Shown here piece by piece: positions 1-64,000 of a stretch of DNA of 64,000 bases. Position 1 is the first letter of the stretch. Every line of letters begins with the position of its first letter. The stretch covers positions 864,001 through 928,000 of the forward strand of contig CAVTLK010000005.1 of NCBI GenBank assembly GCA_963735595.1, given 5' to 3'. The DNA is from an uncultured delta proteobacterium. Its GTDB lineage: Bacteria > Desulfobacterota > Zymogenia > Zymogenales > Zymogenaceae. The notes under the pieces are model-generated. The model searched no databases. It saw only the letters and a list, made by a program, of their open reading frames with translations, and had not been told where the DNA came from. A program made the position numbers and the translations under genes.

Positions 1-412
1 GAAACGAGACGAACCTGAACGCCCAGAAGGGGAGGGTCGCCAACAGACGCCGCGTGTCTTTGCCTGATATCGCCAGGGGGCTGGTCTTGCGTGTAGAAAA
101 GCGAAAGACATCCTCAAGCACCACGATCGCCGGAGAGCTCGGGATAGAGCGAGCCCCCGACCCGCTTGCTGCGTGAAGTTGCCGACGACCAGCTCGTCGG
201 GATAAATGGTGACGGTCTTTTCGACCAGTACGTTCCGCAGCGCCTCGGCGATCCGTACGTGGGGAGATTTCTTTCGGTTCTTCCGCTTCCTGAAGTAGTC
301 GGTCCATATCAGCGCCCGCTCCGGGCAGACGGCGGGTATAGCGGTTACTAACCGCCCGATGGAGGGCGGCGATCCGGGGGGACATTTCCGTCGTATGCGT
401 CGTTTTTTTCAT
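1..412 (-). CDS. Glycyl radical enzyme (pyruvate formate-lyase family), N-terminal part, frameshifted, runs off the window
   Basis: Not in the ORF track. Manual translation across indels gives ...PAVCPERALIWTDYFRK...SPHVRIAEALRNVLVEKTVTIYPDELVVGNFT.KRVGGSLYPEL, the typical GRE N-terminus (ERA...AL..I...ELIVGN...PE). ATG at 412 with a purine-rich RBS. Confidence 0.8.
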   Translation of the reverse strand, partial: MKKTTHTTEMSPRIAALHRAVSNRYTRRLPGAGADMDRLLQEAEEPKEISPRTDRRGAAERTGRKDRHHLSRRAGRRQLHAASGSGARSIPSSPAIVVLEDVFRFSTRKTSPLAISGKDTRRLLATLPFWAFRFVSF

Positions 413-610
413 TTAGTCTTCCCTTCTGTTGGGTGTCACGATTGCCGGAAATCGATCCGGCGGCGTATCTATAACCTCCGTGCTTGGGAGTGCGGTGGCA
501 GTCATCTCGGCCCGACGATATTACACCCGAAACTACAGGCCGCCCGCCGCCGGAGACGTACCGGGCGGGCGGATGTCCTCGTTGGCCCGGAGGCTGTTTG
601 GGCGGCCCAG

Positions 611-2285
611 TCACTTGCCGGGCAGCGTAAAGGTAACATCGGTGCCGTGTTCCTGCCGGCTGGTGATGGTTACCGAACCTCCGTGGGCCTCAATTATCAG
701 CTTCACCGTCGGGCAGGCCCAATCCGGTGCCCCCGTCCTTGGTGGAAAAAAACGGTTCAAAAATAAACGGCCGTATTTCATCTTCGATCCCCGTGCCGCT
801 GTCAGAAACGGAGACGGAGACTAACCTGTCCCCGCCGACGGTGCTCCCGTCATCCTGATTCGAATGCTGTCCTCCGTCGCTCATGGCGTCGGCCGCATTG
901 AGCAGGAGGTTCCAGAAGACCTGTTTGAGCTGCATGAAATCCCCGACGATCGTCGTCTTTCCGTTAAACTCGGTGCTGATGCTGATATCGGCGCTCCCCT
1001 TTCGGGGTATTTTTGAAAACCGTTATGGTTTCGTCGATTACCTTCTTGAGATCGATCGGGCTCTTTCTTTACGGTCAGGGGACGGGCGTACATCAGGAAA
1101 TTCGTTATCAGGTGGTTGAGGCGGTTGATCTCTTTTAAGACGATGTCCATGAGCTCCCTGTTGGAACCTGAAAGAGACAGCTCGTTTTCTCAAAAGCTGA
1201 ATGGATGCGCTCATAGAGCCGAGGGGATTCCTGATCTCGTGGGCAAGGTTGGCGGCAAACTTGCCGAGATTTACCAGGGTATCGTTTCTCTTGATCTCCT
1301 CTTCCATCTCCTTAATATGAGTGATGTCAAGAAACAGGATGATCTTTCCCACCTGCTGGTTTCGCGCATTTTTGAGGGGCGATACGGAAAAGCCGAGGAA
1401 ATACCGATTGCCCTTGTTCCGAGACGAATTCTCTCGTCCAGCGATTGAGTCCGCCGGATGCCCGTGACGCCTCGCTTCTCGGCGATATCGTTCAGAATGC
1501 CGACAATTACGTCGTCGACCGGCGAGAGGTACACCTGTCGGAGCGATCTTCCCGGTAATGATCTCCGCCTGCCGGTTAAACGAGATGATACGGCCCTTCC
1601 GGTCTATGGTGATCAGGCCCGTCTGGATGTTCTGGATGATATTGTTGTTGAGTATCTTGAGTTCTTCAAAGTCGATTCTCTTTTCTATCAGCTCTTCGCC
1701 GGTCTTCTTTACCTGCTCGGAGAGATATCCGGAAAGGAATGCGACGATGTAGAACGCGACGATATTAATAAATATATTATAGAAGACATAGCTTTCGTTA
1801 TAGTTCGGGTGAATGCCGGCAATAGTCGAGGGGATGATGCCGTAATAGTCCAGGTCCACCATGACGCCGTATAGTATCCCCGACATCGACGCGGTCAAAA
1901 AGCCGCCGGGGCGGTATAAAATGATGCTCGCGCTGATGATTGACAGGATGTAGAGGAACGAAAAGATGCTCTCGACCGCCCCGGTGATAAAGATCATCCC
2001 GGTGATGATCAGGATGTCAAAAGCGAGCTGTAGGTATGCGATCGCGGTGAGGTACTTCTGGGCGAACTTGATAAGGAGAATATAGATAACGGTGAGAAAA
2101 TACGTCAGGCCGATCAGAAAATAAAGATAGACGAGCTGCGGGGCGATGAAGTGCCCCTTTTCCGAGTATTGGAAGACGACGGAAGCCCCCAGGAGCACCG
2201 AGATAATCAGGACCCGCGAGAACATGAATATCTCGATGTTCTTCCTCAGGTTCGTGTTCCTGAGCTTCTTACTTTCGGTGGGCAT
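611..2285 (-). CDS. pilS: PilS-type sensor histidine kinase (TM helices, PAS, HisKA, HATPase), several indels
   Basis: Hydrophobic N-terminus; LAHEIRNPL H-box, QVFWNLLLNA N-box, DSGTGI, FEPFFSTK.GGTGLGL spread over ORFs 1038-2285, 881-1150 and 690-935; C-terminus ...AHGGSVTITS...FTLPGK* ends at 611; follows pilC. Confidence 0.85.
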
Positions 2286-2369
2286 AAGGGGCCTGATTAG
2301 ATTTTCCGGGCAAGCACGTACGCGGACCCGTCACGTGGCACGGTGTACATCGCATGAAGGGCCGCTCGA

Positions 2370-3588
<1,219 letters not shown>

Positions 3589-3711
3589 GATTTATTCCTC
3601 GTATGTAATTGTCATCACGCGTGTGTTCGTTTCATTGTTTTTGGGCTCGTGCCGCGTTCACGGATCGCTCGTTATCTTCCCGCCTTCCCTATGTCTTCTG
3701 GGGCGTCGGCC

Positions 3712-4822
3712 TCATCTGCGCCTACGGCGTGCTCCTGGCCGCCGGCCCGTTCCCCCGCGCGAGAGCATCTGGCGCATCTCTTCCTGATCCGGGCTCCTGC
3801 CCATCGCCACGTCCAGTGTAATGAGTCCCTTCGTATAGAGAGCAACGAGGGATTGATTCATCGTCTGCATCCCGAATTTCGTCTGGCCGACCTGCATGAT
3901 CGAGTATATCTGGTGGATCTTGTCCTCACGGACCAGGTTCCTGATAGCCGCGTTGGGAACCATGATTTCCAGTGCGAGGACCCGTCCCTTGCCGCCGGAT
4001 CTCGGCAGCAGCTGCTGGCAGAGGACACCCTTCGAGGACGAACGAAATCTGCGCCCGGATCTGGGATTGCTGATACGGGGGGAAGACGTCGATAATCCGG
4101 TTGATGGTCTGTACGGCGGAGTTGGTATGCAGGGTGGCGAAGACGAGGTGGCCCGTCTCGGCGGTGGTCAGGGCGGCCTCGATCGTTTCAAGGTCCCGCA
4201 TCTCGCCGATCAAAACGACGTCCGGGTCCTGCCTCAGGATGTACTTAAGCGATATCTTGAAGCTCTCGGTATCGGCCCCCACCTCCCGCTGGTTGACAAT
4301 GCAGTTTTTGTGGGGGTGGAGATACTCGATGGGGTCCTCGATCGTGACGATATGTTCGTGTCGGTCTTCATTGACTTTGTTGATCATGGAAGCCAGTGTC
4401 GTCGATTTACCGGAACCGGTAGGCCCGGTGACCAGGACCAGACCCCGGGGGCGCTTGGTCAGCTCCTCCACGACGGGAGGCAGTCCCAACTCCTGAAAGG
4501 ACATGAACTTATAGGGAATAATCCGGAAGGCGGCGGCCATCGCGCCCCGCTGCATGAACATGTTGGCGCGAAAACGGGAAAGGCCTTTGACGCCGAACGA
4601 CAGATCGAGCTCGTTGTTGTCTTCGAATTTGTGTTTCTGGGCATCGGTCAGGATGCTGTAGCAGAGGTTCTTGGTATCGGCTCCGGTAAGGGGATCCATG
4701 GCCAGGGGAATCAGCCGCCCGTCTACGCGGATCTGCGGCGGGGTGCCGGTCGTGATGTGGAGGTCGGTAGCGCCTTTTTCTACCATTACCTTTAGCAACT
4801 GATGAAGACTGACCATTCCCAT
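3712..4822 (-). CDS. pilT: Type IV pilus retraction ATPase PilT, indels near 3960-4030
   Basis: [53 protein letters not shown] motif. Confidence 0.95.
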
Positions 4823-4858
4823 CTACCCCCTCTATGTCTACGTGTGGAATATTCACGG

Positions 4859-6668
4859 TTAGTCGGCGGCCGAGCATCGGACTACTTCCTCCAGCGTGGT
4901 GATCCCTTCCTTTCAGCTTCGTGATCCCCGCCTGTCTCAGCGACTTCATGCCGTGGCGCATCGCCTCTCGTTTGAGTTCGGCCGTCGACGCGCCGTTAAG
5001 GACCAGCTCCCTCAGCTCGTCGTTCATCTTCATCACCTCATAGAGGGCGACCCGACCCTTGATATCCGGTGCCGGCGCAGACGGAACATCCCTTGCCCTT
5101 ATAGACCTTGACTTCTCCGGCCTCGTCCGGGAGGCACACCGATATCGATGAGCGCCTGGGCCGAGACCTCGATCTGCTGCCTTGCATTCGGTGCAGATCT
5201 TGCGGGCGAGCCGCTGGGCGACGATGGCGTTGAGCGACGAGGAGACGAGGAACGGCTCGATCCCCATGTTGAGCAGCCGGTTGATGGTGGACGGGGCGTC
5301 ATTGGTATGGAGCGTGGAGAGGACGAGGTGCCCGGTCAGGGCGGCCTTGATGGCGATCTCGGCGGTTTCGAAATCGCGGATCTCCCCGACCATGATGATA
5401 TCGGGGTCCTGCCGGAGGAACGATCGCAGGGCGGCGGCGAAGTTAAGGCCGATGTCCTCGTGCATCTGGACCTGGTTGATGCCCATGAGGTTGTATTCAA
5501 CCGGATCCTCGGCCGTCATGATATTTTCCGACTCCTTGTTCAGCTCGGCGAGGGCCGAATAGAGGGTGGTGGTCTTTGCCGGACCCGGTCGGGCCGGTGA
5601 CCAGCACCATCCCGTAGGGCTGGTGGATGGCGTCCTTGAAGTGGGTCAGGGCGTTTTCCTCGAAAGCCGAGCTTGGTCATATCCAGCATGAGGTTGGACT
5701 TGTCCAGGAGCCGCATAGACGATTTTTTCGCCGAAGAGGGTCGGCAGCACCGAGACGCGGAAATCCATCTCGCGGCCCTTGCCGAGCTTGAGCTTGATGC
5801 GGCCGTCCTGCGGCAGGCGCCGCTCGGCGATGTCGAGCTTGGACATGATCTTGACGCGCGGAGATGATGGCGTTCTTGATCTTCAGGGGAAGGCCCATGG
5901 CCTTGCGCAACACGCCGTCCATACGGTATCTGACGCGGAAGGTCTTCTCGTAGGGCTCGATGTGGATGTCGCTGACCCGAGCTTGATCCCCTTGATCAGG
6001 ATTCCGTTGACCAGCTTGACGATCGGGGCGTCCACGTTCTCGGACAGGATATCCCCGTCGTCTTTGGTATCGACGACCTCGACGGTATCCACGGCGCCGT
6101 GCACCAGGGAGTCAAAGTCGTCCACTTCGACGACGCCGTCCTCACTGTCCCCGTCCGAAAAGGGGCTGGAGGCGGCGTCGCTGTCCGACAGGTCGTAGTC
6201 CTTGGCGTCGAAATCCATCGAACCGATGGATTCGGAAACACCCCTGGTGCCGTAGTACTTTTTTACCGCCTCGATAATGTCCACTTCGGCGGCCACGACC
6301 GCGTCCACCTTAAAACCGGTCATGAACCGTATGTCCTCGATTACCTGCATGTTGGAGGGGTCGGACATCGCCACGATGAGGCTTGCCCCCGTCCGGGAAA
6401 TCGGGATGACCAGGTGTTTCTTTGCAATATCGGCGCTGACATATTTCAGAACAGCCGGATCAATGTCGTATTCGTTGAGGTTGATGGAAGGAACGTTGTA
6501 TTGCTGGCTCAGGAAATCCGTCAGGGCCGTCTCGGTAAGGAACCCCAGCTTGGAGAGCTGATTTGCGAGCCTCCCGCCCGATGCCTTCTGCTGTTCGACG
6601 GCCTTTTGGAGCTGGTCTGTCGTGATGACCTTGTTCCTGACCAGAAGCTGTCCCAATCTCTCATGCAT
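4859..6668 (-). CDS. pilB: Type IV pilus assembly ATPase PilB, multiple indels
   Basis: RLGQLL N-terminus, [51 protein letters not shown], CxxC zinc motif. Confidence 0.93.
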
Positions 6669-6867
6669 AAAGTGTTACCCCCGGTTCTCACTGTTCGGTA
6701 TGATTGGGTTCGATAGTCGCATAACCACCCTATACTATACTAAAAATCGCGTTATTGTCAAGTTCTATGTTTGCCGGGATTACTTGCCGCGCGCGTCAGG
6801 GTCGGTTCGGCGGGTTTGGCGGGTGTCCGGGCCTACCGCGGCGCCGGCCTTTGGTGCGGATTCGCTG

Positions 6868-7724
6868 TCAGAGTTCGAGGGCCGAGCGCATGGCGGAAAG
6901 CGGCGGCGTCCTGATTGGTCCAGAGGGAAAACGAGCGGGCCCCCTGGAAGAGGAGCATCGCCAGGCCGTCGGAGAAGACCGAGGGCGTGCCGGGCAAGGA
7001 TTTCGCTGACGGGGGCGTTATCCCGGCCGTAGTTCATGTCAAAGACCAGCGCCCCCTTCCTGAGCCCCGTCAGATCGATATCACAGAAACGTCCCGGACG
7101 TGACGGGCAATGCCGTGGCGTTGATCACGATGTCGGTTGAGCCGATCACGCCGCCGAGGTCTGCGGCCGTAAGCGGGGCGGCGGCCGCCCGCCGGTCGCA
7201 CAACTCCCGGGCCAGTTGCTCGGCCTTTGCGACCGAGCGGTTGGCAATGACGATATCGCCGGCGCCTCCGGCCAAAAGCGCCGGCAGCACCCCCCGGGCC
7301 GCCCCGCCCGCGCCGAAAACGAGGATCGTTTTATCCCGGATGGGCTCCCCGAGCCGTTGTTCGAGGGCGGCGACCAGCCCGTCGCCGTCGGTGCTGTGTG
7401 CCGATGAGCGCTACCCCCGTCAAACACGATGGTGTTTACCGAGCCGCTCTTTTCGGCAGTGCCCGAGAGGCGATCGAGAAACGGGATGACTGCCTGCTTA
7501 TGCGGTGCGGTGACGTTTGCCCCGCCGCAGCCGACCTCTTTCAGCGCGCCGAGCACGGCCCCGAGCGCGGGCCCGCCGACCGGCAGCGCCAGGTAGACGC
7601 CGTCGATGCCGGCGGCGGCAAATGCCGCGTTCATCATCGCCGGCGATTTCGATCGTGAGACGGGGTCTCCCAAAAGGCAGAAGAGGCGTGTGTGTGACGA
7701 GACGCGCGTCGATCCGGCCATCAT
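6868..7724 (-). CDS. aroE: Shikimate dehydrogenase, frameshifted; 3' end approximate
   Basis: LLGDPVSRSKSP, GANVTAPHK, SVNT, IANRS, INAT, DMNY, GLAMLLFQG motifs across frames. Confidence 0.88.
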
Positions 7725-8507
7725 TTATTGGCGTCGATGTAGCCCCGTATGTCTGCCGCGTTGGGGTCGGTGGGGTTGAGCACAAGGTAGCGCTCGAAGC
7801 AGGCCGACGGCTTCGGCGGCGTCGCCCTCGTTGCGGTAGATTACGCCGAGGTTGTAGTAGGCGTCGGCAATCGTGGGGTCAAGGGATATCGCGCGGCGGT
7901 ATTGCAGCTTCGCGTATGAGACTTCATCGAGCTGGTCATAGGCGAACCCGAGGTAGAAATAGATCTCGGCGGTCTCGGTGCCGGTGTCGCGCATAACCTG
8001 GGTGATGTAGGTGATCGCGTCGTTATAGCGCCGGCCGTCAATCATCGTCTTGACCTTGCCGATGATCTCGGTGTAGGAGGGCGGGTTCTTGATTGACCAG
8101 CCGGAAGGGGTCTCGGTCCCGGAAGAGGTGTAGGTCTTCCGGTCGTCGTTGAGCGCATAGTACTGGTTGACGCCGTCCTTCTTTTTGACGACCACGCCGT
8201 AGGTAAGGTCGTTGTAGGTGAGGGTCTCGATGGTATCCGGCCCGCTGACGAAGTGCTCCACCCACGTCTCCGGCCCGGCCACGCCGGTCAGCACGTCGCG
8301 CCGGGTCTTGTAGCCGGTTTCGGCAAACGCCGGGTCGTGCATGGCAAAGCGCAGGAGGTCGGAATAATATATCTTTGCCGGGGGAACCTGGGCCGCGGCG
8401 GGGGAGGGGAGGGCTATGGTGCAAAGGAAGAGAACCAAAGCCGGTAAAAGTCGGGCCACGCGATGCGGCGTACGATTCGATTTACTCATCGTGAACCTCC
8501 CTTCCAT
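7725..8507 (-). CDS. Secreted protein with C-terminal TPR repeats
   Basis: Signal peptide; AEIYFYLGFAY..YRRAISLDPTIADAYYNLGVIY TPR consensus. Confidence 0.8.
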   Translation of the reverse strand: MEGRFTMSKSNRTPHRVARLLPALVLFLCTIALPSPAAAQVPPAKIYYSDLLRFAMHDPAFAETGYKTRRDVLTGVAGPETWVEHFVSGPDTIETLTYNDLTYGVVVKKKDGVNQYYALNDDRKTYTSSGTETPSGWSIKNPPSYTEIIGKVKTMIDGRRYNDAITYITQVMRDTGTETAEIYFYLGFAYDQLDEVSYAKLQYRRAISLDPTIADAYYNLGVIYRNEGDAAEAVGLLRALPCAQPHRPQRGRHTGLHRRQ

Positions 8508-8686
8508 ACCGATATGACATAATGATGTAGATTATATCCTGTCGGAAGGGGATGTCAAGGACGCAATCACCTCGGGTCTCGGCGAAGGGCTTGATAGAAG
8601 CGGGTTTGGACTTGTCAAGGTAGTTAGTTCGCGCCTCCTCGACCTAGATCCTATATTACAGCCCGGTAACTGACCCGGCCTAACCC

Positions 8687-10248
8687 TTACAGTTTCTTTG
8701 TCATAGAGATGAAATCCGCGACTGCCTTCCGGGCCCTGGGGTCTTGCATAATGCATAGGGATTCGAGCGCCCCTTTACGGACATAGTGATCGGGGTCCTT
8801 TAGGGAGGCGATCAGCGCGGTGACCACCCGCGGCTCCTCGAAGCGCCGCAGTCCCCGAGCAGCCGCCTCCCTTACGGAGGGGCTCATATCTTTGAGACAG
8901 GCCAGAAGTGCGTCACAAACCGCGGGGGAATTAATGCTGGCAAGGCTTGCGGCTGCGGCGGCCCGTACGCCCGCGTCCTTATCTTTGAGGGCACCGATCA
9001 CGATGGAGACGATGCGCGGATCGTTGATCTGTGCGAGCGCCTCGACGACGGACTCCCGCACGTTGGCGTTCGCATCGGAAAGTGCTTTCGTGAGGGGCCC
9101 TATCATGTTCGGGTTCCGGGTTGACCCGAGGAGAGTCGCGGCGGCCACGCAAACTCTCCAATCGGGATTAGCCAGGGATTCGGCAACCACGTTCCACGAC
9201 TCAGCTGTATCAATTAAGGCTATGGCCCGCAGGATGGTAAGGGCCACATCACCCGTGTTTTCGGACAGTGCCGCCTTGAGGGGCTCAATGTTCTTGGGAT
9301 CTTTCATCATGCCGAGGTAGGACGCCGCCATGCCCCGGACCCCGGGTCGGAGTCTTTAAGGTGGCCGAGAACGGCGTCGGGAATCCGGGGATCTTTGAAT
9401 TTGGCGAGGAACTTGATTGCGATCGTCCGCATCTCGTAGTCGGTGTCATCCAGGGCGGCAAGCAGGGGGTCGAGCGCGCGGCTGTCGCCGATGTTGCCTA
9501 GGCCGTACAGGGCATATTTCCTGACCTGTGGGTTGGTGTCCTTGACGACGCCCAGAAGAGGCTCCGCGATGTCCGGTGTACTGAAGTACGACAGGAACAT
9601 GGCCGCGACGCCGCGCACCTTCGCGTCTTCGCTCTTGAGCTCCGGGGCCAGCGCCTCGATGTAGATCGCGGATACGTCCTCCTCACGCTGGCTACCGGTA
9701 CCATGGAACAGCTCATGGAAAATGTAAATACCGGTTCCGTGGCCGAAAGAGGCGTACCTGGAGTAGTATCTCGCCGCAATCTTGACGAGGGAGGGTAGTG
9801 CCGCCTTGATTACTTCCGGTTCCCGCGTTGTTCTCAGGAGGTTGATGAGGGATTTCATCCCCCCCTCGTCGCCGATCTCTCCGAGGGCCCACGCCGCCGC
9901 CTCCGCAAACGCCGGGTCCGCGCCTTTCAGAGCGTCCGAGAGGGGCTTGACGGCACGCTTGTCCTTGAGCCTGCCCAAGGCGCGGGCCGCGGCCGTCCGT
10001 ACCTTAATATTGGTGTCGGCAAGCGCGTCCACGATAACGTCATAGGCGCGAGTATCTCCTGCCACGCTAAGTCGCGCGATGGCGAAGACCTTGAGCGGCG
10101 TCGGCCCATTCTTGACAAGTGTCGTCAGAAGCGAGACACGGTCAACAAAGAGAGACGTGATCAGGATCGAGAGAACGGCCAGCGCCGTAACAGCGATGAT
10201 GAGCCTTCTATTAGTCTTCTTGGGGGGTTTGACTTCCTTGAGGGTCAT
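8687..10248 (-). CDS. Membrane-anchored HEAT/PBS-lyase repeat protein, one indel near 9335
   Basis: N-terminal TM then many L..AL.D....VR..AA.AL repeats across ORFs 9307-10248 and 8687-9331. Confidence 0.85.
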
Positions 10249-10525
10249 GTCTTACCTCTCGTCAGTAGGTTCCTTGTTCAGCCGGCGGTACGAGTATAGA
10301 CGGTGAGGCCGAGCTAATGCCGATGCGGGAAGGAGAAGATGAAATGACGCCGGTTTCGTGAAATGGGTCATTTGTTAGTAAAACTTTCCTTCAAGATAAA
10401 AAGTGAAAAAACTCCCACTGGGGTCAATTGATGCTGGTTTTTAACGGGGAATTATAAAAATAATATTCAAACGGGAAACGATTGTCAAGGAGATTAGATC
10501 GACTGTATCCCTTCGCCCCCTAATT

Positions 10526-10654
10526 TTATCTCCACGCGCCCCTTCCAACGTACTCCGTCGTCACCACCGCCCGGTCTTTCGTCAGCATCCGCGCCAAAAA
10601 TCCCCCGGCGATCCCTACGACGAAGCCCCCCACGTGCGCCCGGAAGGCAACACC
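10526..10654 (-). repeat. Diverged duplicate of the last ~42 codons of the rhomboid gene (copy of 11367-11495)
   Basis: Translates GVAFRAHVGGFVVGIAGGFLARMLTKDRAVVTTEYVGRGAWR*, versus GVAFWAHVGGFVVGIAGGFLARVLTKDRAVVTTEYGGRGAWR* in the gene. Confidence 0.92.
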
Positions 10655-10696
10655 GGACTTTGCGCGGGTATATCCGCAAATCGCCGCTATCTAATT

Positions 10697-11098
10697 CTAT
10701 GGTGCTGATATGCTTCCCGGCTTCTTTCTACCGCGGGGTGTGTTGTCGAAATCAGAATCAAAGCTGACGATTTCGAGATCAAATCTCTGAGACAGAGCGT
10801 ATTGATATGCGTCATCGAAGTCAAGATTAAACTGCGACGCGGGATTTATCGCCGAGGCCATCTCATGGGGTTTGAGAGATACCGTCGATAATCCAAGGCT
10901 TTCAATGTCGCTTAGAAATGCGTAGAAAATTTCGTACCGGTGCTTATAAAAGAGGATGATGCCTATGGAGTGGATCGTGAAATCAGAGATATAGAACTCA
11001 TGTTCGGCACGGTTCTTTAGGAACTCCAATGCCTCCTCGGCCTTTTCCTGTTCAAGCAGGATTTCGAGAAATACGTTCGTATCGAGCAACAACCTCAT
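10697..11098 (-). CDS. PIN-domain (VapC-like) toxin
   Basis: MRLLLDTNVFLE...LDFDDAYQ...IVSFDSDFD. ATG at 11098 overlaps the antitoxin stop (ATGA). Confidence 0.9.
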   Translation of the reverse strand: MRLLLDTNVFLEILLEQEKAEEALEFLKNRAEHEFYISDFTIHSIGIILFYKHRYEIFYAFLSDIESLGLSTVSLKPHEMASAINPASQFNLDFDDAYQYALSQRFDLEIVSFDSDFDNTPRGRKKPGSISAP

Positions 11099-11306
11099 TT
11101 CTCTTTGGTCCTCAAACTCGATATATCGTGCTGTAATTTGACCGAGGTATACCGGTCCCGCAAGTCCCTCAACCCCCCCGCCCATGAGAACGTGGGTCTC
11201 CCTTTCGGCCTCGATTGCCTTTTTTCGATCAAGAAATCTATAAATCCGACACCTCTTTCCGGTCTTCGGGAGGTAAGCGCCTAACTCTTTCATTGATATC
11301 TTTCAT
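11095..11306 (-). CDS. DUF2281-like antitoxin (one indel)
   Basis: Manual translation MKDINERVRRLPPEDRKEVSDFIDFLIEKRQ...PTFSWAGGLRDLRDRYTSVKLQHDI; LP....EV.DF.DFL and FSWAG.L signature; coupled to the PIN gene. Confidence 0.82.
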
Positions 11307-11366
11307 GATACATCCTCTATCATCTTTTCTGCCGCTCATTATACCACGCCGGCGATCTCACCGCCA

Positions 11367-12073
11367 CTACCGCCACGCGCCCCTTCCACCGTACTCCGTC
11401 GTCACCACCGCCCGGTCCTTCGTGAGGACGCGCGCCAGGAACCCCCCGGCGATCCCCACGACGAAGCCCCCCACGTGCGCCCAGAAGGCAACACCGCCGC
11501 TCTCGGCGGCGCCGATGGAGGCCACGCCCGAGAATATCTGCAGCACGAACCAGAAGCCGAGAAAGACAATCGCCGGGATGTCCATGATGCGGATAAATAC
11601 AGAAGGAACACCACCGACCTGACCCGCGCCTTGGGATAGAGCACGAAGTATGCCCCCATCACGCCCGCGATCGCGCCGGATGCCCCCACCGTCGGCACCA
11701 TCGAGGAGGGGTCGGTGGCCAGGTGAAGGAGGGACGCGCCGACGCCGGAGGCCAGGTAAAAGAAGAGGAACAGCACGTGGCCCATCCGGTCCTCGACGTT
11801 GTTGCCGAATATATAAAGGTAGAGCATGTTGCCGCCGATGTGCAGCCATCCGGCGTGCATGAACATCGAGGTGAGAAAGGGGACGATCTCATAGCGGGGC
11901 CCGTAGGTCCCCGCCGTGACGTAGGCCGGCACCATCCCGAACTGGTAGAAGACCTGTTCGAGGTTGGCGCCCTCCAGCAGCTCGAAGATAAAGACGATCA
12001 CGTTGATCCCGATGAGGCCCCAGGTGACGACGGGCAGGCGGTATGACTTGATGTTGTCTTTAAACGGCAGCAT
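11367..12073 (-). CDS. Rhomboid family intramembrane serine protease (indel near 11600)
   Basis: FMHAGWLHIGGNMLYL, GASGAIAG, AFWAHVGGF. Confidence 0.92.
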
Positions 12074-12196
12074 GGCGGTTCCCTCCTGTGCCGTTTAGTA
12101 TATATGAATCCGCGGCATCGGTAAAGGGGGAAAAGAGACGGCGCGGGATTGTTCCCGCGCCGAATGCTCAGAAAAAACGTATGGGGTGGCCCAGTT

Positions 12197-13123
12197 TCAT
12201 CGCGTCATGAGGCCGCAAGCCGTCCCGGGCGAAATCAGCTTTGTCGCCCGTCCACTCGAGTCGACCTCTTCGATAAGCCATTCGGCGTAACTCGTTTTTG
12301 TCGGGTCAGTGTACCATCTCACCCGCTTGCCGTCGAATATTTGCCCGTCATATACGCTGTTCTGTACGGTACTTTTAATCGTAACGGTAATCATGGTACC
12401 GTTTTGCTTGATGCTGCACTGTATGTGACTGCACGACTTATCCTTCTTGTTGAACCATTTTCCGCTGATGTCAATGGGCTTGATCTCTAAATCCTTTCTG
12501 GGCTGGTTTGCCTCGATGCGTTTCCCTTTATATTCGACCCGGAGTGGGCCGGACGTGACATTCATGGGGAGCTCTACCACGACGTTGTAATTGCTCGTGT
12601 ATTTCGTAATGGGCAGCACCGCCCCGTTGTGCCAGATCTTTACGTCGTGCGCAACGGGCTCTTTGAAGTTCAGCCACACCTCGCCTCCCGGCCACGCCGG
12701 GTTGGGGCCGAAGTTATATTGGAGTTCGCTCGTGGTGCCGCCGCCCGGTGCCGTTCCCGTTCCCGGCCCGGTGCCCGTTCCTGTCCCTCCGCCCGGCGCG
12801 GGGCGCCGGAAGACAACGCCGTTGCTCCAGCTGATCTCGATGGCCGCACCCGACGGGTTGGTGACGATCATACCGGTGGCAAACCCGAAGGGCCAGCCGG
12901 CCGAGCAATCCTTGCCGTTGATGGTCCCGACGCCGATCTCGCCGGTCGCCGGCACCTTCCAGTTGAAGGCGGTCCCGACCTGGGTGATATCGTACTCGAC
13001 GCCGTTGCTCCCCCACCAGTGGCCGGTAATATCCATGCCGGCGGCAACGGCCGGGCCGCCGATGACCAGGAGGGCGGCCAGGATTGCCGCAAAGACGGTG
13101 GTAGATACAATACTCCTTTTCAT
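12197..13123 (-). CDS. Secreted multidomain protein with Gly/Thr/Pro linker and probable IPT/TIG-like middle domain
   Basis: Signal peptide; DITGHW and DISGKW begin two similar beta-rich modules; PAPGGGTGTGTGPGTGTAPGGGT linker. Confidence 0.65.
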   Translation of the reverse strand: MKRSIVSTTVFAAILAALLVIGGPAVAAGMDITGHWWGSNGVEYDITQVGTAFNWKVPATGEIGVGTINGKDCSAGWPFGFATGMIVTNPSGAAIEISWSNGVVFRRPAPGGGTGTGTGPGTGTAPGGGTTSELQYNFGPNPAWPGGEVWLNFKEPVAHDVKIWHNGAVLPITKYTSNYNVVVELPMNVTSGPLRVEYKGKRIEANQPRKDLEIKPIDISGKWFNKKDKSCSHIQCSIKQNGTMITVTIKSTVQNSVYDGQIFDGKRVRWYTDPTKTSYAEWLIEEVDSSGRATKLISPGTACGLMTR

Positions 13124-13417
13124 ACCATTGCCTCACAATAGTAATACAAAAAATTAAGCATCTTTTTCATTTATAGCAGAAATATCAGCATGGGTGCACT
13201 ATTTCCGTGACTGTTCTCACATTATTGTGAATATTGGTGAGTATTTGTTAAATTCACATCATAGCGCTGTGGGGCAGGTCGTTATTAGGCGGCGTCAGAA
13301 CGTGGCGCTTACGCGGGGGTGTTCTCGTTGTGGTGGACGACTATCTGTGATAGCATGAACGTGTCCCATTAGATGCGGAGGCTGCCGTGCCTTCGGGCCG
13401 GCTGAGGGAGACGACGG

Positions 13418-14005
13418 ATGAACCCGATAACCCATTTCTTCGCCGGGTGGCTGGCCGCCAATACGGCAGACCTCGGCCGGCGCGACCGCGCGATCGTGAC
13501 GGCGGCCTCCGTCATCCCGGATCTCGACGGCCTGGGTCTCCTGGCCGACCTCGTCTCGGGAGACACCGCGGCCGGGTACTACTGGTACACCCGCTTCCAC
13601 CACGTGCTGGGCCATAACCTCGTCTTCGGCCTGGCGGTTACCGCGGCCGCATACGCCGCCGCCCGGCGGAGATACGTGACGGCGCTGCTTTCGCTGGCCG
13701 CCTTTCACCTGCACCTGCTTGGTGACCTCGTCGGCTCAAAAGGGCCGGGAGACTCCTTCTGGACCATCCCCTATCTCTGGCCGTTCTCGGAGCGGGAGTG
13801 GCTCTGGGAAGGCCAATGGATGCTCAACGCGTGGCCCAATATCGCCGTCACGGCGGTCCTCCTTGCGCTGACGCTCTATCTTGCCTGGCGGCGGGGGTTT
13901 TCGCCGGTCGGCCTTTTTTCCGAACGGGCGGACCGGACGTTCGTAGCGGCGCTGCGCACCCGATTCGGAAAGCCTGGCAAGTCCGCCACTCCTCCCGAAA
14001 GGTAG
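13418..14005 (+). CDS. Membrane-bound metal-dependent hydrolase (YdjM-like)
   Basis: ITH, IPDLD, HHVLGHN, HLHLLGD motifs. Confidence 0.8.
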   Translation: MNPITHFFAGWLAANTADLGRRDRAIVTAASVIPDLDGLGLLADLVSGDTAAGYYWYTRFHHVLGHNLVFGLAVTAAAYAAARRRYVTALLSLAAFHLHLLGDLVGSKGPGDSFWTIPYLWPFSEREWLWEGQWMLNAWPNIAVTAVLLALTLYLAWRRGFSPVGLFSERADRTFVAALRTRFGKPGKSATPPER

Positions 14006-14296
14006 CACCCGTCTCTCAATCCGGGCCGCTTTCATGACCAGCCAAATAAAATCCACAAATGTCTGAAAAAGCTGAACGTTTTATGAAGGTGACAGTTGAT
14101 ATATTGTATATTTAATTGTTTTAGTATTTTAAGTACTATACTATTCGGGCGTAGAGTACTAATTCGAATTGCCGGGTATGCCCCCGGAGAGAGCGGTCCG
14201 TGCCGCGGGTAATACCGATGTTCGGGCATCGGCCGCCCGGTCGATCCTTGTTGGTTCGGGAAACTATCCTCATAACACTTCTATACGGAGGCGGGA

Positions 14297-14995
14297 ATGC
14301 ACATCGGCGAGAGACTGGACTTACACATGGACCCTAATCGTATGGTCCCCAACGCGTATCTCTATCAGGCTCTTGCCGCGTCACGGGAACTCCTGGGCAA
14401 CGACGGCTTTGCCGCCGTGATAAAGAGGGCGGGTGTGATCCTGCCGGTAATGGGGCAGTATCTCGACGAAAATAGCTGGCCCCCGGCGGACATGGAGCTT
14501 ACAACGCCGGCCCGGCATTTTTCCGCGATCTTCCAGGCGATCGAGGAGGTCGGCGGCGGACGCGCCCAGATGGTCAATATCGGTATCAGGACCGCCCAGA
14601 TGGGCTTTGAGGGCCTGGGGCCGGCGATGAAGGCGACGCTGTCGGTCCTCAAGAAACTCCCCGGTTTCCAATGGCGGGCCGAAACGGTCCTCAAGGCGAT
14701 GGCCGATGACCTGCTGGACGCGAGCCCGGGCGACCGGGAAAGGCAGGCTATCCGTGTCGTGACCGATAAGGAGAAAGGGGCGATCCTCTTCATCGACCGA
14801 ACGGGCGATTCGTGCCATGGGAGGAACGGGGTGCACACCCCGGTATGCCACGTATACCGCGGGGGGATCATCGGCGCGGTAAAGCTCGCCACCGGGAAAG
14901 TCGCCAGGGTCGTCGAAACGGCCTGCATGGCCGCGGGAGACAACGCCTGTGTTTTCGAGGTCGGCTTCGAAGCGGAAGAAACAGACAAGGCGTAA
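14297..14995 (+). CDS. Stand-alone V4R-domain protein
   Basis: C-terminal SCHG...PVCH..RGGI.GA....VVETACMAAGDNACVFEV; GGAGG RBS. Confidence 0.85.
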   Translation: MHIGERLDLHMDPNRMVPNAYLYQALAASRELLGNDGFAAVIKRAGVILPVMGQYLDENSWPPADMELTTPARHFSAIFQAIEEVGGGRAQMVNIGIRTAQMGFEGLGPAMKATLSVLKKLPGFQWRAETVLKAMADDLLDASPGDRERQAIRVVTDKEKGAILFIDRTGDSCHGRNGVHTPVCHVYRGGIIGAVKLATGKVARVVETACMAAGDNACVFEVGFEAEETDKA

Positions 14996-15093
14996 GGCGA
15001 TAAAGAGAGACCGTCAGGCGTCAAGATCGGCTGCTGTGCGAATTTGAAACACTGGCGAACTGCCGATCAGATTAACTTACAACGGGGGATACG

Positions 15094-15816
15094 ATGTACG
15101 ACCGCTTGCACTTCCATCAGGATCCGAACAAGATGATACTGAACGTCTACCTTCACGGTGCCCTCCTGGCCTCAAAGGAGCTTCTCGGTGACAGCGGTTT
15201 CGCGGCAGTCATCAAGCGGGCGGAGACCTACGCCCCCGGGATGACGGCCTATCTCGACGAGCGAAACTGGCCCGCAGACGATCTAAAGTTCCAGTATCCC
15301 GCCCGGCACTACAGCGCCCTGTTCCAGGCGGTGGAAGAGGTGGGCGGCGGGAGGTCTCAGCTGGTGGCGATCGGCATCGTGACGAGCAAGTTGGGTTTCG
15401 AGGGTCTCGGGCCGTCGATGAAGGCGGCTCTGGCCGTAATGAAGAGGCTGCCGGGATACCGATGGCGGGTCGAGACGATCCTTTCGGGAATGGTCCAGGA
15501 TATGCTCAATGCCGCGCCGGAGGAGAAGCGGCTCAAAGCGATCTCACTTGAGACCGATGAGGCCCGCAGGGTATTCCGCTACGTCGATCGGAGCGGCGAC
15601 ATCTGCCACGGCAGAAACGGCGCCACGGCCCCGATTTGCCACGTCTATCGGGGAGGGTTCATCGGCGCGATAAATGGCGTTACCGGCCGTGTTCCCCACG
15701 TCCTGGAGGTGATGTGCATGGCGGCCGGGGACCCTGCCTGTGTCTTCGAAATCGATTTTGAGCCGGAGGGTGGGGGTGACGAATTGAGAGAAGGCGGAGT
15801 AGAAAATCGTGAATAG
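15094..15816 (+). CDS. Stand-alone V4R-domain protein, paralog of the upstream gene
   Basis: ICHG...PICH...EVMCMAAGDPACVFEI; colinear similarity to 14297-14995. Confidence 0.85.
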   Translation: MYDRLHFHQDPNKMILNVYLHGALLASKELLGDSGFAAVIKRAETYAPGMTAYLDERNWPADDLKFQYPARHYSALFQAVEEVGGGRSQLVAIGIVTSKLGFEGLGPSMKAALAVMKRLPGYRWRVETILSGMVQDMLNAAPEEKRLKAISLETDEARRVFRYVDRSGDICHGRNGATAPICHVYRGGFIGAINGVTGRVPHVLEVMCMAAGDPACVFEIDFEPEGGGDELREGGVENRE

Positions 15817-15872
15817 ATTCCCGGAAGCGAAGCCCGACCGCTCCCCCGTCTCACGCCACAATCAAAGCACGC

Positions 15873-15905
15873 CAAAAAAAGGGAGGGAAATCAATTCCCT
15901 CCCTT
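15873..15905 (-). terminator. Intrinsic terminator of the glutamate synthase-like operon (possibly bidirectional)
   Basis: AAGGGAGGGAA / TTCCCTCCCTT stem with a 7-A run, between convergent genes. Confidence 0.8.
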
Positions 15906-15928
15906 CAAGTCCGTAGATTTTTGATCGG

Positions 15929-17506
15929 CTATCCGAAGATCTTATCTACCTCTTTTGCGTCGATATCGCTCACCAGCGGGATGCCGCTGACCCGGGACGC
16001 CTCCGGGGTGAGCGCGGCGATGTCGTTGGTGGTGATGCGGTCGATGGCAAACTTGCGCGAGCCGGCCATGAACTGGCGCAGGCCCTGGGCGAGCCGCTCG
16101 TAATAGGTGTAGAGGCCCATGGCGCCGGTCGGTATCCGGTCGTAGTCCTTCCCGAATTTTCTCTTCAGCCCCTCGGCGGTCACGAAGACCGATTCCACGT
16201 CCTTGCCGAACCGCTCGATAAAGACGGGGGCGTCGCCGCTGTTGATCGCGTTTCCGATCGTCTTTCCCACCATGGCGGCCGCCAGCGGCGCCCGTGACAT
16301 GGCGATGGCCTTGCAGTAGGGAGCGGCGAGCGATAACCCTTTGAACATCTGGTCTTCGAGGATGAACCCGCCGGCCAGCGCGATATCAGGCACATGCTGC
16401 CCTTTCTTTGCCAGGCGGTCGCAGTAGTCCCTGGTGAGCGCCCAGAGCTCGATGGTCGGGACGCCCCATTCGTTCATCATGCGCCAGGGGCTCATGCCGG
16501 TTCCGCCGCCGGCCCCGTCAACCGTCAGGTAGTCAATCTTTGCGATGGATGAGAACTTGACCGCCCGGGCAAGGTCCACCGGCCGGTAGGCGCCGGTCTT
16601 GAGCGACACGAACTTGGCGCCGGCCTTGCGAAGCTCTTCCACGCGCGCCACGAAGCTCTCCTCGTCCACCATGCCGACCCGGGAGTGCCGCTCGAACTCC
16701 GTGAATATGCCCTTCTTGAATTCCTCGATCACGGCGGGATCGAGCGGGTCGGGCAGGACGATGTAGCCCCTCTTGGCGAGGAGCTGGGCCTTCTCGAGGC
16801 TCTTGATCTTCACCTCGCCGCCGATGTCTTTTGCGCCCTGTCCCCATTTGAGCTCAACGGCGTCCACACCGAGCTTTTCTATCGCGTACTCCTGAATCTT
16901 CAGGCGGGTGTCCTCGACGTTGGCCTGTACGACGACGGCGCCGTAGCCCTTTTCCTGCCAGTCCTTGAAGAGCTTGACGCGCCGTTTTAGCTCCGGAGAA
17001 TCAACCACCCTCCCGTTTTCGATCTTCGATTCGACGTCCATCCCGCAGACGTTCTCGCCGATGGTCAGAACCGTCCCGGTTATCGCCGAGCCGATGGCAA
17101 GCCCCTCCCAGTTGATCCCGGCGACGTTCGTCGACCCGAGGCCGCCGATAACGATCGGCAGCCGGAGTTTTATACCGCCGTTATTGCCGAGCTTCGTCTC
17201 GAGGCTGACGTTCGGGAAGATCGCCTTGTCCGAATCGGCCTCTATCCCGACGGCCCCTACGGCGGTTCCCATGATGGAAAAGTGGGAAAGGTCGATGGGG
17301 TAATCCTTCTGTGAGGCCATCGTGGAGATCCCGAAGGGCTGCGGGTAGATGACCTCGTGCCCCCGGTAGGCGCTCTTGCCGATCTCGCACATTCCGATGC
17401 AGCCGTCAACGCAGGTTACGCACATACCGCTGATGGGAGACCAGTCCCCTGCCGTCCTGTTCTTTGTGAGGGTCGCGGCCGTCGCATTATATCTCGTTAG
17501 TGTCAT
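15929..17506 (-). CDS. FMN-binding glutamate synthase family protein (stand-alone synthase domain, no amidotransferase domain)
   Basis: ELKWGQGAKDIGG, TVDGAGGGTGMSP, IALAGG; N-terminal CxxCxxxCxxxC cluster motif. Confidence 0.88.
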   Translation of the reverse strand: MTLTRYNATAATLTKNRTAGDWSPISGMCVTCVDGCIGMCEIGKSAYRGHEVIYPQPFGISTMASQKDYPIDLSHFSIMGTAVGAVGIEADSDKAIFPNVSLETKLGNNGGIKLRLPIVIGGLGSTNVAGINWEGLAIGSAITGTVLTIGENVCGMDVESKIENGRVVDSPELKRRVKLFKDWQEKGYGAVVVQANVEDTRLKIQEYAIEKLGVDAVELKWGQGAKDIGGEVKIKSLEKAQLLAKRGYIVLPDPLDPAVIEEFKKGIFTEFERHSRVGMVDEESFVARVEELRKAGAKFVSLKTGAYRPVDLARAVKFSSIAKIDYLTVDGAGGGTGMSPWRMMNEWGVPTIELWALTRDYCDRLAKKGQHVPDIALAGGFILEDQMFKGLSLAAPYCKAIAMSRAPLAAAMVGKTIGNAINSGDAPVFIERFGKDVESVFVTAEGLKRKFGKDYDRIPTGAMGLYTYYERLAQGLRQFMAGSRKFAIDRITTNDIAALTPEASRVSGIPLVSDIDAKEVDKIFG

Positions 17507-17557
17507 TCTTCACTCCTCTTCTCGTATCGGTTTGTCTATGTATTTAAATTAGTTCCG

Positions 17558-18223
17558 CTAATATGCCCGGTGCCCTTTGGCGGTCACGCTCTCCGAGCAG
17601 TGTACGCAGATCTCGCAGGTCTCCACGTGAACCAGGTTCTGGCATCCCCCGCAGAGGCCGTCCTTGAGGTTTCCCGCGGTACAGGCCCGCTCGCACACGG
17701 GGCAGATCCACTCGCAACCCCCGCAGTTACGGCATTCCTGGGGTGTGACCCCGAAGGCAGTGCCGACCTTCCGTGACGTGCCGCGCCCCACGAAGCCGAT
17801 GCCGCCCGACTGCATCTGTTCCTTACAGAAACGGACGCACTGCCCGCACAGGATGCAGTTCTTATCCTTTATCGTAAAGCGGATCTTATTGACGCCGTAG
17901 TTGGCGGCCAGGTCCTGCAGTGTCTTGGAGGTAGGGCAGGTCGAGACGAGCAGCTCGATGAGGACCTTCCTGGCCTTTCTTACCCGTTCGGAATTCGTGA
18001 GGATCTCCATACCCTCTGAGGCCGGCAGCGCGCAGGAGGCCTCGAGCGTCGAGCGGCTGCCTTTTTTCATCTCGACGACGCACACCCGGCATGCCCCGTA
18101 GGGCGTGAGGCCGGGATTGTGGCAGAGAGTGGGTATTGCGATCCCGAGGTTCCGCGCGGCCTCCAGCACCGTCGTCCCTCCGGCAACTTCGGTTGGAATC
18201 CCGTCTATGCTTAGTTTAGGCAT
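17558..18223 (-). CDS. Fe-S protein resembling the NuoG/HydA N-terminal electron-transfer domain, without a catalytic domain
   Basis: IPTLCH...GACRVC...C 2Fe-2S; CILCGQCVRFC; CRNCGGCEWICP; extra Cys-rich tail; only 221 aa. Confidence 0.87.
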   Translation of the reverse strand: MPKLSIDGIPTEVAGGTTVLEAARNLGIAIPTLCHNPGLTPYGACRVCVVEMKKGSRSTLEASCALPASEGMEILTNSERVRKARKVLIELLVSTCPTSKTLQDLAANYGVNKIRFTIKDKNCILCGQCVRFCKEQMQSGGIGFVGRGTSRKVGTAFGVTPQECRNCGGCEWICPVCERACTAGNLKDGLCGGCQNLVHVETCEICVHCSESVTAKGHRAY

Positions 18224-18236
18224 TGTCTATCCTTTT

Positions 18237-20099
18237 TTATGCAACGATGACCGCATCGAATTTACAGTTTTCCCGGCAGAGGCCGCATTTAATGCACGCG
18301 CTTTGATCGACCACGTGAACTTCCTTCTTTTTACCGGTGATCGCCTTTTCGGGGCAGTTCTTGGCGCACACCATGCAGCCGGTGCATTTTTCTTTGTCGA
18401 TCGTGTAGGTGATGAGGGCCTTGCAGACCCCCGCCGGGCAGCGATGCTGCCCGATATGCGCCTCGTACTCGTCCCGGAAATACCGTATGGTAGAGAGAAC
18501 CGGGTTTCCGGCGGTGCCCCCCAGGGCACACAGGGACGTTTCCTTGATGACGTCGGCCAGCTCCTCCAGGAGCTCGATATCGCCGCTCTTTCCGTTTCCC
18601 CCGGTGATGCCGGCGAGGATGTCGTTCATCCGGTCAAGACCCTCCCTGCAGGGGAGGCACTTGCCGCACGACTCCTCGGTGAGGAAGTTCACAAAGTATT
18701 TAGCCGTATCCACCATACAGGTGGATTCGTCCATAACGATCATGCCGCCCGAGCCCATCATCGAGCCGACGCGGGAGAGCTCGTCGAAATCGACGGGCAG
18801 ATCGAGAAGGTTTTCGGGAATACACCCTCCCGACGGCCCCCCGGTCTGGACGGCCTTGAACTTCTTGCCGTTCAAGAGGCCGCCGCCGATATCGTAGATA
18901 ATCTCACGCAGCGTAATGCCCATCGGCACCTCAACGAGGCCGGTATTCCTGATCTTGCCGACCAGCGAGAATATCTTGGTGCCCTTGCTGCCGGCGGTGC
19001 CAATATCCGCGTACCATCCCGCCCCCTTGTTGATGATCAGCGGGACGTTAGCCCACGTCTCGACGTTGTTGAGGTTGGAGGGCTTATTGTGGAGCCCCTT
19101 GACGACGGTATGGATATGTTTCTGGCGGGGCTCCCCGATCTTTCCCTCCAGGGAGGCCATGAGGGCGGTGGATTCTCCGCAGACGAACGCCCCTCCGCCC
19201 CTGGCGATCACGACGTCGAAGTCGAAGCCGGAGCCGAGTATATCGGCTCCGAGCAGGCCGTATCCCCGCGCCTGATCGAGGGCAACGCGCAGGTTCTTGA
19301 CGGCCAGGGGATATTCGTGCCGCACGTAGACGTAGCCGTGCGCGCTGCCGATGGCGTACGCCCCGATGATCATGCCTTCCAGAACGCTGTGCGGGTTTCC
19401 CTCCAAGAGGCTCCTGTCCATATAGGCGCCGGGGTCCCCCTCGTCGGCGTTGCAGATGACGTAGCGGGTCCCGTTTGACGTTGGGGCATTGCGGCATGAC
19501 TCCCACTTGTCGCCCGTCGGGAAGCCTCCCCCGCCGCGGCCCCGCAGGCCCGATTCCTTTATCTCCCGGATGACCTGCTCCGGCTTCATCTCGAACAGGG
19601 CCGTGGGGAGGGCGGAATACCCGCCCAACGCGATGTAATCTTCGATACTGGTAGGATCCAGGAGGCCGTTGCTGCCGAATATGAGCCGCCGCTGTTTCTT
19701 GTAAAACGGTACGTCGTGTTCGTGCTGCACGGTTTGTCCCGAGTCCGAATCGGAATAGAGGAGACGATCGATAACGACTCCTTTACCGATGGTCTCCGTG
19801 AGTATTTCGGCAACGTCCTGTGGATTTACCCGGGTGTAGAATGTTTCCTGGGGGTGTATGGTGACAAGCGTCCCGTATTCACATAGACCGTGGCAGCCGG
19901 TGAGTTTCAGTCCGACCCGGTCGGCCATCTTCAGGCGGTCGATTTCATCGAGAAATGCGGCATGAACGAGTTCGCACCCGCACCCATGACAGCCCGTTCC
20001 GCCGCATACGCTTATCGTGGGTTTCTCTGACCGACTATCCTGCACGAGCTGTTTTTGCAGCCCTTTCAGGTCATCCGGTGATTGGAGCTTCTTTATCAT
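18237..20099 (-). CDS. NuoF/HydB-like NADH- and FMN-binding subunit
   Basis: GLRGRGGGGFPTG, CNADEGDPGAYM, GGPSGG, ESCGKCLPCREG, SLCALG, HxxxxxCPAGVC, two C-terminal 4Fe-4S motifs, N-terminal thioredoxin-like 2Fe-2S. Confidence 0.93.
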   Translation of the reverse strand: MIKKLQSPDDLKGLQKQLVQDSRSEKPTISVCGGTGCHGCGCELVHAAFLDEIDRLKMADRVGLKLTGCHGLCEYGTLVTIHPQETFYTRVNPQDVAEILTETIGKGVVIDRLLYSDSDSGQTVQHEHDVPFYKKQRRLIFGSNGLLDPTSIEDYIALGGYSALPTALFEMKPEQVIREIKESGLRGRGGGGFPTGDKWESCRNAPTSNGTRYVICNADEGDPGAYMDRSLLEGNPHSVLEGMIIGAYAIGSAHGYVYVRHEYPLAVKNLRVALDQARGYGLLGADILGSGFDFDVVIARGGGAFVCGESTALMASLEGKIGEPRQKHIHTVVKGLHNKPSNLNNVETWANVPLIINKGAGWYADIGTAGSKGTKIFSLVGKIRNTGLVEVPMGITLREIIYDIGGGLLNGKKFKAVQTGGPSGGCIPENLLDLPVDFDELSRVGSMMGSGGMIVMDESTCMVDTAKYFVNFLTEESCGKCLPCREGLDRMNDILAGITGGNGKSGDIELLEELADVIKETSLCALGGTAGNPVLSTIRYFRDEYEAHIGQHRCPAGVCKALITYTIDKEKCTGCMVCAKNCPEKAITGKKKEVHVVDQSACIKCGLCRENCKFDAVIVA

Positions 20100-20611
20100 T
20101 TTGCGGACCTCGTCGCATCCTTCCTGTATTCGTCCAGGAGCTTCTTGATTTTTCCTGAGCTCATCTTCGCGTGATATCGTCCGTCCACGACGACCACCGG
20201 GCCGAGGGCGCAGGCCCCGAGGCAGTTGACGCTTTCCAGGGAAAACAGACCATCGGCGGTGGTACTACCGTTTCCAATTCCAAGTTGCCGCTCCATTTCC
20301 TCCAGCACCGACCTTCCGCCCCTCACGTGGCAGGCCGTCCCCAGGCACACGGTTACGGTGTGTTTACCCCGGGGGGTGAGGCTGAAGGCTTTGAAGAACG
20401 TCGCAACGCCGTATACCTGGATGAGGGAAAGGTTAAGCTTGCCCGCGACCTGCTTCAGGGCCGCCTCCGGCAGGTAACGATACTGGGCCTGGATATCCTG
20501 GAGTATCGCGATGAGGTTGTCCGGCGTTGCCTCGTAGTCGCCAATAACCCGCGTTACGAAATCCGCGGTCTGGCTTGCGTCATCTGCTCTGCTCATTAGG
20601 TTTTCCGCCAT
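20096..20611 (-). CDS. NuoE/HydC-like 2Fe-2S subunit
   Basis: VYGVATFF, VCLGTACHVRG, CLGACALGP; 4-bp overlap with the next gene. Confidence 0.92.
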   Translation of the reverse strand: MAENLMSRADDASQTADFVTRVIGDYEATPDNLIAILQDIQAQYRYLPEAALKQVAGKLNLSLIQVYGVATFFKAFSLTPRGKHTVTVCLGTACHVRGGRSVLEEMERQLGIGNGSTTADGLFSLESVNCLGACALGPVVVVDGRYHAKMSSGKIKKLLDEYRKDATRSAK

Positions 20612-20853
20612 TTCGGTTTACTTATTTGAAGTGTTTTACGCGTATATCGAGCTTTGCGGTTCCTGCCTGCCGGTATATCCTATCAATTGACGATAATCAG
20701 ATTCGCGCGTGTCTGTAGAGATACCGTGCATGTCGGTCAATGGAGTTCTATGATCGGCAATCGATTGCCAATATTTCATACCGGTGACGGCCTGTCAAGA
20801 ACAAAATGCATAAGAGTATTAAATAATTACCTTATCATGACGAATTGTTGATG

Positions 20854-21045
20854 CGGTAATTATACCGTAAAAATTGATAATATCGGCAAACATGCCGTAT
20901 CATTACCGCAGTGCGAGGCGGAACGGATGAAATACGAAGGGAAACTGTCCGTTATCAGTGGGAATTCCCATAACCCGTCGCTCAAAAACGACTTAGGTAC
21001 CGGCAATACTGCCGATAATGCCCTTGACTACCGGTAAATTTTCCG
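20854..21045. promoter_or_regulatory. Cluster of 14-bp CGGYAA-N2-3-TDCCG palindromic boxes, candidate NrpR operators
   Basis: CGGTAATTATACCG (20854), CGGCAAACATGCCG (20884), CGGCAATACTGCCG (21001), CGGTAAATTTTCCG (21032); two pairs spaced 30-31 bp. Confidence 0.65.
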
Positions 21046-21059
21046 GTACCGTTATATAC

Positions 21060-22073
21060 ATGAGCGAAAAAATGGAAAAGAAGAGACTTGCAGTCCTCCG
21101 GTTTCTGGCAGATTCCGACGGCCCCCAGTCGAGCCCCGCAATCGCCGAGCATCTGACGGCCTCCGGCCATGAGATGAGCGAGAGGACGATCCGCCTCTAT
21201 CTCCAGGAACTGGATGAAGAGGCGCTCACCGAAAACCACGGCAAGCGGGGCAGGACGATCACGGAGAAGGGGAAAGCCGAGTTGGCAAATGCCCGTGTTT
21301 ACGATAAGGTGGGGTATCTGGCGGCAAAGATAGACCGGATGATGTACCGGATGACTTTCAACCTCCGGGAGAGGGCGGGCACCGTCGTTATAAACCTCAG
21401 CATCATTTCGAAAGACATGCTGGCCACCGCCGTTCCGCTTCTTTCGAGCGTCTTTCAGGCGGGTTACTCGATGGGCAGTCTCGTCGGTTTATTCGGCCCT
21501 GGAGAGCGAATCGGGGAAGTGACCATTCCACAGGACGCCGTGGGTATCGGCACGGTCTGCTCGGTTACGGTCAACGGTGTGCTGCTTTCCGAGGGGATAC
21601 CGACGGTCTCCCGGTTCGGGGGTCTCCTGGAAATCAGGAGCGGTAAATATACCCGTTTCGTGGAGCTGATCCACTACGAGGGGACGACGCTTGACCCCCT
21701 CGAGGTCTTCATCCGCAGCCGCATGACCGACTATTTCGGCGCCACGACAACCGGAAGTGGAAGGATCGGCGCGAGTTTTCGGGAGGTCCCGGCCGAGAGC
21801 CGCGCCAGCGTTATCGATATATCGGAGCGGCTGGAACAGGCCGGCTTGAGCGGTTTCATCTCAATCGGGTGGCCGGGCCAGCCCCTCATGGAGATACCCG
21901 TCGGGGACGGGAGGATCGGCATCGTCGTTATCGGGGGTCTCAATCCCGTGGCGATCCTCGAGGAAAAGGGCATCCACGTCCAATTCACCGGGGCTCTGGC
22001 GGGTTTGCTGGACTACGGAGCGCTCTACCACTACCGGGAGATGGAGGACAGGGCCGGCGCGCTGTTACGATAG
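21060..22073 (+). CDS. nrpR: Nitrogen regulator NrpR (wHTH plus NRD domain)
   Basis: MSERTIRLYLQELDEEALT...GRTITEKG wHTH; GTVVINLS, VCSVTVNGVL, GTTLDPLEVFI, GGLNPVA. Confidence 0.9.
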   Translation: MSEKMEKKRLAVLRFLADSDGPQSSPAIAEHLTASGHEMSERTIRLYLQELDEEALTENHGKRGRTITEKGKAELANARVYDKVGYLAAKIDRMMYRMTFNLRERAGTVVINLSIISKDMLATAVPLLSSVFQAGYSMGSLVGLFGPGERIGEVTIPQDAVGIGTVCSVTVNGVLLSEGIPTVSRFGGLLEIRSGKYTRFVELIHYEGTTLDPLEVFIRSRMTDYFGATTTGSGRIGASFREVPAESRASVIDISERLEQAGLSGFISIGWPGQPLMEIPVGDGRIGIVVIGGLNPVAILEEKGIHVQFTGALAGLLDYGALYHYREMEDRAGALLR

Positions 22074-22160
22074 TCAGCCGCCGTTTGGCCGGGGGATTGC
22101 TCCGGTGGCGGTCAATTGATATTGCCCATCAAGGGTAAACGGTGTCTCAGGGGAGCCAGG

Positions 22161-23285
22161 ATGACGCGTATTTACGGCGATGCGAATCTCTCACTCTTTG
22201 CAGGCCCCAAGGCGCTCGGGCTGATCAGGAACGGAGGCTTTTCGGCATCCTCTGTCACGACGATCCTCGGGGCCGCGGGCGGCCCCAAATGGCTGGTGCT
22301 GGCCGGGCTTGACCGGGCGATCTTTTTTTCGTGGCTTATCCATTCTAAGACCCCGGTCAGGCTCGTCGGCTCGTCCATTGGAGCATGGCGGTTTGCCGCC
22401 ATTGCCCAGGGCGGGCGGGCTATCGCGGCCCATGAGGCGCTCGGGGAGGCCTACATCCATCAGCGTTATGACAGGAAACCCTCTGCCCAGGATATCACGG
22501 ATGAGGCCGTCAGGATCATGGATACCTACCTCACCGACGGCAGCGCGGGGTCGATATTGGCCAACCCCCGTTTTCTCCTTTCGGTCATTACGGCCCGGGG
22601 ACGCGGGCCGTTTTCTTCGGTCAGGCGGCCAGCCGTTGCCGCGGGTATGCTGTGTGCCGGAATCGCCAACGCGCTTTCCCGCAGCAACCTGGCCCGATTC
22701 TTCGTCCGGGTCATCTTTGCCGACCCCCGAAACGGCGGGCCGATGAGCGGGGCGGCGGGCTTCGCGCAGGATCCGATACCCACCGAATCGGTCGAGCTTA
22801 CCGCGGATAACCTGCGTGGCGCCGTCCTTGCCTCAGGATCGATCCCGGTGGTCATGTCGCCGACAACCGGCATTGCCGGGGCCGCGCCGGGCCTCTATTG
22901 GGACGGCGGGCTGGTCGACTACCACGTCACGATCCCCGATTCACCGATGCGGGCCGGGGAGGGAATTGTCCTGTTTCCCCACTACGTTGACCGGATCATA
23001 CCGGGATGGTTCGATAAACACCTCCCGCGGCGCAGCCCGAAATCCTCGGCGCTTGACCGGTTGCTGCTGGTCGCCCCCTCGCGCGAGTTCGTCGGGTGTC
23101 TTCCCTACGGCAAGATACCCGACCGGGCGGACTTTAAATTATTGGCAGGCCGCGACAGGGACCGAATTGCCTATTGGGAAAAGACGGCGGCCGAAAGCGA
23201 GCGGCTGGGAGACGAGTTCCTGGAGATGGTGGAGTCCGGAAAGATCAGGGAGCGGGTAAGGCCCTTCCCGACGCCCGGGGCGTGA
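22161..23285 (+). CDS. Patatin-like phospholipase family protein
   Basis: GAAGGPKW, GSSIG nucleophile elbow, ASGSIP, DGG. Confidence 0.82.
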   Translation: MTRIYGDANLSLFAGPKALGLIRNGGFSASSVTTILGAAGGPKWLVLAGLDRAIFFSWLIHSKTPVRLVGSSIGAWRFAAIAQGGRAIAAHEALGEAYIHQRYDRKPSAQDITDEAVRIMDTYLTDGSAGSILANPRFLLSVITARGRGPFSSVRRPAVAAGMLCAGIANALSRSNLARFFVRVIFADPRNGGPMSGAAGFAQDPIPTESVELTADNLRGAVLASGSIPVVMSPTTGIAGAAPGLYWDGGLVDYHVTIPDSPMRAGEGIVLFPHYVDRIIPGWFDKHLPRRSPKSSALDRLLLVAPSREFVGCLPYGKIPDRADFKLLAGRDRDRIAYWEKTAAESERLGDEFLEMVESGKIRERVRPFPTPGA

Positions 23286-23365
23286 GCCGGGGAGGTTCGG
23301 GTGTCGGAGGAAGGCGACGGGGTTTGCTATCAACAATGTATCAGCTTCGGCACGGAGGTGTTATC

Positions 23366-23698
23366 ATGAAAAAAAGAACAATGGCGGCGGTCTTCGTTCT
23401 CGTATGCGGGCTGCTGATTGGGCTTTGTCTTACGGCGGCCGCGCAGGAAGGGGTGGAAATACCCGGCACCTACAGCGGATATTTATTCTGTAAATTGGAC
23501 AATATCGGGACGAAGTCCGAGGGGCGGAGCTACTATCTCCAGCAGTGGGACGACAGCGAGGTTCATATCATTAAGGACGGAATTTTATGGCAGAGCGACC
23601 CTCAGCTGGACGAGCACCTGAACACAAAGGTGACGATAACCGGGACGATGGAAGGCGGGCAGCTGCGGTACACGAAGATCGAGCCTTTCAGGTATTGA
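23366..23698 (+). CDS. Small secreted protein
   Basis: GGAGG RBS, signal peptide MKKRTMAAVFVL...AAA, 110 aa. Confidence 0.7.
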   Translation: MKKRTMAAVFVLVCGLLIGLCLTAAAQEGVEIPGTYSGYLFCKLDNIGTKSEGRSYYLQQWDDSEVHIIKDGILWQSDPQLDEHLNTKVTITGTMEGGQLRYTKIEPFRY

Positions 23699-23870
23699 GA
23701 TGCGCTCAAAATGAAGTCCTCGCTCATGCTTCCCTTCAACCCCGGCGATCATTAAGCCGGGCGTAATTACGGCAGCTTTGACTGACACTTCGGCAGGGAT
23801 CGCGCCATCGCGTAAGTCCCTGTTCGCCCCCGCATAGTCGGGCAACAGGACGCGGGGCAGCCAATCATGC

Positions 23871-23957
23871 TCAGGCTACGGTCACGTACAGCAGGATCCC
23901 CGTCACCACGAGCATAGCGACGATCGTGATCCAGTCGTTGAATTCGCTTTCTTTCAT
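23871..23957 (-). CDS. 28-aa hydrophobic peptide MKESEFNDWITIVAMLVVTGILLYVTVA
   Basis: AAGGAG RBS; upstream sigma-54 promoter; paralog at 24696-24782. Confidence 0.75.
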   Translation of the reverse strand: MKESEFNDWITIVAMLVVTGILLYVTVA

Positions 23958-24027
23958 TGTTCTGCTCCTTGCCCTTACGGTTTAGACAGTACTGATACTT
24001 CACGTGTTCCCTTGATACCTAATATAT

Positions 24028-24043
24028 AGCAATCTCCGTGCCA
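24028..24043 (-). promoter_or_regulatory. Sigma-54 (-24/-12) promoter
   Basis: TGGCACGGAGATTGCT matches TGGCAC-N5-TTGCW exactly, ~70 bp upstream of the peptide ATG. Confidence 0.85.
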
Positions 24044-24475
24044 TTATTAGGAAGTTCTTACTTTTTAATAGTGCCGGCCGGCCGTACAAATCTCCCACAT
24101 TCTGCGACCTCCTTAGCATTCTGATAAGATAATCGCACGCAAAACCGCGCCGCAGCCGCATGAATCCAGGATACGTTGCACATGCGAACGGATTGATAGG
24201 GCGAAAAGGAACAGCATTACCGTTTGTTACAATTAGCAGACTATGGTTAATATATCAGTAATATCGTATATATGACAATGGACGAGATATGCATTAGTGT
24301 ATGCTGGATTCCTCATGTTTCATTGTTGTTGCACGCGAGAGACAGATGCAACGGCATCATCAGAGGTGGTCTTATCCCCCGGGCAGGAAAAAGAACTGCC
24401 GCGGCAAAGCATTGCCTCGAAAGGGACCTCAAATAGAGGCGGTGTTTGGTAGGTTGGATGAGTCTTACGCCGGTA

Positions 24476-24526
24476 TGGAAGAAGGCGGGCAACTGCGGTA
24501 TACGAAGATCGAGCCGTTCAGGTTTG
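24476..24526 (+). repeat. Duplicate of the 3' end of the 23366-23698 gene
   Basis: gaaggcgggcaactgcggtatacgaagatcgagccgttcagg versus gaaggcgggcagctgcggtacacgaagatcgagcctttcagg at 23651. Confidence 0.85.
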
Positions 24527-24695
24527 AAACCGCCGGCCAGATAAATTTTAGGCCAACGTGGGGTCGGGACCCTATCGAACTTTCAAACGGGGTCGTGCGC
24601 ACCGGCCACTGTTGCCGAACAGGGATTCACGCGGGCGCGTGAATCCCTGTTTTCATTCAACAAATCGGCGGGCCGCCGGGGCGGCCGATCATTTC

Positions 24696-24782
24696 TTAAA
24701 TTACAGTCACGTAGAGCAAGATACCCGTCACCATGAGCATGGAGGCGAGCATGACCCAGTCGGTGAATTCTCCTTCTTTCAT
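24696..24782 (-). CDS. 28-aa hydrophobic peptide MKEGEFTDWVMLASMLMVTGILLYVTVI
   Basis: AAAGGAGG RBS; 19 of 28 residues identical to the 23871-23957 peptide, with synonymous changes. Confidence 0.75.
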   Translation of the reverse strand: MKEGEFTDWVMLASMLMVTGILLYVTVI

Positions 24783-25108
24783 TTCCATCCTCCTTTCTGC
24801 TACCGTATAGACAACGCCCGAGCCGTGTGTGTTCCGCAATTTTTTGCCGGACGGTAGACGTTTTGTAAATTAAGTGATCCTAATATTTAGATGCAAGCAT
24901 ACCGCACAAGGCTCTAATTATTTGTGACGTTCTTCACAATGTTATTAGTTTTCATAAGAAAAGGGAGGCGAGTTTTGGGTCCGAACCGACGCGGACGAGG
25001 GGACTGCGGAAGAGACGGCGTTAGGCCGGTGGGACCGCCGCCTGGCTTGCCGCGGCGGCGGCCGCAATTCGAATCCGGTCCTGACTGCTGTTTACCGGGG
25101 GCCTATCG

Positions 25109-26365
25109 TTACCGATCGCCCAGCTCTTTCCCGATCCATCCGATGATTTCATCGATATGCGCCAGGATAAACGTGGGCTTGTGGCGGCCGCCGGGAATGA
25201 TGTTATTCCCGGGAAAGACCGCGGCACCGTGAGCAGTGAGCCGCGGGGCTATGACCGGGACATGGCCGTCGAGGTTAAAATCGTCTTCCGACCCAACGAT
25301 GAGGTAGTAGCGCTGGCCGGAGAGGTCCATGTCCCCGCCGTCAAGCAATTCCACCGGGTTGACCGCCGAGAGCCGCTCCCAAACCGGCCGATCTTCGGAC
25401 CATACGGGGCCGGGGGTCTTATCGCTGTCAAAGACGGGATAGTAGAGCCAGTATTCCGTTACGCCGAGGAAACCCCTGCCGGCCGCGGCGTTGACGATGC
25501 GCCGGGGGTTGTCGACGTCTATCAGCGCGTAGCCCGCGGGGTCAAAATCGGCGAGCTTATCGCCCCCTATCCCGTAGCGCAGGTCGGCGGCGGGGTAGAT
25601 GGGGACCAGGACGTGAGAAAACGACGGGTGGGTCACCCCGTAGTAGAGGACCCCGTATCCGCCCATGGACGCGCCCATGAGGACGACCCCATCCGGGTCG
25701 GTGCGCACGTTGAACGACGAGGCGATAAACGGGACGATCTCCCCAAAGAAGTGATCCTCGAACCTCCCGAGGTTGCTGTTGATGTAAAAGTTCCCGGAGC
25801 GGTCGTCAAACCAGGTGGCCGGGTCGTCGGTCCCGCTACCCGAAACGGAAAAATCGGGCATTACCACGACGACGGGTTCGATCGTGCCCGCCGCTATCGC
25901 GGCCTCCAGGGGGGCGATGACCTCATGTGCCCACGTCTGCGGCCGGCTGGCGTAGCCGTGCAGGGCCCAGATGACCGGGTAGGCGGCGTCCCTCTTGTCG
26001 TATCCGTCGTATCCGGGGGGGAGCCACACCAGGAGTGTGCGATCTTCTTTCAGGATATCGCTGTGAAAGGGGGCCTCGTATTTCACGGAGGAGCCGTCGG
26101 GCCGGGCGGGGTCGTCGCCCACGAAGGCGACCAGTGTTCCCGCCCCCGTATAGACGGGCCTGGTCGATTCCCAGGGGCTGCCCATGTTGATGACCGAAAG
26201 GGGCAGCGGCAGCGGGCCCGCCTTCCACGCGTAGATGCTACACGCGGCCACAGCGGCGGCACAGATGACCGCCATGGTGAGAACGCCCCTCATCAGGCAG
26301 GACGTACAGGAATGCTTGCGGGTCTTTTTGACGGCTTTGGGCTGTTTACGCGTTCTTTTGGCCAT
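25109..26365 (-). CDS. Membrane-anchored alpha/beta hydrolase (putative esterase)
   Basis: VWLPPGYD, YPVIWALHG, GASMGGYG, C-terminal GGRH. Confidence 0.85.
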   Translation of the reverse strand: MAKRTRKQPKAVKKTRKHSCTSCLMRGVLTMAVICAAAVAACSIYAWKAGPLPLPLSVINMGSPWESTRPVYTGAGTLVAFVGDDPARPDGSSVKYEAPFHSDILKEDRTLLVWLPPGYDGYDKRDAAYPVIWALHGYASRPQTWAHEVIAPLEAAIAAGTIEPVVVVMPDFSVSGSGTDDPATWFDDRSGNFYINSNLGRFEDHFFGEIVPFIASSFNVRTDPDGVVLMGASMGGYGVLYYGVTHPSFSHVLVPIYPAADLRYGIGGDKLADFDPAGYALIDVDNPRRIVNAAAGRGFLGVTEYWLYYPVFDSDKTPGPVWSEDRPVWERLSAVNPVELLDGGDMDLSGQRYYLIVGSEDDFNLDGHVPVIAPRLTAHGAAVFPGNNIIPGGRHKPTFILAHIDEIIGWIGKELGDR

Positions 26366-26419
26366 GACGTGCTCCTTTACTCCGGGGTCTTGAGGCTTGC
26401 ATGCGCCCCTGCACCCGAC

Positions 26420-26898
26420 CTATACTCGATATTTCTTTCCCGTCATCTCCTCGATTTCAATTCTCACCACGGCGGTGATATTCACGATCTTCTCGTTCAA
26501 TGTAAACGAGGAGGGGTCCATGTTCGGCGCAACGCCCGCCATGAGGACCAGCAGTCCCTCACGCTTCTCGTCGGCGTCGGTGAGCAGCACCGCCCTGCCG
26601 CGTCCGATCACCGAGCGGTAGGCCACTCCCACTCGCAGGCATCCGCGGGATTAGCCGGGGCAACGACGGCCACGTCGGTCTCGGCTTCGAACGATACGGC
26701 CGGGTCCTTCTCGATCAGCTCCATCTTCTTTCCCTCGTACGAGCAGTGGAAGTAGATCGCGCCGTCCTTGTATCCGAAGTTGACCGGGACGATATAGGGC
26801 GGGGCTCCCGCTCGTTGATCCCCAGGCGGAGTTTTCGCTGTTTTCAGTACCGTTTCCAGCTCGTGCCTGTCGGTGATCTCGCGCTCTTTCTTTCTCAT
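26420..26898 (-). CDS. Pyridoxamine 5'-phosphate oxidase-like flavin-binding protein (NimA-like), indels
   Basis: MRKKEREI, PYIVPVNFGY..IYFHC..EGKK, YRSVIGRG, IEEMTGK. Confidence 0.85.
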
Positions 26899-27020
26899 GT
26901 CTCTGGTGTATCCTTACGGGGAAACCCGTGTCTCATACGGCTGCCTGTATTCTTACCGCCGCATGGTGAAATACGCTTCTCTGCCTCCCAGCGTCGTCTT
27001 CAGGACATCGGGCCCGAGCG

Positions 27021-28351
27021 TTACGTCTCCCGCGACGCCGTAGTGAACCGGGACGTATGCTTTCGTGCAGTCGGGGCACGGGACGGGCGGGCCGATCTCG
27101 AAGGACGGGTACTCGGGATGAAAACGCGTTGAGCTCGAGAACCGAGCCGCCGGTGAACGAAAAAGGGCTGCCTTCTGTTTCCGGCAGGGGCAGGTACGTG
27201 GATCATCGTCCCCGTGCCGCCGACAAGGGCCGTGTTAAACGGGCCGGTACGACGGAAGCGGGGTAGAAGCGCGATCAGATCGCCGGCCGGGGTGATCGGC
27301 CTCCACGTACTTGTCGTTCAGGATCTACCGGTCTTTGATCGTGCGGCCGGAAGACGAGGATGGTCGAAATGCCCCGGTGCGCCGTTCGCCTGGTACGCAT
27401 CGAGCTCGGAGATACAGGATGATCACGGTTGGTCTCGTGTCACGACGTCGGTGGAAAACGACGTCAGGATCGAGTCGGCAAGCCCCGGCGCGACGGATCG
27501 GAAAGCGGGAAGTCGGACCGGTCGACGACGCCAGTCGGGGAAGACCGAGAACAGGGTCAGCGTCGTGATCGTCGAAGACGGCCAGGGAGAGTCGGTCGGG
27601 CCGCCGCCGACCGTACGGCGAGCTTCACGGGGCGTTGCCACGATGCGGCGTCCCACAAGAAGATCGACGGGGGCGTCTCCGATATCGTCCGCCGTGGGCG
27701 TGCCGTCGATCGGGTGTCGAGATACCTGACCTCGCAGGCGGCAAGTATCGACCCCTGCATCGACCCCGAAGAGGATGAAGGCCCCGTCATCGGCAGAGGA
27801 ATATCTTCTGAGACCGTGGGCGTTCACGCTCGTCGGGAAACGAGAAGAAGGTGACGTCTTGAACGAAGTCGAAAAGGGCCTGAAAGGGCGTCCATCGGAC
27901 AGTTCGGCGAATTCGTCTGGCCCGATCGAAAGGCGAAGAGACGACGGGGGGATCGTCGATGACGCGGACGGCGATTTGCGTATTTCCGTAGAGGGTGGTC
28001 GAGCCCCACCGTATGGTCACCGGGCGACGCCGAAATACGGAATACATGGTGGTTACCGCCGTCGGAGCGGGCATACGGGACGCCGTCCAGGGAAAGCTCC
28101 ACGAGACATGGGTCCATGCCAACGCGGGACACCCGGGTGCCGAGGAAGAGCAATGTATTGGTCTCGATCCCGAATGACCATTTCGCGGCGACCGCCAGTA
28201 CCGAGAATTCCGTCGGTACGACGGCGTCCGGCGCGGGATAAAGGATTTCGAGGTACGAGCCGGGGAGGATCGGCTGGATGCAGCCGACGGCGACAAGAAT
28301 GATGAGGAAGCAGATGATGGCGATGAGGCCGATGAGGACTACTTTTTTCAT
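27021..28351 (-). CDS. Probable lipoprotein with repeated Ig-like domains, many indels
   Basis: MKKVV...VAVGC lipobox; EILYPAPDAVV; beta-rich repeats across frames; 3' end approximate. Confidence 0.55.
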
Positions 28352-28470
28352 AGTGTCATCCCTTATAAGTGATTTCGCCGAATCATACCCCATCGAAAAC
28401 AAAAAACAAATAGAAAAGGAGGGATTACCGGCGGAATAAAGGTATTGGTGAACGGCAGGTAATACGCATT

Positions 28471-28501
28471 AAAAAGGGGGAGCCGAAAGGCTCCCCCTTT
28501 T
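28471..28501. terminator. Intrinsic terminator
   Basis: AAAAAGGGGGAGCC GAAA GGCTCCCCCTTTT downstream of the acyl-CoA dehydrogenase. Confidence 0.88.
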
Positions 28502-28521
28502 GCATCAGAACATGAGCGCTC

Positions 28522-30367
28522 TTAGAACGCGAAACTCTGGTCGGCTATCTCGAGGTAGGCGTCTTCCTCGGATTTGAGCTGCGCGACCTTGCCCTTGGTG
28601 CGGGGCAGGATGTTTCCGATGTAGAACTTGGCGGCGTTGACCTTGCCGGCGTAAAACGCCGTCTCGACGCTGTCGTCCACCTTCTTGGCCAGTTCGTCGC
28701 CCTTGAGCCCGCCGAGCTTCGGGTAGGCGATGTTCATCTGCCACAGGAGCTGCCAGCCTATGACGAGGTCGCCCATCAGCTCCATGAGCGGGACGGCGTT
28801 GCCGAAGATGACGCCCATCTTGCCCTTGCCCAGGAGGCCCTGCTGGAAGGCAACGGCGTCTTCCATGCCGGCCATTGCTTCCTTGACCGCCGCGGCATAG
28901 GGTTTGAGGTCGGCGATCTTGTCGGCGGCGTCCGTTACCTTCTTGACCTCTTCCTTGAAGAAGGCGAAGTTGACCAGCCCGTTGAGGAGCATCTTGCGGA
29001 AGGTGAAGTCCATGGCCTGGATGCCGTTGGTGCCCTCATAGAGGGACGCAATCTTGCAGTCGCGAGCGTACTGCTCCACGGGGTAGTCCCGCGTGAAGCC
29101 GTAGCCGCCGTAGACCTGGATCGCCTGGCCGGTGATGTCCCAGACCATGTCGGTCTCGTAGCCCTTGCAGATGGGGATGAGCAGGTCCAGGAGCCCCTGC
29201 CAGCGGTCCTTCTCCGCGCCCTCGGTGGTCTCGACGTTATCGATGCAGTATCCCATGTAATACTGGAGGCCGCGCATCCCCTCGACGTAAGCCTTCATGC
29301 GGGTGAGCATGCGGCGCACGTCCGGGTGCTGGATGATCGGAACGCCCTGTGCTGTCCTTCTCCTGCATCTTGGTGTAATGGACGCCCTGGACGCGCTCCT
29401 TGGCGTATTTGACGGCGTGCAGGTAGGCCGCCGAGCTCGTGGACAGGCCCTGGAGGCCGACGAACATGCGCTCCTCGTTCATCATCATGAACATGATCTT
29501 CATGCCCTTCATCCGGTCGCCGAGCATCCAGCCCACGCATTTGCCGTTGTCGCCGAAAACCAGCGAGGTGGTCGGGGAGCCGTGGATGCCCATCTTCTCC
29601 TCGATGCCGGCGCAGTAGAGGTCGTTGGGCGCTCCGGGCGTCCCGTCGGCCTTGGGGAGGAATTTGGGGACGATGAAGATCGAGATGCCCTTGGTTCCCG
29701 GCGGGTCGCCTTCGATGCGGGCCAGCACCATGTGGATGATGTTCTCGGAAAGGTCATGCTCGCCGGAGGTGATAAAGGTCTTGTTGCCGACAATGGAGTA
29801 TGTCCCGTCGGGGTTCGGGGTGGCCTTGGTCTTGAGCGCCCCCACCTCAGAGCCGGCGCCCGGCTCCGTGAGGCACATGGTGCCCAGCCACTGTCCCTCG
29901 TACATCTTGTAGAGATAGGTATTTTTCTGCTCCTCGGTCCCGAAGACCTCGATCATCCGGGCCGACCCGTGGGAAAGCCCCGGGAAAGCCACGAAGGCGA
30001 AGTTTGAGCCGACGAAGATCTCCATACACGACATATAGAGGGAATAAGGCAGGCCCTGTCCGCCGACTTCGGGATTTTCGGCCATGGCGATCCATCCGCC
30101 CGCCTTGTACGCCTCCAGTGCCTTCTTGAAGCTCGGCGGGGTCGTGACGCTCTTGGTCTTGGGGTCGTAGACGGCGCCGATCTTATCGCTCTCGACATAG
30201 GTGGGCTCGATATAGTTGACGGCCATCTTCTCGGCCTCGTCCAGCACCATCTCGAAGACGTCTTTGCTGTGGTCGGCGTACCTTGGCCGCTCGCAGAGCT
30301 TATCGATGCCCAGCTGCTCGTAGAGGACGAATCGGGCGTCCCGCATATCCATGATAAGGTTGCTCAT
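28522..30367 (-). CDS. Long-type acyl-CoA dehydrogenase (indel near 29345)
   Basis: GTMCLTEPGAGS, KTFITSGEHD, EEKMGIHGSPT, QVYGGYGF, LYEGTNGIQA. Confidence 0.93.
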
Positions 30368-30811
30368 CTCTCATCACTCCTAAAAATAGATAGTATTGGC
30401 TTAAAGGATTTCCCGGTACGCGCCGCGTTCGTGCCGACGGCGGCTTACCGGGAACGATCACCACCACGGAGGGAAGGGCGCCGCAGGGCTGTCGGCCGTG
30501 CCCGATCCATGAATGAATGGTCATTCACCTCCCCACGGGTTTTTCTATCACTTGAGAGGCGATATGTCAAGAAAATTGTTTTTTTCACCCGTTACGGCCG
30601 CACCGGATCGGGTGCGGGGGAAAGGAACCGCCGGTGCGCGACATCACGGGAAAGAAGTGATGGGACGGTCGTGACCGTTATTATTCAGTGGAAATCATGC
30701 CGGTGATTCTGATACAATTCCTTTCGATAGCATTAATTCCGGCACCGGCATCAAGCCCAGGGGGTGCCCGTCGCACACATGCGGCAGCGCCGGGCCATCG
30801 AGGTATCCGTC

Positions 30812-31399
30812 ATGTTTGCCGATTTTCCATTCTGGGAATACGTCGGTATTCCCCTGCTTATCTGTCTTGCGCGAATCTGCGATGTGACCCTTGGGACGAT
30901 ACGCATCATGTACGTCGCCCGGGGAATCAAGGTGCTGTCGGCGGTTCTCGGTTTCTTTGAGGTTCTGATCTGGCTGTTTGCCATCGGGCAGATCATCAGC
31001 AACCTGACGAACGTGGTGAACTACTTCGCCTATGCCCTGGGGTACGCGCTCGGCAACTATATTGGAATTACCATCGAGGAACGGCTTTCGGTGGGGGTGC
31101 TGTTGCTTCGGATTATCACGAAGCAAAAAGCTGATAAGCTCATGGATGCGCTGAAAGCCGCCGGCTTCGGAATCACGACGATATCAGGCAAGGGGATCTA
31201 TGGTCCGGTAAAGGTCATCTTTACGGTCATAAACCGCAAAGACCTCGACGGCGTCGTCGACGTCATTAAGGAGCATAATCCCCAGGCGGTTTATTCCGTT
31301 CAAGACGTAAGGTCGGTAAACACGGAGCCGTTCCCCCGCCCGAACGGCGACGAGAGGACCATGCGCCGCCTCATCTCCGGCTTGATGCAGCGCAAGTGA
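30812..31399 (+). CDS. DUF2179/DUF5698 (UPF0316) membrane protein
   Basis: ARICDVTLGTIR, GFFEVLIW, YALGYALGNYIG. Confidence 0.85.
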   Translation: MFADFPFWEYVGIPLLICLARICDVTLGTIRIMYVARGIKVLSAVLGFFEVLIWLFAIGQIISNLTNVVNYFAYALGYALGNYIGITIEERLSVGVLLLRIITKQKADKLMDALKAAGFGITTISGKGIYGPVKVIFTVINRKDLDGVVDVIKEHNPQAVYSVQDVRSVNTEPFPRPNGDERTMRRLISGLMQRK

Positions 31400-31445
31400 T
31401 CGGGCCGCCCAGACGGGCCCGGCCGGGAAGAAAGGGCAAAAAGCC

Positions 31446-32126
31446 ATGGAAGAAATTATGAAAAAGACCGTCCGGCTCCTTATCGAGACCGGCGCCCTCC
31501 GTTTTGGGGACTTCGTCCTCAAGAGCGGCAGGAAGTCACCCTATTTCGTTAATATTGGGGATATTGCCGACGGGTATTCCGTCGCTGCGCTCGGCACTAT
31601 CCTTGCCGGAAAGATCGTGGACGACATCGGGTCCGATACCTTTGATGTCATCTTCGGCCCGGCCTATAAGGGGATCGTGCTGGCGTCGGTGACTGCTGCC
31701 TGTCTCTCGACCGAACACGGAATATCCAAAGGATTCTGTTTCGACCGCAAGGAGGCCAAGGGGCACGGCGAGGGAGGCAGCTTTGTCGGGTGCGACCTGA
31801 CGGGCGAAACGAAGCGGCTCTTGATCATCGACGACGTGATTACCGACGGAAAGACGAAGATCGAGACGATACAGAAGATAACCTCCGAGACCAGGGCCGC
31901 CGTCACGGGAATACTCTCGGTGGTGGACCGGATGGAAACCGACGGCGCGGGCCGTCTCTTTTCAACCGTGATCGCCGAAACGACCGGCGTACCGGTACGG
32001 TCCGTGGTCAACCTATCGGATATCGTCCGGTACATCCGCGAGGAGGGCGCCGCGTCGCTCGGGGTGCCGGAGACGGCCTTCGAGGATCTGGCCGGCCTCG
32101 TCGCGCGACTGGAAGCGTCGGAATGA
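31446..32126 (+). CDS. pyrE: Orotate phosphoribosyltransferase
   Basis: FGDFVLKSGRKSPYF, FGPAYKGI, DRKEAKGHGEGG, IIDDVIT. Confidence 0.93.
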   Translation: MEEIMKKTVRLLIETGALRFGDFVLKSGRKSPYFVNIGDIADGYSVAALGTILAGKIVDDIGSDTFDVIFGPAYKGIVLASVTAACLSTEHGISKGFCFDRKEAKGHGEGGSFVGCDLTGETKRLLIIDDVITDGKTKIETIQKITSETRAAVTGILSVVDRMETDGAGRLFSTVIAETTGVPVRSVVNLSDIVRYIREEGAASLGVPETAFEDLAGLVARLEASE

Positions 32127-32172
32127 TCTCAGGGCCTGGCGGCATGTCGCGGCCGCCCACCGCCCCGACGGC

Positions 32173-32544
32173 CTATTCAATAGTAATCTTCGAAGATCGG
32201 ATCCTTATAAGCTGCTGGGAATAGGATTCCGAAAAGATACAGCGGGTAATCGCCACGGCCATGCAGGTATCGGCCACAACGGCCACGCCTTCGCCGACAA
32301 ACATCGAATCGACCACGTCGATGTTCCAGCAGCGAACAAGCACGAGGTTCTTGACGGTGCAGTTGGCCAGATCGACGTTGAAGCAGTTGACCAGGGTCAG
32401 GGTATCGTAGGTCACCCCGGTTATGGTGAGGTTGATCTTTCCCGATAGCGTGGTATTCGTCAACCCGGGACTCTGCGCCCAGCAGAAGACCGGGAACAAT
32501 CCGAGTAGGACGATGAGACCGAGGATACTCAGGGCTTTTTTCAC
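32173..32544 (-). CDS. Small secreted protein, possible short beta-helix
   Basis: GTG start with GGAGG RBS, signal peptide, periodic L.L.NC.N..L.NC repeats. Confidence 0.6.
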   Translation of the reverse strand: MKKALSILGLIVLLGLFPVFCWAQSPGLTNTTLSGKINLTITGVTYDTLTLVNCFNVDLANCTVKNLVLVRCWNIDVVDSMFVGEGVAVVADTCMAVAITRCIFSESYSQQLIRIRSSKITIE

Positions 32545-32620
32545 CGATTTTCCTCCCTCTATGAAGCAACAGGCGAGCACGACGCAACTGCGGTGACGCC
32601 GGAAGCGGGTCCCTGCGTGG

Positions 32621-33184
32621 CTACTCCGCGGGTCTTTTTCGCCCCCGCTGTATGAACCGGGCCGGCACGGCGATAATCCAAACGACAACCACGAGGGCAA
32701 GGAGCCCGAACTTGACGGTCGCGCACCAGGCGGCGACCTCCGGGTAGAGGTCGGGTATATCGTGGGGAGACTTGAGGATTAAGAGGAGAAAGGCGTTCTC
32801 CACGACGTCGGCCAGTCCCGAAACGAAGGGTAGAAATGCCGTACGCCTGACCCAGAGCGACGGGGCACCGCCCAGTAAAAGAGAAATGAGCATGGTGACG
32901 GAGAAGAAGAGAAACGCGTATGCCGGGATGAAGACGAAATCCACCCTGATGCTGTTGCGGGCCAGGATCGACAGCTCAGGACCCCAGCCGTCGATCATTT
33001 TCTGCGCATTTTCGGCGCTTCGGGCCAGCTCAAAGGCGACGATGCCGTTGTTGGGTGGATTTTCCGTCAGACGGGCATCGATATTACGCATTGTAACCCA
33101 GGGGATGACGGCAACGGCGATAGAAAGCAGCAGAATGGCCAGGAGTGTCTTTGACGTCAGGTGCGGCTGTTCGGTTTGCATCAC
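32621..33184 (-). CDS. Conserved four-TM membrane protein
   Basis: IVAFELA, DFVFIPAY, ADVVEN, KF motifs. Confidence 0.7.
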   Translation of the reverse strand: MMQTEQPHLTSKTLLAILLLSIAVAVIPWVTMRNIDARLTENPPNNGIVAFELARSAENAQKMIDGWGPELSILARNSIRVDFVFIPAYAFLFFSVTMLISLLLGGAPSLWVRRTAFLPFVSGLADVVENAFLLLILKSPHDIPDLYPEVAAWCATVKFGLLALVVVVWIIAVPARFIQRGRKRPAE

Positions 33185-33579
33185 GCTTCCTACGTAATTG
33201 GTGTGTTATTGAAAACCGTCATACAAAAAAGGGCGGGTCTTTTCCCCTTACCGTTGTTATACCTAAAATCTGTCTAAAAATCAATACCTTTTCACCCTCC
33301 GGGACGCCAAAAAAAGGCGGGCCCGGTTGGTTGATGCGTCCGAAGGCCTCGGTAGGGCTGCGGCAGGATCGTCGGAGCGTTGCATGTTGTCAAGGACATA
33401 GTCGAAATAAGGACATTGGCGAAATGGAGCGCGACAGGGAGCCCTATCCCAACTGCCGCATGGAGCGCTAAATCTGCCCTGCCCGGCCGGTCCCTCCCGT
33501 CTATGGGTCATGATTTATTTTGACGCCGCCCTAAAATGTGGTATGATACGCTCACGTATAATTATGGATGGAGTTATGC

Positions 33580-34011
33580 ATGGGGCGCGTTATTGGGTTG
33601 GCGTTATCTCTCGTGTTGGGGATTTCCGTTTTGGCCGCAGCAACCGAAATCGAGCTGCAAGGACCGCTGTTTGTCCCGACGGCCTATGTATACGAAAACG
33701 GTAAGATACTGGACAAGAACCACGTCCTGTTGGGACGGATCGATAATGACGGCATCGTGTACGACGTGGGCAACCGCCATCTGGGCTTCATTGAGAAAGA
33801 CCTGACCGTTATGGATACCCATTATAAAACGCTGGTAACCGTAAACGCGGACGGAGTAATGACCAACGCCGAAGGCGTTGTTGTCGGCTCTTTTACGGAG
33901 ACCAAGCTCGCGGATGCCGCGGGGCGGCCGCTGCTGCGCTACCTGGTGCCGGGCGATAAGCGGGCGATACTCGGGTATTTCTTCTTCTTTTCCCCGGGAT
34001 TCGGCAATTGA
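33580..34011 (+). CDS. Secreted protein with short beta-hairpin repeats (beta-flower-like)
   Basis: Signal peptide; G.I.D....LG.I..DG repeats. Confidence 0.6.
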   Translation: MGRVIGLALSLVLGISVLAAATEIELQGPLFVPTAYVYENGKILDKNHVLLGRIDNDGIVYDVGNRHLGFIEKDLTVMDTHYKTLVTVNADGVMTNAEGVVVGSFTETKLADAAGRPLLRYLVPGDKRAILGYFFFFSPGFGN

Positions 34012-34052
34012 CGCGGTATCCCCTTTTACTCAAAAATGGTGAGGTGTAACAC

Positions 34053-34820
34053 GTGGTACCAGCCGAAAAAGAGCGAACGCTGGCGGTCTTTATTGATTTT
34101 GAGAATCTGGCCCTCGGTTTTGTGAAGGAAAAGTCCCTTAAGTTTGATATAGAGAAGGCCCTGGAGCGGCTGCTGGACAAGGGCAAGATCATCGTCAAGA
34201 AGGCCTATGCCGACTGGACCCGTTTTGCCGAGTACAAGAAGGCCCTCCACGAGTCGGCGGTTGAGCTCATCGAGATCCCCAAGCGTTTTATGACCGGTAA
34301 GAACTCGGCGGATATCCGGCTGGCGGTGGACGCCATGGACATGTCATACTCCAAGGACCACATCGATACCTTCGTTATCGTCTCGGGCGATTCGGACTTT
34401 TCCCCGCTGGTCAGCAAGCTCAAGGAAAACGGCAAGACCGTCATCGGGATGGGGATGAAGGGTTCCAGCTCCGAGCTCTTGATCCACAATTGCGATGAGT
34501 TTATCTATTACGAAGACCTCGAGCGGCCGCTCAGTAAACCCCCCAAGGTCGACACGAGCCTCTCCAAGGAGAAGCAGGAGGCCTTTGCGCTACTGGTGTC
34601 GTCGGTAACCGCGCTGCAAAGGGAGAACAAGGACATCATCTACTCGTCGATGGTCAAGGATACCATGATCCGAAAGCAGCCTTCGTTCAACGAGTCTTAC
34701 CACGGCTACCGCTCGTTTTCGGACCTGCTGGAAGACGCTCAGAAACACGGGCTCATCACCCTCAAGATCAACGCCCGCAGCGGGACCTATACGGTCACGG
34801 GATTCGGGAAGGTGGAGTAG
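34053..34820 (+). CDS. NYN domain protein with C-terminal LOTUS/OST-HTH domain
   Basis: AVFIDFEN, KNSADIRLAVDAM, VSGDSDF, CDEFIYY, PSFNESYHGYRSFSDLL. Confidence 0.9.
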   Translation: MVPAEKERTLAVFIDFENLALGFVKEKSLKFDIEKALERLLDKGKIIVKKAYADWTRFAEYKKALHESAVELIEIPKRFMTGKNSADIRLAVDAMDMSYSKDHIDTFVIVSGDSDFSPLVSKLKENGKTVIGMGMKGSSSELLIHNCDEFIYYEDLERPLSKPPKVDTSLSKEKQEAFALLVSSVTALQRENKDIIYSSMVKDTMIRKQPSFNESYHGYRSFSDLLEDAQKHGLITLKINARSGTYTVTGFGKVE

Positions 34821-34850
34821 GGAGGTAGAGAATCCATGTTTTTAAATTTA

Positions 34851-34877
34851 AAGACCCGCCGGGAGGCGGGTCTTTTT
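34851..34877 (+). terminator. Intrinsic terminator
   Basis: AAGACCCGCC GGGA GGCGGGTCTTTTT. Confidence 0.85.
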
Positions 34878-34969
34878 GTTATCGGTTGTAAGCGCGGCAC
34901 TAATGCCGGCCGGCGGGTGGGTGGCACGGGCAATGTTAAACTGTGCCGCCTTCGGCGGCGATTATTATT

Positions 34970-35146
34970 GTCATTGCGAGGGCGCGGCAGCGCCCGCGAC
35001 AACCTCATTGCCCGTGGGGTGGGGGAGCTGCCGGGCACGACGTGTCATGCCCCTACAGGTTATAAACCCATTTCGTGTTAGAACGCGTAGGGGCTGCATT
35101 CATGCCGCTCGTCCCTTCATTATCGCCTCTCCATCGTCATTGCGAG
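34970..35146. repeat. Cluster of REP-like palindromic elements
   Basis: GTCATTGCGAG at 34970 and 35136 (also at 42524); GTAGGGGC / CATGCCCCTAC motifs at 35046-35095. Confidence 0.55.
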
Positions 35147-35566
35147 CCGCCCATCGGGGCGCTCGCCGAACGTGAAAACGTCGCCGTAAATGTATTTCCA
35201 CGCTTCGATGGCATTCCTGTAGAGGGTTATGAATTCCTCGAATTTTCTTTCCGGGGATTGGGTCTTATCGAGACTAAGCATGTCGGGAAAGAACTCGAGG
35301 GTAAGGTCGAAAGCCTTTTTCCCTCCGCGAAAGAGGAGCGGCCGGGCGCCGCGTTCCCCGAAGAGGCCCAGCGTGCTGGTGAAAAACCGGGTCATATCCG
35401 AAAGAGGATAGACCATTTCGAAATCAGGGGGCGGATAATTCCCGATGAATTTATCGAGTCCCGCGTAATTCAGTACTGCGGACAAGCCGCCCTTACCGAG
35501 GATATCCTCAGTGGTCATAAACGTGAGGTTCAGGAGTTGATTTGGAATCTTCTCATTCAGACCCAT
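35120..35566 (-). pseudogene. 3'-truncated V4R paralog
   Basis: Same MGLNEKIPNQLL start as 35746-36351, but it stops after YGDVFTF.. and lacks all Cys motifs; no continuation seen in other frames. Confidence 0.7.
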
Positions 35567-35745
35567 GGTAGTATGTCTCCGTACGAGTTTTAGGGAAGAG
35601 ACCACTGCAACCGGATAGGTATCTGCAAAGAAACGATCAGGAGGCAAATGGTAGTGGATGCCTTCACATTACCCCATAATAAATAATAAGGTCAAGGATT
35701 GTTTTAACGATCCTTGACCTTATCGGAGAGCAGGTAGTGATATTC

Positions 35746-36351
35746 CTACGGCCGGTGTATGATGAACTTGCACACCGGGTCGCCCGCGGCGATGCACTGC
35801 GTTTCCTCGACCTTCACCTCGCCGCCCATAACATAGTGCAAAAAGCCGTACTGAAATCCCACCTGGGCGTGGCAGATCGGTTTTTCTGTCTTGAGCCCCA
35901 GGCACCAGAAGCAGGGGCCTATCTCGACGGCGGCGCCCTCCGGGATCTCGTAAAACGTGAAGACGTCGCCGTAGATGTAATTGGAGGCTACTACGGCGGC
36001 CCCGTAGAGTTTGACAAACTCCTCGAACTTTTTTTCAACCGGCTTGGTCTTATCGATGCGGTGCATGTCAGGGAAGAGCTCGAGGCTGATCTCGAACCCG
36101 CGTCTACCCCCGTGAAAAAGTATGGGACGCGCGCCCTTCTCCCCGAAGATATCAATAGCGCCGGTGACGAACTTGATGAACTTCTCAATGGGATAGACCA
36201 TCTCAAAATCGGCCGGCGGCATCGAACCTACAAATTCGTCGAGCTTCGCGTACCGGAGGAGGGTGTTCAGCCCGGACTTGCCGATGATCTCCTCTGTAGC
36301 CATGAAGGTCAGGTGCAGCAACTGGTTCGGGATCTTCTCGTTGAGCCCCAT
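35746..36351 (-). CDS. Stand-alone V4R-domain protein
   Basis: PCFWC...PICH...VEETQCIAAGDPVCKF. Confidence 0.87.
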   Translation of the reverse strand: MGLNEKIPNQLLHLTFMATEEIIGKSGLNTLLRYAKLDEFVGSMPPADFEMVYPIEKFIKFVTGAIDIFGEKGARPILFHGGRRGFEISLELFPDMHRIDKTKPVEKKFEEFVKLYGAAVVASNYIYGDVFTFYEIPEGAAVEIGPCFWCLGLKTEKPICHAQVGFQYGFLHYVMGGEVKVEETQCIAAGDPVCKFIIHRP

Positions 36352-36532
36352 ATTTTATTCCTCCGTTTTCGTATGTCCTCGGTTCGGCCTATCGCATTAC
36401 GGAAATTCCCAATACTCGTGACCCAACGCGGGGAGAGGGCGTAACGCCTTCTCCGTAATCATAGCACAGGACGCGGGCGTTGTCGACGGCTGGGCGCTTG
36501 TATGAGACCCAGGCCGACGGTGCTTCTGCCGC

Positions 36533-37108
36533 CTACGCGCCTATCACCACCTCATAGTGGCAGGTTTCGTCCCCCTTCGCCTTGCATCTGGTCTCCGCCG
36601 ACCGCGCCCCTTCGAAACCGGCCCAGACAGCCAAGCTATCCAAAAAGCCGTTGATGATGGTGCAGATTGGGACGTCGCTCTTGAGGTTGAAACATGTGGC
36701 GCATTGAGGGTTGTCGAACGTCAACCTGTTCCCCTGAATCGTGACCGTTCCCCGGCCCGATACAATCGTGTAGAGCTCGACGGCCTTGAAGAGCTTCTCC
36801 TGCCCCGGAAGGTCTTTGAACTGATCGAGGAGACCCAGGTCCTTGACCCGCTTGGCGATGGACTTTCCTATGATCCGAAAGATCGCCTTAGCCCCGGGGA
36901 CGCCCAGCAACTCGTAGAAACTCACGATGATCCGGGAATACTCCATGTCGGTGTAGGTCTTCTCGAACCCGTAACCGGGTTTTTCCTCCATGAGGTGGGA
37001 CATCATGGCGTAGTTAAGGAGCGACTTGAGGCCGTTAGTCCCGATTACGTCTTCGGCGGCGTCCATCAGGACCCGGACGGTCCCGCTGCCGACGGTCTTT
37101 TCGTCCAT
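36533..37108 (-). CDS. Stand-alone V4R-domain protein
   Basis: CATC...PICTII.GF...ETRCKAKGDETCHY; start MDEKTV with AGAGGA RBS. Confidence 0.85.
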   Translation of the reverse strand: MDEKTVGSGTVRVLMDAAEDVIGTNGLKSLLNYAMMSHLMEEKPGYGFEKTYTDMEYSRIIVSFYELLGVPGAKAIFRIIGKSIAKRVKDLGLLDQFKDLPGQEKLFKAVELYTIVSGRGTVTIQGNRLTFDNPQCATCFNLKSDVPICTIINGFLDSLAVWAGFEGARSAETRCKAKGDETCHYEVVIGA

Positions 37109-37133
37109 TTCTGATGTCCTCTTTACGCGGTTC

Positions 37134-37337
37134 TCACTGCTGCACGAAGTGTTCGACCGATTCCCCGAGCCCTTCCATAATCGTGTTAAACTCATTGATG
37201 AACTCGTCCCGCACGACGATGATACCTCCGCACACGGGACAATGAAGCTCGTCTCCCGACTTCGGGATACCGGCGGCAAACGCGTTAGCCTCGTTGCAGT
37301 CGGGACAGGTAAAGACGATAACCATATCGGTAAGCAC
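37134..37337 (-). CDS. Small zinc-ribbon protein
   Basis: CPDC...CPVC in 67 aa, directly upstream of a V4R gene. Confidence 0.65.
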   Translation of the reverse strand: MLTDMVIVFTCPDCNEANAFAAGIPKSGDELHCPVCGGIIVVRDEFINEFNTIMEGLGESVEHFVQQ

Positions 37338-37600
37338 TGCTTATCCTTCGTACACAATAAAGCTTCAATCGATAGCGTGGCCGGCTGATCGGGGCAGGTT
37401 TCGGGATTAAAGGCCTTATGGGGGTGGCGAGAGGCGCCGGCAAATGTATATTATATTATACGCGATACGTAACCCGATAGCAAGGCCAATTGACCGACGA
37501 CCGACGGCCCTTCCGTACGTCTTCCCCCTGATTTCTCACCGGGCAGGCAGGGATGGATTCGCGTGCCCGCCCATTGTCCGGTGAATCGGCGGAGAGCCGC

Positions 37601-39196
37601 CTACCCGCCGTAAATGATCTCTCCGCCGATCATCGTCATCTTCACGGCGATATCCCTGATCTCGTCCGGCGAAACGAGACGCGGATCGCGGTCGAGGATC
37701 ACGAGATCTGCCTGTTTCCCCGCCTCGATTGTGCCCCTGGTGTCTTCCTCGAAGGAGGCGTAGGCCGCCCGGCTCGTGTAGAGGGAAAGCGCGTCATAGG
37801 CGCTCAGTCGTTGGTCCGCCGTGAAACCGCGCCGTGTTACTGCACCCCACATACCCGCCAGGACCGACGGCGACTCTATGGGTGAGTCCGATCCGCCGCA
37901 CACCGGAATGTCCGCTTCGAGGGCGTGCCGTATGGCATAGACGTCCTCAAGGCGGCCCTTACCCACGCGGCTTTCGATCCATGACCCCTCCGAGACGATG
38001 AACGACGGCTGGAACGAGAGGATAATCCCGGCCTCTTTTATCGCCGGGAAATCGGAGCGCCTGATCATCCCGCAGTGTTCGATGCGGTGGCGCAAGTCGG
38101 GGCCGCCTATCGACCGCCGGGCTTCGGCGAATACGGATATCGTCCGGCTGACGGCCTCGTCACCGATGACATGGGCCGCGACCCGCAGACCCTCTTTCTG
38201 CGCCTCGAAAACGGTAGCCCGCAGGGCCTCGTCGCCGATGACCATCATACCCCGCTCACCGGGCATATCCGAATAGTCCTCGGAGAACCGGGCAGTGCGG
38301 GAGCCGAACGTTCCGTCTACGAATATCTTGAGGGCGCCGCCGCACCACCTGCCGTTCTTCTTTTCGGCGCCGAACTTTTCGGCGAGCGTCGTGACGGCCT
38401 CGGCAACCGAGGTGGCGGCGACCAGCGGGTAGACCGACTGGTGTATCTCCTTTTCGAAGAGCTTCAGCAGCGGGACCTCATACGGCCCGAGACTCCCGGC
38501 GGGCCCGTTCTGGCCGGTTTGGAGGACCGAGTGGACGCGGACAATCCCCGATTTAGACAGCTCGTCCACGAATAGATGGAAGCCCTTTCTGAACTCCTCC
38601 ACGTCGGGAATGGGAAAGGCGGCCAGCGCGAGATCGATGGCAAGCTCCTTGAGCACTCCCGTCGGCCTGCCATGCTCCCGCGCGATGACCCCTCCCTCGG
38701 GATCGGGGGTATTGTCGGTGATTTTGGCCGCGGAAAGCGTTGCCGAGTTAACGAGGCCCGTATGACCGTCGTACCGGATGAGCAGGACTGGATTGTGGGG
38801 GGCCGCGGCGTCAAGCTCGGCCAGGGTCGGCATTCGCTTGTCCGGGAAATTGTCCTCCCTGAAACGGAGGCCCATGATCCATGCCCCCGGGGAGGATGCG
38901 GCGACCTTACCTTTGATGATCGAGAGAAGCTCATCGACCGAGCCGACGTCGGCAAGATCGGTGTTCATCCTGAAATAGGCCGACAGCACCAGGTGCAGGT
39001 GACAATCGGTGAAGCCGGGGATCAGCACCCCTCCCGCGAGGTCTATCTCGTCGCATGTTGCACCCGCCCGGGCCCGCAGCTCATCGGCAGTTCCGGTGCC
39101 GGCTATCGTATCGCCGGAGACCAGGCAGGCCCCGTATGTGACCGACTGCCCCTCCATAGTCAGGACGGTTCCATTGGTAAAGATATAGTTTCCCAT
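37601..39196 (-). CDS. YtcJ-like amidohydrolase
   Basis: PGFTDCHLH, KIFVDGTFGSRTA, HVIGD, RHRIEHC, GSDSP. Confidence 0.9.
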   Translation of the reverse strand: MGNYIFTNGTVLTMEGQSVTYGACLVSGDTIAGTGTADELRARAGATCDEIDLAGGVLIPGFTDCHLHLVLSAYFRMNTDLADVGSVDELLSIIKGKVAASSPGAWIMGLRFREDNFPDKRMPTLAELDAAAPHNPVLLIRYDGHTGLVNSATLSAAKITDNTPDPEGGVIAREHGRPTGVLKELAIDLALAAFPIPDVEEFRKGFHLFVDELSKSGIVRVHSVLQTGQNGPAGSLGPYEVPLLKLFEKEIHQSVYPLVAATSVAEAVTTLAEKFGAEKKNGRWCGGALKIFVDGTFGSRTARFSEDYSDMPGERGMMVIGDEALRATVFEAQKEGLRVAAHVIGDEAVSRTISVFAEARRSIGGPDLRHRIEHCGMIRRSDFPAIKEAGIILSFQPSFIVSEGSWIESRVGKGRLEDVYAIRHALEADIPVCGGSDSPIESPSVLAGMWGAVTRRGFTADQRLSAYDALSLYTSRAAYASFEEDTRGTIEAGKQADLVILDRDPRLVSPDEIRDIAVKMTMIGGEIIYGG

Positions 39197-39432
39197 CGCC
39201 GGCTCCTTGTTGGAAAATCGTATATGTTTGTTTGACGGTCTGCAGGATTTCCCCGCCGCAGGGACCCTTGCACCGAGGCGTTACGGGCTTGCGCCGCCCC
39301 TCGGCATCGCAGCAACCCCCTCGAATATGTATCATTGGCCCGCCGCCGTGTCAAGGGCAAGAACGGCGCAAGGTGTGACCGGCGTCATAGAAGGCCGTTG
39401 GGGTGTGGGGTAGTAATGTAATAATGGTTCTT

Positions 39433-39511
39433 GTTACAGTTGCGCAACCTTCATCGGCGGTGTTGCAGTAATGTAACTTTTATTTGACTTTCTATAACGA
39501 TTCACTATAAT
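39433..39511 (+). promoter_or_regulatory. Two GTTRCA-N4-YGYAAC palindromes followed by a sigma-70 promoter
   Basis: GTTACAGTTGCGCAAC (39433), GTTGCAGTAATGTAAC (39462), TTGACT (39484)-N16-TATAAT (39506). Confidence 0.6.
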
Positions 39512-39539
39512 AATCATCAATTAATAAGGACTGTCACTC

Positions 39540-42476
39540 GTGACCGAAAGACAGATGCATATTCTCCTGATTGAAGACAGTCCCTGGGACAGGCGGCTCA
39601 TCGGCGATATGCTTGCCGAGGTAAAAGACGAATCCTTCGTCCTTTCGACCGCCGACGACCTTGCGGAAGGTAAGCGACTGCTGGGCGTCGGCGACATAGA
39701 TCTCATACTGCTTGATCTCATCCTTCCCGACTCCGAAGGACTGAATACGCTCCATGCCGTCCTGGAAGGCTACTCCGTCGATACCAATAGTCATCTGCTC
39801 GTCGATATCCAACAAGGAAATCACGCTCAAGGCCGTAAGCGAGGGCGCCCAGGACTTCCTGATCAAGGGCAGTATCGACCCGACGACGCTGGTGCGCTCC
39901 ATGCGGTATGCCCGGGAGCGTAAAAGGAGCGAGGAGGCCCTTAAACTGGCCCATGACCATCTGGAGATGCGGGTCAAGCAGCGGACCGCCGAGCTTAACC
40001 GAGGCAAACGATCTCCTTACAAGAGAAATCGTCGAACGCAAGGCGGCCGAGGAATCTCTCTCGTCGCTGAGAAAGGCTGTGGAGAGCAGCACCGTCGGAA
40101 TAACCGTTACCGACCTCTCGGGCGTCATCATCTATACCAATCCTGCTGAAGCCGCAATGCACGGCTACACGGTAGGTGAGCTCATCGGGTCCCAGGCCCG
40201 TTTACTGGCCCCGGAAGAGATCAGGAGAAAGATGACGCTCGCGGAAATCAGCGAGATGAAAAGCAGTGACCCGCGAGACGGTCAATATCCGAAAAGACGG
40301 CAGTACTTTCCCCATCAGCAGGACAACCGATATCATCAGGGAACAAAACGGCCACCCCCTTTTTGTTGTAAGCGTCTCGGAAGACATTACCGAAAAGAAG
40401 CACGCAGAGGAAAAGATACGCGAATCAGAAAAGAAATATCGGGACCTTGTGGACAACATGCAGGACCTGGTCTACATTATCGACGAGAAAGGGAGATATC
40501 CGATTCGTAAACCAGGCGGTAGCCGACCGGTCCGGATTCGAGATAGAAGAGCTCAAGGGGAAGAGCATCGCCGATTTCTTCACCACGGAGTCACTCAAAT
40601 ACCTGGAAGAGGTATACAGGCAGCGTGCAACGGGCGAAGACGTGGGCGTATATGAGCTGGACTATTACGACCGCCAGGGCAACGTCAGAACGATCGAGGC
40701 CAAGGAACGGCCGATCATCAGAGACGGCAGGATCGTCGAGGTTCAGGGGATCGCCCGCGACATCACCCAACGAAAACAGGTGGAGCAGGCGCTGAGAGAA
40801 TCGGAGCGTCAGTACAGGGAGCTGGTGGACACGATCAGCGATTATCTGTATGTTGCCGACGAAAAGGGAACGGTTTTATTCGCCAATAAGTCCCTGTGCG
40901 ACGACGCGGGCTATTCCCTCAATGAGATCGTCGGCAGTAACGTCAGCCGGTTTCTGACCCCCGATTCCCAGGAGCTTTCGGCGCGGTTGTTTCGGAAACA
41001 ATTGGCCGGAGAAGAGATCGAGGCCTTCGAAATAGATTTTTCCGCCAAGGACGGCACAATCAGGACGGTCGAAATTCGCGAGAGCCACGTTTGGCAGAAC
41101 GGCCGCATCGTTCAGGTCAGGGGGATCGGCCGGGACGTTACCGAACAGAAGAAGGTGGTCGCCACCACGCTTGACAGCGTTTCGGACGGGATCATCATCC
41201 TGAACATGAAGGGCGAGGTTACCTCAACGAATGCCGCCGCCGAACGGATTACGGGACTCGACCGCAGCCGGATAATCGGCAAACTCCTTTCCGAGATCCT
41301 CCGGGAGCGGTACCGGCAGCGGCGAGTCAATCCCGCTTGGAATTATCGGCACCGGGAAGACCTGGTAAACCGGGAGCTGGACCTGATAACCGCCACCGAG
41401 CGAATTGTTCCGGTGTCTCTTTCTCAAGGTGCTCCTCACCGACCGGGAGGGCAAGACCCTCGGCCGTGTTGTGACGTTCCGGGACATCTCGCGTGATCGT
41501 CGAGCTTAAAAAGGAGATCGACCGGAAATATACCTACCAGGATATCATCAGCAAGAACAAGCAGGTCAAGGAAATATTCGACATCCTCCCCCACATATCC
41601 GACAGTGACAGCACCGTGCTGATAGAGGGCAAGAGCGGGACCGGCAAAGAGCTCTTCGCCCGGGCCATCCACAACCTGTCGACCCGGAGAAAGGGACCTT
41701 TCGTTGCGGTAAACTGCGCCGCCCTTCCCGATACGCTGCTGGAATCGGAGCTTTTCGGATACGTGAAAGGGGCCTTCACCAACGCCGTGAAGGATAAACC
41801 CGGAAGGTTCGCCCTGGCACAGGGAGGAACGATACTCCTGGACGAGATCGGAGACATGCCGAAAGCCCTTCAGGTGAAACTGCTGCGCGTCCTGGAACAG
41901 AAGGAATATGAGCCGCTCGGCTCGGTGGCCAGTATAAAGAGCGATGTCCGGATCATTGCCTCAACGAACCGGGAGCTTGCTTTCGAGGTGGAACGCGGTA
42001 ATTTCCGGGAAGACCTCTTCTATCGCCTCAACGTCGTAAAGATCTCGCTGCCGGAGCTCAAAGAGCGTCGGGAGGACATACCGCTGCTGACAAGCCACTT
42101 CGCGGATAAATTCGCCAGCAAGATGGGAAAGGCCGTATCGTCGGTGTCCGAGGGGATGCTCGATATCCTGATGAGCCATGATTTCCCGGGCAACATCAGG
42201 GAGCTCGAAAATGTCATCGAGCATGCGATGGTTATTTCCGGCGGAGGGGTGCTTGACGTGCAGCATATGCCGAAGTCGCTCCTGGACAAGGCCTCGGCGC
42301 GGGGCTACCTGCAGGCATCGTTCAGGGAAGAGGTAACCAAGTCCGAGAGGAAGATCATTGAGGAGGCCCTCGCCAAGTTCCACGGGAGCCGCATCCTGGC
42401 GGCAGACTTCCTGAACATGAACCGGACGACCCTCTGGCGCAAGATGAAGCGGTACGGGCTGTTGGTCGAGGAATAG
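39540..42476 (+). CDS. Sigma-54 enhancer-binding protein: receiver, about four PAS, AAA+, Fis-HTH; several indels
   Basis: LLIEDS/LLDL..PD receiver, PAS repeats, GKSGTGKE, GAFTNA, LDEIGD, FPGNIREL, RTTLWRKM. Confidence 0.88.
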
Positions 42477-42548
42477 GGGGCGGGAGATTACGGGGACACC
42501 ATAGTTAATTTTCCCCTTTCACCGTCATTGCGAGGAGGCCCCGGAGGG

Positions 42549-43307
42549 TCATAATCCCGCCTTTCTGATATACGCTCCCCAGATAATCGCGGTGGGGGGG
42601 ACCCTGAGGGGGGCGCGCCTGAGGCTGTCCGCGTTCATCGCCACGGCTTTGCGCGAGATGGGGGATGTAGTAACGGAGAAATCGGCCACGCCCGCCGCCC
42701 GGATAATCTCTTCGGCGCCCTCCGGCGCGATCGCCTCTTCTATCGATTCGAGGAACGCCCCCGCCGCCGCCTTTGACAGATTGCCAGCGATGAAATCGAC
42801 AACCGACCGATCGGCCCGGCCGTTCAGGTCGATGACCAACGCCAGCCCGCCGGGCGCCAGCGCCCGGTATATCTCCGCAAAGAGCCGTGTCTTGTCCGGC
42901 ACGTGGTGGACGACCCCGTAAGAGGCGACGACGGCAAGGGAGTTATCCCGAATCGGGAGCATGGTCGCGTCGCCCGCGACCGGCCTAACGCCTCCGGGCA
43001 AACCGCCATACGCCATCGCCTCGGAGATTATCGCGGGGGAAATGTCGAGCGCCACGACCGGGCGGCCCGGTGAGCGCCTGGAGAGCTCGGCGGCCATGTT
43101 TCCCATGCCGGTGCCGATATCGAGGATAGCGCCCGCCCGTCCGCAGGCCGTCCACCCCTTTGAACGGATGAAAAGCTCATCGGCTACCAGCGCGTACATC
43201 GTGGCCAGCACCGAGTCGGCCATCTCTTTGTATGCCGCCGCCGCTTCCGAGACCGACAGGCCCGCAAATTCGCCGGAAAGATCCACGCTCTTTTTCCGGT
43301 CATCCAT
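42549..43307 (-). CDS. Class I SAM-dependent methyltransferase
   Basis: ILDIGTGMG, ALDIS, GDATMLP, YRALAPGG. Confidence 0.87.
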   Translation of the reverse strand: MDDRKKSVDLSGEFAGLSVSEAAAAYKEMADSVLATMYALVADELFIRSKGWTACGRAGAILDIGTGMGNMAAELSRRSPGRPVVALDISPAIISEAMAYGGLPGGVRPVAGDATMLPIRDNSLAVVASYGVVHHVPDKTRLFAEIYRALAPGGLALVIDLNGRADRSVVDFIAGNLSKAAAGAFLESIEEAIAPEGAEEIIRAAGVADFSVTTSPISRKAVAMNADSLRRAPLRVPPTAIIWGAYIRKAGL

Positions 43308-43418
43308 ATAGCACCGCATACCGTATCGTCCCGATATTCATACATGGAAATTGGGCCGATGTCCAGAGTAAATCGACCGGGGAAGCAGGGCCGTATGGGT
43401 TCTGTTGATACCTGTTTT

Positions 43419-43952
43419 CTATACGGAAGTTTTCTTCCCGGCAATCGCCTTTTCCCTGGCCAGGATCAGCGCGATAACCACCAGCGTGATCACCGTCTCG
43501 GGGAGCATATAGCTGCCGTTGTATATTGCCGAATAGGCCAGCACGTTCATGCCCTCCGGCGCGTACTGCGCGAAGAAGATCACCCCCGAGAGGGTATGGG
43601 CGGCAAACCTCAGGAAGCTGCCGACCACCACGCCCACGAGGGGGACGGACCGCATGAACCCCGCTACTCCCAGCAATGTGAAGGCCAGGGGATAGTCCAG
43701 GACCAACTGGGCCGGATGGACAATGTAGGCCCCGAAGAAGAGCTGACCAAGCCCCATGAGTAAGCCGGTGACGCACCCAAGGACACCTCCACGCCGCACC
43801 GCGATATAGAACACCGGGATCATCTCCAGCGATAGCGAACCGCCCTGGGGAAGGGTATAGAGCTTAACGAGCGAGAGGACTACGGCCAGAGCCGCGGCCA
43901 GCGCCACCTCCACCATGACCCGAACATTCTTGATATTGGTCCTTGTTTCCAT
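43419..43952 (-). CDS. thiT: ECF S-component thiamine transporter ThiT
   Basis: LPQGGSLSL, HPAQLVLDY, HTLSGVIFF..YAPEG, YNGSY; TPP riboswitch upstream. Confidence 0.9.
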   Translation of the reverse strand: METRTNIKNVRVMVEVALAAALAVVLSLVKLYTLPQGGSLSLEMIPVFYIAVRRGGVLGCVTGLLMGLGQLFFGAYIVHPAQLVLDYPLAFTLLGVAGFMRSVPLVGVVVGSFLRFAAHTLSGVIFFAQYAPEGMNVLAYSAIYNGSYMLPETVITLVVIALILAREKAIAGKKTSV

Positions 43953-44032
43953 CTCTTTTGTCTCCTTTTATTTCCATACAACGCGCCGTAATCGGCAAGA
44001 GCCTGCGTTTGAAAGTGGACTTCGGGGCGCCG

Positions 44033-44068
44033 AAAAAACAAAACGGCCGTCGGAAAACCGACGGCCGT
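44033..44068 (-). terminator. Riboswitch expression-platform terminator
   Basis: ACGGCCGTCGG TTTT CCGACGGCCGT followed by TTTGTTTTTT on the minus strand. Confidence 0.88.
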
Positions 44069-44082
44069 AGTGGATATAGTAT

Positions 44083-44160
44083 TAATTTTCCTCCGCCGGA
44101 ATTACCCGGATCAGGTTCAAAGGGTATAATCTCAGCCCAGTGGGCACCCCAGTTTCCGAT
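44083..44160 (-). ncRNA. TPP riboswitch
   Basis: Minus strand GGGGTGC...GCTGAGA...ACCCTTTGAACCTGATCCGGGTAATTCCGGCGGAGGA matches the THI-box consensus. Confidence 0.95.
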
Positions 44161-44460
44161 TTTCAACGAGCATTTTAATACATCGAATCGCCGATATCGA
44201 TCCGACTATGACGTTCATGATAGCCCAATCGACGGCGAGGTCAAGGAAAAATAGTGAAGGCGGGGACAAATCGGGGATCGGGCCGGGCGTGGCAGCGTCA
44301 CGGGGCAGGCGACGGGGGGGGCGATCGGGAGGGGATCGGGCTAAATTCTATTTGACACCTCCGGTAAAAGTTGGTACTAATACCCGATCGGTGATATACG
44401 GGATACCTGCTCAACGGCGATCTCCCGTTTCGGCCGAGGACATAAAGAACACTTCACTAC

Positions 44461-44536
44461 GCGCCCGTAGCTCAGGGGATAGAGCAACGGACTTCTAATC
44501 CGTGGGTCGCAGGTTCAATTCCTGCCGGGCGCGCCA
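44461..44536 (+). tRNA. tRNA-Arg (anticodon TCT), integration target
   Basis: Cloverleaf: GCGCCCG acceptor stem, ACGGA-CTTCTAA-TCCGT anticodon arm, GGTTCAATTCC T-loop, encoded CCA. Confidence 0.97.
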
Positions 44537-44597
44537 AAATCCTAATGATCTCAATTGGTTGAAAATCACCCCAACCCATTTTTTTGCGTATTTTGGA

Positions 44598-45710
44598 TTA
44601 AAACGCGCCATGTGTCACTTTTGTGTCACTTTTTTTGGCGTTACCGCCGAGATATTTGGATAGCTTCTGCACCGCTTCTTTCCCATCGGACTCATCCACG
44701 CTGTTATATCGGAGGAACATCGACATAGTCTTGTGACCCGTTTGGGCCATTATAACCGAATCATGGACACCGGCCTTTCTCATGTTGGTTACAAAGCAGT
44801 GACGCAGGTCGTGTATCACAAAACCGGCAATATCGGCTCGCTTACAGGCATTCTTGAAAGCGGTTCGAATACTCCTTACAGGTCTGCCGTCATTATAGAT
44901 GAAGACAAACTTGTGAGAAAGGCTCCTCATTTTGCTTGCCTCGATGAGAACCGATTTGACCTCATCAGTCAGGAATATGCGACGCTTTTGCTTAGTCTTT
45001 GTGTCGGCGTATCCGAGATCGACGTGTTCTTCCTTCATATTTACCTTATCCCAGGTAAGGGTTAGGATTTCATTGATCCTCATTCCCGTATGGTAGGCAA
45101 CAAGAACGATCGACCGTATCGGTTCATGAAGCTCCTCGAAAAGCTTTCGATATTCCTCTGATGAAAGAGTCCTGTCTCTCTTGTTCTGTTCTGGCAGCAT
45201 CGGGATGCCTTTACATGGATTACGCAGAACTAACTCGTCCCTAATTGCCAGGTTGAACGCTCGCCTCATGAGGGCAAATTCTCGGTTAATTGTGGCGGGC
45301 CTGGTGGGTATCCCCCGACGACTCGTTTCTTTTAGCCGTTTCTGTTGGAATCTTTCAATGTCGGACGGTAATATCTTTGAGGCTTTTAGGTTACCGAAAT
45401 GCCTCCTGAGGACTCCTGATCTCTGAACGTCATCCTTATAAGAAAACTTCGCTCTCGGACCAGGTTGCTCAAGGTACCAATCGATGAGTTGGCTAAAAGC
45501 TAGGTCTTTAGCATACTGGCTTCCAGTCCGTTCCCTCATTTCAAACTCGGCAATCTTGTTAGCAAGAAAAGACTTGGCAGCCGTCTTATCTCCGACCTTC
45601 TCTCTCGCGTAGACGATCTTCCCGTCTAAATCCCTTTCGATCGGGTACCGGACAAACCAAGGTCCACTCGGCTTCCCTTCCTTGTTTCTGTATCTCTGAA
45701 AAACGCCCAT
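44598..45710 (-). CDS. Tyrosine recombinase/integrase
   Basis: HTGMRINE, K, HDLRH, GH..MFLRY catalytic residues. Confidence 0.95.
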   Translation of the reverse strand: MGVFQRYRNKEGKPSGPWFVRYPIERDLDGKIVYAREKVGDKTAAKSFLANKIAEFEMRERTGSQYAKDLAFSQLIDWYLEQPGPRAKFSYKDDVQRSGVLRRHFGNLKASKILPSDIERFQQKRLKETSRRGIPTRPATINREFALMRRAFNLAIRDELVLRNPCKGIPMLPEQNKRDRTLSSEEYRKLFEELHEPIRSIVLVAYHTGMRINEILTLTWDKVNMKEEHVDLGYADTKTKQKRRIFLTDEVKSVLIEASKMRSLSHKFVFIYNDGRPVRSIRTAFKNACKRADIAGFVIHDLRHCFVTNMRKAGVHDSVIMAQTGHKTMSMFLRYNSVDESDGKEAVQKLSKYLGGNAKKSDTKVTHGAF

Positions 45711-45820
45711 TGTTTTCTCCTTTCTCATCTAGTTGATGTGAAAGGTATGGTAGAGCTGGGCGTAAGGTCTAATATCACCTCCTTTCTGAGGAAGATAATA
45801 GCACCCTTGTCGCCCAGGTG

Positions 45821-46006
45821 TCAATTTTCTATCTTCTTATTCTTTTCTATATAGTTGTCTATGTCATGAATATCGAACCGTAGCGCTCCTCGAAGTTTAA
45901 TATGTGGGATAGGAAACAGACCTTGTGCAATTTCGTTCCTGATTGTTTGCGGTCTTTTGCCGATATAATGAGCGAGTTCTTTTATGTTCAGTAGTCTTTT
46001 TTCCAC
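45821..46006 (-). CDS. Excisionase/AlpA-like HTH protein
   Basis: RLLNIKELAHYIG...TIRN...IPHIKL.GALRFD; directly upstream of the integrase. Confidence 0.85.
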   Translation of the reverse strand: MEKRLLNIKELAHYIGKRPQTIRNEIAQGLFPIPHIKLRGALRFDIHDIDNYIEKNKKIEN

Positions 46007-46158
46007 TTCTAACCTCGACTATTTCTCGTGAGCCAATTGCTTACCTTTAGATACCTTTTCCCTAATAGAACTCAAGAGAGAGTCATGCTCCTCTCTAAAG
46101 CCCGCATCTTCTGTAAGCGGCTCTCCCAAGTCAAAGGCCGTGAAATATCAGAGATAGA

Positions 46159-46869
46159 CTAAACGCCCGGAATCTCATCCCAGGTACGACCGTCAAGTAT
46201 CCGACCGCTTTTCTTCTTATTTCTTCCGCCCCACTGTTTGAAAAAGAATGGTACTCCTTCTCCTAAACATTGATCACGGACTTCAGTGACCCATTCTCTT
46301 AGCATCGGCCTAGACTTAGGACCTGACTCCCCGCCAACGATAACCCAATCAATTCCGTTCAAATTGAGATTACCCATGGGACCTAGAAGAGGTTCGAGCG
46401 AAAGAAACTTGATTCTTGCAGGGGTATCTATCAAATGGCCGATTCTGTCTATGTAGTCCCTATTTTCTACACTCACGCCCATCCAGACATTATCGGGCCA
46501 TGGGAGCTTTGAGCTTAATTCCAATAAGCGAAGAGGCCGTTTCGTGAGAACCTGAAAACGATGTTGTTTCGCTTTTGTCATAACGCCAAAAACCCTAAGA
46601 ATGAAATCCGTTGGGACGTCATCGTGAAAGAGATCGCTCATGGAATTGACGAAAATAGTTTTAGGTCTTTTCCATCTCAAAGGGATATCCAGCATATGTT
46701 CATGGAGTGTTGGTTGAAATCCGTTTCTATAATTTGGCTGTCCCATGGCCTTGAGTCTCATTGACAGCTTTTCTGCGTAGCAGTTCTTACAACCCAGGCT
46801 GATTTTTGTGCATCCTGTTATCGGGTTCCATGTAGCCTCGGTCCACTCTATCTTTGAATTGGTTGACAT
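46159..46869 (-). CDS. DUF5131 (phage Gp37/Gp68) family protein
   Basis: [58 protein letters not shown]. Confidence 0.92.
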
Positions 46870-46897
46870 TTTCCTCCTCCTTCTAAATCGTCTTTGA

Positions 46898-47125
46898 TTA
46901 TCTCCACTCAATAAAGTTGGGCATATCTTTCTTGGGCACGTCCAGGATTTCAAGGACACTGTATGCGGTGTCGATGTCGATCGGAAGAAGATTAAGAGCC
47001 CTGCAAAAAGTCCGATAATCGATGTCGCATCTCCGTCTCTGAAACGCCCCATTACCATCGTAAAAGTAGCGCTTTCGGTTCTTCCTCAGAAAGGACAGAA
47101 CTTCCGGCCTCAAATGGGGTCTCAT
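46898..47125 (-). CDS. Hypothetical protein, 75 aa
   Basis: Fills the gap between the tubulin-like gene and DUF5131; GGAG RBS. Confidence 0.55.
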
Positions 47126-47149
47126 TATTTATCTCCGTTCTACGATGTA

Positions 47150-48251
47150 TTATTTCGTCTTATCCTTGTTGAAGAAGAAATCAAAATCAAGTTCAGTCTT
47201 TTTTATTGTCTTTTTTTCCTCGAACACCTTTATTTCTGATTTCGTCTCCTCGATGAGTCCCTGGAGTTTCTTTATGGGGAGACTCAGCCCGCTGAAGATG
47301 GAATGTACGCGAATACGATCCCGATAGGCGTGATCGGCGTAAATCCCCCAATAGACCAGGTTCGCTTTTGAGACCTCCTTGATGTACGTGAGCGCGTAGC
47401 TGATGTCTTTCTCCGCTATCTTCTTGAATAGCGAGGGAGCGCCTCTGAGCACAATCCCTACCTTGTCGGCGTCAGAGAAATCAAAATCAGAGGCATAGAG
47501 TCCCTCTGTTATGCCCCGCCTCAGGCTCTCAGCTAACCGGTCCCTGCTGGTAAACTCCTTCACGGACATCTCCCCCATGGTTGCACAGCCCGGTGTTCGG
47601 ATGATCTTTCGATAATCGGCGGGATCGAGGGAGTATACCAGTCCCTGTTGCGAGCTCATCTTATTGATGATGTGGAATGTATGGGCGATATCTTTATTAG
47701 ACCTCTCCCAGAAGGTGCCGATGGAAAGGTTCGGATACTTCTTCGAGATCTTTGCGTTATCGATAATAATGATCGGTTTGATGATGCTCGAATCATAAAC
47801 CTGTTTTATCGCCATCAGGCAATTCTTCTTGGTCTCGGTGTCTTCGGATTCAAGGGGAAGGGTGATGATGATCCCGACTTCAATCCCAAGTTCGTGAAGT
47901 ATTTCTGCCATGGGGAGTAATCCCCCCTGTCCCTGTTCCACCCCCGCCCCCGACACAGAGCATGGCGTACTCGGACTTGTCTATTCCATGCAGCCTAATA
48001 AAGTCTCTGATCGTATCTGAGTTGTTCCTGAAGGCGAGCTCCCCCACCTTCATGTCCCTCCCGGCTCCTCCCGTCGTATCTTTAAGCAGCAGTTTATGTC
48101 CTTTGGGGACAGTGATTTTCCCTAGGTCGGTCTCGGCGGTATTGCAGACGTATCCGTCGTATCCGTATTCTTTATGAAACGCGGCGCAGACTCGGCTTCC
48201 CCCGTAGCCCAGACCAAATAGGCGGAAATCTATCGAGTGCTTGTCCTTCAT
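47150..48251 (-). CDS. Tubulin/FtsZ-superfamily GTPase (TubZ-like), one indel in a G-run near 47925
   Basis: GLGYGGSR, NTAETDL, GGAGRD...G, GGGGGTGTGG signature, TLP..E, IDNAK, LDPADY T7 loop, FSGL. Confidence 0.9.
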
Positions 48252-48264
48252 CGTTCTCACTCCA

Positions 48265-48540
48265 TTATCCGCTATTCGTGATTTCATCCAAAATAGCTGA
48301 AAGTGCCTTCCCGGAATCCGAGAGCCTCAGTAATATACTGTTGCCTACCCTCGTCTCCTCGATAAATGTCCCGCCCCTCAATCGCGAGAGGGCATCCCTC
48401 AATCGTGAGGTAGTGAGGCCGGATACCTGGGACGCGGACTCCTTATTGAGCACTCCCTTTTCGACGAGCGCGGATATTACCCTCCGGTCATCCTCATGGA
48501 GTTTACCGGACATCTCAAGGAGACATGTCTTACACAACAT
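48265..48540 (-). CDS. Small winged-helix DNA-binding protein (TubR-like adaptor candidate)
   Basis: SGLTTSRLRDALSRL...FIEE.RVGNS.LLRLSDSG wHTH; 13 bp upstream of the GTPase. Confidence 0.75.
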   Translation of the reverse strand: MLCKTCLLEMSGKLHEDDRRVISALVEKGVLNKESASQVSGLTTSRLRDALSRLRGGTFIEETRVGNSILLRLSDSGKALSAILDEITNSG

Positions 48541-48554
48541 TTTTCACCCAATCT

Positions 48555-48801
48555 ATTAATTGATACATTAACTGATTAATTGATATATCCGACGCAAGCA
48601 GCCTTTCCCTTTCGATTCTGATTCGATTCTGCCTTCGGTTCGATTCTGATTTTGGTTTTTCGCCAGAATCGAAAGGTCTCCCGTCCTCTCAAGCGGATTT
48701 CGATTTATCAAAACTCCAATGTTCCTATATAATTAGATCAAGAGAACATATTCCTGATGTCCCACGTTTTTATTCTGATTTCGATTCGATTCTGATTCTG
48801 G
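48555..48801. repeat. Iteron-like repeat array (centromere candidate)
   Basis: TTCGATTCTG at 48611, 48622 and 48639, inverted at 48664, second block 48771-48801; ATTAAYTG three times at 48555-48582. Confidence 0.7.
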
Positions 48802-48870
48802 CCATATTTATTCTTTTTTTATCTTCTATTCTTTTTCTTATCTTCCTATTATCATTACCCTCTCTTCTTT

Positions 48871-48918
48871 CTATTTCTATTTCTATTTCTATTTCTATCT
48901 CTATTTCTATCTCTATTC
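48871..48918 (+). repeat. Hexamer tandem repeat (CTATYT) x8 in a pyrimidine-rich tract
   Basis: ctattt x4, ctatct, ctattt, ctatct, ctattc. Confidence 0.9.
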
Positions 48919-49085
48919 TTTTCACCGTTCTTTACTCATCTCCATTTCCTCACTTCCAGCTTCCGTAACGTCGTCCCGCGGGGCGTGGGGGCGAAGGAGG
49001 CGAGGGAGGGGGGAGGGATAAAGACCTGACCCTCCATAACAGAACCCTATCTAATATCTATCCTACCTATGGGATTCTTTCTCTT

Positions 49086-49292
49086 TCATATTCTTCGATA
49101 AGCAGCCTCATCGTTAGTCTTCTTCTCTTCAGGACGCACAAATGTTATCGGATTCATTTCATGCCACAGACACCTTATGTACTCATTGACCTGAACGTAC
49201 GTATTCAACTTCTTACAGAGGAAGTATGAATACCCTTCTTGATCAATTTGCATGAGTCTTCCGTGCACGCATCGTTCGCATTTAACCGTCAT
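49086..49292 (-). CDS. Small Cys-rich protein
   Basis: CERC...C...C..H; GAGGTG RBS. Confidence 0.55.
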   Translation of the reverse strand: MTVKCERCVHGRLMQIDQEGYSYFLCKKLNTYVQVNEYIRCLWHEMNPITFVRPEEKKTNDEAAYRRI

Positions 49293-49335
49293 TTCAACCA
49301 CCTCGAATATATTTATATATGTGAGAACAACAGCA

Positions 49336-49460
49336 CCTTCTGTTTTCTCATTTCGGAGAAAACAGAAGGCAGGGAGGGCGTGACTGTGCGAGCGGACCCC
49401 CCGATAAAGCTTTCGGCGAAGCCGAAAGATTTACGATAGGGGGTCTGCGTGGGCACGCCC
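49336..49460. other. Two adjacent strong hairpins (origin-like)
   Basis: 14-bp perfect stem at 49336-49369; 85-nt imperfect stem at 49376-49460 topped by CTTTCGGC-GAA-GCCGAAAG. Confidence 0.75.
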
Positions 49461-49575
49461 GACCGCGTATACAGCAACGAGCAACGCGTCCCATTACATA
49501 TACCTATCGACCACATCAAACGAGAGACCTTTTATATCTGCACCACCGAGAGCCTTTTCAACCCTTTCCTTAGTC

Positions 49576-51442
49576 CTACCAAGCAACTCCCTTTGTAGTG
49601 ACAACCACTACCTCATCCACACCGACGGTAAAATCTCGTGATATATTTTCCATGATGTGATCTGTGACACTCAGTTCAATCTCAATTGCGATAAGTCTAC
49701 CGGCCTTATTAACCAGGACATCGATAGACTTCCCGTTAAGGCTCTTTTCGACATAGGCATTGTATCCGAGATCCTCGTAGTACTTCTTTATCCTGCTCTG
49801 GTAGGTCTGATGTTCTATTGATCCTTTTCCTGCCATCCGCTTTTTTGGAGAATCGATCGCCTCTCTCCCCTTATCCGTTAGTTCAAGATAGACGGATTTT
49901 CCTCTTCTCACTTCGACGATGTATCCCGTCTCCACAAGCTCCTTCTGAATCCTGTTTCCCATGTAGGCGCTCAATCCCATCGCCATATATCGCTCGGTGA
50001 CACTCAAATCGGTGCTCCTTCTCGATATTGATCATGAAGTCCCGGGCCTGAGTCTTTTTAACCCGTTTAACTTCATCCACGCGGAGCTTGAAGTTAGAAG
50101 GTTTTTCTCTCGATGGTTCAGGCTTCTTCTCCGTCCTCGTAGGAGCGGGTTTCCCCTCAGTCTTCGCCAAAACCTCGCTCAGGGCGTTTCCTGGGTTTAA
50201 TCTTTAGTTCCATAGTAGGACCTCATATGTCTTTCGACTTCCTCATCGGTGACAAACCGTTCAAGAGGAAAATCGGGGATTACGATATGAAACGGCTCCG
50301 GCCACCGATCAGCGAGTTTTACAATACCCTGGCCCACCGGAAGCTTGTTCAGGAAATCGGCCTGCTCACTCCGTGAGCCGCATCATCCTTGCCATATCCT
50401 CGATGTCCTTACCGTTGGAGAGGGAAAGACAGATCGTCGCAAAGACATTGCTTTTGACGACATCGGAAAGGGTGTGAGGCATCTGGTCCGCGAAAACAAA
50501 GCCAACCCCGAATTCTCTGATTCTCCGCACCATCTGCTCCATATAGGGTGTCCCAAGTTCGCTCTTATAGTCCTTCTTGAATATTTTGCTTGCCTCATCG
50601 AGAAAGATCACCTGCCTCAAGGTGCCTCTTTCGGCGCGGTCCAATCTGTAAGTAGAAACCTGTGCCAGCAGAATATTAACGAACAAAGTCTGGAGCTCGT
50701 CCATTAGGCCATCGAGCTCAAAGACGATATTCTTTTGAAGGAGCATTTCGAGGGAATAGCCCTCATCGCAATCGAAGATATCTCTCGTTATCGTCGCACA
50801 TACGGCGGCTTTATTATCGAGTCTCGCAAGGTAGCCCCGTTTATCGTATGAAAGGCCTTTCACTTTTTCTTCCTTTTCAAGCTTCTCGTGTAGGTCAAGT
50901 ATTGTAGGGTACACGTCGCTTCCTTTGAAAACACCGTACAGCTCATAAAGTTCATAAAGCAGGTTTGCCAGTAAAGCTTTTGACGCGGCCAGTAACGCAA
51001 ACGAGATACAGAATATGTCGGCAAATATCTGTATCCACTCCACAGGGTCAGTCCCCGGAGGGGGACGAAGGGGATTTATCCTGAAATCCTTCCACCTGAA
51101 GATAAGCAAGTCTTTCGTATATTGGAGGAAATGGCGGTAGTCCCTCTTGAAGTCAAAGAACCAACACGGAACCAAAGGCATGAGCTGATACGCCAGGACT
51201 CGGCTCTCGGTCGTCTTGCCGCTTCCTGCGCGACCTGTTAAGAAGGTATTTTGATTCACCTCCTCAAGAACAAAAGCCGCTCTTTCCGATGTATCCGCCA
51301 ATAAACCGTAGGCAATTGGACCCGCGACATCTACGCCGTGCGGAGCGGAGAAAGGAGTCCCGGAAAGGTTCTCGAAGAAAATTTGATATTCCTCCGGGAA
51401 ATGCTTCGAAATATCATCATCGAAGAAGTTTTCTTTTTTCAT
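49576..51442 (-). CDS. HerA/VirD4-like ATPase apparently fused to wHTH and PD-(D/E)xK-like nuclease domains (several indels)
   Basis: GRAGSGKT, FDFKRDY, INPLRPP, FLDEA, IREFGVGFVFADQ; continues in shifted frames (LPVGQGIVK) to LELTDKG...GSIEH...SIDV...IAIEIE. Confidence 0.75.
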
Positions 51443-51869
51443 CGGTAAGTTCCTTGGCCGGCTCTTTAGCCCTTCCCCGGATCAGAGACTTCAGAATAGA
51501 AAGAGGTTGTTTTGCTTCAATCCGGGAGACCTTTCTCCCGTCCCAGGTTATCTTCAAGTCCTTTCGGCAAATGAGGACGCCCGATTCATCGGATCGATCG
51601 AGGCAACCAGGACGAGAGCAAATTACTCTGTGGCAGACGCCACAGAATCCCTCAAGGTCATCTAAGCTCTTTATAAAATGCCCACACCCTGCAGGAACAA
51701 CGAGGTCCATGTTGTTGAGGAATATCCCTCTCTCGCTTACCTCAAATGAGCTTACACGACCTCCGACCGGTATAACCCTTCCGTTTACCAATACGACATT
51801 GCCGTAGTATCTGGCAACAAATGGTTCGTTGAATTTCCGTGAGAGATATCCGTAGAGCATGGAATCCAT
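51417..51869 (-). CDS. Cys-rich zinc-finger-like protein, possibly joined to the upstream membrane ORF
   Basis: GCGH...CGVCHRVIC...C...C; overlaps the ATPase start. Confidence 0.6.
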   Translation of the reverse strand: MDSMLYGYLSRKFNEPFVARYYGNVVLVNGRVIPVGGRVSSFEVSERGIFLNNMDLVVPAGCGHFIKSLDDLEGFCGVCHRVICSRPGCLDRSDESGVLICRKDLKITWDGRKVSRIEAKQPLSILKSLIRGRAKEPAKELTDEKRKLLR

Positions 51870-51916
51870 AGTGGTAAACGTGTATTCTTTACCGTGTTCA
51901 TCCGTCGTAAATCCCC

Positions 51917-52201
51917 CTAAAAGATACTAGCGGCCCAGCCAAAAAAGGCCTTCCCGAGCATGACGAAAAAGGTGATCACGCCGGGAACGAACGAGAATAC
52001 GATGATGAGGAGGGTGATCACCAGGCCAAGCTTCATTAAACCGAATAAGAACCGTATCAGCTTCTTGAAGAAATCGTCATCGTCCGGACCCTTTGGAAAC
52101 TCGAAGGGAGTAGTGTAGTTGAGCTCGTCTTGTGGGAAGTCCGGATTCTTATAGAAGTCGCCGTATCCCTTGTCCGACGATCCCGAGTTATTGAATGTCA
52201 T
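51917..52201 (-). CDS. Small membrane protein
   Basis: MTFNNS... acidic N-terminus then a long hydrophobic segment. Confidence 0.55.
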   Translation of the reverse strand: MTFNNSGSSDKGYGDFYKNPDFPQDELNYTTPFEFPKGPDDDDFFKKLIRFLFGLMKLGLVITLLIIVFSFVPGVITFFVMLGKAFFGWAASIF

Positions 52202-52484
52202 TGTTCCCCCCCTCCTGAAAGGTAATATTGCCAAACCTGTCTCTCTTGATCTTCTTCTCTCCAGAATCTGATGGGCTGCTATCTGAATTCGACGGTGAAT
52301 AGGAGTTGTCCTTATTTTGTTCCTGAGGTTCCCCGCCGAAAAAGCCCTCAAAGAACCCAAATGTAAAATCAAGAGTTGCTTCCACCGGCGCAGCAACGAC
52401 CCTTCCGGCAGTAACTCCAAGCGTGTGAGCGAAACAGCCCGAAACTAAGAGAGACGCCAAAACCAGGATCGTGAGTCTCTTCAT
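52188..52484 (-). CDS. Small lipoprotein
   Basis: MKRLTILVLASLLVSGC lipobox. Confidence 0.65.
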   Translation of the reverse strand: MKRLTILVLASLLVSGCFAHTLGVTAGRVVAAPVEATLDFTFGFFEGFFGGEPQEQNKDNSYSPSNSDSSPSDSGEKKIKRDRFGNITFQEGGNNDIQ

Positions 52485-52501
52485 GTTTCTACCCCCTTTA
52501 T

Positions 52502-53008
52502 CTAAAGCGACCTCCATTCCTCCGAGGTGATGAGCCACGTTCCGTACGACTTTTCGAGGCGCATGGTGACGACGCCCCGATCGGATGCCCCATCTATTGT
52601 CGTGACCTGCACAAATGTGAGGCATGCGTTGGAATCGGAGATAGATAGAACGCGAAAATCATTGAGTGATAGGTCGATGGAAGAGGAATGGGAAAATACG
52701 TTATTGAAATAACCCTGTAAGCTCTGATAGTTTAACCCCCGGCCCTGGAACCGGGGGCTATACATCGTCATAAGGTAGGAGACGTTTTTAGACTCCCAGT
52801 CGGTCTCCCAAGAAGAAACGAAATCTCGAAGCTCACGTACGTTTGGATCTTCGGGTGGCGTTGAAACGACAGGTGGTTCTTCTGATGAAGTTCTCGGGGT
52901 CCTACTTGAACAGAAGAGCGCCCCAAGGACGAACCCAATGAGAACAGCGATAATGAGAATAAGCTGGAAATACTTATTCTCAATAAGCCAAAAGAGTGGT
53001 GTTTTCAT
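52502..53008 (-). CDS. Membrane-anchored NTF2-like domain protein
   Basis: TM helix, Pro linker, FVSSW..DWE.K....M.MYS..F, TWLITSE.W. Confidence 0.7.
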   Translation of the reverse strand: MKTPLFWLIENKYFQLILIIAVLIGFVLGALFCSSRTPRTSSEEPPVVSTPPEDPNVRELRDFVSSWETDWESKNVSYLMTMYSPRFQGRGLNYQSLQGYFNNVFSHSSSIDLSLNDFRVLSISDSNACLTFVQVTTIDGASDRGVVTMRLEKSYGTWLITSEEWRSL

Positions 53009-53011
53009 AGT

Positions 53012-53317
53012 CTACTCGTCACTTTCTTTCTTTGTGTTCTTGTGCTCCAGCTGCTTCATCATGAACTCTCCGACCGGTGCTGGAAGTACCATCACGGAGT
53101 TTAATCCGTCATAGCCGAGTCGGAGGCTAACGTTGTTTTGCTCGATCAAACCCATAGCCACGTTATTCACGAGGGGAACCATATGATCCTTGAGTCCCTT
53201 CGAACATATCCCGACTATTTTTACGTCATTTCCGGTTCCCTGGCCTTTTTTCATTGTCTGATCAACGCCATATCCTGCGTTTGCCCCTGTCTTAATTCTG
53301 AGATAGACAAATTCCAT
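53012..53317 (-). CDS. Hypothetical protein
   Basis: GGAG RBS, tight packing in the operon. Confidence 0.55.
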   Translation of the reverse strand: MEFVYLRIKTGANAGYGVDQTMKKGQGTGNDVKIVGICSKGLKDHMVPLVNNVAMGLIEQNNVSLRLGYDGLNSVMVLPAPVGEFMMKQLEHKNTKKESDE

Positions 53318-53329
53318 TAGCGTTCTCCT

Positions 53330-53873
53330 CTAATTAGGTTTACTGTAATCAAACTCGAACTGCTCGAAGAACAGCTCGGTACCTAAGACCATGACTCTAT
53401 ACTTCTCTTTACATTCAGCCCCATCCGCGTTAAACCTAATAGGATTGGAGTCGGGGAGAATAAAAAGGACCGGTTCGCCCCTCCTATATATGAAGACGAC
53501 ATGCTCTTCCGGACGGGCACCCAAGAGCTCAAAGAATCCTGCCCCGGTGATTTTCGTTGGAAGAATCGTCTCTTTGATAACGAATGCCCGAAAATGCCTC
53601 TTCATTTTCCACCCGGTAATATCCGTAGTCCCGTAAGCTGCTCGATCCGGAGAGTATATAAGTAAGAGCACTCCGTGCCTCAATACCTGATATAGATTTT
53701 ATTGAGCCTGATCGAATGAGGATATTGAGCAAAAGAACCAATAGCGTCGGATCACTTGTTTTAACCAGCAGAAGATCGTCTGACAGCAAATCCTCTTTGC
53801 GTCTTACTTCAAACACCCGCCCGTTTGAACAGCATAGAACGAACGAGGCGAGCCACTTCGGATTCTTACTCAT
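53330..53873 (-). CDS. Hypothetical protein, probably one gene split by an indel
   Basis: Overlapping ORFs 53529-53873 and 53330-53683. Confidence 0.4.
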
Positions 53874-54518
53874 GAAAGGATCCTGGCTAAAACGTATTAT
53901 TTAGGTACAGCAGGGGAGAATTAAGGAAGGAGAGATGATAGTGTGCGGTGGTTGTATTTTTCTTGTAATCTACCCAACGCTATAGTAGAGTGAAACAATA
54001 GGGGGGAACGGGGTAGATTAGCACTTTGCCTGCCAGGGCGGTCTATGAAGCTCCTATCTCTCCTTTTTCTCTCCAATAATAAGCTGCCATCAAAAAAGAG
54101 TCCTAACAAATTCTTCTTCCATCTCAATATAGAATAAAGTGGCAGGAAAGTCAAGGAAAATCATTAAAAGCATACGTAATATACTTGTACAGGTATACTT
54201 TAATGTCACTATTTAAGGACTATTTAACTAGATACATTTCTTCAACTCAAAAGGATTTCTTGTAGGAGCCTTAGTGCTATTAGAAGGCTATGATTTTAGG
54301 GGAGAGTATTGACGGTAAGCTATGAATTACAGAAACGAAAAAGCGGGTACGTTTTTAGGGAAACCGAAGAAGGAGAAATCGAGCAGAGACGGTTTCTAAT
54401 GCATTCTATTGCTATCACATCCGATGATGATAATCGCGTTAAATAGGATGGTTTTTCTTATAACTACGGCTATAACCCTTACAGCCCGATTCTCTCCTTC
54501 TCTTTTCCCATAAGTAAA

Positions 54519-54773
54519 CTACATTACTTGCTTCCTGGGAGGAAAGGTCTGATCCATTAGTTCCACCGTAGGGCTACCGTTTTCTTTGACGGCACGGACC
54601 CTATAACCCTCTTCCTGCATTTCTACTACCCAGTTATATACCTTCAACGCATTTCGCATTAGATCGGTTTTTGAGACTACTCCCGTTCTTTTCGCAAGGC
54701 CGTCCATGTAGTTGAGTGTTTCCTGAGTGAATGCGAACTGTAGTTTCTTTAGCTCAGTTTTCTTGGTTTCCAT
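54519..54773 (-). CDS. Ribbon-helix-helix (CopG-like) regulator
   Basis: KKLQFAFT beta-strand, helix, SKTDLMRNAL helix. Confidence 0.75.
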   Translation of the reverse strand: METKKTELKKLQFAFTQETLNYMDGLAKRTGVVSKTDLMRNALKVYNWVVEMQEEGYRVRAVKENGSPTVELMDQTFPPRKQVM

Positions 54774-54837
54774 CTCTTACCCCCTTACTCATCAGAATGC
54801 ATCAGAAAAAAGCTTACGGAAAGAGGGGGTTGTGCTT

Positions 54838-55485
54838 TCAACACACGCATTCTGATAGAGTTCCCTTCGATAATTTTGTGGAATAGCATGTCTTACCCAA
54901 CATATCGAAGAACTCTCTTAATGGAAACCAGGTAGAATAAGGTATATTCTTTATACCGTATTCGATGTTTATAAACTCTTCAGCCTCATAAGGTAGCTTT
55001 ATTTTCTTGAGAACGGGGATGGGTTCGCAAATGCCGTAATGATCTTCAATATAATAAAAAACCTTTGGAGTTTGAAGAGCCTCTCTTATTTTCAGCAATT
55101 CGGAAAGTAATCGCTGGGCACTCTTACCATCATCATAGTCAAATATATTTACCAGGAAGAATACGCGAGTTTTATTGTCTGAGTCGATTATTAGTATCTC
55201 GCGTGAGAGTCTCGAACGAGTCAGGTGCTTTCGAATATAGTAAGTAATTCTTCTTACTTTTTGGAAAAACATGCCCCTAGCCTTCTGAGAGAAGGGAAAA
55301 TCTTGCAAATTCTCTTGTGGTCGGTACCCTATTTATGACTTCTTCTCGGCGCATTCCCCAAACCCATAAATAAGACCGTTAAAGATCTCGTATTTTGGGT
55401 CGGTTCTTGGTTCAACGTAGATGATTTGTGAACCCGGTTTGCCTCCATCTTGAAAAGAGTCATCCCTTCCGTCCGTCCTTGCCAT
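54838..55485 (-). CDS. Hypothetical low-GC protein, start uncertain
   Basis: 156-aa ORF with a probable frameshifted N-terminal extension. Confidence 0.4.
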
Positions 55486-55716
55486 GGGCATCCCCTAAAA
55501 AAATGTCCATGAAAGCTGTTTAGACGTAGTTTATTGTATATTATGCATGATAATAAGTCAAGAATAATGTTGGAATGTGGATAGTAAATATACTTATTAT
55601 TGTACGAGTATAGGATACAATTTTAGCTCCTATTTGTAAGCTTAGTAGCGCCGCATACTAGATGTTAAGCTCATTTACTGATACTCGATCTAAGGATAGG
55701 AAGAAAAAGAAAAAAA

Positions 55717-55920
55717 TCAAACTTCCTCCACGTCAGCGTCTTCCCAATCATACTTAACATTGTCATCACCAATATAGGGATCGAAATCAATATCAATGTA
55801 GTCGAAATCCATAGCCTTATGGAGAGCTTCTTTTTTCGACCCTGCTTTCACGGAAAAGGTCACTGTCTCCACTTTATGGAAGTCTACTATCACTTCAAAG
55901 GTCTTTACTGTGGAGGTCAT
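55717..55920 (-). CDS. Small acidic protein (DpnD/PcfM-like)
   Basis: KTFEV.V..VETVTFSVKA.S.KEAL.KA pattern; GGAGG RBS. Confidence 0.55.
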   Translation of the reverse strand: MTSTVKTFEVIVDFHKVETVTFSVKAGSKKEALHKAMDFDYIDIDFDPYIGDDNVKYDWEDADVEEV

Positions 55921-56040
55921 TTTTGACCTCCCCTCTCTTCCTTCAGCAGATGCTCCTGGAAGGCATGTAAGTCTCCAATGATGCCTGTATCTCCCTATGG
56001 GAAGGAGCCTTCATCACTGATATCTTCAACTATAGGAAAA

Positions 56041-56223
56041 TCACCCTGATCGATCAGGGTGACTTCTTTCATTGATATCTTCGATGCTCCTGAAGGTACA
56101 CGCTTTGGCTGCACCTTCCACCAACTTTGTCAATTCAGGAATCGAGGTATAAAACCACTCCTCACCAACCACGATTTTAAATCCTTTTCCTGCTTTTGTT
56201 CTGCATAGTTTTACATTTGCCAT
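56041..56223 (-). CDS. Hypothetical protein
   Basis: AAGGAGG RBS before MANVKLCRT. Confidence 0.55.
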   Translation of the reverse strand: MANVKLCRTKAGKGFKIVVGEEWFYTSIPELTKLVEGAAKACTFRSIEDINERSHPDRSG

Positions 56224-56515
56224 TTTAGACAACCTCCTTTGTTTCATAGTGTGCCCCTGAGCCGAACAGCCGATAATGCTTTAGAGCAGCGACCTCAAAG
56301 AGGGAAAGCTTTATCGAGATGGGAGGCGTGCACCGCCGATGAAACCGAAAAGGAGGTTGATGGCAAATAAGCAGACCGAAAAAGCAGAAAAGAGAACAGG
56401 TTGGTGAAAAAAAGCTTGACATATTCTTCTGGGTGTTCTATAAAGGTAGTCAAGGAAGGCGAGAAAGCCTTCCTTTTTTGATAAAGAAGGAGGGGCCAAG
56501 AACGGCCCCTCTTTT

Positions 56516-58737
56516 TCATTCAAACATCGAAAACTGTACTGTACCCTTTTTCTCCTCTTTCAAAATAGACTCAACCTCATCGGCTTTGATGGCTACCCGC
56601 TTTGCTCCCTTTTTCTGTTTCCCCGTGAAGGTCAGGAAGTCCACATAGACAACCCTGTCGGAATCGGGCTCTGCTACGATGTGTTCTTCGGTGGTATCTC
56701 CGAATTCGTTGATCTCCGCGACTTCTTCGACCGCATCAGTAGCCCTATAGACAGCGTTCTTCTCGTTGAGCTTCCTCCAGATGTTCTCCGCTCCTTCGCC
56801 GGAGATCCCCTCCATCAAGTGTCTTGGCTAGAGCGGTCGTCATGTCCTCGCCCGATGTCATCGCCAGGAGTCCTTCCTCTGAAAACTTCCCTTCGATGGC
56901 AAGGGACGCTTCCATCTTCTTTCCCATGAGCTGCATTGCCCGTTCCTGCATCGTCCCGGCATAGAAGAGATAGTAGACTTTCACCGGCTTCTTCTGCCCG
57001 ATCCGCCACGATCTCCTTGACGCCTGCCTCAAGGTGAAGACCGAATACCCCGTCTGATAGAAGATCAGCGTCGGGAAGTCGTAGAGGTCAAGCCCCGTCT
57101 GAACCAGCTTCGGATTGGCGATGATCACTTGGATTCCCTGTCTTACCTTCTCCTTCACCCATTCCTCCCGTTTCTCCGGGTCCACCGTAGATCGCATCAC
57201 CTCGGCCCGAAAACCCTTCTCAGAGAGGAGATTTTTCAGCCTTACTGTTACGTCCTTTGTCGCGGTAAACTGGCAGTAGACGAACGTTTTGCGGCCTTCC
57301 TTGACCTCCCTCGTGATGAGCTCGATCAGCTCCCGCTCCTTGGCGTAGGTGAAGTCCTTTGGAAGCTCCCTCGGCAGGGCAATCGGTTTGGTCGGATTGC
57401 GGGGATCGACGATGACCTCGTTGTCGAACGGCCGGTCGGGATAGGAGAGGAGGGTATTGATGTAGGTCCCAAGCAGTGCCTTACTTCCCTTCGCCAGGGC
57501 TTCCCTCACGGCCTTCTTGAGATCATCCTCAACCTCGGAATATGCCTCCTTCAGTTCCTCATCCATCCTGACGACAACTACCTGTTCGGTGATCGGGGGC
57601 AGGTTCGTGGCGATATCCGTAAGGTGCAAAAAGGCGGTCTTCTCCATCAGGTGCTGGGAAAAGACGAGGGGAGAGATCCCCGGCTTCCTCTTGACGCTGG
57701 TCGATACCTTCTTGCCCCGCGAGCACACATTATCCTCAGCAGAATACCTCGTTACCGTCTCAAGGACTCCGTATCGGGCGATCCAGTTGGATACCCTCCG
57801 GTATTCGATGTCCTCCTCCTTCATGGTATGGGGCGATATCCGGTAGAGGATGTAGAAGATATCGTCGGCGTATCCTCCCACTACCGTTCCGGTAAGCGTG
57901 ATGACCTTCTTACAGGCCGAAGCCAAAGCGCCGAAGGCGTTACCCTGGGCGGTGTCCCCTCCCTTCAACTCATGCACCTCGTCACAAATCAGGAAATCGT
58001 AGTACCCATTGAGGTACTTCTTGATGTACTCGGCGACCGCAAACCTCCTCAGCTTATCCTTATCCGCCTGCCAGAGGGGAGACGTGCATGACCGGCAGTA
58101 TCTCCGGTTTCTCTTGAGGTAGTCGAGGCCCGCCGGATTACCGTCGCCGTCAATGATCAGTTCTCCGCATCCGGGGCAGTAGTAGTCCAGCCTTTGACCT
58201 GCTCTTGATATATACCGGCCTCCAGGCGTAGGAGAGCTTTGCCCGGTCCTTGCTGATGATGTAATACTCGGGTCTCTTGTTCTTCTTTCCCCTCTCGATC
58301 TTCATCACGTCTTCGAGGCTTCTCAGGATGATGGATTGGGCGTCCGGTATCGTCTCCTTTACTTCACGAGCCCACTTCTGGGTGAGGTGTCCGGGGCACA
58401 TGATGAGGACCCGCGGGCTCCTCCCGTGATTGGTGAAGATATAGGGCACCGAGGCACCGATGAGGCTCTTTCCGGTCCCCATCTCTCCCACCACCATCGC
58501 GGACTTCTGTTTCTTCAAGACCTCGATGAGCCCCATGATGGTGTCGCCCTGGGCCTGAAAGGGCTTCCTCAAGAGGGTATCCAGTCTCTGATCCCACGTA
58601 GTTCCCGGCACAAACAGAGGCTCCGCCTCGTCCTGAATCTTTCCGGCAAGGAGAGGGCCGTACTTGGTCAGGTAGCCGGTGATGTCGTTGACCTCTCCCG
58701 ATAACGAAATGTTCTCTTCAAAATCCGATGTCTCCAT
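56516..58737 (-). CDS. SNF2-family helicase-like protein of ICE/plasmid backbones (indels)
   Basis: GEMGTGKS, CPGHL.KW.RE, DEVHE, LTGT, LVQTGLDL, QASRRSWRIGQ. Confidence 0.88.
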
Positions 58738-59266
58738 GCTTCACTCCCTCCGATATGATTGAATCGAGTTGATTCTCGCTCGTCCTCAATCTGAGGACTT
58801 TGGTTGTTCCCGACAGCTCCTCTACTGCCTCGTTCTCTTTGAGACGGGCATAGATCCACCCCGCCCATTGGGACAGTGCCGGCACGGAAAAGGTCGCCCT
58901 GATGGTATTGAAAAGGATCTCCTCCGTCTTTTCTCCTTCCGGGACGAATACCATCACCGGGCCTTGTTCTCTCCCGAAAAAGAGCTCCGAGAGCACGATC
59001 TGGTGGAGCATCCCCGAGCCGAGCCGTGAGCTCATGATCCGGTTCTTGTGGTAGTAGGGAGCCGATAACTCAAGGATATCGTTTTCCCTCTCGATCCGGA
59101 CGTTCATCCCCCGTACCACGGCTGCCGACAAGCCCTTGACGGCGCTATCCTGCCCGACGATGGACAGGAGATAGAGCAGGCTGTACTGATCGTAGGCGTA
59201 GCCGTCGGTATGCGCCTCGATGTGGACGTTCCTTGAGTAGTCGGTCATCATGACTTTCTGAAGCAT
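58718..59266 (-). CDS. Conserved hypothetical protein between methylase and helicase
   Basis: AAGGAGG RBS, overlaps the helicase start; LSIVG.DSAVK and VPAL.QW motifs. Confidence 0.65.
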   Translation of the reverse strand: MLQKVMMTDYSRNVHIEAHTDGYAYDQYSLLYLLSIVGQDSAVKGLSAAVVRGMNVRIERENDILELSAPYYHKNRIMSSRLGSGMLHQIVLSELFFGREQGPVMVFVPEGEKTEEILFNTIRATFSVPALSQWAGWIYARLKENEAVEELSGTTKVLRLRTSENQLDSIISEGVKHGDIGF

Positions 59267-59284
59267 CGCTTTCCTCCTTTCCTC

Positions 59285-60301
59285 TCACATGAGGGTGATG
59301 ATGTCTCCCTCCCTCGTGAGGATCTTGATGGTTACCTGATACGACTCGACCTGATGTTCTTCGGTGACCTTGTCCTTCACCTCCTGATAGGTCTGGACGA
59401 CCTTTGCCACCTTGCCCCGGACGATGTGTCTCTCGTCCCCTTCACCCACCAGGCCGTCGAGACAGCCGGAGGCCAGGAGTAGCCCCAGGTGTCCCGAATG
59501 GAGCGGGAGGGGTGGTCTCTTGAGCTTCGCGTTCTTCCTCGAAAACATCTCGTTCAGCCTCTTCCAAACGGGCGAGTTTCTGACTTCCCGTTCCAGCTCC
59601 TCAAGCTCGACGACGCTCGACCTGAAAAGAGGTGATCTCATCACCGGTTGGGACTTCATAGACATCCCCGGCCATGACCGGTATCTCGTCGAGGGCAAAG
59701 CCCGGCACCTGGGCGAGGTTCAGGTATTCGGTCTCGTCCGGCTCCGTGTTCCTTTTCTTTCTCCCCATGACGACGATCTGTTTGTACCCTTCATATTCTC
59801 CGTCCATGAAGCGATAGACCTGGATGTTCTCGAACTTCGAGCTGAGGGTTTTGGCGATCGATTTGTCAAGTCTCGATTGGGGGATGATGTAGACGAGTAT
59901 CCCTCCGACTTTGAGGTACTTGATGGTATTGATGAGAAAGGTCTTTTCCTTCCTCTCGGTCATTCTCTCTACGTTATCTCCCATCGTCTCGAAGTCGTAG
60001 GGCGGGATTGAGCCAGAGGATCGAAAAGGCGTTGTTGCTGATCCGGGCCTCCTCGTATCCGCAGGCAAGGACATGATCGAGGTTTGACTTTGCCTCTTCC
60101 GCTCTCTTCTTGTCCAGCTCGATTCCGTAGGTCTCCGCATGACATCCTCGAACCAGCTTCTTCACCGCCAGCCCTTCGCCGCAGCAGGGGTCCAGGATCG
60201 TCGACCTTCTTTTCCGGTAACTTCAGGAATGACCTCACCCGTTCAACGACGCTCAAAGGCGTCGGGTAGTATCCCATCTTGATCTGACCTTCAAGTCTCA
60301 T
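59285..60301 (-). CDS. DUF6094-type putative N6-adenine methyltransferase (indels)
   Basis: KMGYYPTP, DPCCGEG, YGIELD, LWLNPPY, YKQIVV.G, PPLPL..GHL.LLLASG.LDG. Confidence 0.85.
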
Positions 60302-60365
60302 AGTGTTCTCCTCAAAACGAAAAGGGCCGGAAAAGCCCGGCCCCCTTCTCGAAAAAGGTTGATAA

Positions 60366-60506
60366 TCAGGCGACGATCTGCTCGGCGTAGTATTCAAGCT
60401 CCATCTCGTCCCCGCAGTTGAGGCACACCATCAGCGTCCCTTCGTCCCTCTCGGATAAGATCCAGTTGACCGATCCGCACTTCGTGCACACTGGTTCGCC
60501 ACACAT
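60366..60506 (-). CDS. Small zinc-ribbon protein
   Basis: CTKCG...CLNCG; AGGAGG RBS. Confidence 0.65.
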   Translation of the reverse strand: MCGEPVCTKCGSVNWILSERDEGTLMVCLNCGDEMELEYYAEQIVA

Positions 60507-60570
60507 ATCTTCCTCCTGAAAATAAAAAAACGGGCCGAAGCCCGTCTCCAAAAGAACGCTGTCCTGATAA

Positions 60571-60772
60571 TTAGCTCTTTCTTCTTTCCCTGATTTCTTT
60601 CAGATACTCCAGTCCCTTGTCGAGGATCGCCGCGTTGATCTCGAACTCCTCGATCAGCTTTTTCCGAGCTTCCCTGGTATTCGCTTTGTTGATCTCGTTT
60701 CTCTTGATGATGAGCGCGATGATCCCCAGGGCGAATTTGTCCTGGATACTTCTTTGATAACAACACCACCAT
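60571..60772 (-). CDS. Small basic hypothetical protein (one indel)
   Basis: AAGGAGGTG RBS; MVVLLSKKYPGQI...LEYLKEIRERRKS*. Confidence 0.5.
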
Positions 60773-61363
60773 CACCTCCTTCCAGAAAAACAAAAAGCGG
60801 ACTATGAAAGTCCGCTTCCATGCGGTGAGATCGCTCCCACCAATTCCTATATTTCTATTTCTACAGGCTCTAAATGCCTGAAATAACTGAAACCCCTTTG
60901 CTCTCATCCTCGATTGCCGAGGCAGGGTTTTATCCGATTGGATGTTTCTTCATTATTTAAGAGTGGTAACTCCTATATAAAGGTTTCGGTTTGAAGTAAG
61001 TATTTTTTGATCCAAGTAGAAATTACTTTCCTGAGATTGCGAAAAGATCTGATTGTTCGGTAGTAGGTCGGTTTGAATCGCGCGCCCATTTTTGGCCAAA
61101 GACCTCAATTTAACCGTTGAATCACCGTCCCCGAAAGCTAAGTTCATAGATTTCATAAGTGGGGTGGTGTCTAAGGTATATTCGATTAAATGTGGGATGG
61201 AACAAAAGACGTCTTTTTAGAATCTGAACGAACGTGGTTCGATTAGCAATGGAATTTGGGGTAAAAGTGGTTATATTATACGTGGGATAACGCCAAGGTG
61301 CCAAGCTATCCCACTATTAATTAACCCTGTAGTAATATCAAGGACTTACATTCGGAAAAGTCA

Positions 61364-61393
61364 TTGACAAGTTGTAAACTTGTGGGATATGAT
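61364..61393 (+). promoter_or_regulatory. Sigma-70 promoter with an internal palindrome
   Basis: TTGACA-N18-TATGAT containing ACAAGTT-GTA-AACTTGT. Confidence 0.7.
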
Positions 61394-61430
61394 GTTTCCG
61401 GTATATCGGAAAAGGGTGGAGGTGAGTAAA

Positions 61431-61878
61431 ATGGGACTCACAGCGAAGAATATAGCAGAATACTTTTTGATGAAAACCAACAATGAAACTGGTGAATCTC
61501 TTTCTAATATGAAAATTCAGAAACTGGCTTTATTATGCTCAAGGTTTCCATCTTGCAAAATATGATTCTCGCTTATTCAATGAAGAAATAAAAGCATGGC
61601 CTTATGGTCCAGTAATTAGAAGTATTTATGATGAATATAAGAAATACCGCTCTGGAGCTGTTAAGCCACCGGAAAATGGTATTGACATCAAAAAGTATAC
61701 AAAAGAGATAAGAGAACTTCTCGAAGATATTTGGGATGTATACGGACAATATTCAGCTTTTAAATTATCAGAATTTACCCATCAAGAAGAACCCTGGAAA
61801 GAGGCCTTCGACAAGAGACCGGGGAGCACTATATCGGAAGAAACCATGAAAGCCTATTTCAAGACTCAATTGGTTTAG
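61431..61878 (+). CDS. Panacea (DUF4065/SocA/GepA) antitoxin, one indel near 61530
   Basis: SNMKIQKL.YYAQG...LFNEEIKAWPYGPV...YSAFKLSEFTHQEEPW after frame correction. Confidence 0.88.
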
Positions 61879-61883
61879 TGTGT

Positions 61884-62326
61884 ATGGGTAAGCGGGTTAA
61901 GGGGAAACAAGGGAAAGAGCAGGGACAAATCGTTAAGGTTCCAAAAGTCAGAGTGGAGGACTGCAACAAGCGGACTCCACTTTTTTGCATGGAGTATATG
62001 ACAGACGATAGGTATGATTTGAATTGCTGTGATGATGTCGCGAGAGAAGCGTTTTTTGATGCCCTAAAAAGGAGATGCGTGTTAACGTGGAATGATATAA
62101 ATCAACAGGGAAGGACCGAATTAGGCACAGAAATTATTCCACCCAAAAAGATAAAAATAGATATACCACACAATTTCGGCCCAAACTTGGGTTTAAATAT
62201 TCTTTCTTTACACACCAAAGGAAAAACAAAGAATCGTATTATGGGAGTTAGAATGGGAGAGTATTCCATATATTTTGGTACGATCCTGATGGAAATATTT
62301 ACCCACACGATGGAAAAAACCGATAA
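61884..62326 (+). CDS. Putative RelE-like toxin partner of Panacea (indel near 62255)
   Basis: LTW.DI...G.E.I...RIMGVR then, in the shifted frame, VFHIFWYDPDGNIYPH*; starts 5 bp after the antitoxin. Confidence 0.65.
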
Positions 62327-62390
62327 AAATCTCTCCCCTCCAGTCTATTTTTATTCTTGTATTGCTTGACCGGTCATGCTACAATAAGCC

Positions 62391-62606
62391 ATGACAAAGA
62401 AGAAAACCCCAATTGATATTAATCAGCTCGCTAAATTCATCACCGATCAAGTGACAGAAGAGAAGCCAGTCGAAGAAGACTTACCGGCAAAAGAAAAGAA
62501 TCCCGCTGCCGTAGCTCTCGGAAGGCTGCGGGGGCTAAAAGGTGGAAAGGCAAGATCAGAGAAACTTAAATACGCTTTCTGGTGGACCGGCGTGAGTAGA
62601 TGTTAG
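62391..62606 (+). CDS. Small basic KGG/histone-H1-like protein of IS-associated modules, C-terminus probably disrupted
   Basis: PIDINQLAK.I.D...KNPAAVALGRL.GLKGGKAR.EKL. Confidence 0.65.
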   Translation: MTKKKTPIDINQLAKFITDQVTEEKPVEEDLPAKEKNPAAVALGRLRGLKGGKARSEKLKYAFWWTGVSRC

Positions 62607-63434
62607 TTAAATTGGTCGACTTCTCGTACATTACCGTCGATCTGCAATGTGCTATACGTGATGACATATCGTCTTAGGGATTTATTCCTGTCCACAAACT
62701 GGCGGAGACATTTGATTGATTCTGGACAAGGCACGTTACTTAACTTAAAAGAGTGGCTAACAAAGATTTCCACTGGATCGCTCTGGATATTCCGGCTCTA
62801 TTCGATTGCAAGACTAAGGAAATTGTGAATCCGGGCTAACATCTTGAGAGGCGTTATTCGCGCAGGTAGTGTTTTGAGCACGCAAGAAGTCAGATAGACT
62901 AGTTCAAGATGGGGTATTAAATAACTGCCATTAATCCGGAGATCTCGTCACGAACCCATGCCCCCAATAGGCCAAGAAAAAGAAAGCCACCCGATCGTCA
63001 GATATACCAGCAAGAATGGCCTCATGCATTCATCGAGCCATGCAAGTCGAAGCGTAATGCTGTCACCAGAGGTTTGCGAGGTATGTGAAAAGTGGCATCG
63101 TATGGATATTATCGTTTTGAATCCACTCATCAGAGACTACTTCAGAATGAATATTCGGGAAACTATCCATCTCCCCGGAGGCCTTCACTTATAAGCAGCG
63201 CTTCAAAATTTGGCCCATGTGTAATATCACCCTGAGACTCGCAAAGGTGAGGTCCGACAAGAGCTTTTGATGTTAAAGATGAAACATTACATGCTTAGTA
63301 AAGAAATGTAGTGATGAAGAAATCTGGATATACACAGTTGGCCTATAGAGACAACATGACCAAACGTATCTAGTATTCATTAATACATTTGAATAAATCA
63401 GAATGAAAGATGCCTCAAGAATTATCTGAAATTT

Positions 63435-63872
63435 ATGGATCTCCAGTGTAAGAAAGTCCAGTGCGATGAGATTTGGGCCTTCTGTTATGCAAAAGAAAAA
63501 AACGTGCCGGAAGATAAAAAGGGTCATTTCGGGTATGGTGACGTTTGGACGTTTACGGCTATTTGTGCGGATTCTAAACTCGTTCCCACTTGGCACATTG
63601 GAAGGCGCGACATAGAGAATGCGACGCTCTTCATGAATGATTTGGCCGGTAGACTGGCAAATAGAGTGCAATCAACTACAGACGGTCATCGGATGTACTT
63701 AGAGGCCGTGGAAGATGCTTTCGGGTCCGAAGTCGATTATAGCCAGCTCGTCAAAATATATGGTACATCTCCCAAAGCCGAAAAGAGATATAGCCCCACT
63801 CAATGCAACGGTGCGGAGAAGCATAGAATCAGTGGGAACCCGGACAGCGAGAACGTATCCACGAGTTATTGA
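63435..63872 (+). pseudogene. IS1-family DDE transposase internal fragment
   Basis: VQCDEIWAF, GDVWTF.A..ADSKL, TTDG, DY.QLVKIYG, STSY; both ends missing. Confidence 0.85.
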
Positions 63873-64000
63873 CCTGCCCGCTCCATCCTAACCGAAAACT
63901 ATATAAACCCGTTCATCTTACCATTCCCATGAAGGAGTGGTAACAATGGAGCACTACTATATCTCAAAACTGGAAATGATCCTTGGGGGTCAGTTGAAAG

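Follow-up and report, generated by a model that had tools for sequence, protein, structure and literature searches.

A bfuC-bfuB-bfuA-glt operon pairing a Type 2 Bfu electron module with a divergent GltB-type FMN barrel in an uncultured delta proteobacterium

The stretch of DNA analysed here (the window; 64,000 nucleotides from an uncultured delta proteobacterium) contains an intact four-gene operon, bfuC-bfuB-bfuA-glt, with nrpR divergent from it. The four genes are arranged as a single operon, its promoter carrying a predicted NrpR operator, and probably encode a Type 2 Bfu complex in which the Glt barrel is predicted to be the catalytic head. We tentatively propose, at rather less than even confidence, that this complex is a hitherto undescribed Type 2 Bfu for the reductive amination of 2-oxoglutarate, with free ammonia as nitrogen source and NADH and reduced ferredoxin as electron donors. 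The evidence is of the sequence level, and comprises the operon, its kept gene order, the cofactor ligands and an operator-like site.

There is no nitrogen compound among the published third substrates of Bfu enzymes, and the word "glutamate" is absent from the main text and supplement text of the Bfu survey (PMC9304861), whose Supplementary Table 1 gives enzyme types without naming what belongs to its 17 unassigned clades. No literature description of the bfuC-bfuB-bfuA-glt operon was found by a search whose reach left out most subscription papers. A Bfu that aminates 2-oxoglutarate would link the energy coupling of bifurcation to biosynthesis, and could allow energy-starved anaerobes to assimilate ammonia while sparing the ATP of glutamine synthetase (GS). 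The system also bears on whether a GltB-type synthase domain works alone with free ammonia.

Gene organisation and conservation

The four genes occupy the minus strand. The HydC/NuoE-like bfuC (20096-20611, likely start 20596) is followed by the HydB/NuoF-like bfuB (18237-20099, 620 residues), by bfuA for a Type 2 Fe-S subunit (17558-18223, 221 residues), and by glt (15929-17506, 525 residues), whose product, the proposed catalytic subunit, is a divergent FMN (β/α)8 barrel like the GltB synthase domain. The successive intergenic gaps are -4, 13 and 51 nt. On the plus strand, nrpR (21018-22073, likely start 21060) encodes a regulator of the type with a single HTH plus NRD1/NRD2. The starts of bfuC and nrpR are revised from those of the open reading frames, alignment to the homologues in the related locus L001 beginning at residues 6 and 15, respectively. 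All five open reading frames listed in the first-pass annotation were found at their positions, nrpR is indeed divergent, and neither the reading-frame list nor Pfam reveals an amidotransferase or GltD gene inside the operon, as had been claimed. A hairpin with a T run 3' of glt (15884..15904, minus strand) resembles a terminator, as a consensus match only, of a kind that occurs in the region at chance level.

The synteny search suggested at the outset found the same gene order in 65 of 80 related loci, spread over many anaerobe phyla, and we conclude that the arrangement is not due to chance. Fourteen of the 15 loci without the full order are cut by contig ends. In 77 of the 80, glt directly follows bfuA, and in the other three the DNA available upstream does not exceed 288 nt. 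Nitrogen-related neighbours recur, with GDH and a sigma-54 response regulator each at 14 loci, NrpR at seven and GlnA at six. Tree distances over 69 rows gave rho values of 0.65 for Glt-BfuA, 0.65 for Glt-BfuB and 0.59 for BfuA-BfuB; shared ancestry accounts for these values, and the idea that they single out a partner was rejected.

Glt paralogs with no adjacent Bfu gene are common, and adjoin glnA, nrpR, gdh or split GOGAT genes. None of the 23 Glt homologues at 56-60% identity has bfuA within 1.5 kb, which indicates that the barrel does not need BfuABC. Within the host phylum, 151 genomes were sampled and 85 have a member of the family, in most cases as a gene standing alone.

The BfuABC electron module

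The Pfam domains of BfuA, BfuB and BfuC are those by which section 4 of PMC9304861 defines the Bfu family. BfuC contains 2Fe-2S_thioredx, with ligands C89, C94, C130 and C134 for the C1 [2Fe-2S] cluster. BfuB comprises, from N- to C-terminus, 2Fe-2S_thioredx, Complex1_51K, SLBB, NADH_4Fe-4S and Fer4, providing the sites B5, FMN/NADH, B1, B2 and the C-terminal B3/B4. Its ligands, read against Supplementary Fig. 9 of PMC9304861 and an alignment to 9mqx chain B, form a complete Bfu set that includes the B5 ligands (C32, C37, C69 and C73) and the Cys, Thr/Cys, His, Cys, Cys pattern of the B2 site (C461, T499, H548, C554 and C559). The NADH- and FMN-site motifs of bifurcating members, DEGDPGAF/YMD and GxGAFVCGE (compared with Supplementary Fig. 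10), are also present. The HydABC-type architecture ascribed to the module is thus borne out by domains and cluster ligands, as are the two motifs cited for it, GAxM (GAYM, within ADEGDPGAYMD at 218-228) and GGPSG (GGPSGG at 420-425).

BfuA has only the Pfam domains Fer2_4 and Fer4, with ligands for an A1 [2Fe-2S] and two [4Fe-4S] clusters (A2 and A4) and no A3 motif. It lacks an H-cluster, NiFe or molybdopterin domain, as first noted from the sequence. The description of the module as catalytic-site-less holds in that BfuA has no catalytic domain, but this is no anomaly: a BfuA without A3, A5 and a catalytic domain, to which an additional catalytic subunit binds, is the published Type 2 layout (PMC9304861, PMC12318220), and the window's BfuA has this form. 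The best solved matches of BfuB and BfuA are WorB (775 bits) and WorA (129 bits), both from WorABCSL, the Wor-Bfu of Acetomicrobium mobile (9mqx). That enzyme likewise has a short BfuA with A1, A2 and A4 and no A3, and has its catalytic site on a distinct subunit to which A4 delivers electrons, as we propose for Glt. The third-substrate subunit there, however, is the tungstopterin WorSL instead of an FMN barrel, and the Glt operon has no WorS-like Fe-S subunit and is linked to NrpR. The C-terminal tail of BfuA (C177, C181, C191, C194, C203, C206 and C209) also differs from the four-Cys zinc finger of WorA, having seven or eight cysteines in 67 of 69 sequences.

By analogy with the family, NADH would donate a hydride to BfuB at FMN and ferredoxin two electrons at B3/B4, and BfuB would merge both inputs into four mid-potential electrons at about -0.39 V. 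Ferredoxin coupling is not universal among the relatives, since in 36 of 70 homologous BfuBs a GltD/NfnA-like NAD(P)H domain replaces the ferredoxin-type B3/B4 domain; in these enzymes NADPH would take the place of ferredoxin. The BfuB of the window itself lacks the GltD-like domain. On the tree, BfuBs of either form are interspersed, and this natural domain swap offers a direct probe of Bfu mechanism. The Nfn-Bfu/StnABC transhydrogenases (9bov, 9n5u, 8oh5) similarly combine a Bfu core with a GltD-like FAD/NADP(H) domain, but carry it in BfuA, with NADP(H) as third substrate, whereas the relatives of the Glt operon carry it in BfuB. The domain swap would also suit an uncoupled system, in which glutamate is formed and BfuABC, taking over the role of GltD, serves merely as an inlet for electrons from NAD(P)H or ferredoxin; Glt paralogs that stand apart from Bfu genes, and the estimate that NADH alone suffices above ~1 mM NH4+, point the same way. 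We consider this very unlikely, as the His/Cys pattern of the B2 site is retained in 69 of the 70 BfuBs and none of the five cluster sites by which bifurcating homologues are told from non-bifurcating ones is missing from the window's BfuB. In a FastTree phylogeny with no named reference BfuBs, those BfuBs of the host that are linked to Por and Fdh are placed inside the Glt-linked set, and BfuB phylogeny therefore does not define the Glt-linked enzyme.

The Glt barrel and its possible substrates

Glt is, on sequence comparison, a very divergent GltB-type FMN barrel. Its match to PF01645 is weak (41.8 bits, residues 279-395 only), no NCBIfam family matches it, and PDB sequence searches with Glt and with its alignment returned designed TIM barrels and unrelated chains, with no natural relative. 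Profile comparison aligns it to the host's canonical GltB2 (hhalign 95.9%, E 5e-9), at 24% identity. Mapping by sequence on to Azospirillum GltB, via the host GltB2, shows that E886, Q909, K931, K937, G941/G942, K999 and T1030 of GltB correspond to E151, Q194, K220, K226, G229/G230, K303 and T336 of Glt, all invariant in 63 of 63 aligned Glt sequences; R957 corresponds to R246 (62 of 63), an equivalence uncertain by one position. We take these to be the FMN- and 2-oxoglutarate-site residues, and on this basis the earlier label of glutamate synthase domain stands in part; against it are the weak PF01645 match and the lack of a CX5CX4C [3Fe-4S] motif. The only cysteines of Glt are 29, 32, 36, 40, 154, 362 and 398, the first four forming an N-terminal motif, C29-x2-C32-x3-C36-x3-C40. 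The possibility that Glt is the missing central domain of GltB was dropped, the FMN-site residues being kept.

Compared with Azospirillum GltB (1ea0/6s6s) and the archaeal-type split GltB2, Glt shares the FMN barrel and its FMN- and 2-oxoglutarate-site residues but lacks the amidotransferase, central and GXGXG domains, and electrons are proposed to enter it through BfuABC in place of GltD or free ferredoxin. According to PMC8097209, GltB glutamate synthase requires its glutamine amidotransferase domain and ammonia tunnel; neither was found in the Glt chain or the operon. Geobacter GSU1239 has been labelled "glutamate synthase-related" (PMC2725144).

The substrate cannot be read from the fold. 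Among the 50 matches listed, the GltB FMN domain (6s6s, residues 780-1189) gives the longest structural alignment (351 residues, Z 20.4, rmsd 3.7), but higher scores (Z 24-25.5) go to α-hydroxy-acid oxidases and type 2 IPP isomerases, the former with rmsd 3-4 over ~300 residues at 11-16% identity. Glt might thus be a Bfu catalytic head for another substrate or product, such as another 2-oxo acid, an imine, or 2-oxoglutarate reduced to 2-hydroxyglutarate. The low identity to GltB2 would allow this, as would new invariant residues (E231 where GltB has Q943, and R273 and R276, with no counterpart in GltB) and an inserted segment close to the active-site loops. GltB S859 maps to G124. α-Hydroxy-acid oxidases, however, have a catalytic His-Arg pair after strand 7. 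In Glt no such pair was found, the segment being DGAGGGTG as in GltB, and there is no FMN_dh Pfam match; the QGAK and GGTG loops are of GltB type, and the recurrent neighbours are glnA, gdh, nrpR and GOGAT genes. We judge a different substrate unlikely.

For glutamate formation, electrons could pass along B1-A1-A2-A4 and then through a metal centre of the BfuA Cys tail, or the four-Cys cluster of Glt, to the Glt FMN; the latter cluster would stand in for the lost [3Fe-4S]. Ammonia from solvent would add to bound 2-oxoglutarate and the imine be reduced by FMNH2, giving a net reaction of 2 2-oxoglutarate + 2 NH4+ + NADH + 2 Fd(red) → 2 glutamate, with no ATP. If E0' is taken as -0.135 V, the reaction with NADH alone comes to a halt at about 0.1-1 mM NH4+, and with NADH plus ferredoxin it remains exergonic at 1 micromolar NH4+. 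Imine formation at micromolar ammonia may, however, be too slow.

Nitrogen metabolism and NrpR control

Two observations stand against the use of free ammonia: the host encodes a canonical glutamate synthase of the split type, complete with an amidotransferase (C5:653357-658503), and GS is present in 48 of 50 operon-bearing genomes. Residue E283, equivalent to the coupling residue E978 of GltB, is Glu in 58 of 63 Glt sequences, and could indicate an amidotransferase partner. Glt might accordingly be a glutamine-dependent synthase that borrows its amidotransferase, either the split-GOGAT GltB1/GltB3, both encoded by the host, or a HisF/HisH-type pair, a HisF paralogue being close by in seven of the 80 loci. 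Yet no amidotransferase occurs among the recurrent neighbour clusters of these loci, and GltB1-like and GXGXG matches are each found in 14 of the 50 genomes and missing from 36, mostly incomplete assemblies but including the one-contig 3.8 Mb chromosome of G032 and the closest relative, G001. We regard a borrowed amidotransferase as distinctly unlikely. No GS gene was found in the host assembly; this was rejected as support for a glutamine-free route, since nine of nine family relatives have GS and the synteny of G001 with the host breaks mid-gene just before glnA.

A canonical Glu_synthase match is present in 17 of the 50 genomes, and a 2-oxoglutarate-aminating Bfu would explain glutamate synthesis in the 33 with no detectable canonical GltB. 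More broadly, and more doubtfully, the barrel may represent a large unrecognised Fe-S/FMN GDH-like family and the operon a third, widespread way to assimilate ammonia in addition to GDH and GS-GOGAT, in which an ATP- and glutamine-free confurcating synthase, using NADH with ferredoxin or NADPH, pulls amination at low ammonia.

NrpR (Pfam NRD1_2 and HTH_12) has the winged HTH and NRD1/NRD2 of the Methanococcus and Methanocaldococcus proteins (3nek), and there is likewise an operator-like palindrome at the promoter. The operon promoter is of sigma-70 type (TTGACA-17-AATATT, 20770..20798, minus strand) and is conserved at L001, L121 and L123. Immediately downstream of its -10 box lies GGCA-N6-TGCC (20756..20769), comparable to the NrpR consensus GGAAN6TTCC (PMC2723118), and we conclude from the sequence that this is probably an NrpR operator. 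With a relaxed pattern, such a site was found at 10 of 12 nrpR-linked loci against two of 51 control loci, and L035 has the exact GGAA-N6-TTCC. The NrpR control proposed in the first-pass annotation therefore gains a predicted operator, but is not general, nrpR lying beside the operon at only seven of the 80 loci and occurring in 13 of the 50 genomes. The regions upstream of amtB, glnA and canonical gltB2 showed no operator-like site, so control appears local and need not signal nitrogen starvation.

Archaeal NrpR is released from DNA by 2-oxoglutarate. An excess of 2-oxoglutarate would similarly displace NrpR here, and the enzyme would thus be made as its substrate accumulates. This is at odds with operation in the oxidative direction, in which amino-acid fermentation would convert glutamate into 2-oxoglutarate and ammonia, with low-potential electrons paying for uphill transfer to NAD+: the window's operon would then be induced as the oxidation product built up. 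Bfu wiring, moreover, has the third substrate as mid-potential partner, which fits imine reduction. The oxidative direction, which we think quite unlikely, draws on the reversibility of Bfu enzymes (PMC9304861), the gdh neighbour at 14 of 80 loci and the 37 of 50 genomes in which NrpR was not found. Also weighing against glutamate formation as the main role, a GDH query matched in 33 of the 50 genomes and many operon hosts are probably peptide fermenters.

The window's NrpR differs from its archaeal counterparts in being bacterial, with a sigma-70-type promoter and an apparently local regulon, and in the presence of four further palindromes with spacing 2 bp shorter. The first pair (CGGYAA..TRCCG type, 20853..20897) overlaps the region of the promoter directed toward nrpR, a sequence match of sigma-70 type (TTGATA-18-TATCAT, 20874..20903, plus strand), and the second, of the same type (21001..21045), is just upstream of the likely nrpR start, where it is predicted to be autoregulatory; in each pair the palindromes start 31 bp apart. 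A genome-wide scan for the short-spaced palindrome gave ~50 scattered matches, uninformative beyond the cluster. Sister genera use this promoter for a Glt paralog that stands alone; NrpR goes with the Glt family, not with the Bfu module.

The operon and its electron module

The operon, the ligands and the operator-like sites are seen directly in the sequence. All five genes lie where the first-pass annotation had placed them, and domain searches return the domains it named: nuoE-like, nuoF-like, Fe-S and glutamate-synthase-like for bfuC, bfuB, bfuA and glt (window 15929–20611, all read from the minus strand and spaced −4, 13 and 51 nt apart), and NrpR for the gene oriented away from them (21018–22073, plus strand). 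All are intact, although frameshifts interrupt several other genes, among them an acyl-CoA dehydrogenase-like gene (window 28522–30367) and amtB (host contig C2:854051–855362), which suggests an indel-prone assembly. Two tandem V4R-domain genes (14297–15816) converge on the terminator-like hairpin of the operon, and small genes of similar appearance lie after the host's canonical split GOGAT cluster (C5:658864–660815). A patatin-like gene (22116–23285) lies closely 3′ of nrpR on the same strand; no such gene turned up among the operon's recurrent neighbours.

By its sequence the operon product belongs to the Bfu family, and its electron module appears, from its motifs, to be an ordinary Type 2 Bfu. 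In BfuB the ligands for B5, B1, B3 and B4 are present, the B2 site is formed by C461/T499/H548/C554/C559, in agreement with the alignment in the supplement of PMC9304861, and the motifs for NADH and FMN are those of bifurcating members. PMC12318220 describes the B2 site as zinc-occupied in most structures. BfuA has the A1, A2 and A4 ligands, and neither an A3 motif nor a catalytic domain was found in its sequence. Among solved structures, BfuB is matched best by WorB and BfuA by WorA, both from 9mqx. The first-pass annotation correctly saw no catalytic site in the Fe-S subunit, but this is not an anomaly, since a BfuA without A3 or a catalytic domain, with the third substrate handled by extra subunits, is the definition of Type 2 Bfu in PMC9304861; it is the partner that is unusual. 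WorA carries, according to PMC12318220, a zinc finger with four Cys plus a docking helix; in that place BfuA has its own C-terminal tail, with seven or eight cysteines in 67 of 69 sequences.

Ferredoxin coupling through BfuB, also proposed earlier, agrees with the B3/B4 ligands of the window protein but does not extend to all of its homologues: in 36 of 70 scorable sequences a GltD-like Fe-S/FAD domain at the C-terminus replaces B3/B4. The other 34, one being a frameshifted long form, are of the short type found in the window, and the two forms are intermixed on the tree. The reading of BfuABC as an uncoupled electron inlet seems to us the least probable of the alternatives. The host has two further Bfu sets (C1:569471–574997 and C1:656941–663755); one lies beside pyruvate oxidoreductase-like genes, the other includes a formate dehydrogenase-like gene together with a BfuB–GltD fusion that is frameshifted.

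The Glt barrel and its paralogues

Glt is, on alignment, a distant relative of GltB. Its Pfam match covers residues 279–395 only (41.8 bits), and NCBIfam and PDB sequence searches gave nothing useful. A profile of 63 Glt homologues aligns to the canonical GltB2 of the host (95.9%), which in turn aligns to Azospirillum GltB; residues were counted across through GltB2 and their conservation taken over the 63 aligned sequences. GltB E886, Q909, K931 and K937 thereby correspond to Glt E151, Q194, K220 and K226, and G941, G942, K999 and T1030 to G229, G230, K303 and T336, all invariant (63/63); R957 maps near R246 (62/63) and E978 to E283 (58/63). In GltB the mapped residues bind FMN and 2-oxoglutarate, and E978 couples to the glutaminase. 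The [3Fe-4S] motif is absent from the window Glt sequence, and an N-terminal C29/C32/C36/C40 motif is retained in 62–63 of 63.

The AlphaFold model of Glt is an FMN-type barrel with a pLDDT of 83.4, falling below 50 in residues 1–35 and in the loops 225–229 and 334–342. Hydroxy-acid oxidases and IPP isomerases match it with Z-scores of 24–25.5 and GltB with 20.4; the longest structural alignment, of 351 residues, is to the GltB FMN domain. Because barrels other than GltB score higher, the fold leaves the substrate of Glt unfixed. The loops of the barrel and the genes around it speak for 2-oxoglutarate and glutamate, and we consider action on another substrate unlikely, if the foremost of the alternatives. 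By their defining features the system stands outside the glutamate synthases, although it likely functions like their synthase site.

In the host phylum, 85 of the 151 genomes sampled carry a Glt homologue. Among the 30 best Glt loci, bfuA is directly upstream in all seven at an identity of at least 64% (the window included) and within 1.5 kb in none of the 23 at 56–60%, a few of which have short flanks. Of twenty larger regions around Glt homologues, two contain Bfu genes, and nrpR lies nearby in four, glnA in four, split GOGAT genes in five and gdh in two. Within the host family orthologous BfuA is confined to the window's genus (three of its four genomes), whereas L121 and L123, from two further genera, have a stand-alone Glt paralogue of ∼50% identity that is divergent from nrpR with the same promoter layout. 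This is most simply read as replacement of the stand-alone gene by the Bfu-linked operon, which would then likely share its chemistry and differ in the electron inlet. Both kinds of Glt lie side by side at L005:7001–10781, L114:6171–12955 and L115:4149–10544, the last also having bfuCBA without a downstream glt, divergent from a 59% Glt paralogue that adjoins gdh.

Distribution and nitrogen donor

The genome scan returned at least 592 relatives among 602 stretches, and 80 loci were kept, from Chloroflexota, Planctomycetota, Aminicenantes, Zixiibacteriota, Bacteroidota, Bacillota, Acidobacteriota and others, with two archaea. The four-gene synteny that had been proposed as a check is borne out, being complete in 65 of the 80; 14 others are cut by contig ends, and the one remaining locus, L027, has no BfuC match. 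Among the matches listed, the closest named relative is L001, from a Candidatus Zymogenaceae assembly, at 92% in Glt. As far as its text is available, PMC9304861 names no Bfu linked to glutamate and has 17 clades without assignment, and our literature search found no description of a bfuCBA-glt operon. The system is a real and conserved Type 2 Bfu, apparently not described before, whose predicted catalytic subunit is of a new kind.

Recurrent neighbours in the 80 loci are GDH and a sigma-54 response regulator (14 each), NrpR and a HisF paralogue (7 each) and GlnA (6). Seven Dehalococcoidia loci (L006, L007, L008, L010, L033, L035, L059) have the HisF paralogue within the operon or next to it, in several of them downstream of a predicted NrpR-type operator. 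At sigma-54-linked loci (L042:2237–3085, L052:3102–4347 and similar) BfuC reaches ∼280 aa through an extension at its C-terminus; upstream of it is a short Cys-containing ORF with no Pfam match, whose cluster is present in 16 of the 80.

Nitrogen genes were searched for in 50 of the 80 operon-bearing genomes, most of them incomplete: canonical Glu_synthase was matched in 17, GXGXG and a GltB1-like amidotransferase in 14 each, glutamine synthetase in 48 and the GDH query in 33. On the one-contig chromosome G032 the first three had no match. Glt might borrow an amidotransferase encoded elsewhere, but with so few GltB1-like matches, and none in G032, we hold this to be rather improbable; the absences speak for free ammonia rather than for an amidotransferase of the GltB type taken from elsewhere, though another donor may serve. 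The host has a split GOGAT elsewhere in its genome. Its glnA, present in nine of nine family relatives, was not found in the assembly, and synteny with the closest relative ends inside the gene before glnA (C2:856836; L083:5239–7210); a gap in the assembly, or else a recent deletion, probably accounts for the missing gene.

Predicted NrpR regulation and proposed reaction

A sigma-70-type promoter matching the consensus precedes bfuC (20798–20770, minus strand), directly followed by a predicted NrpR operator, GGCA-N6-TGCC (20756–20769), close to the consensus GGAAN6TTCC given in PMC2723118. In L001 the promoter and operator-like site are conserved and the flanks diverged. Two pairs of shorter-spaced palindromes, 31 bp apart within each pair, flank the nrpR promoter and start. 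A relaxed operator pattern occurs at 10 of 12 nrpR-linked loci versus 2 of 51 without nrpR (genome background 0.17 per kb), counts that include related genomes and hence are not independent; the pattern was relaxed after six positive loci had been seen, with L121, L123, L125 and L128 as the independent check. The two nrpR-linked exceptions are L002 and L003, in whose scanned stretches there is no such site. None was found upstream of amtB, glnA or canonical gltB2, so NrpR control looks local. The NrpR control claimed by the first-pass annotation is probable where nrpR is linked but is not general: NrpR was found in 13 of the 50 genomes searched and is one among several regulators of the system.

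Archaeal NrpR is a repressor known to be released by 2-oxoglutarate; such release would suit an enzyme that consumes 2-oxoglutarate. PMC9304861 gives potentials of −0.28 V for NADH and −0.50 V for ferredoxin. If that of 2-oxoglutarate/glutamate is assumed to be −0.135 V, NADH alone is computed to reach equilibrium near 0.1–1 mM ammonium, and NADH merged with ferredoxin to be still exergonic at 1 micromolar. The energetics and the 2-oxoglutarate-released repressor lead us to favour a confurcating, ATP-free reductive amination of 2-oxoglutarate by BfuABC-Glt, ahead of another substrate, a borrowed amidotransferase, an oxidative role and an uncoupled inlet. We advance it tentatively, at somewhat less than even chances, and infer the complex, substrate, donor, direction and coupling alike. 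An oxidative role of the Glt–Bfu complex seems to us just as improbable as the borrowed amidotransferase.

Elsewhere in the window, a tRNA-Arg gene (44461–44536) is followed by a 376-aa ORF (44598–45728), an integrase judged by position, and GC falls from ∼0.58 to 0.40–0.55 over 44461–64000; on these grounds that segment is probably an integrated element.
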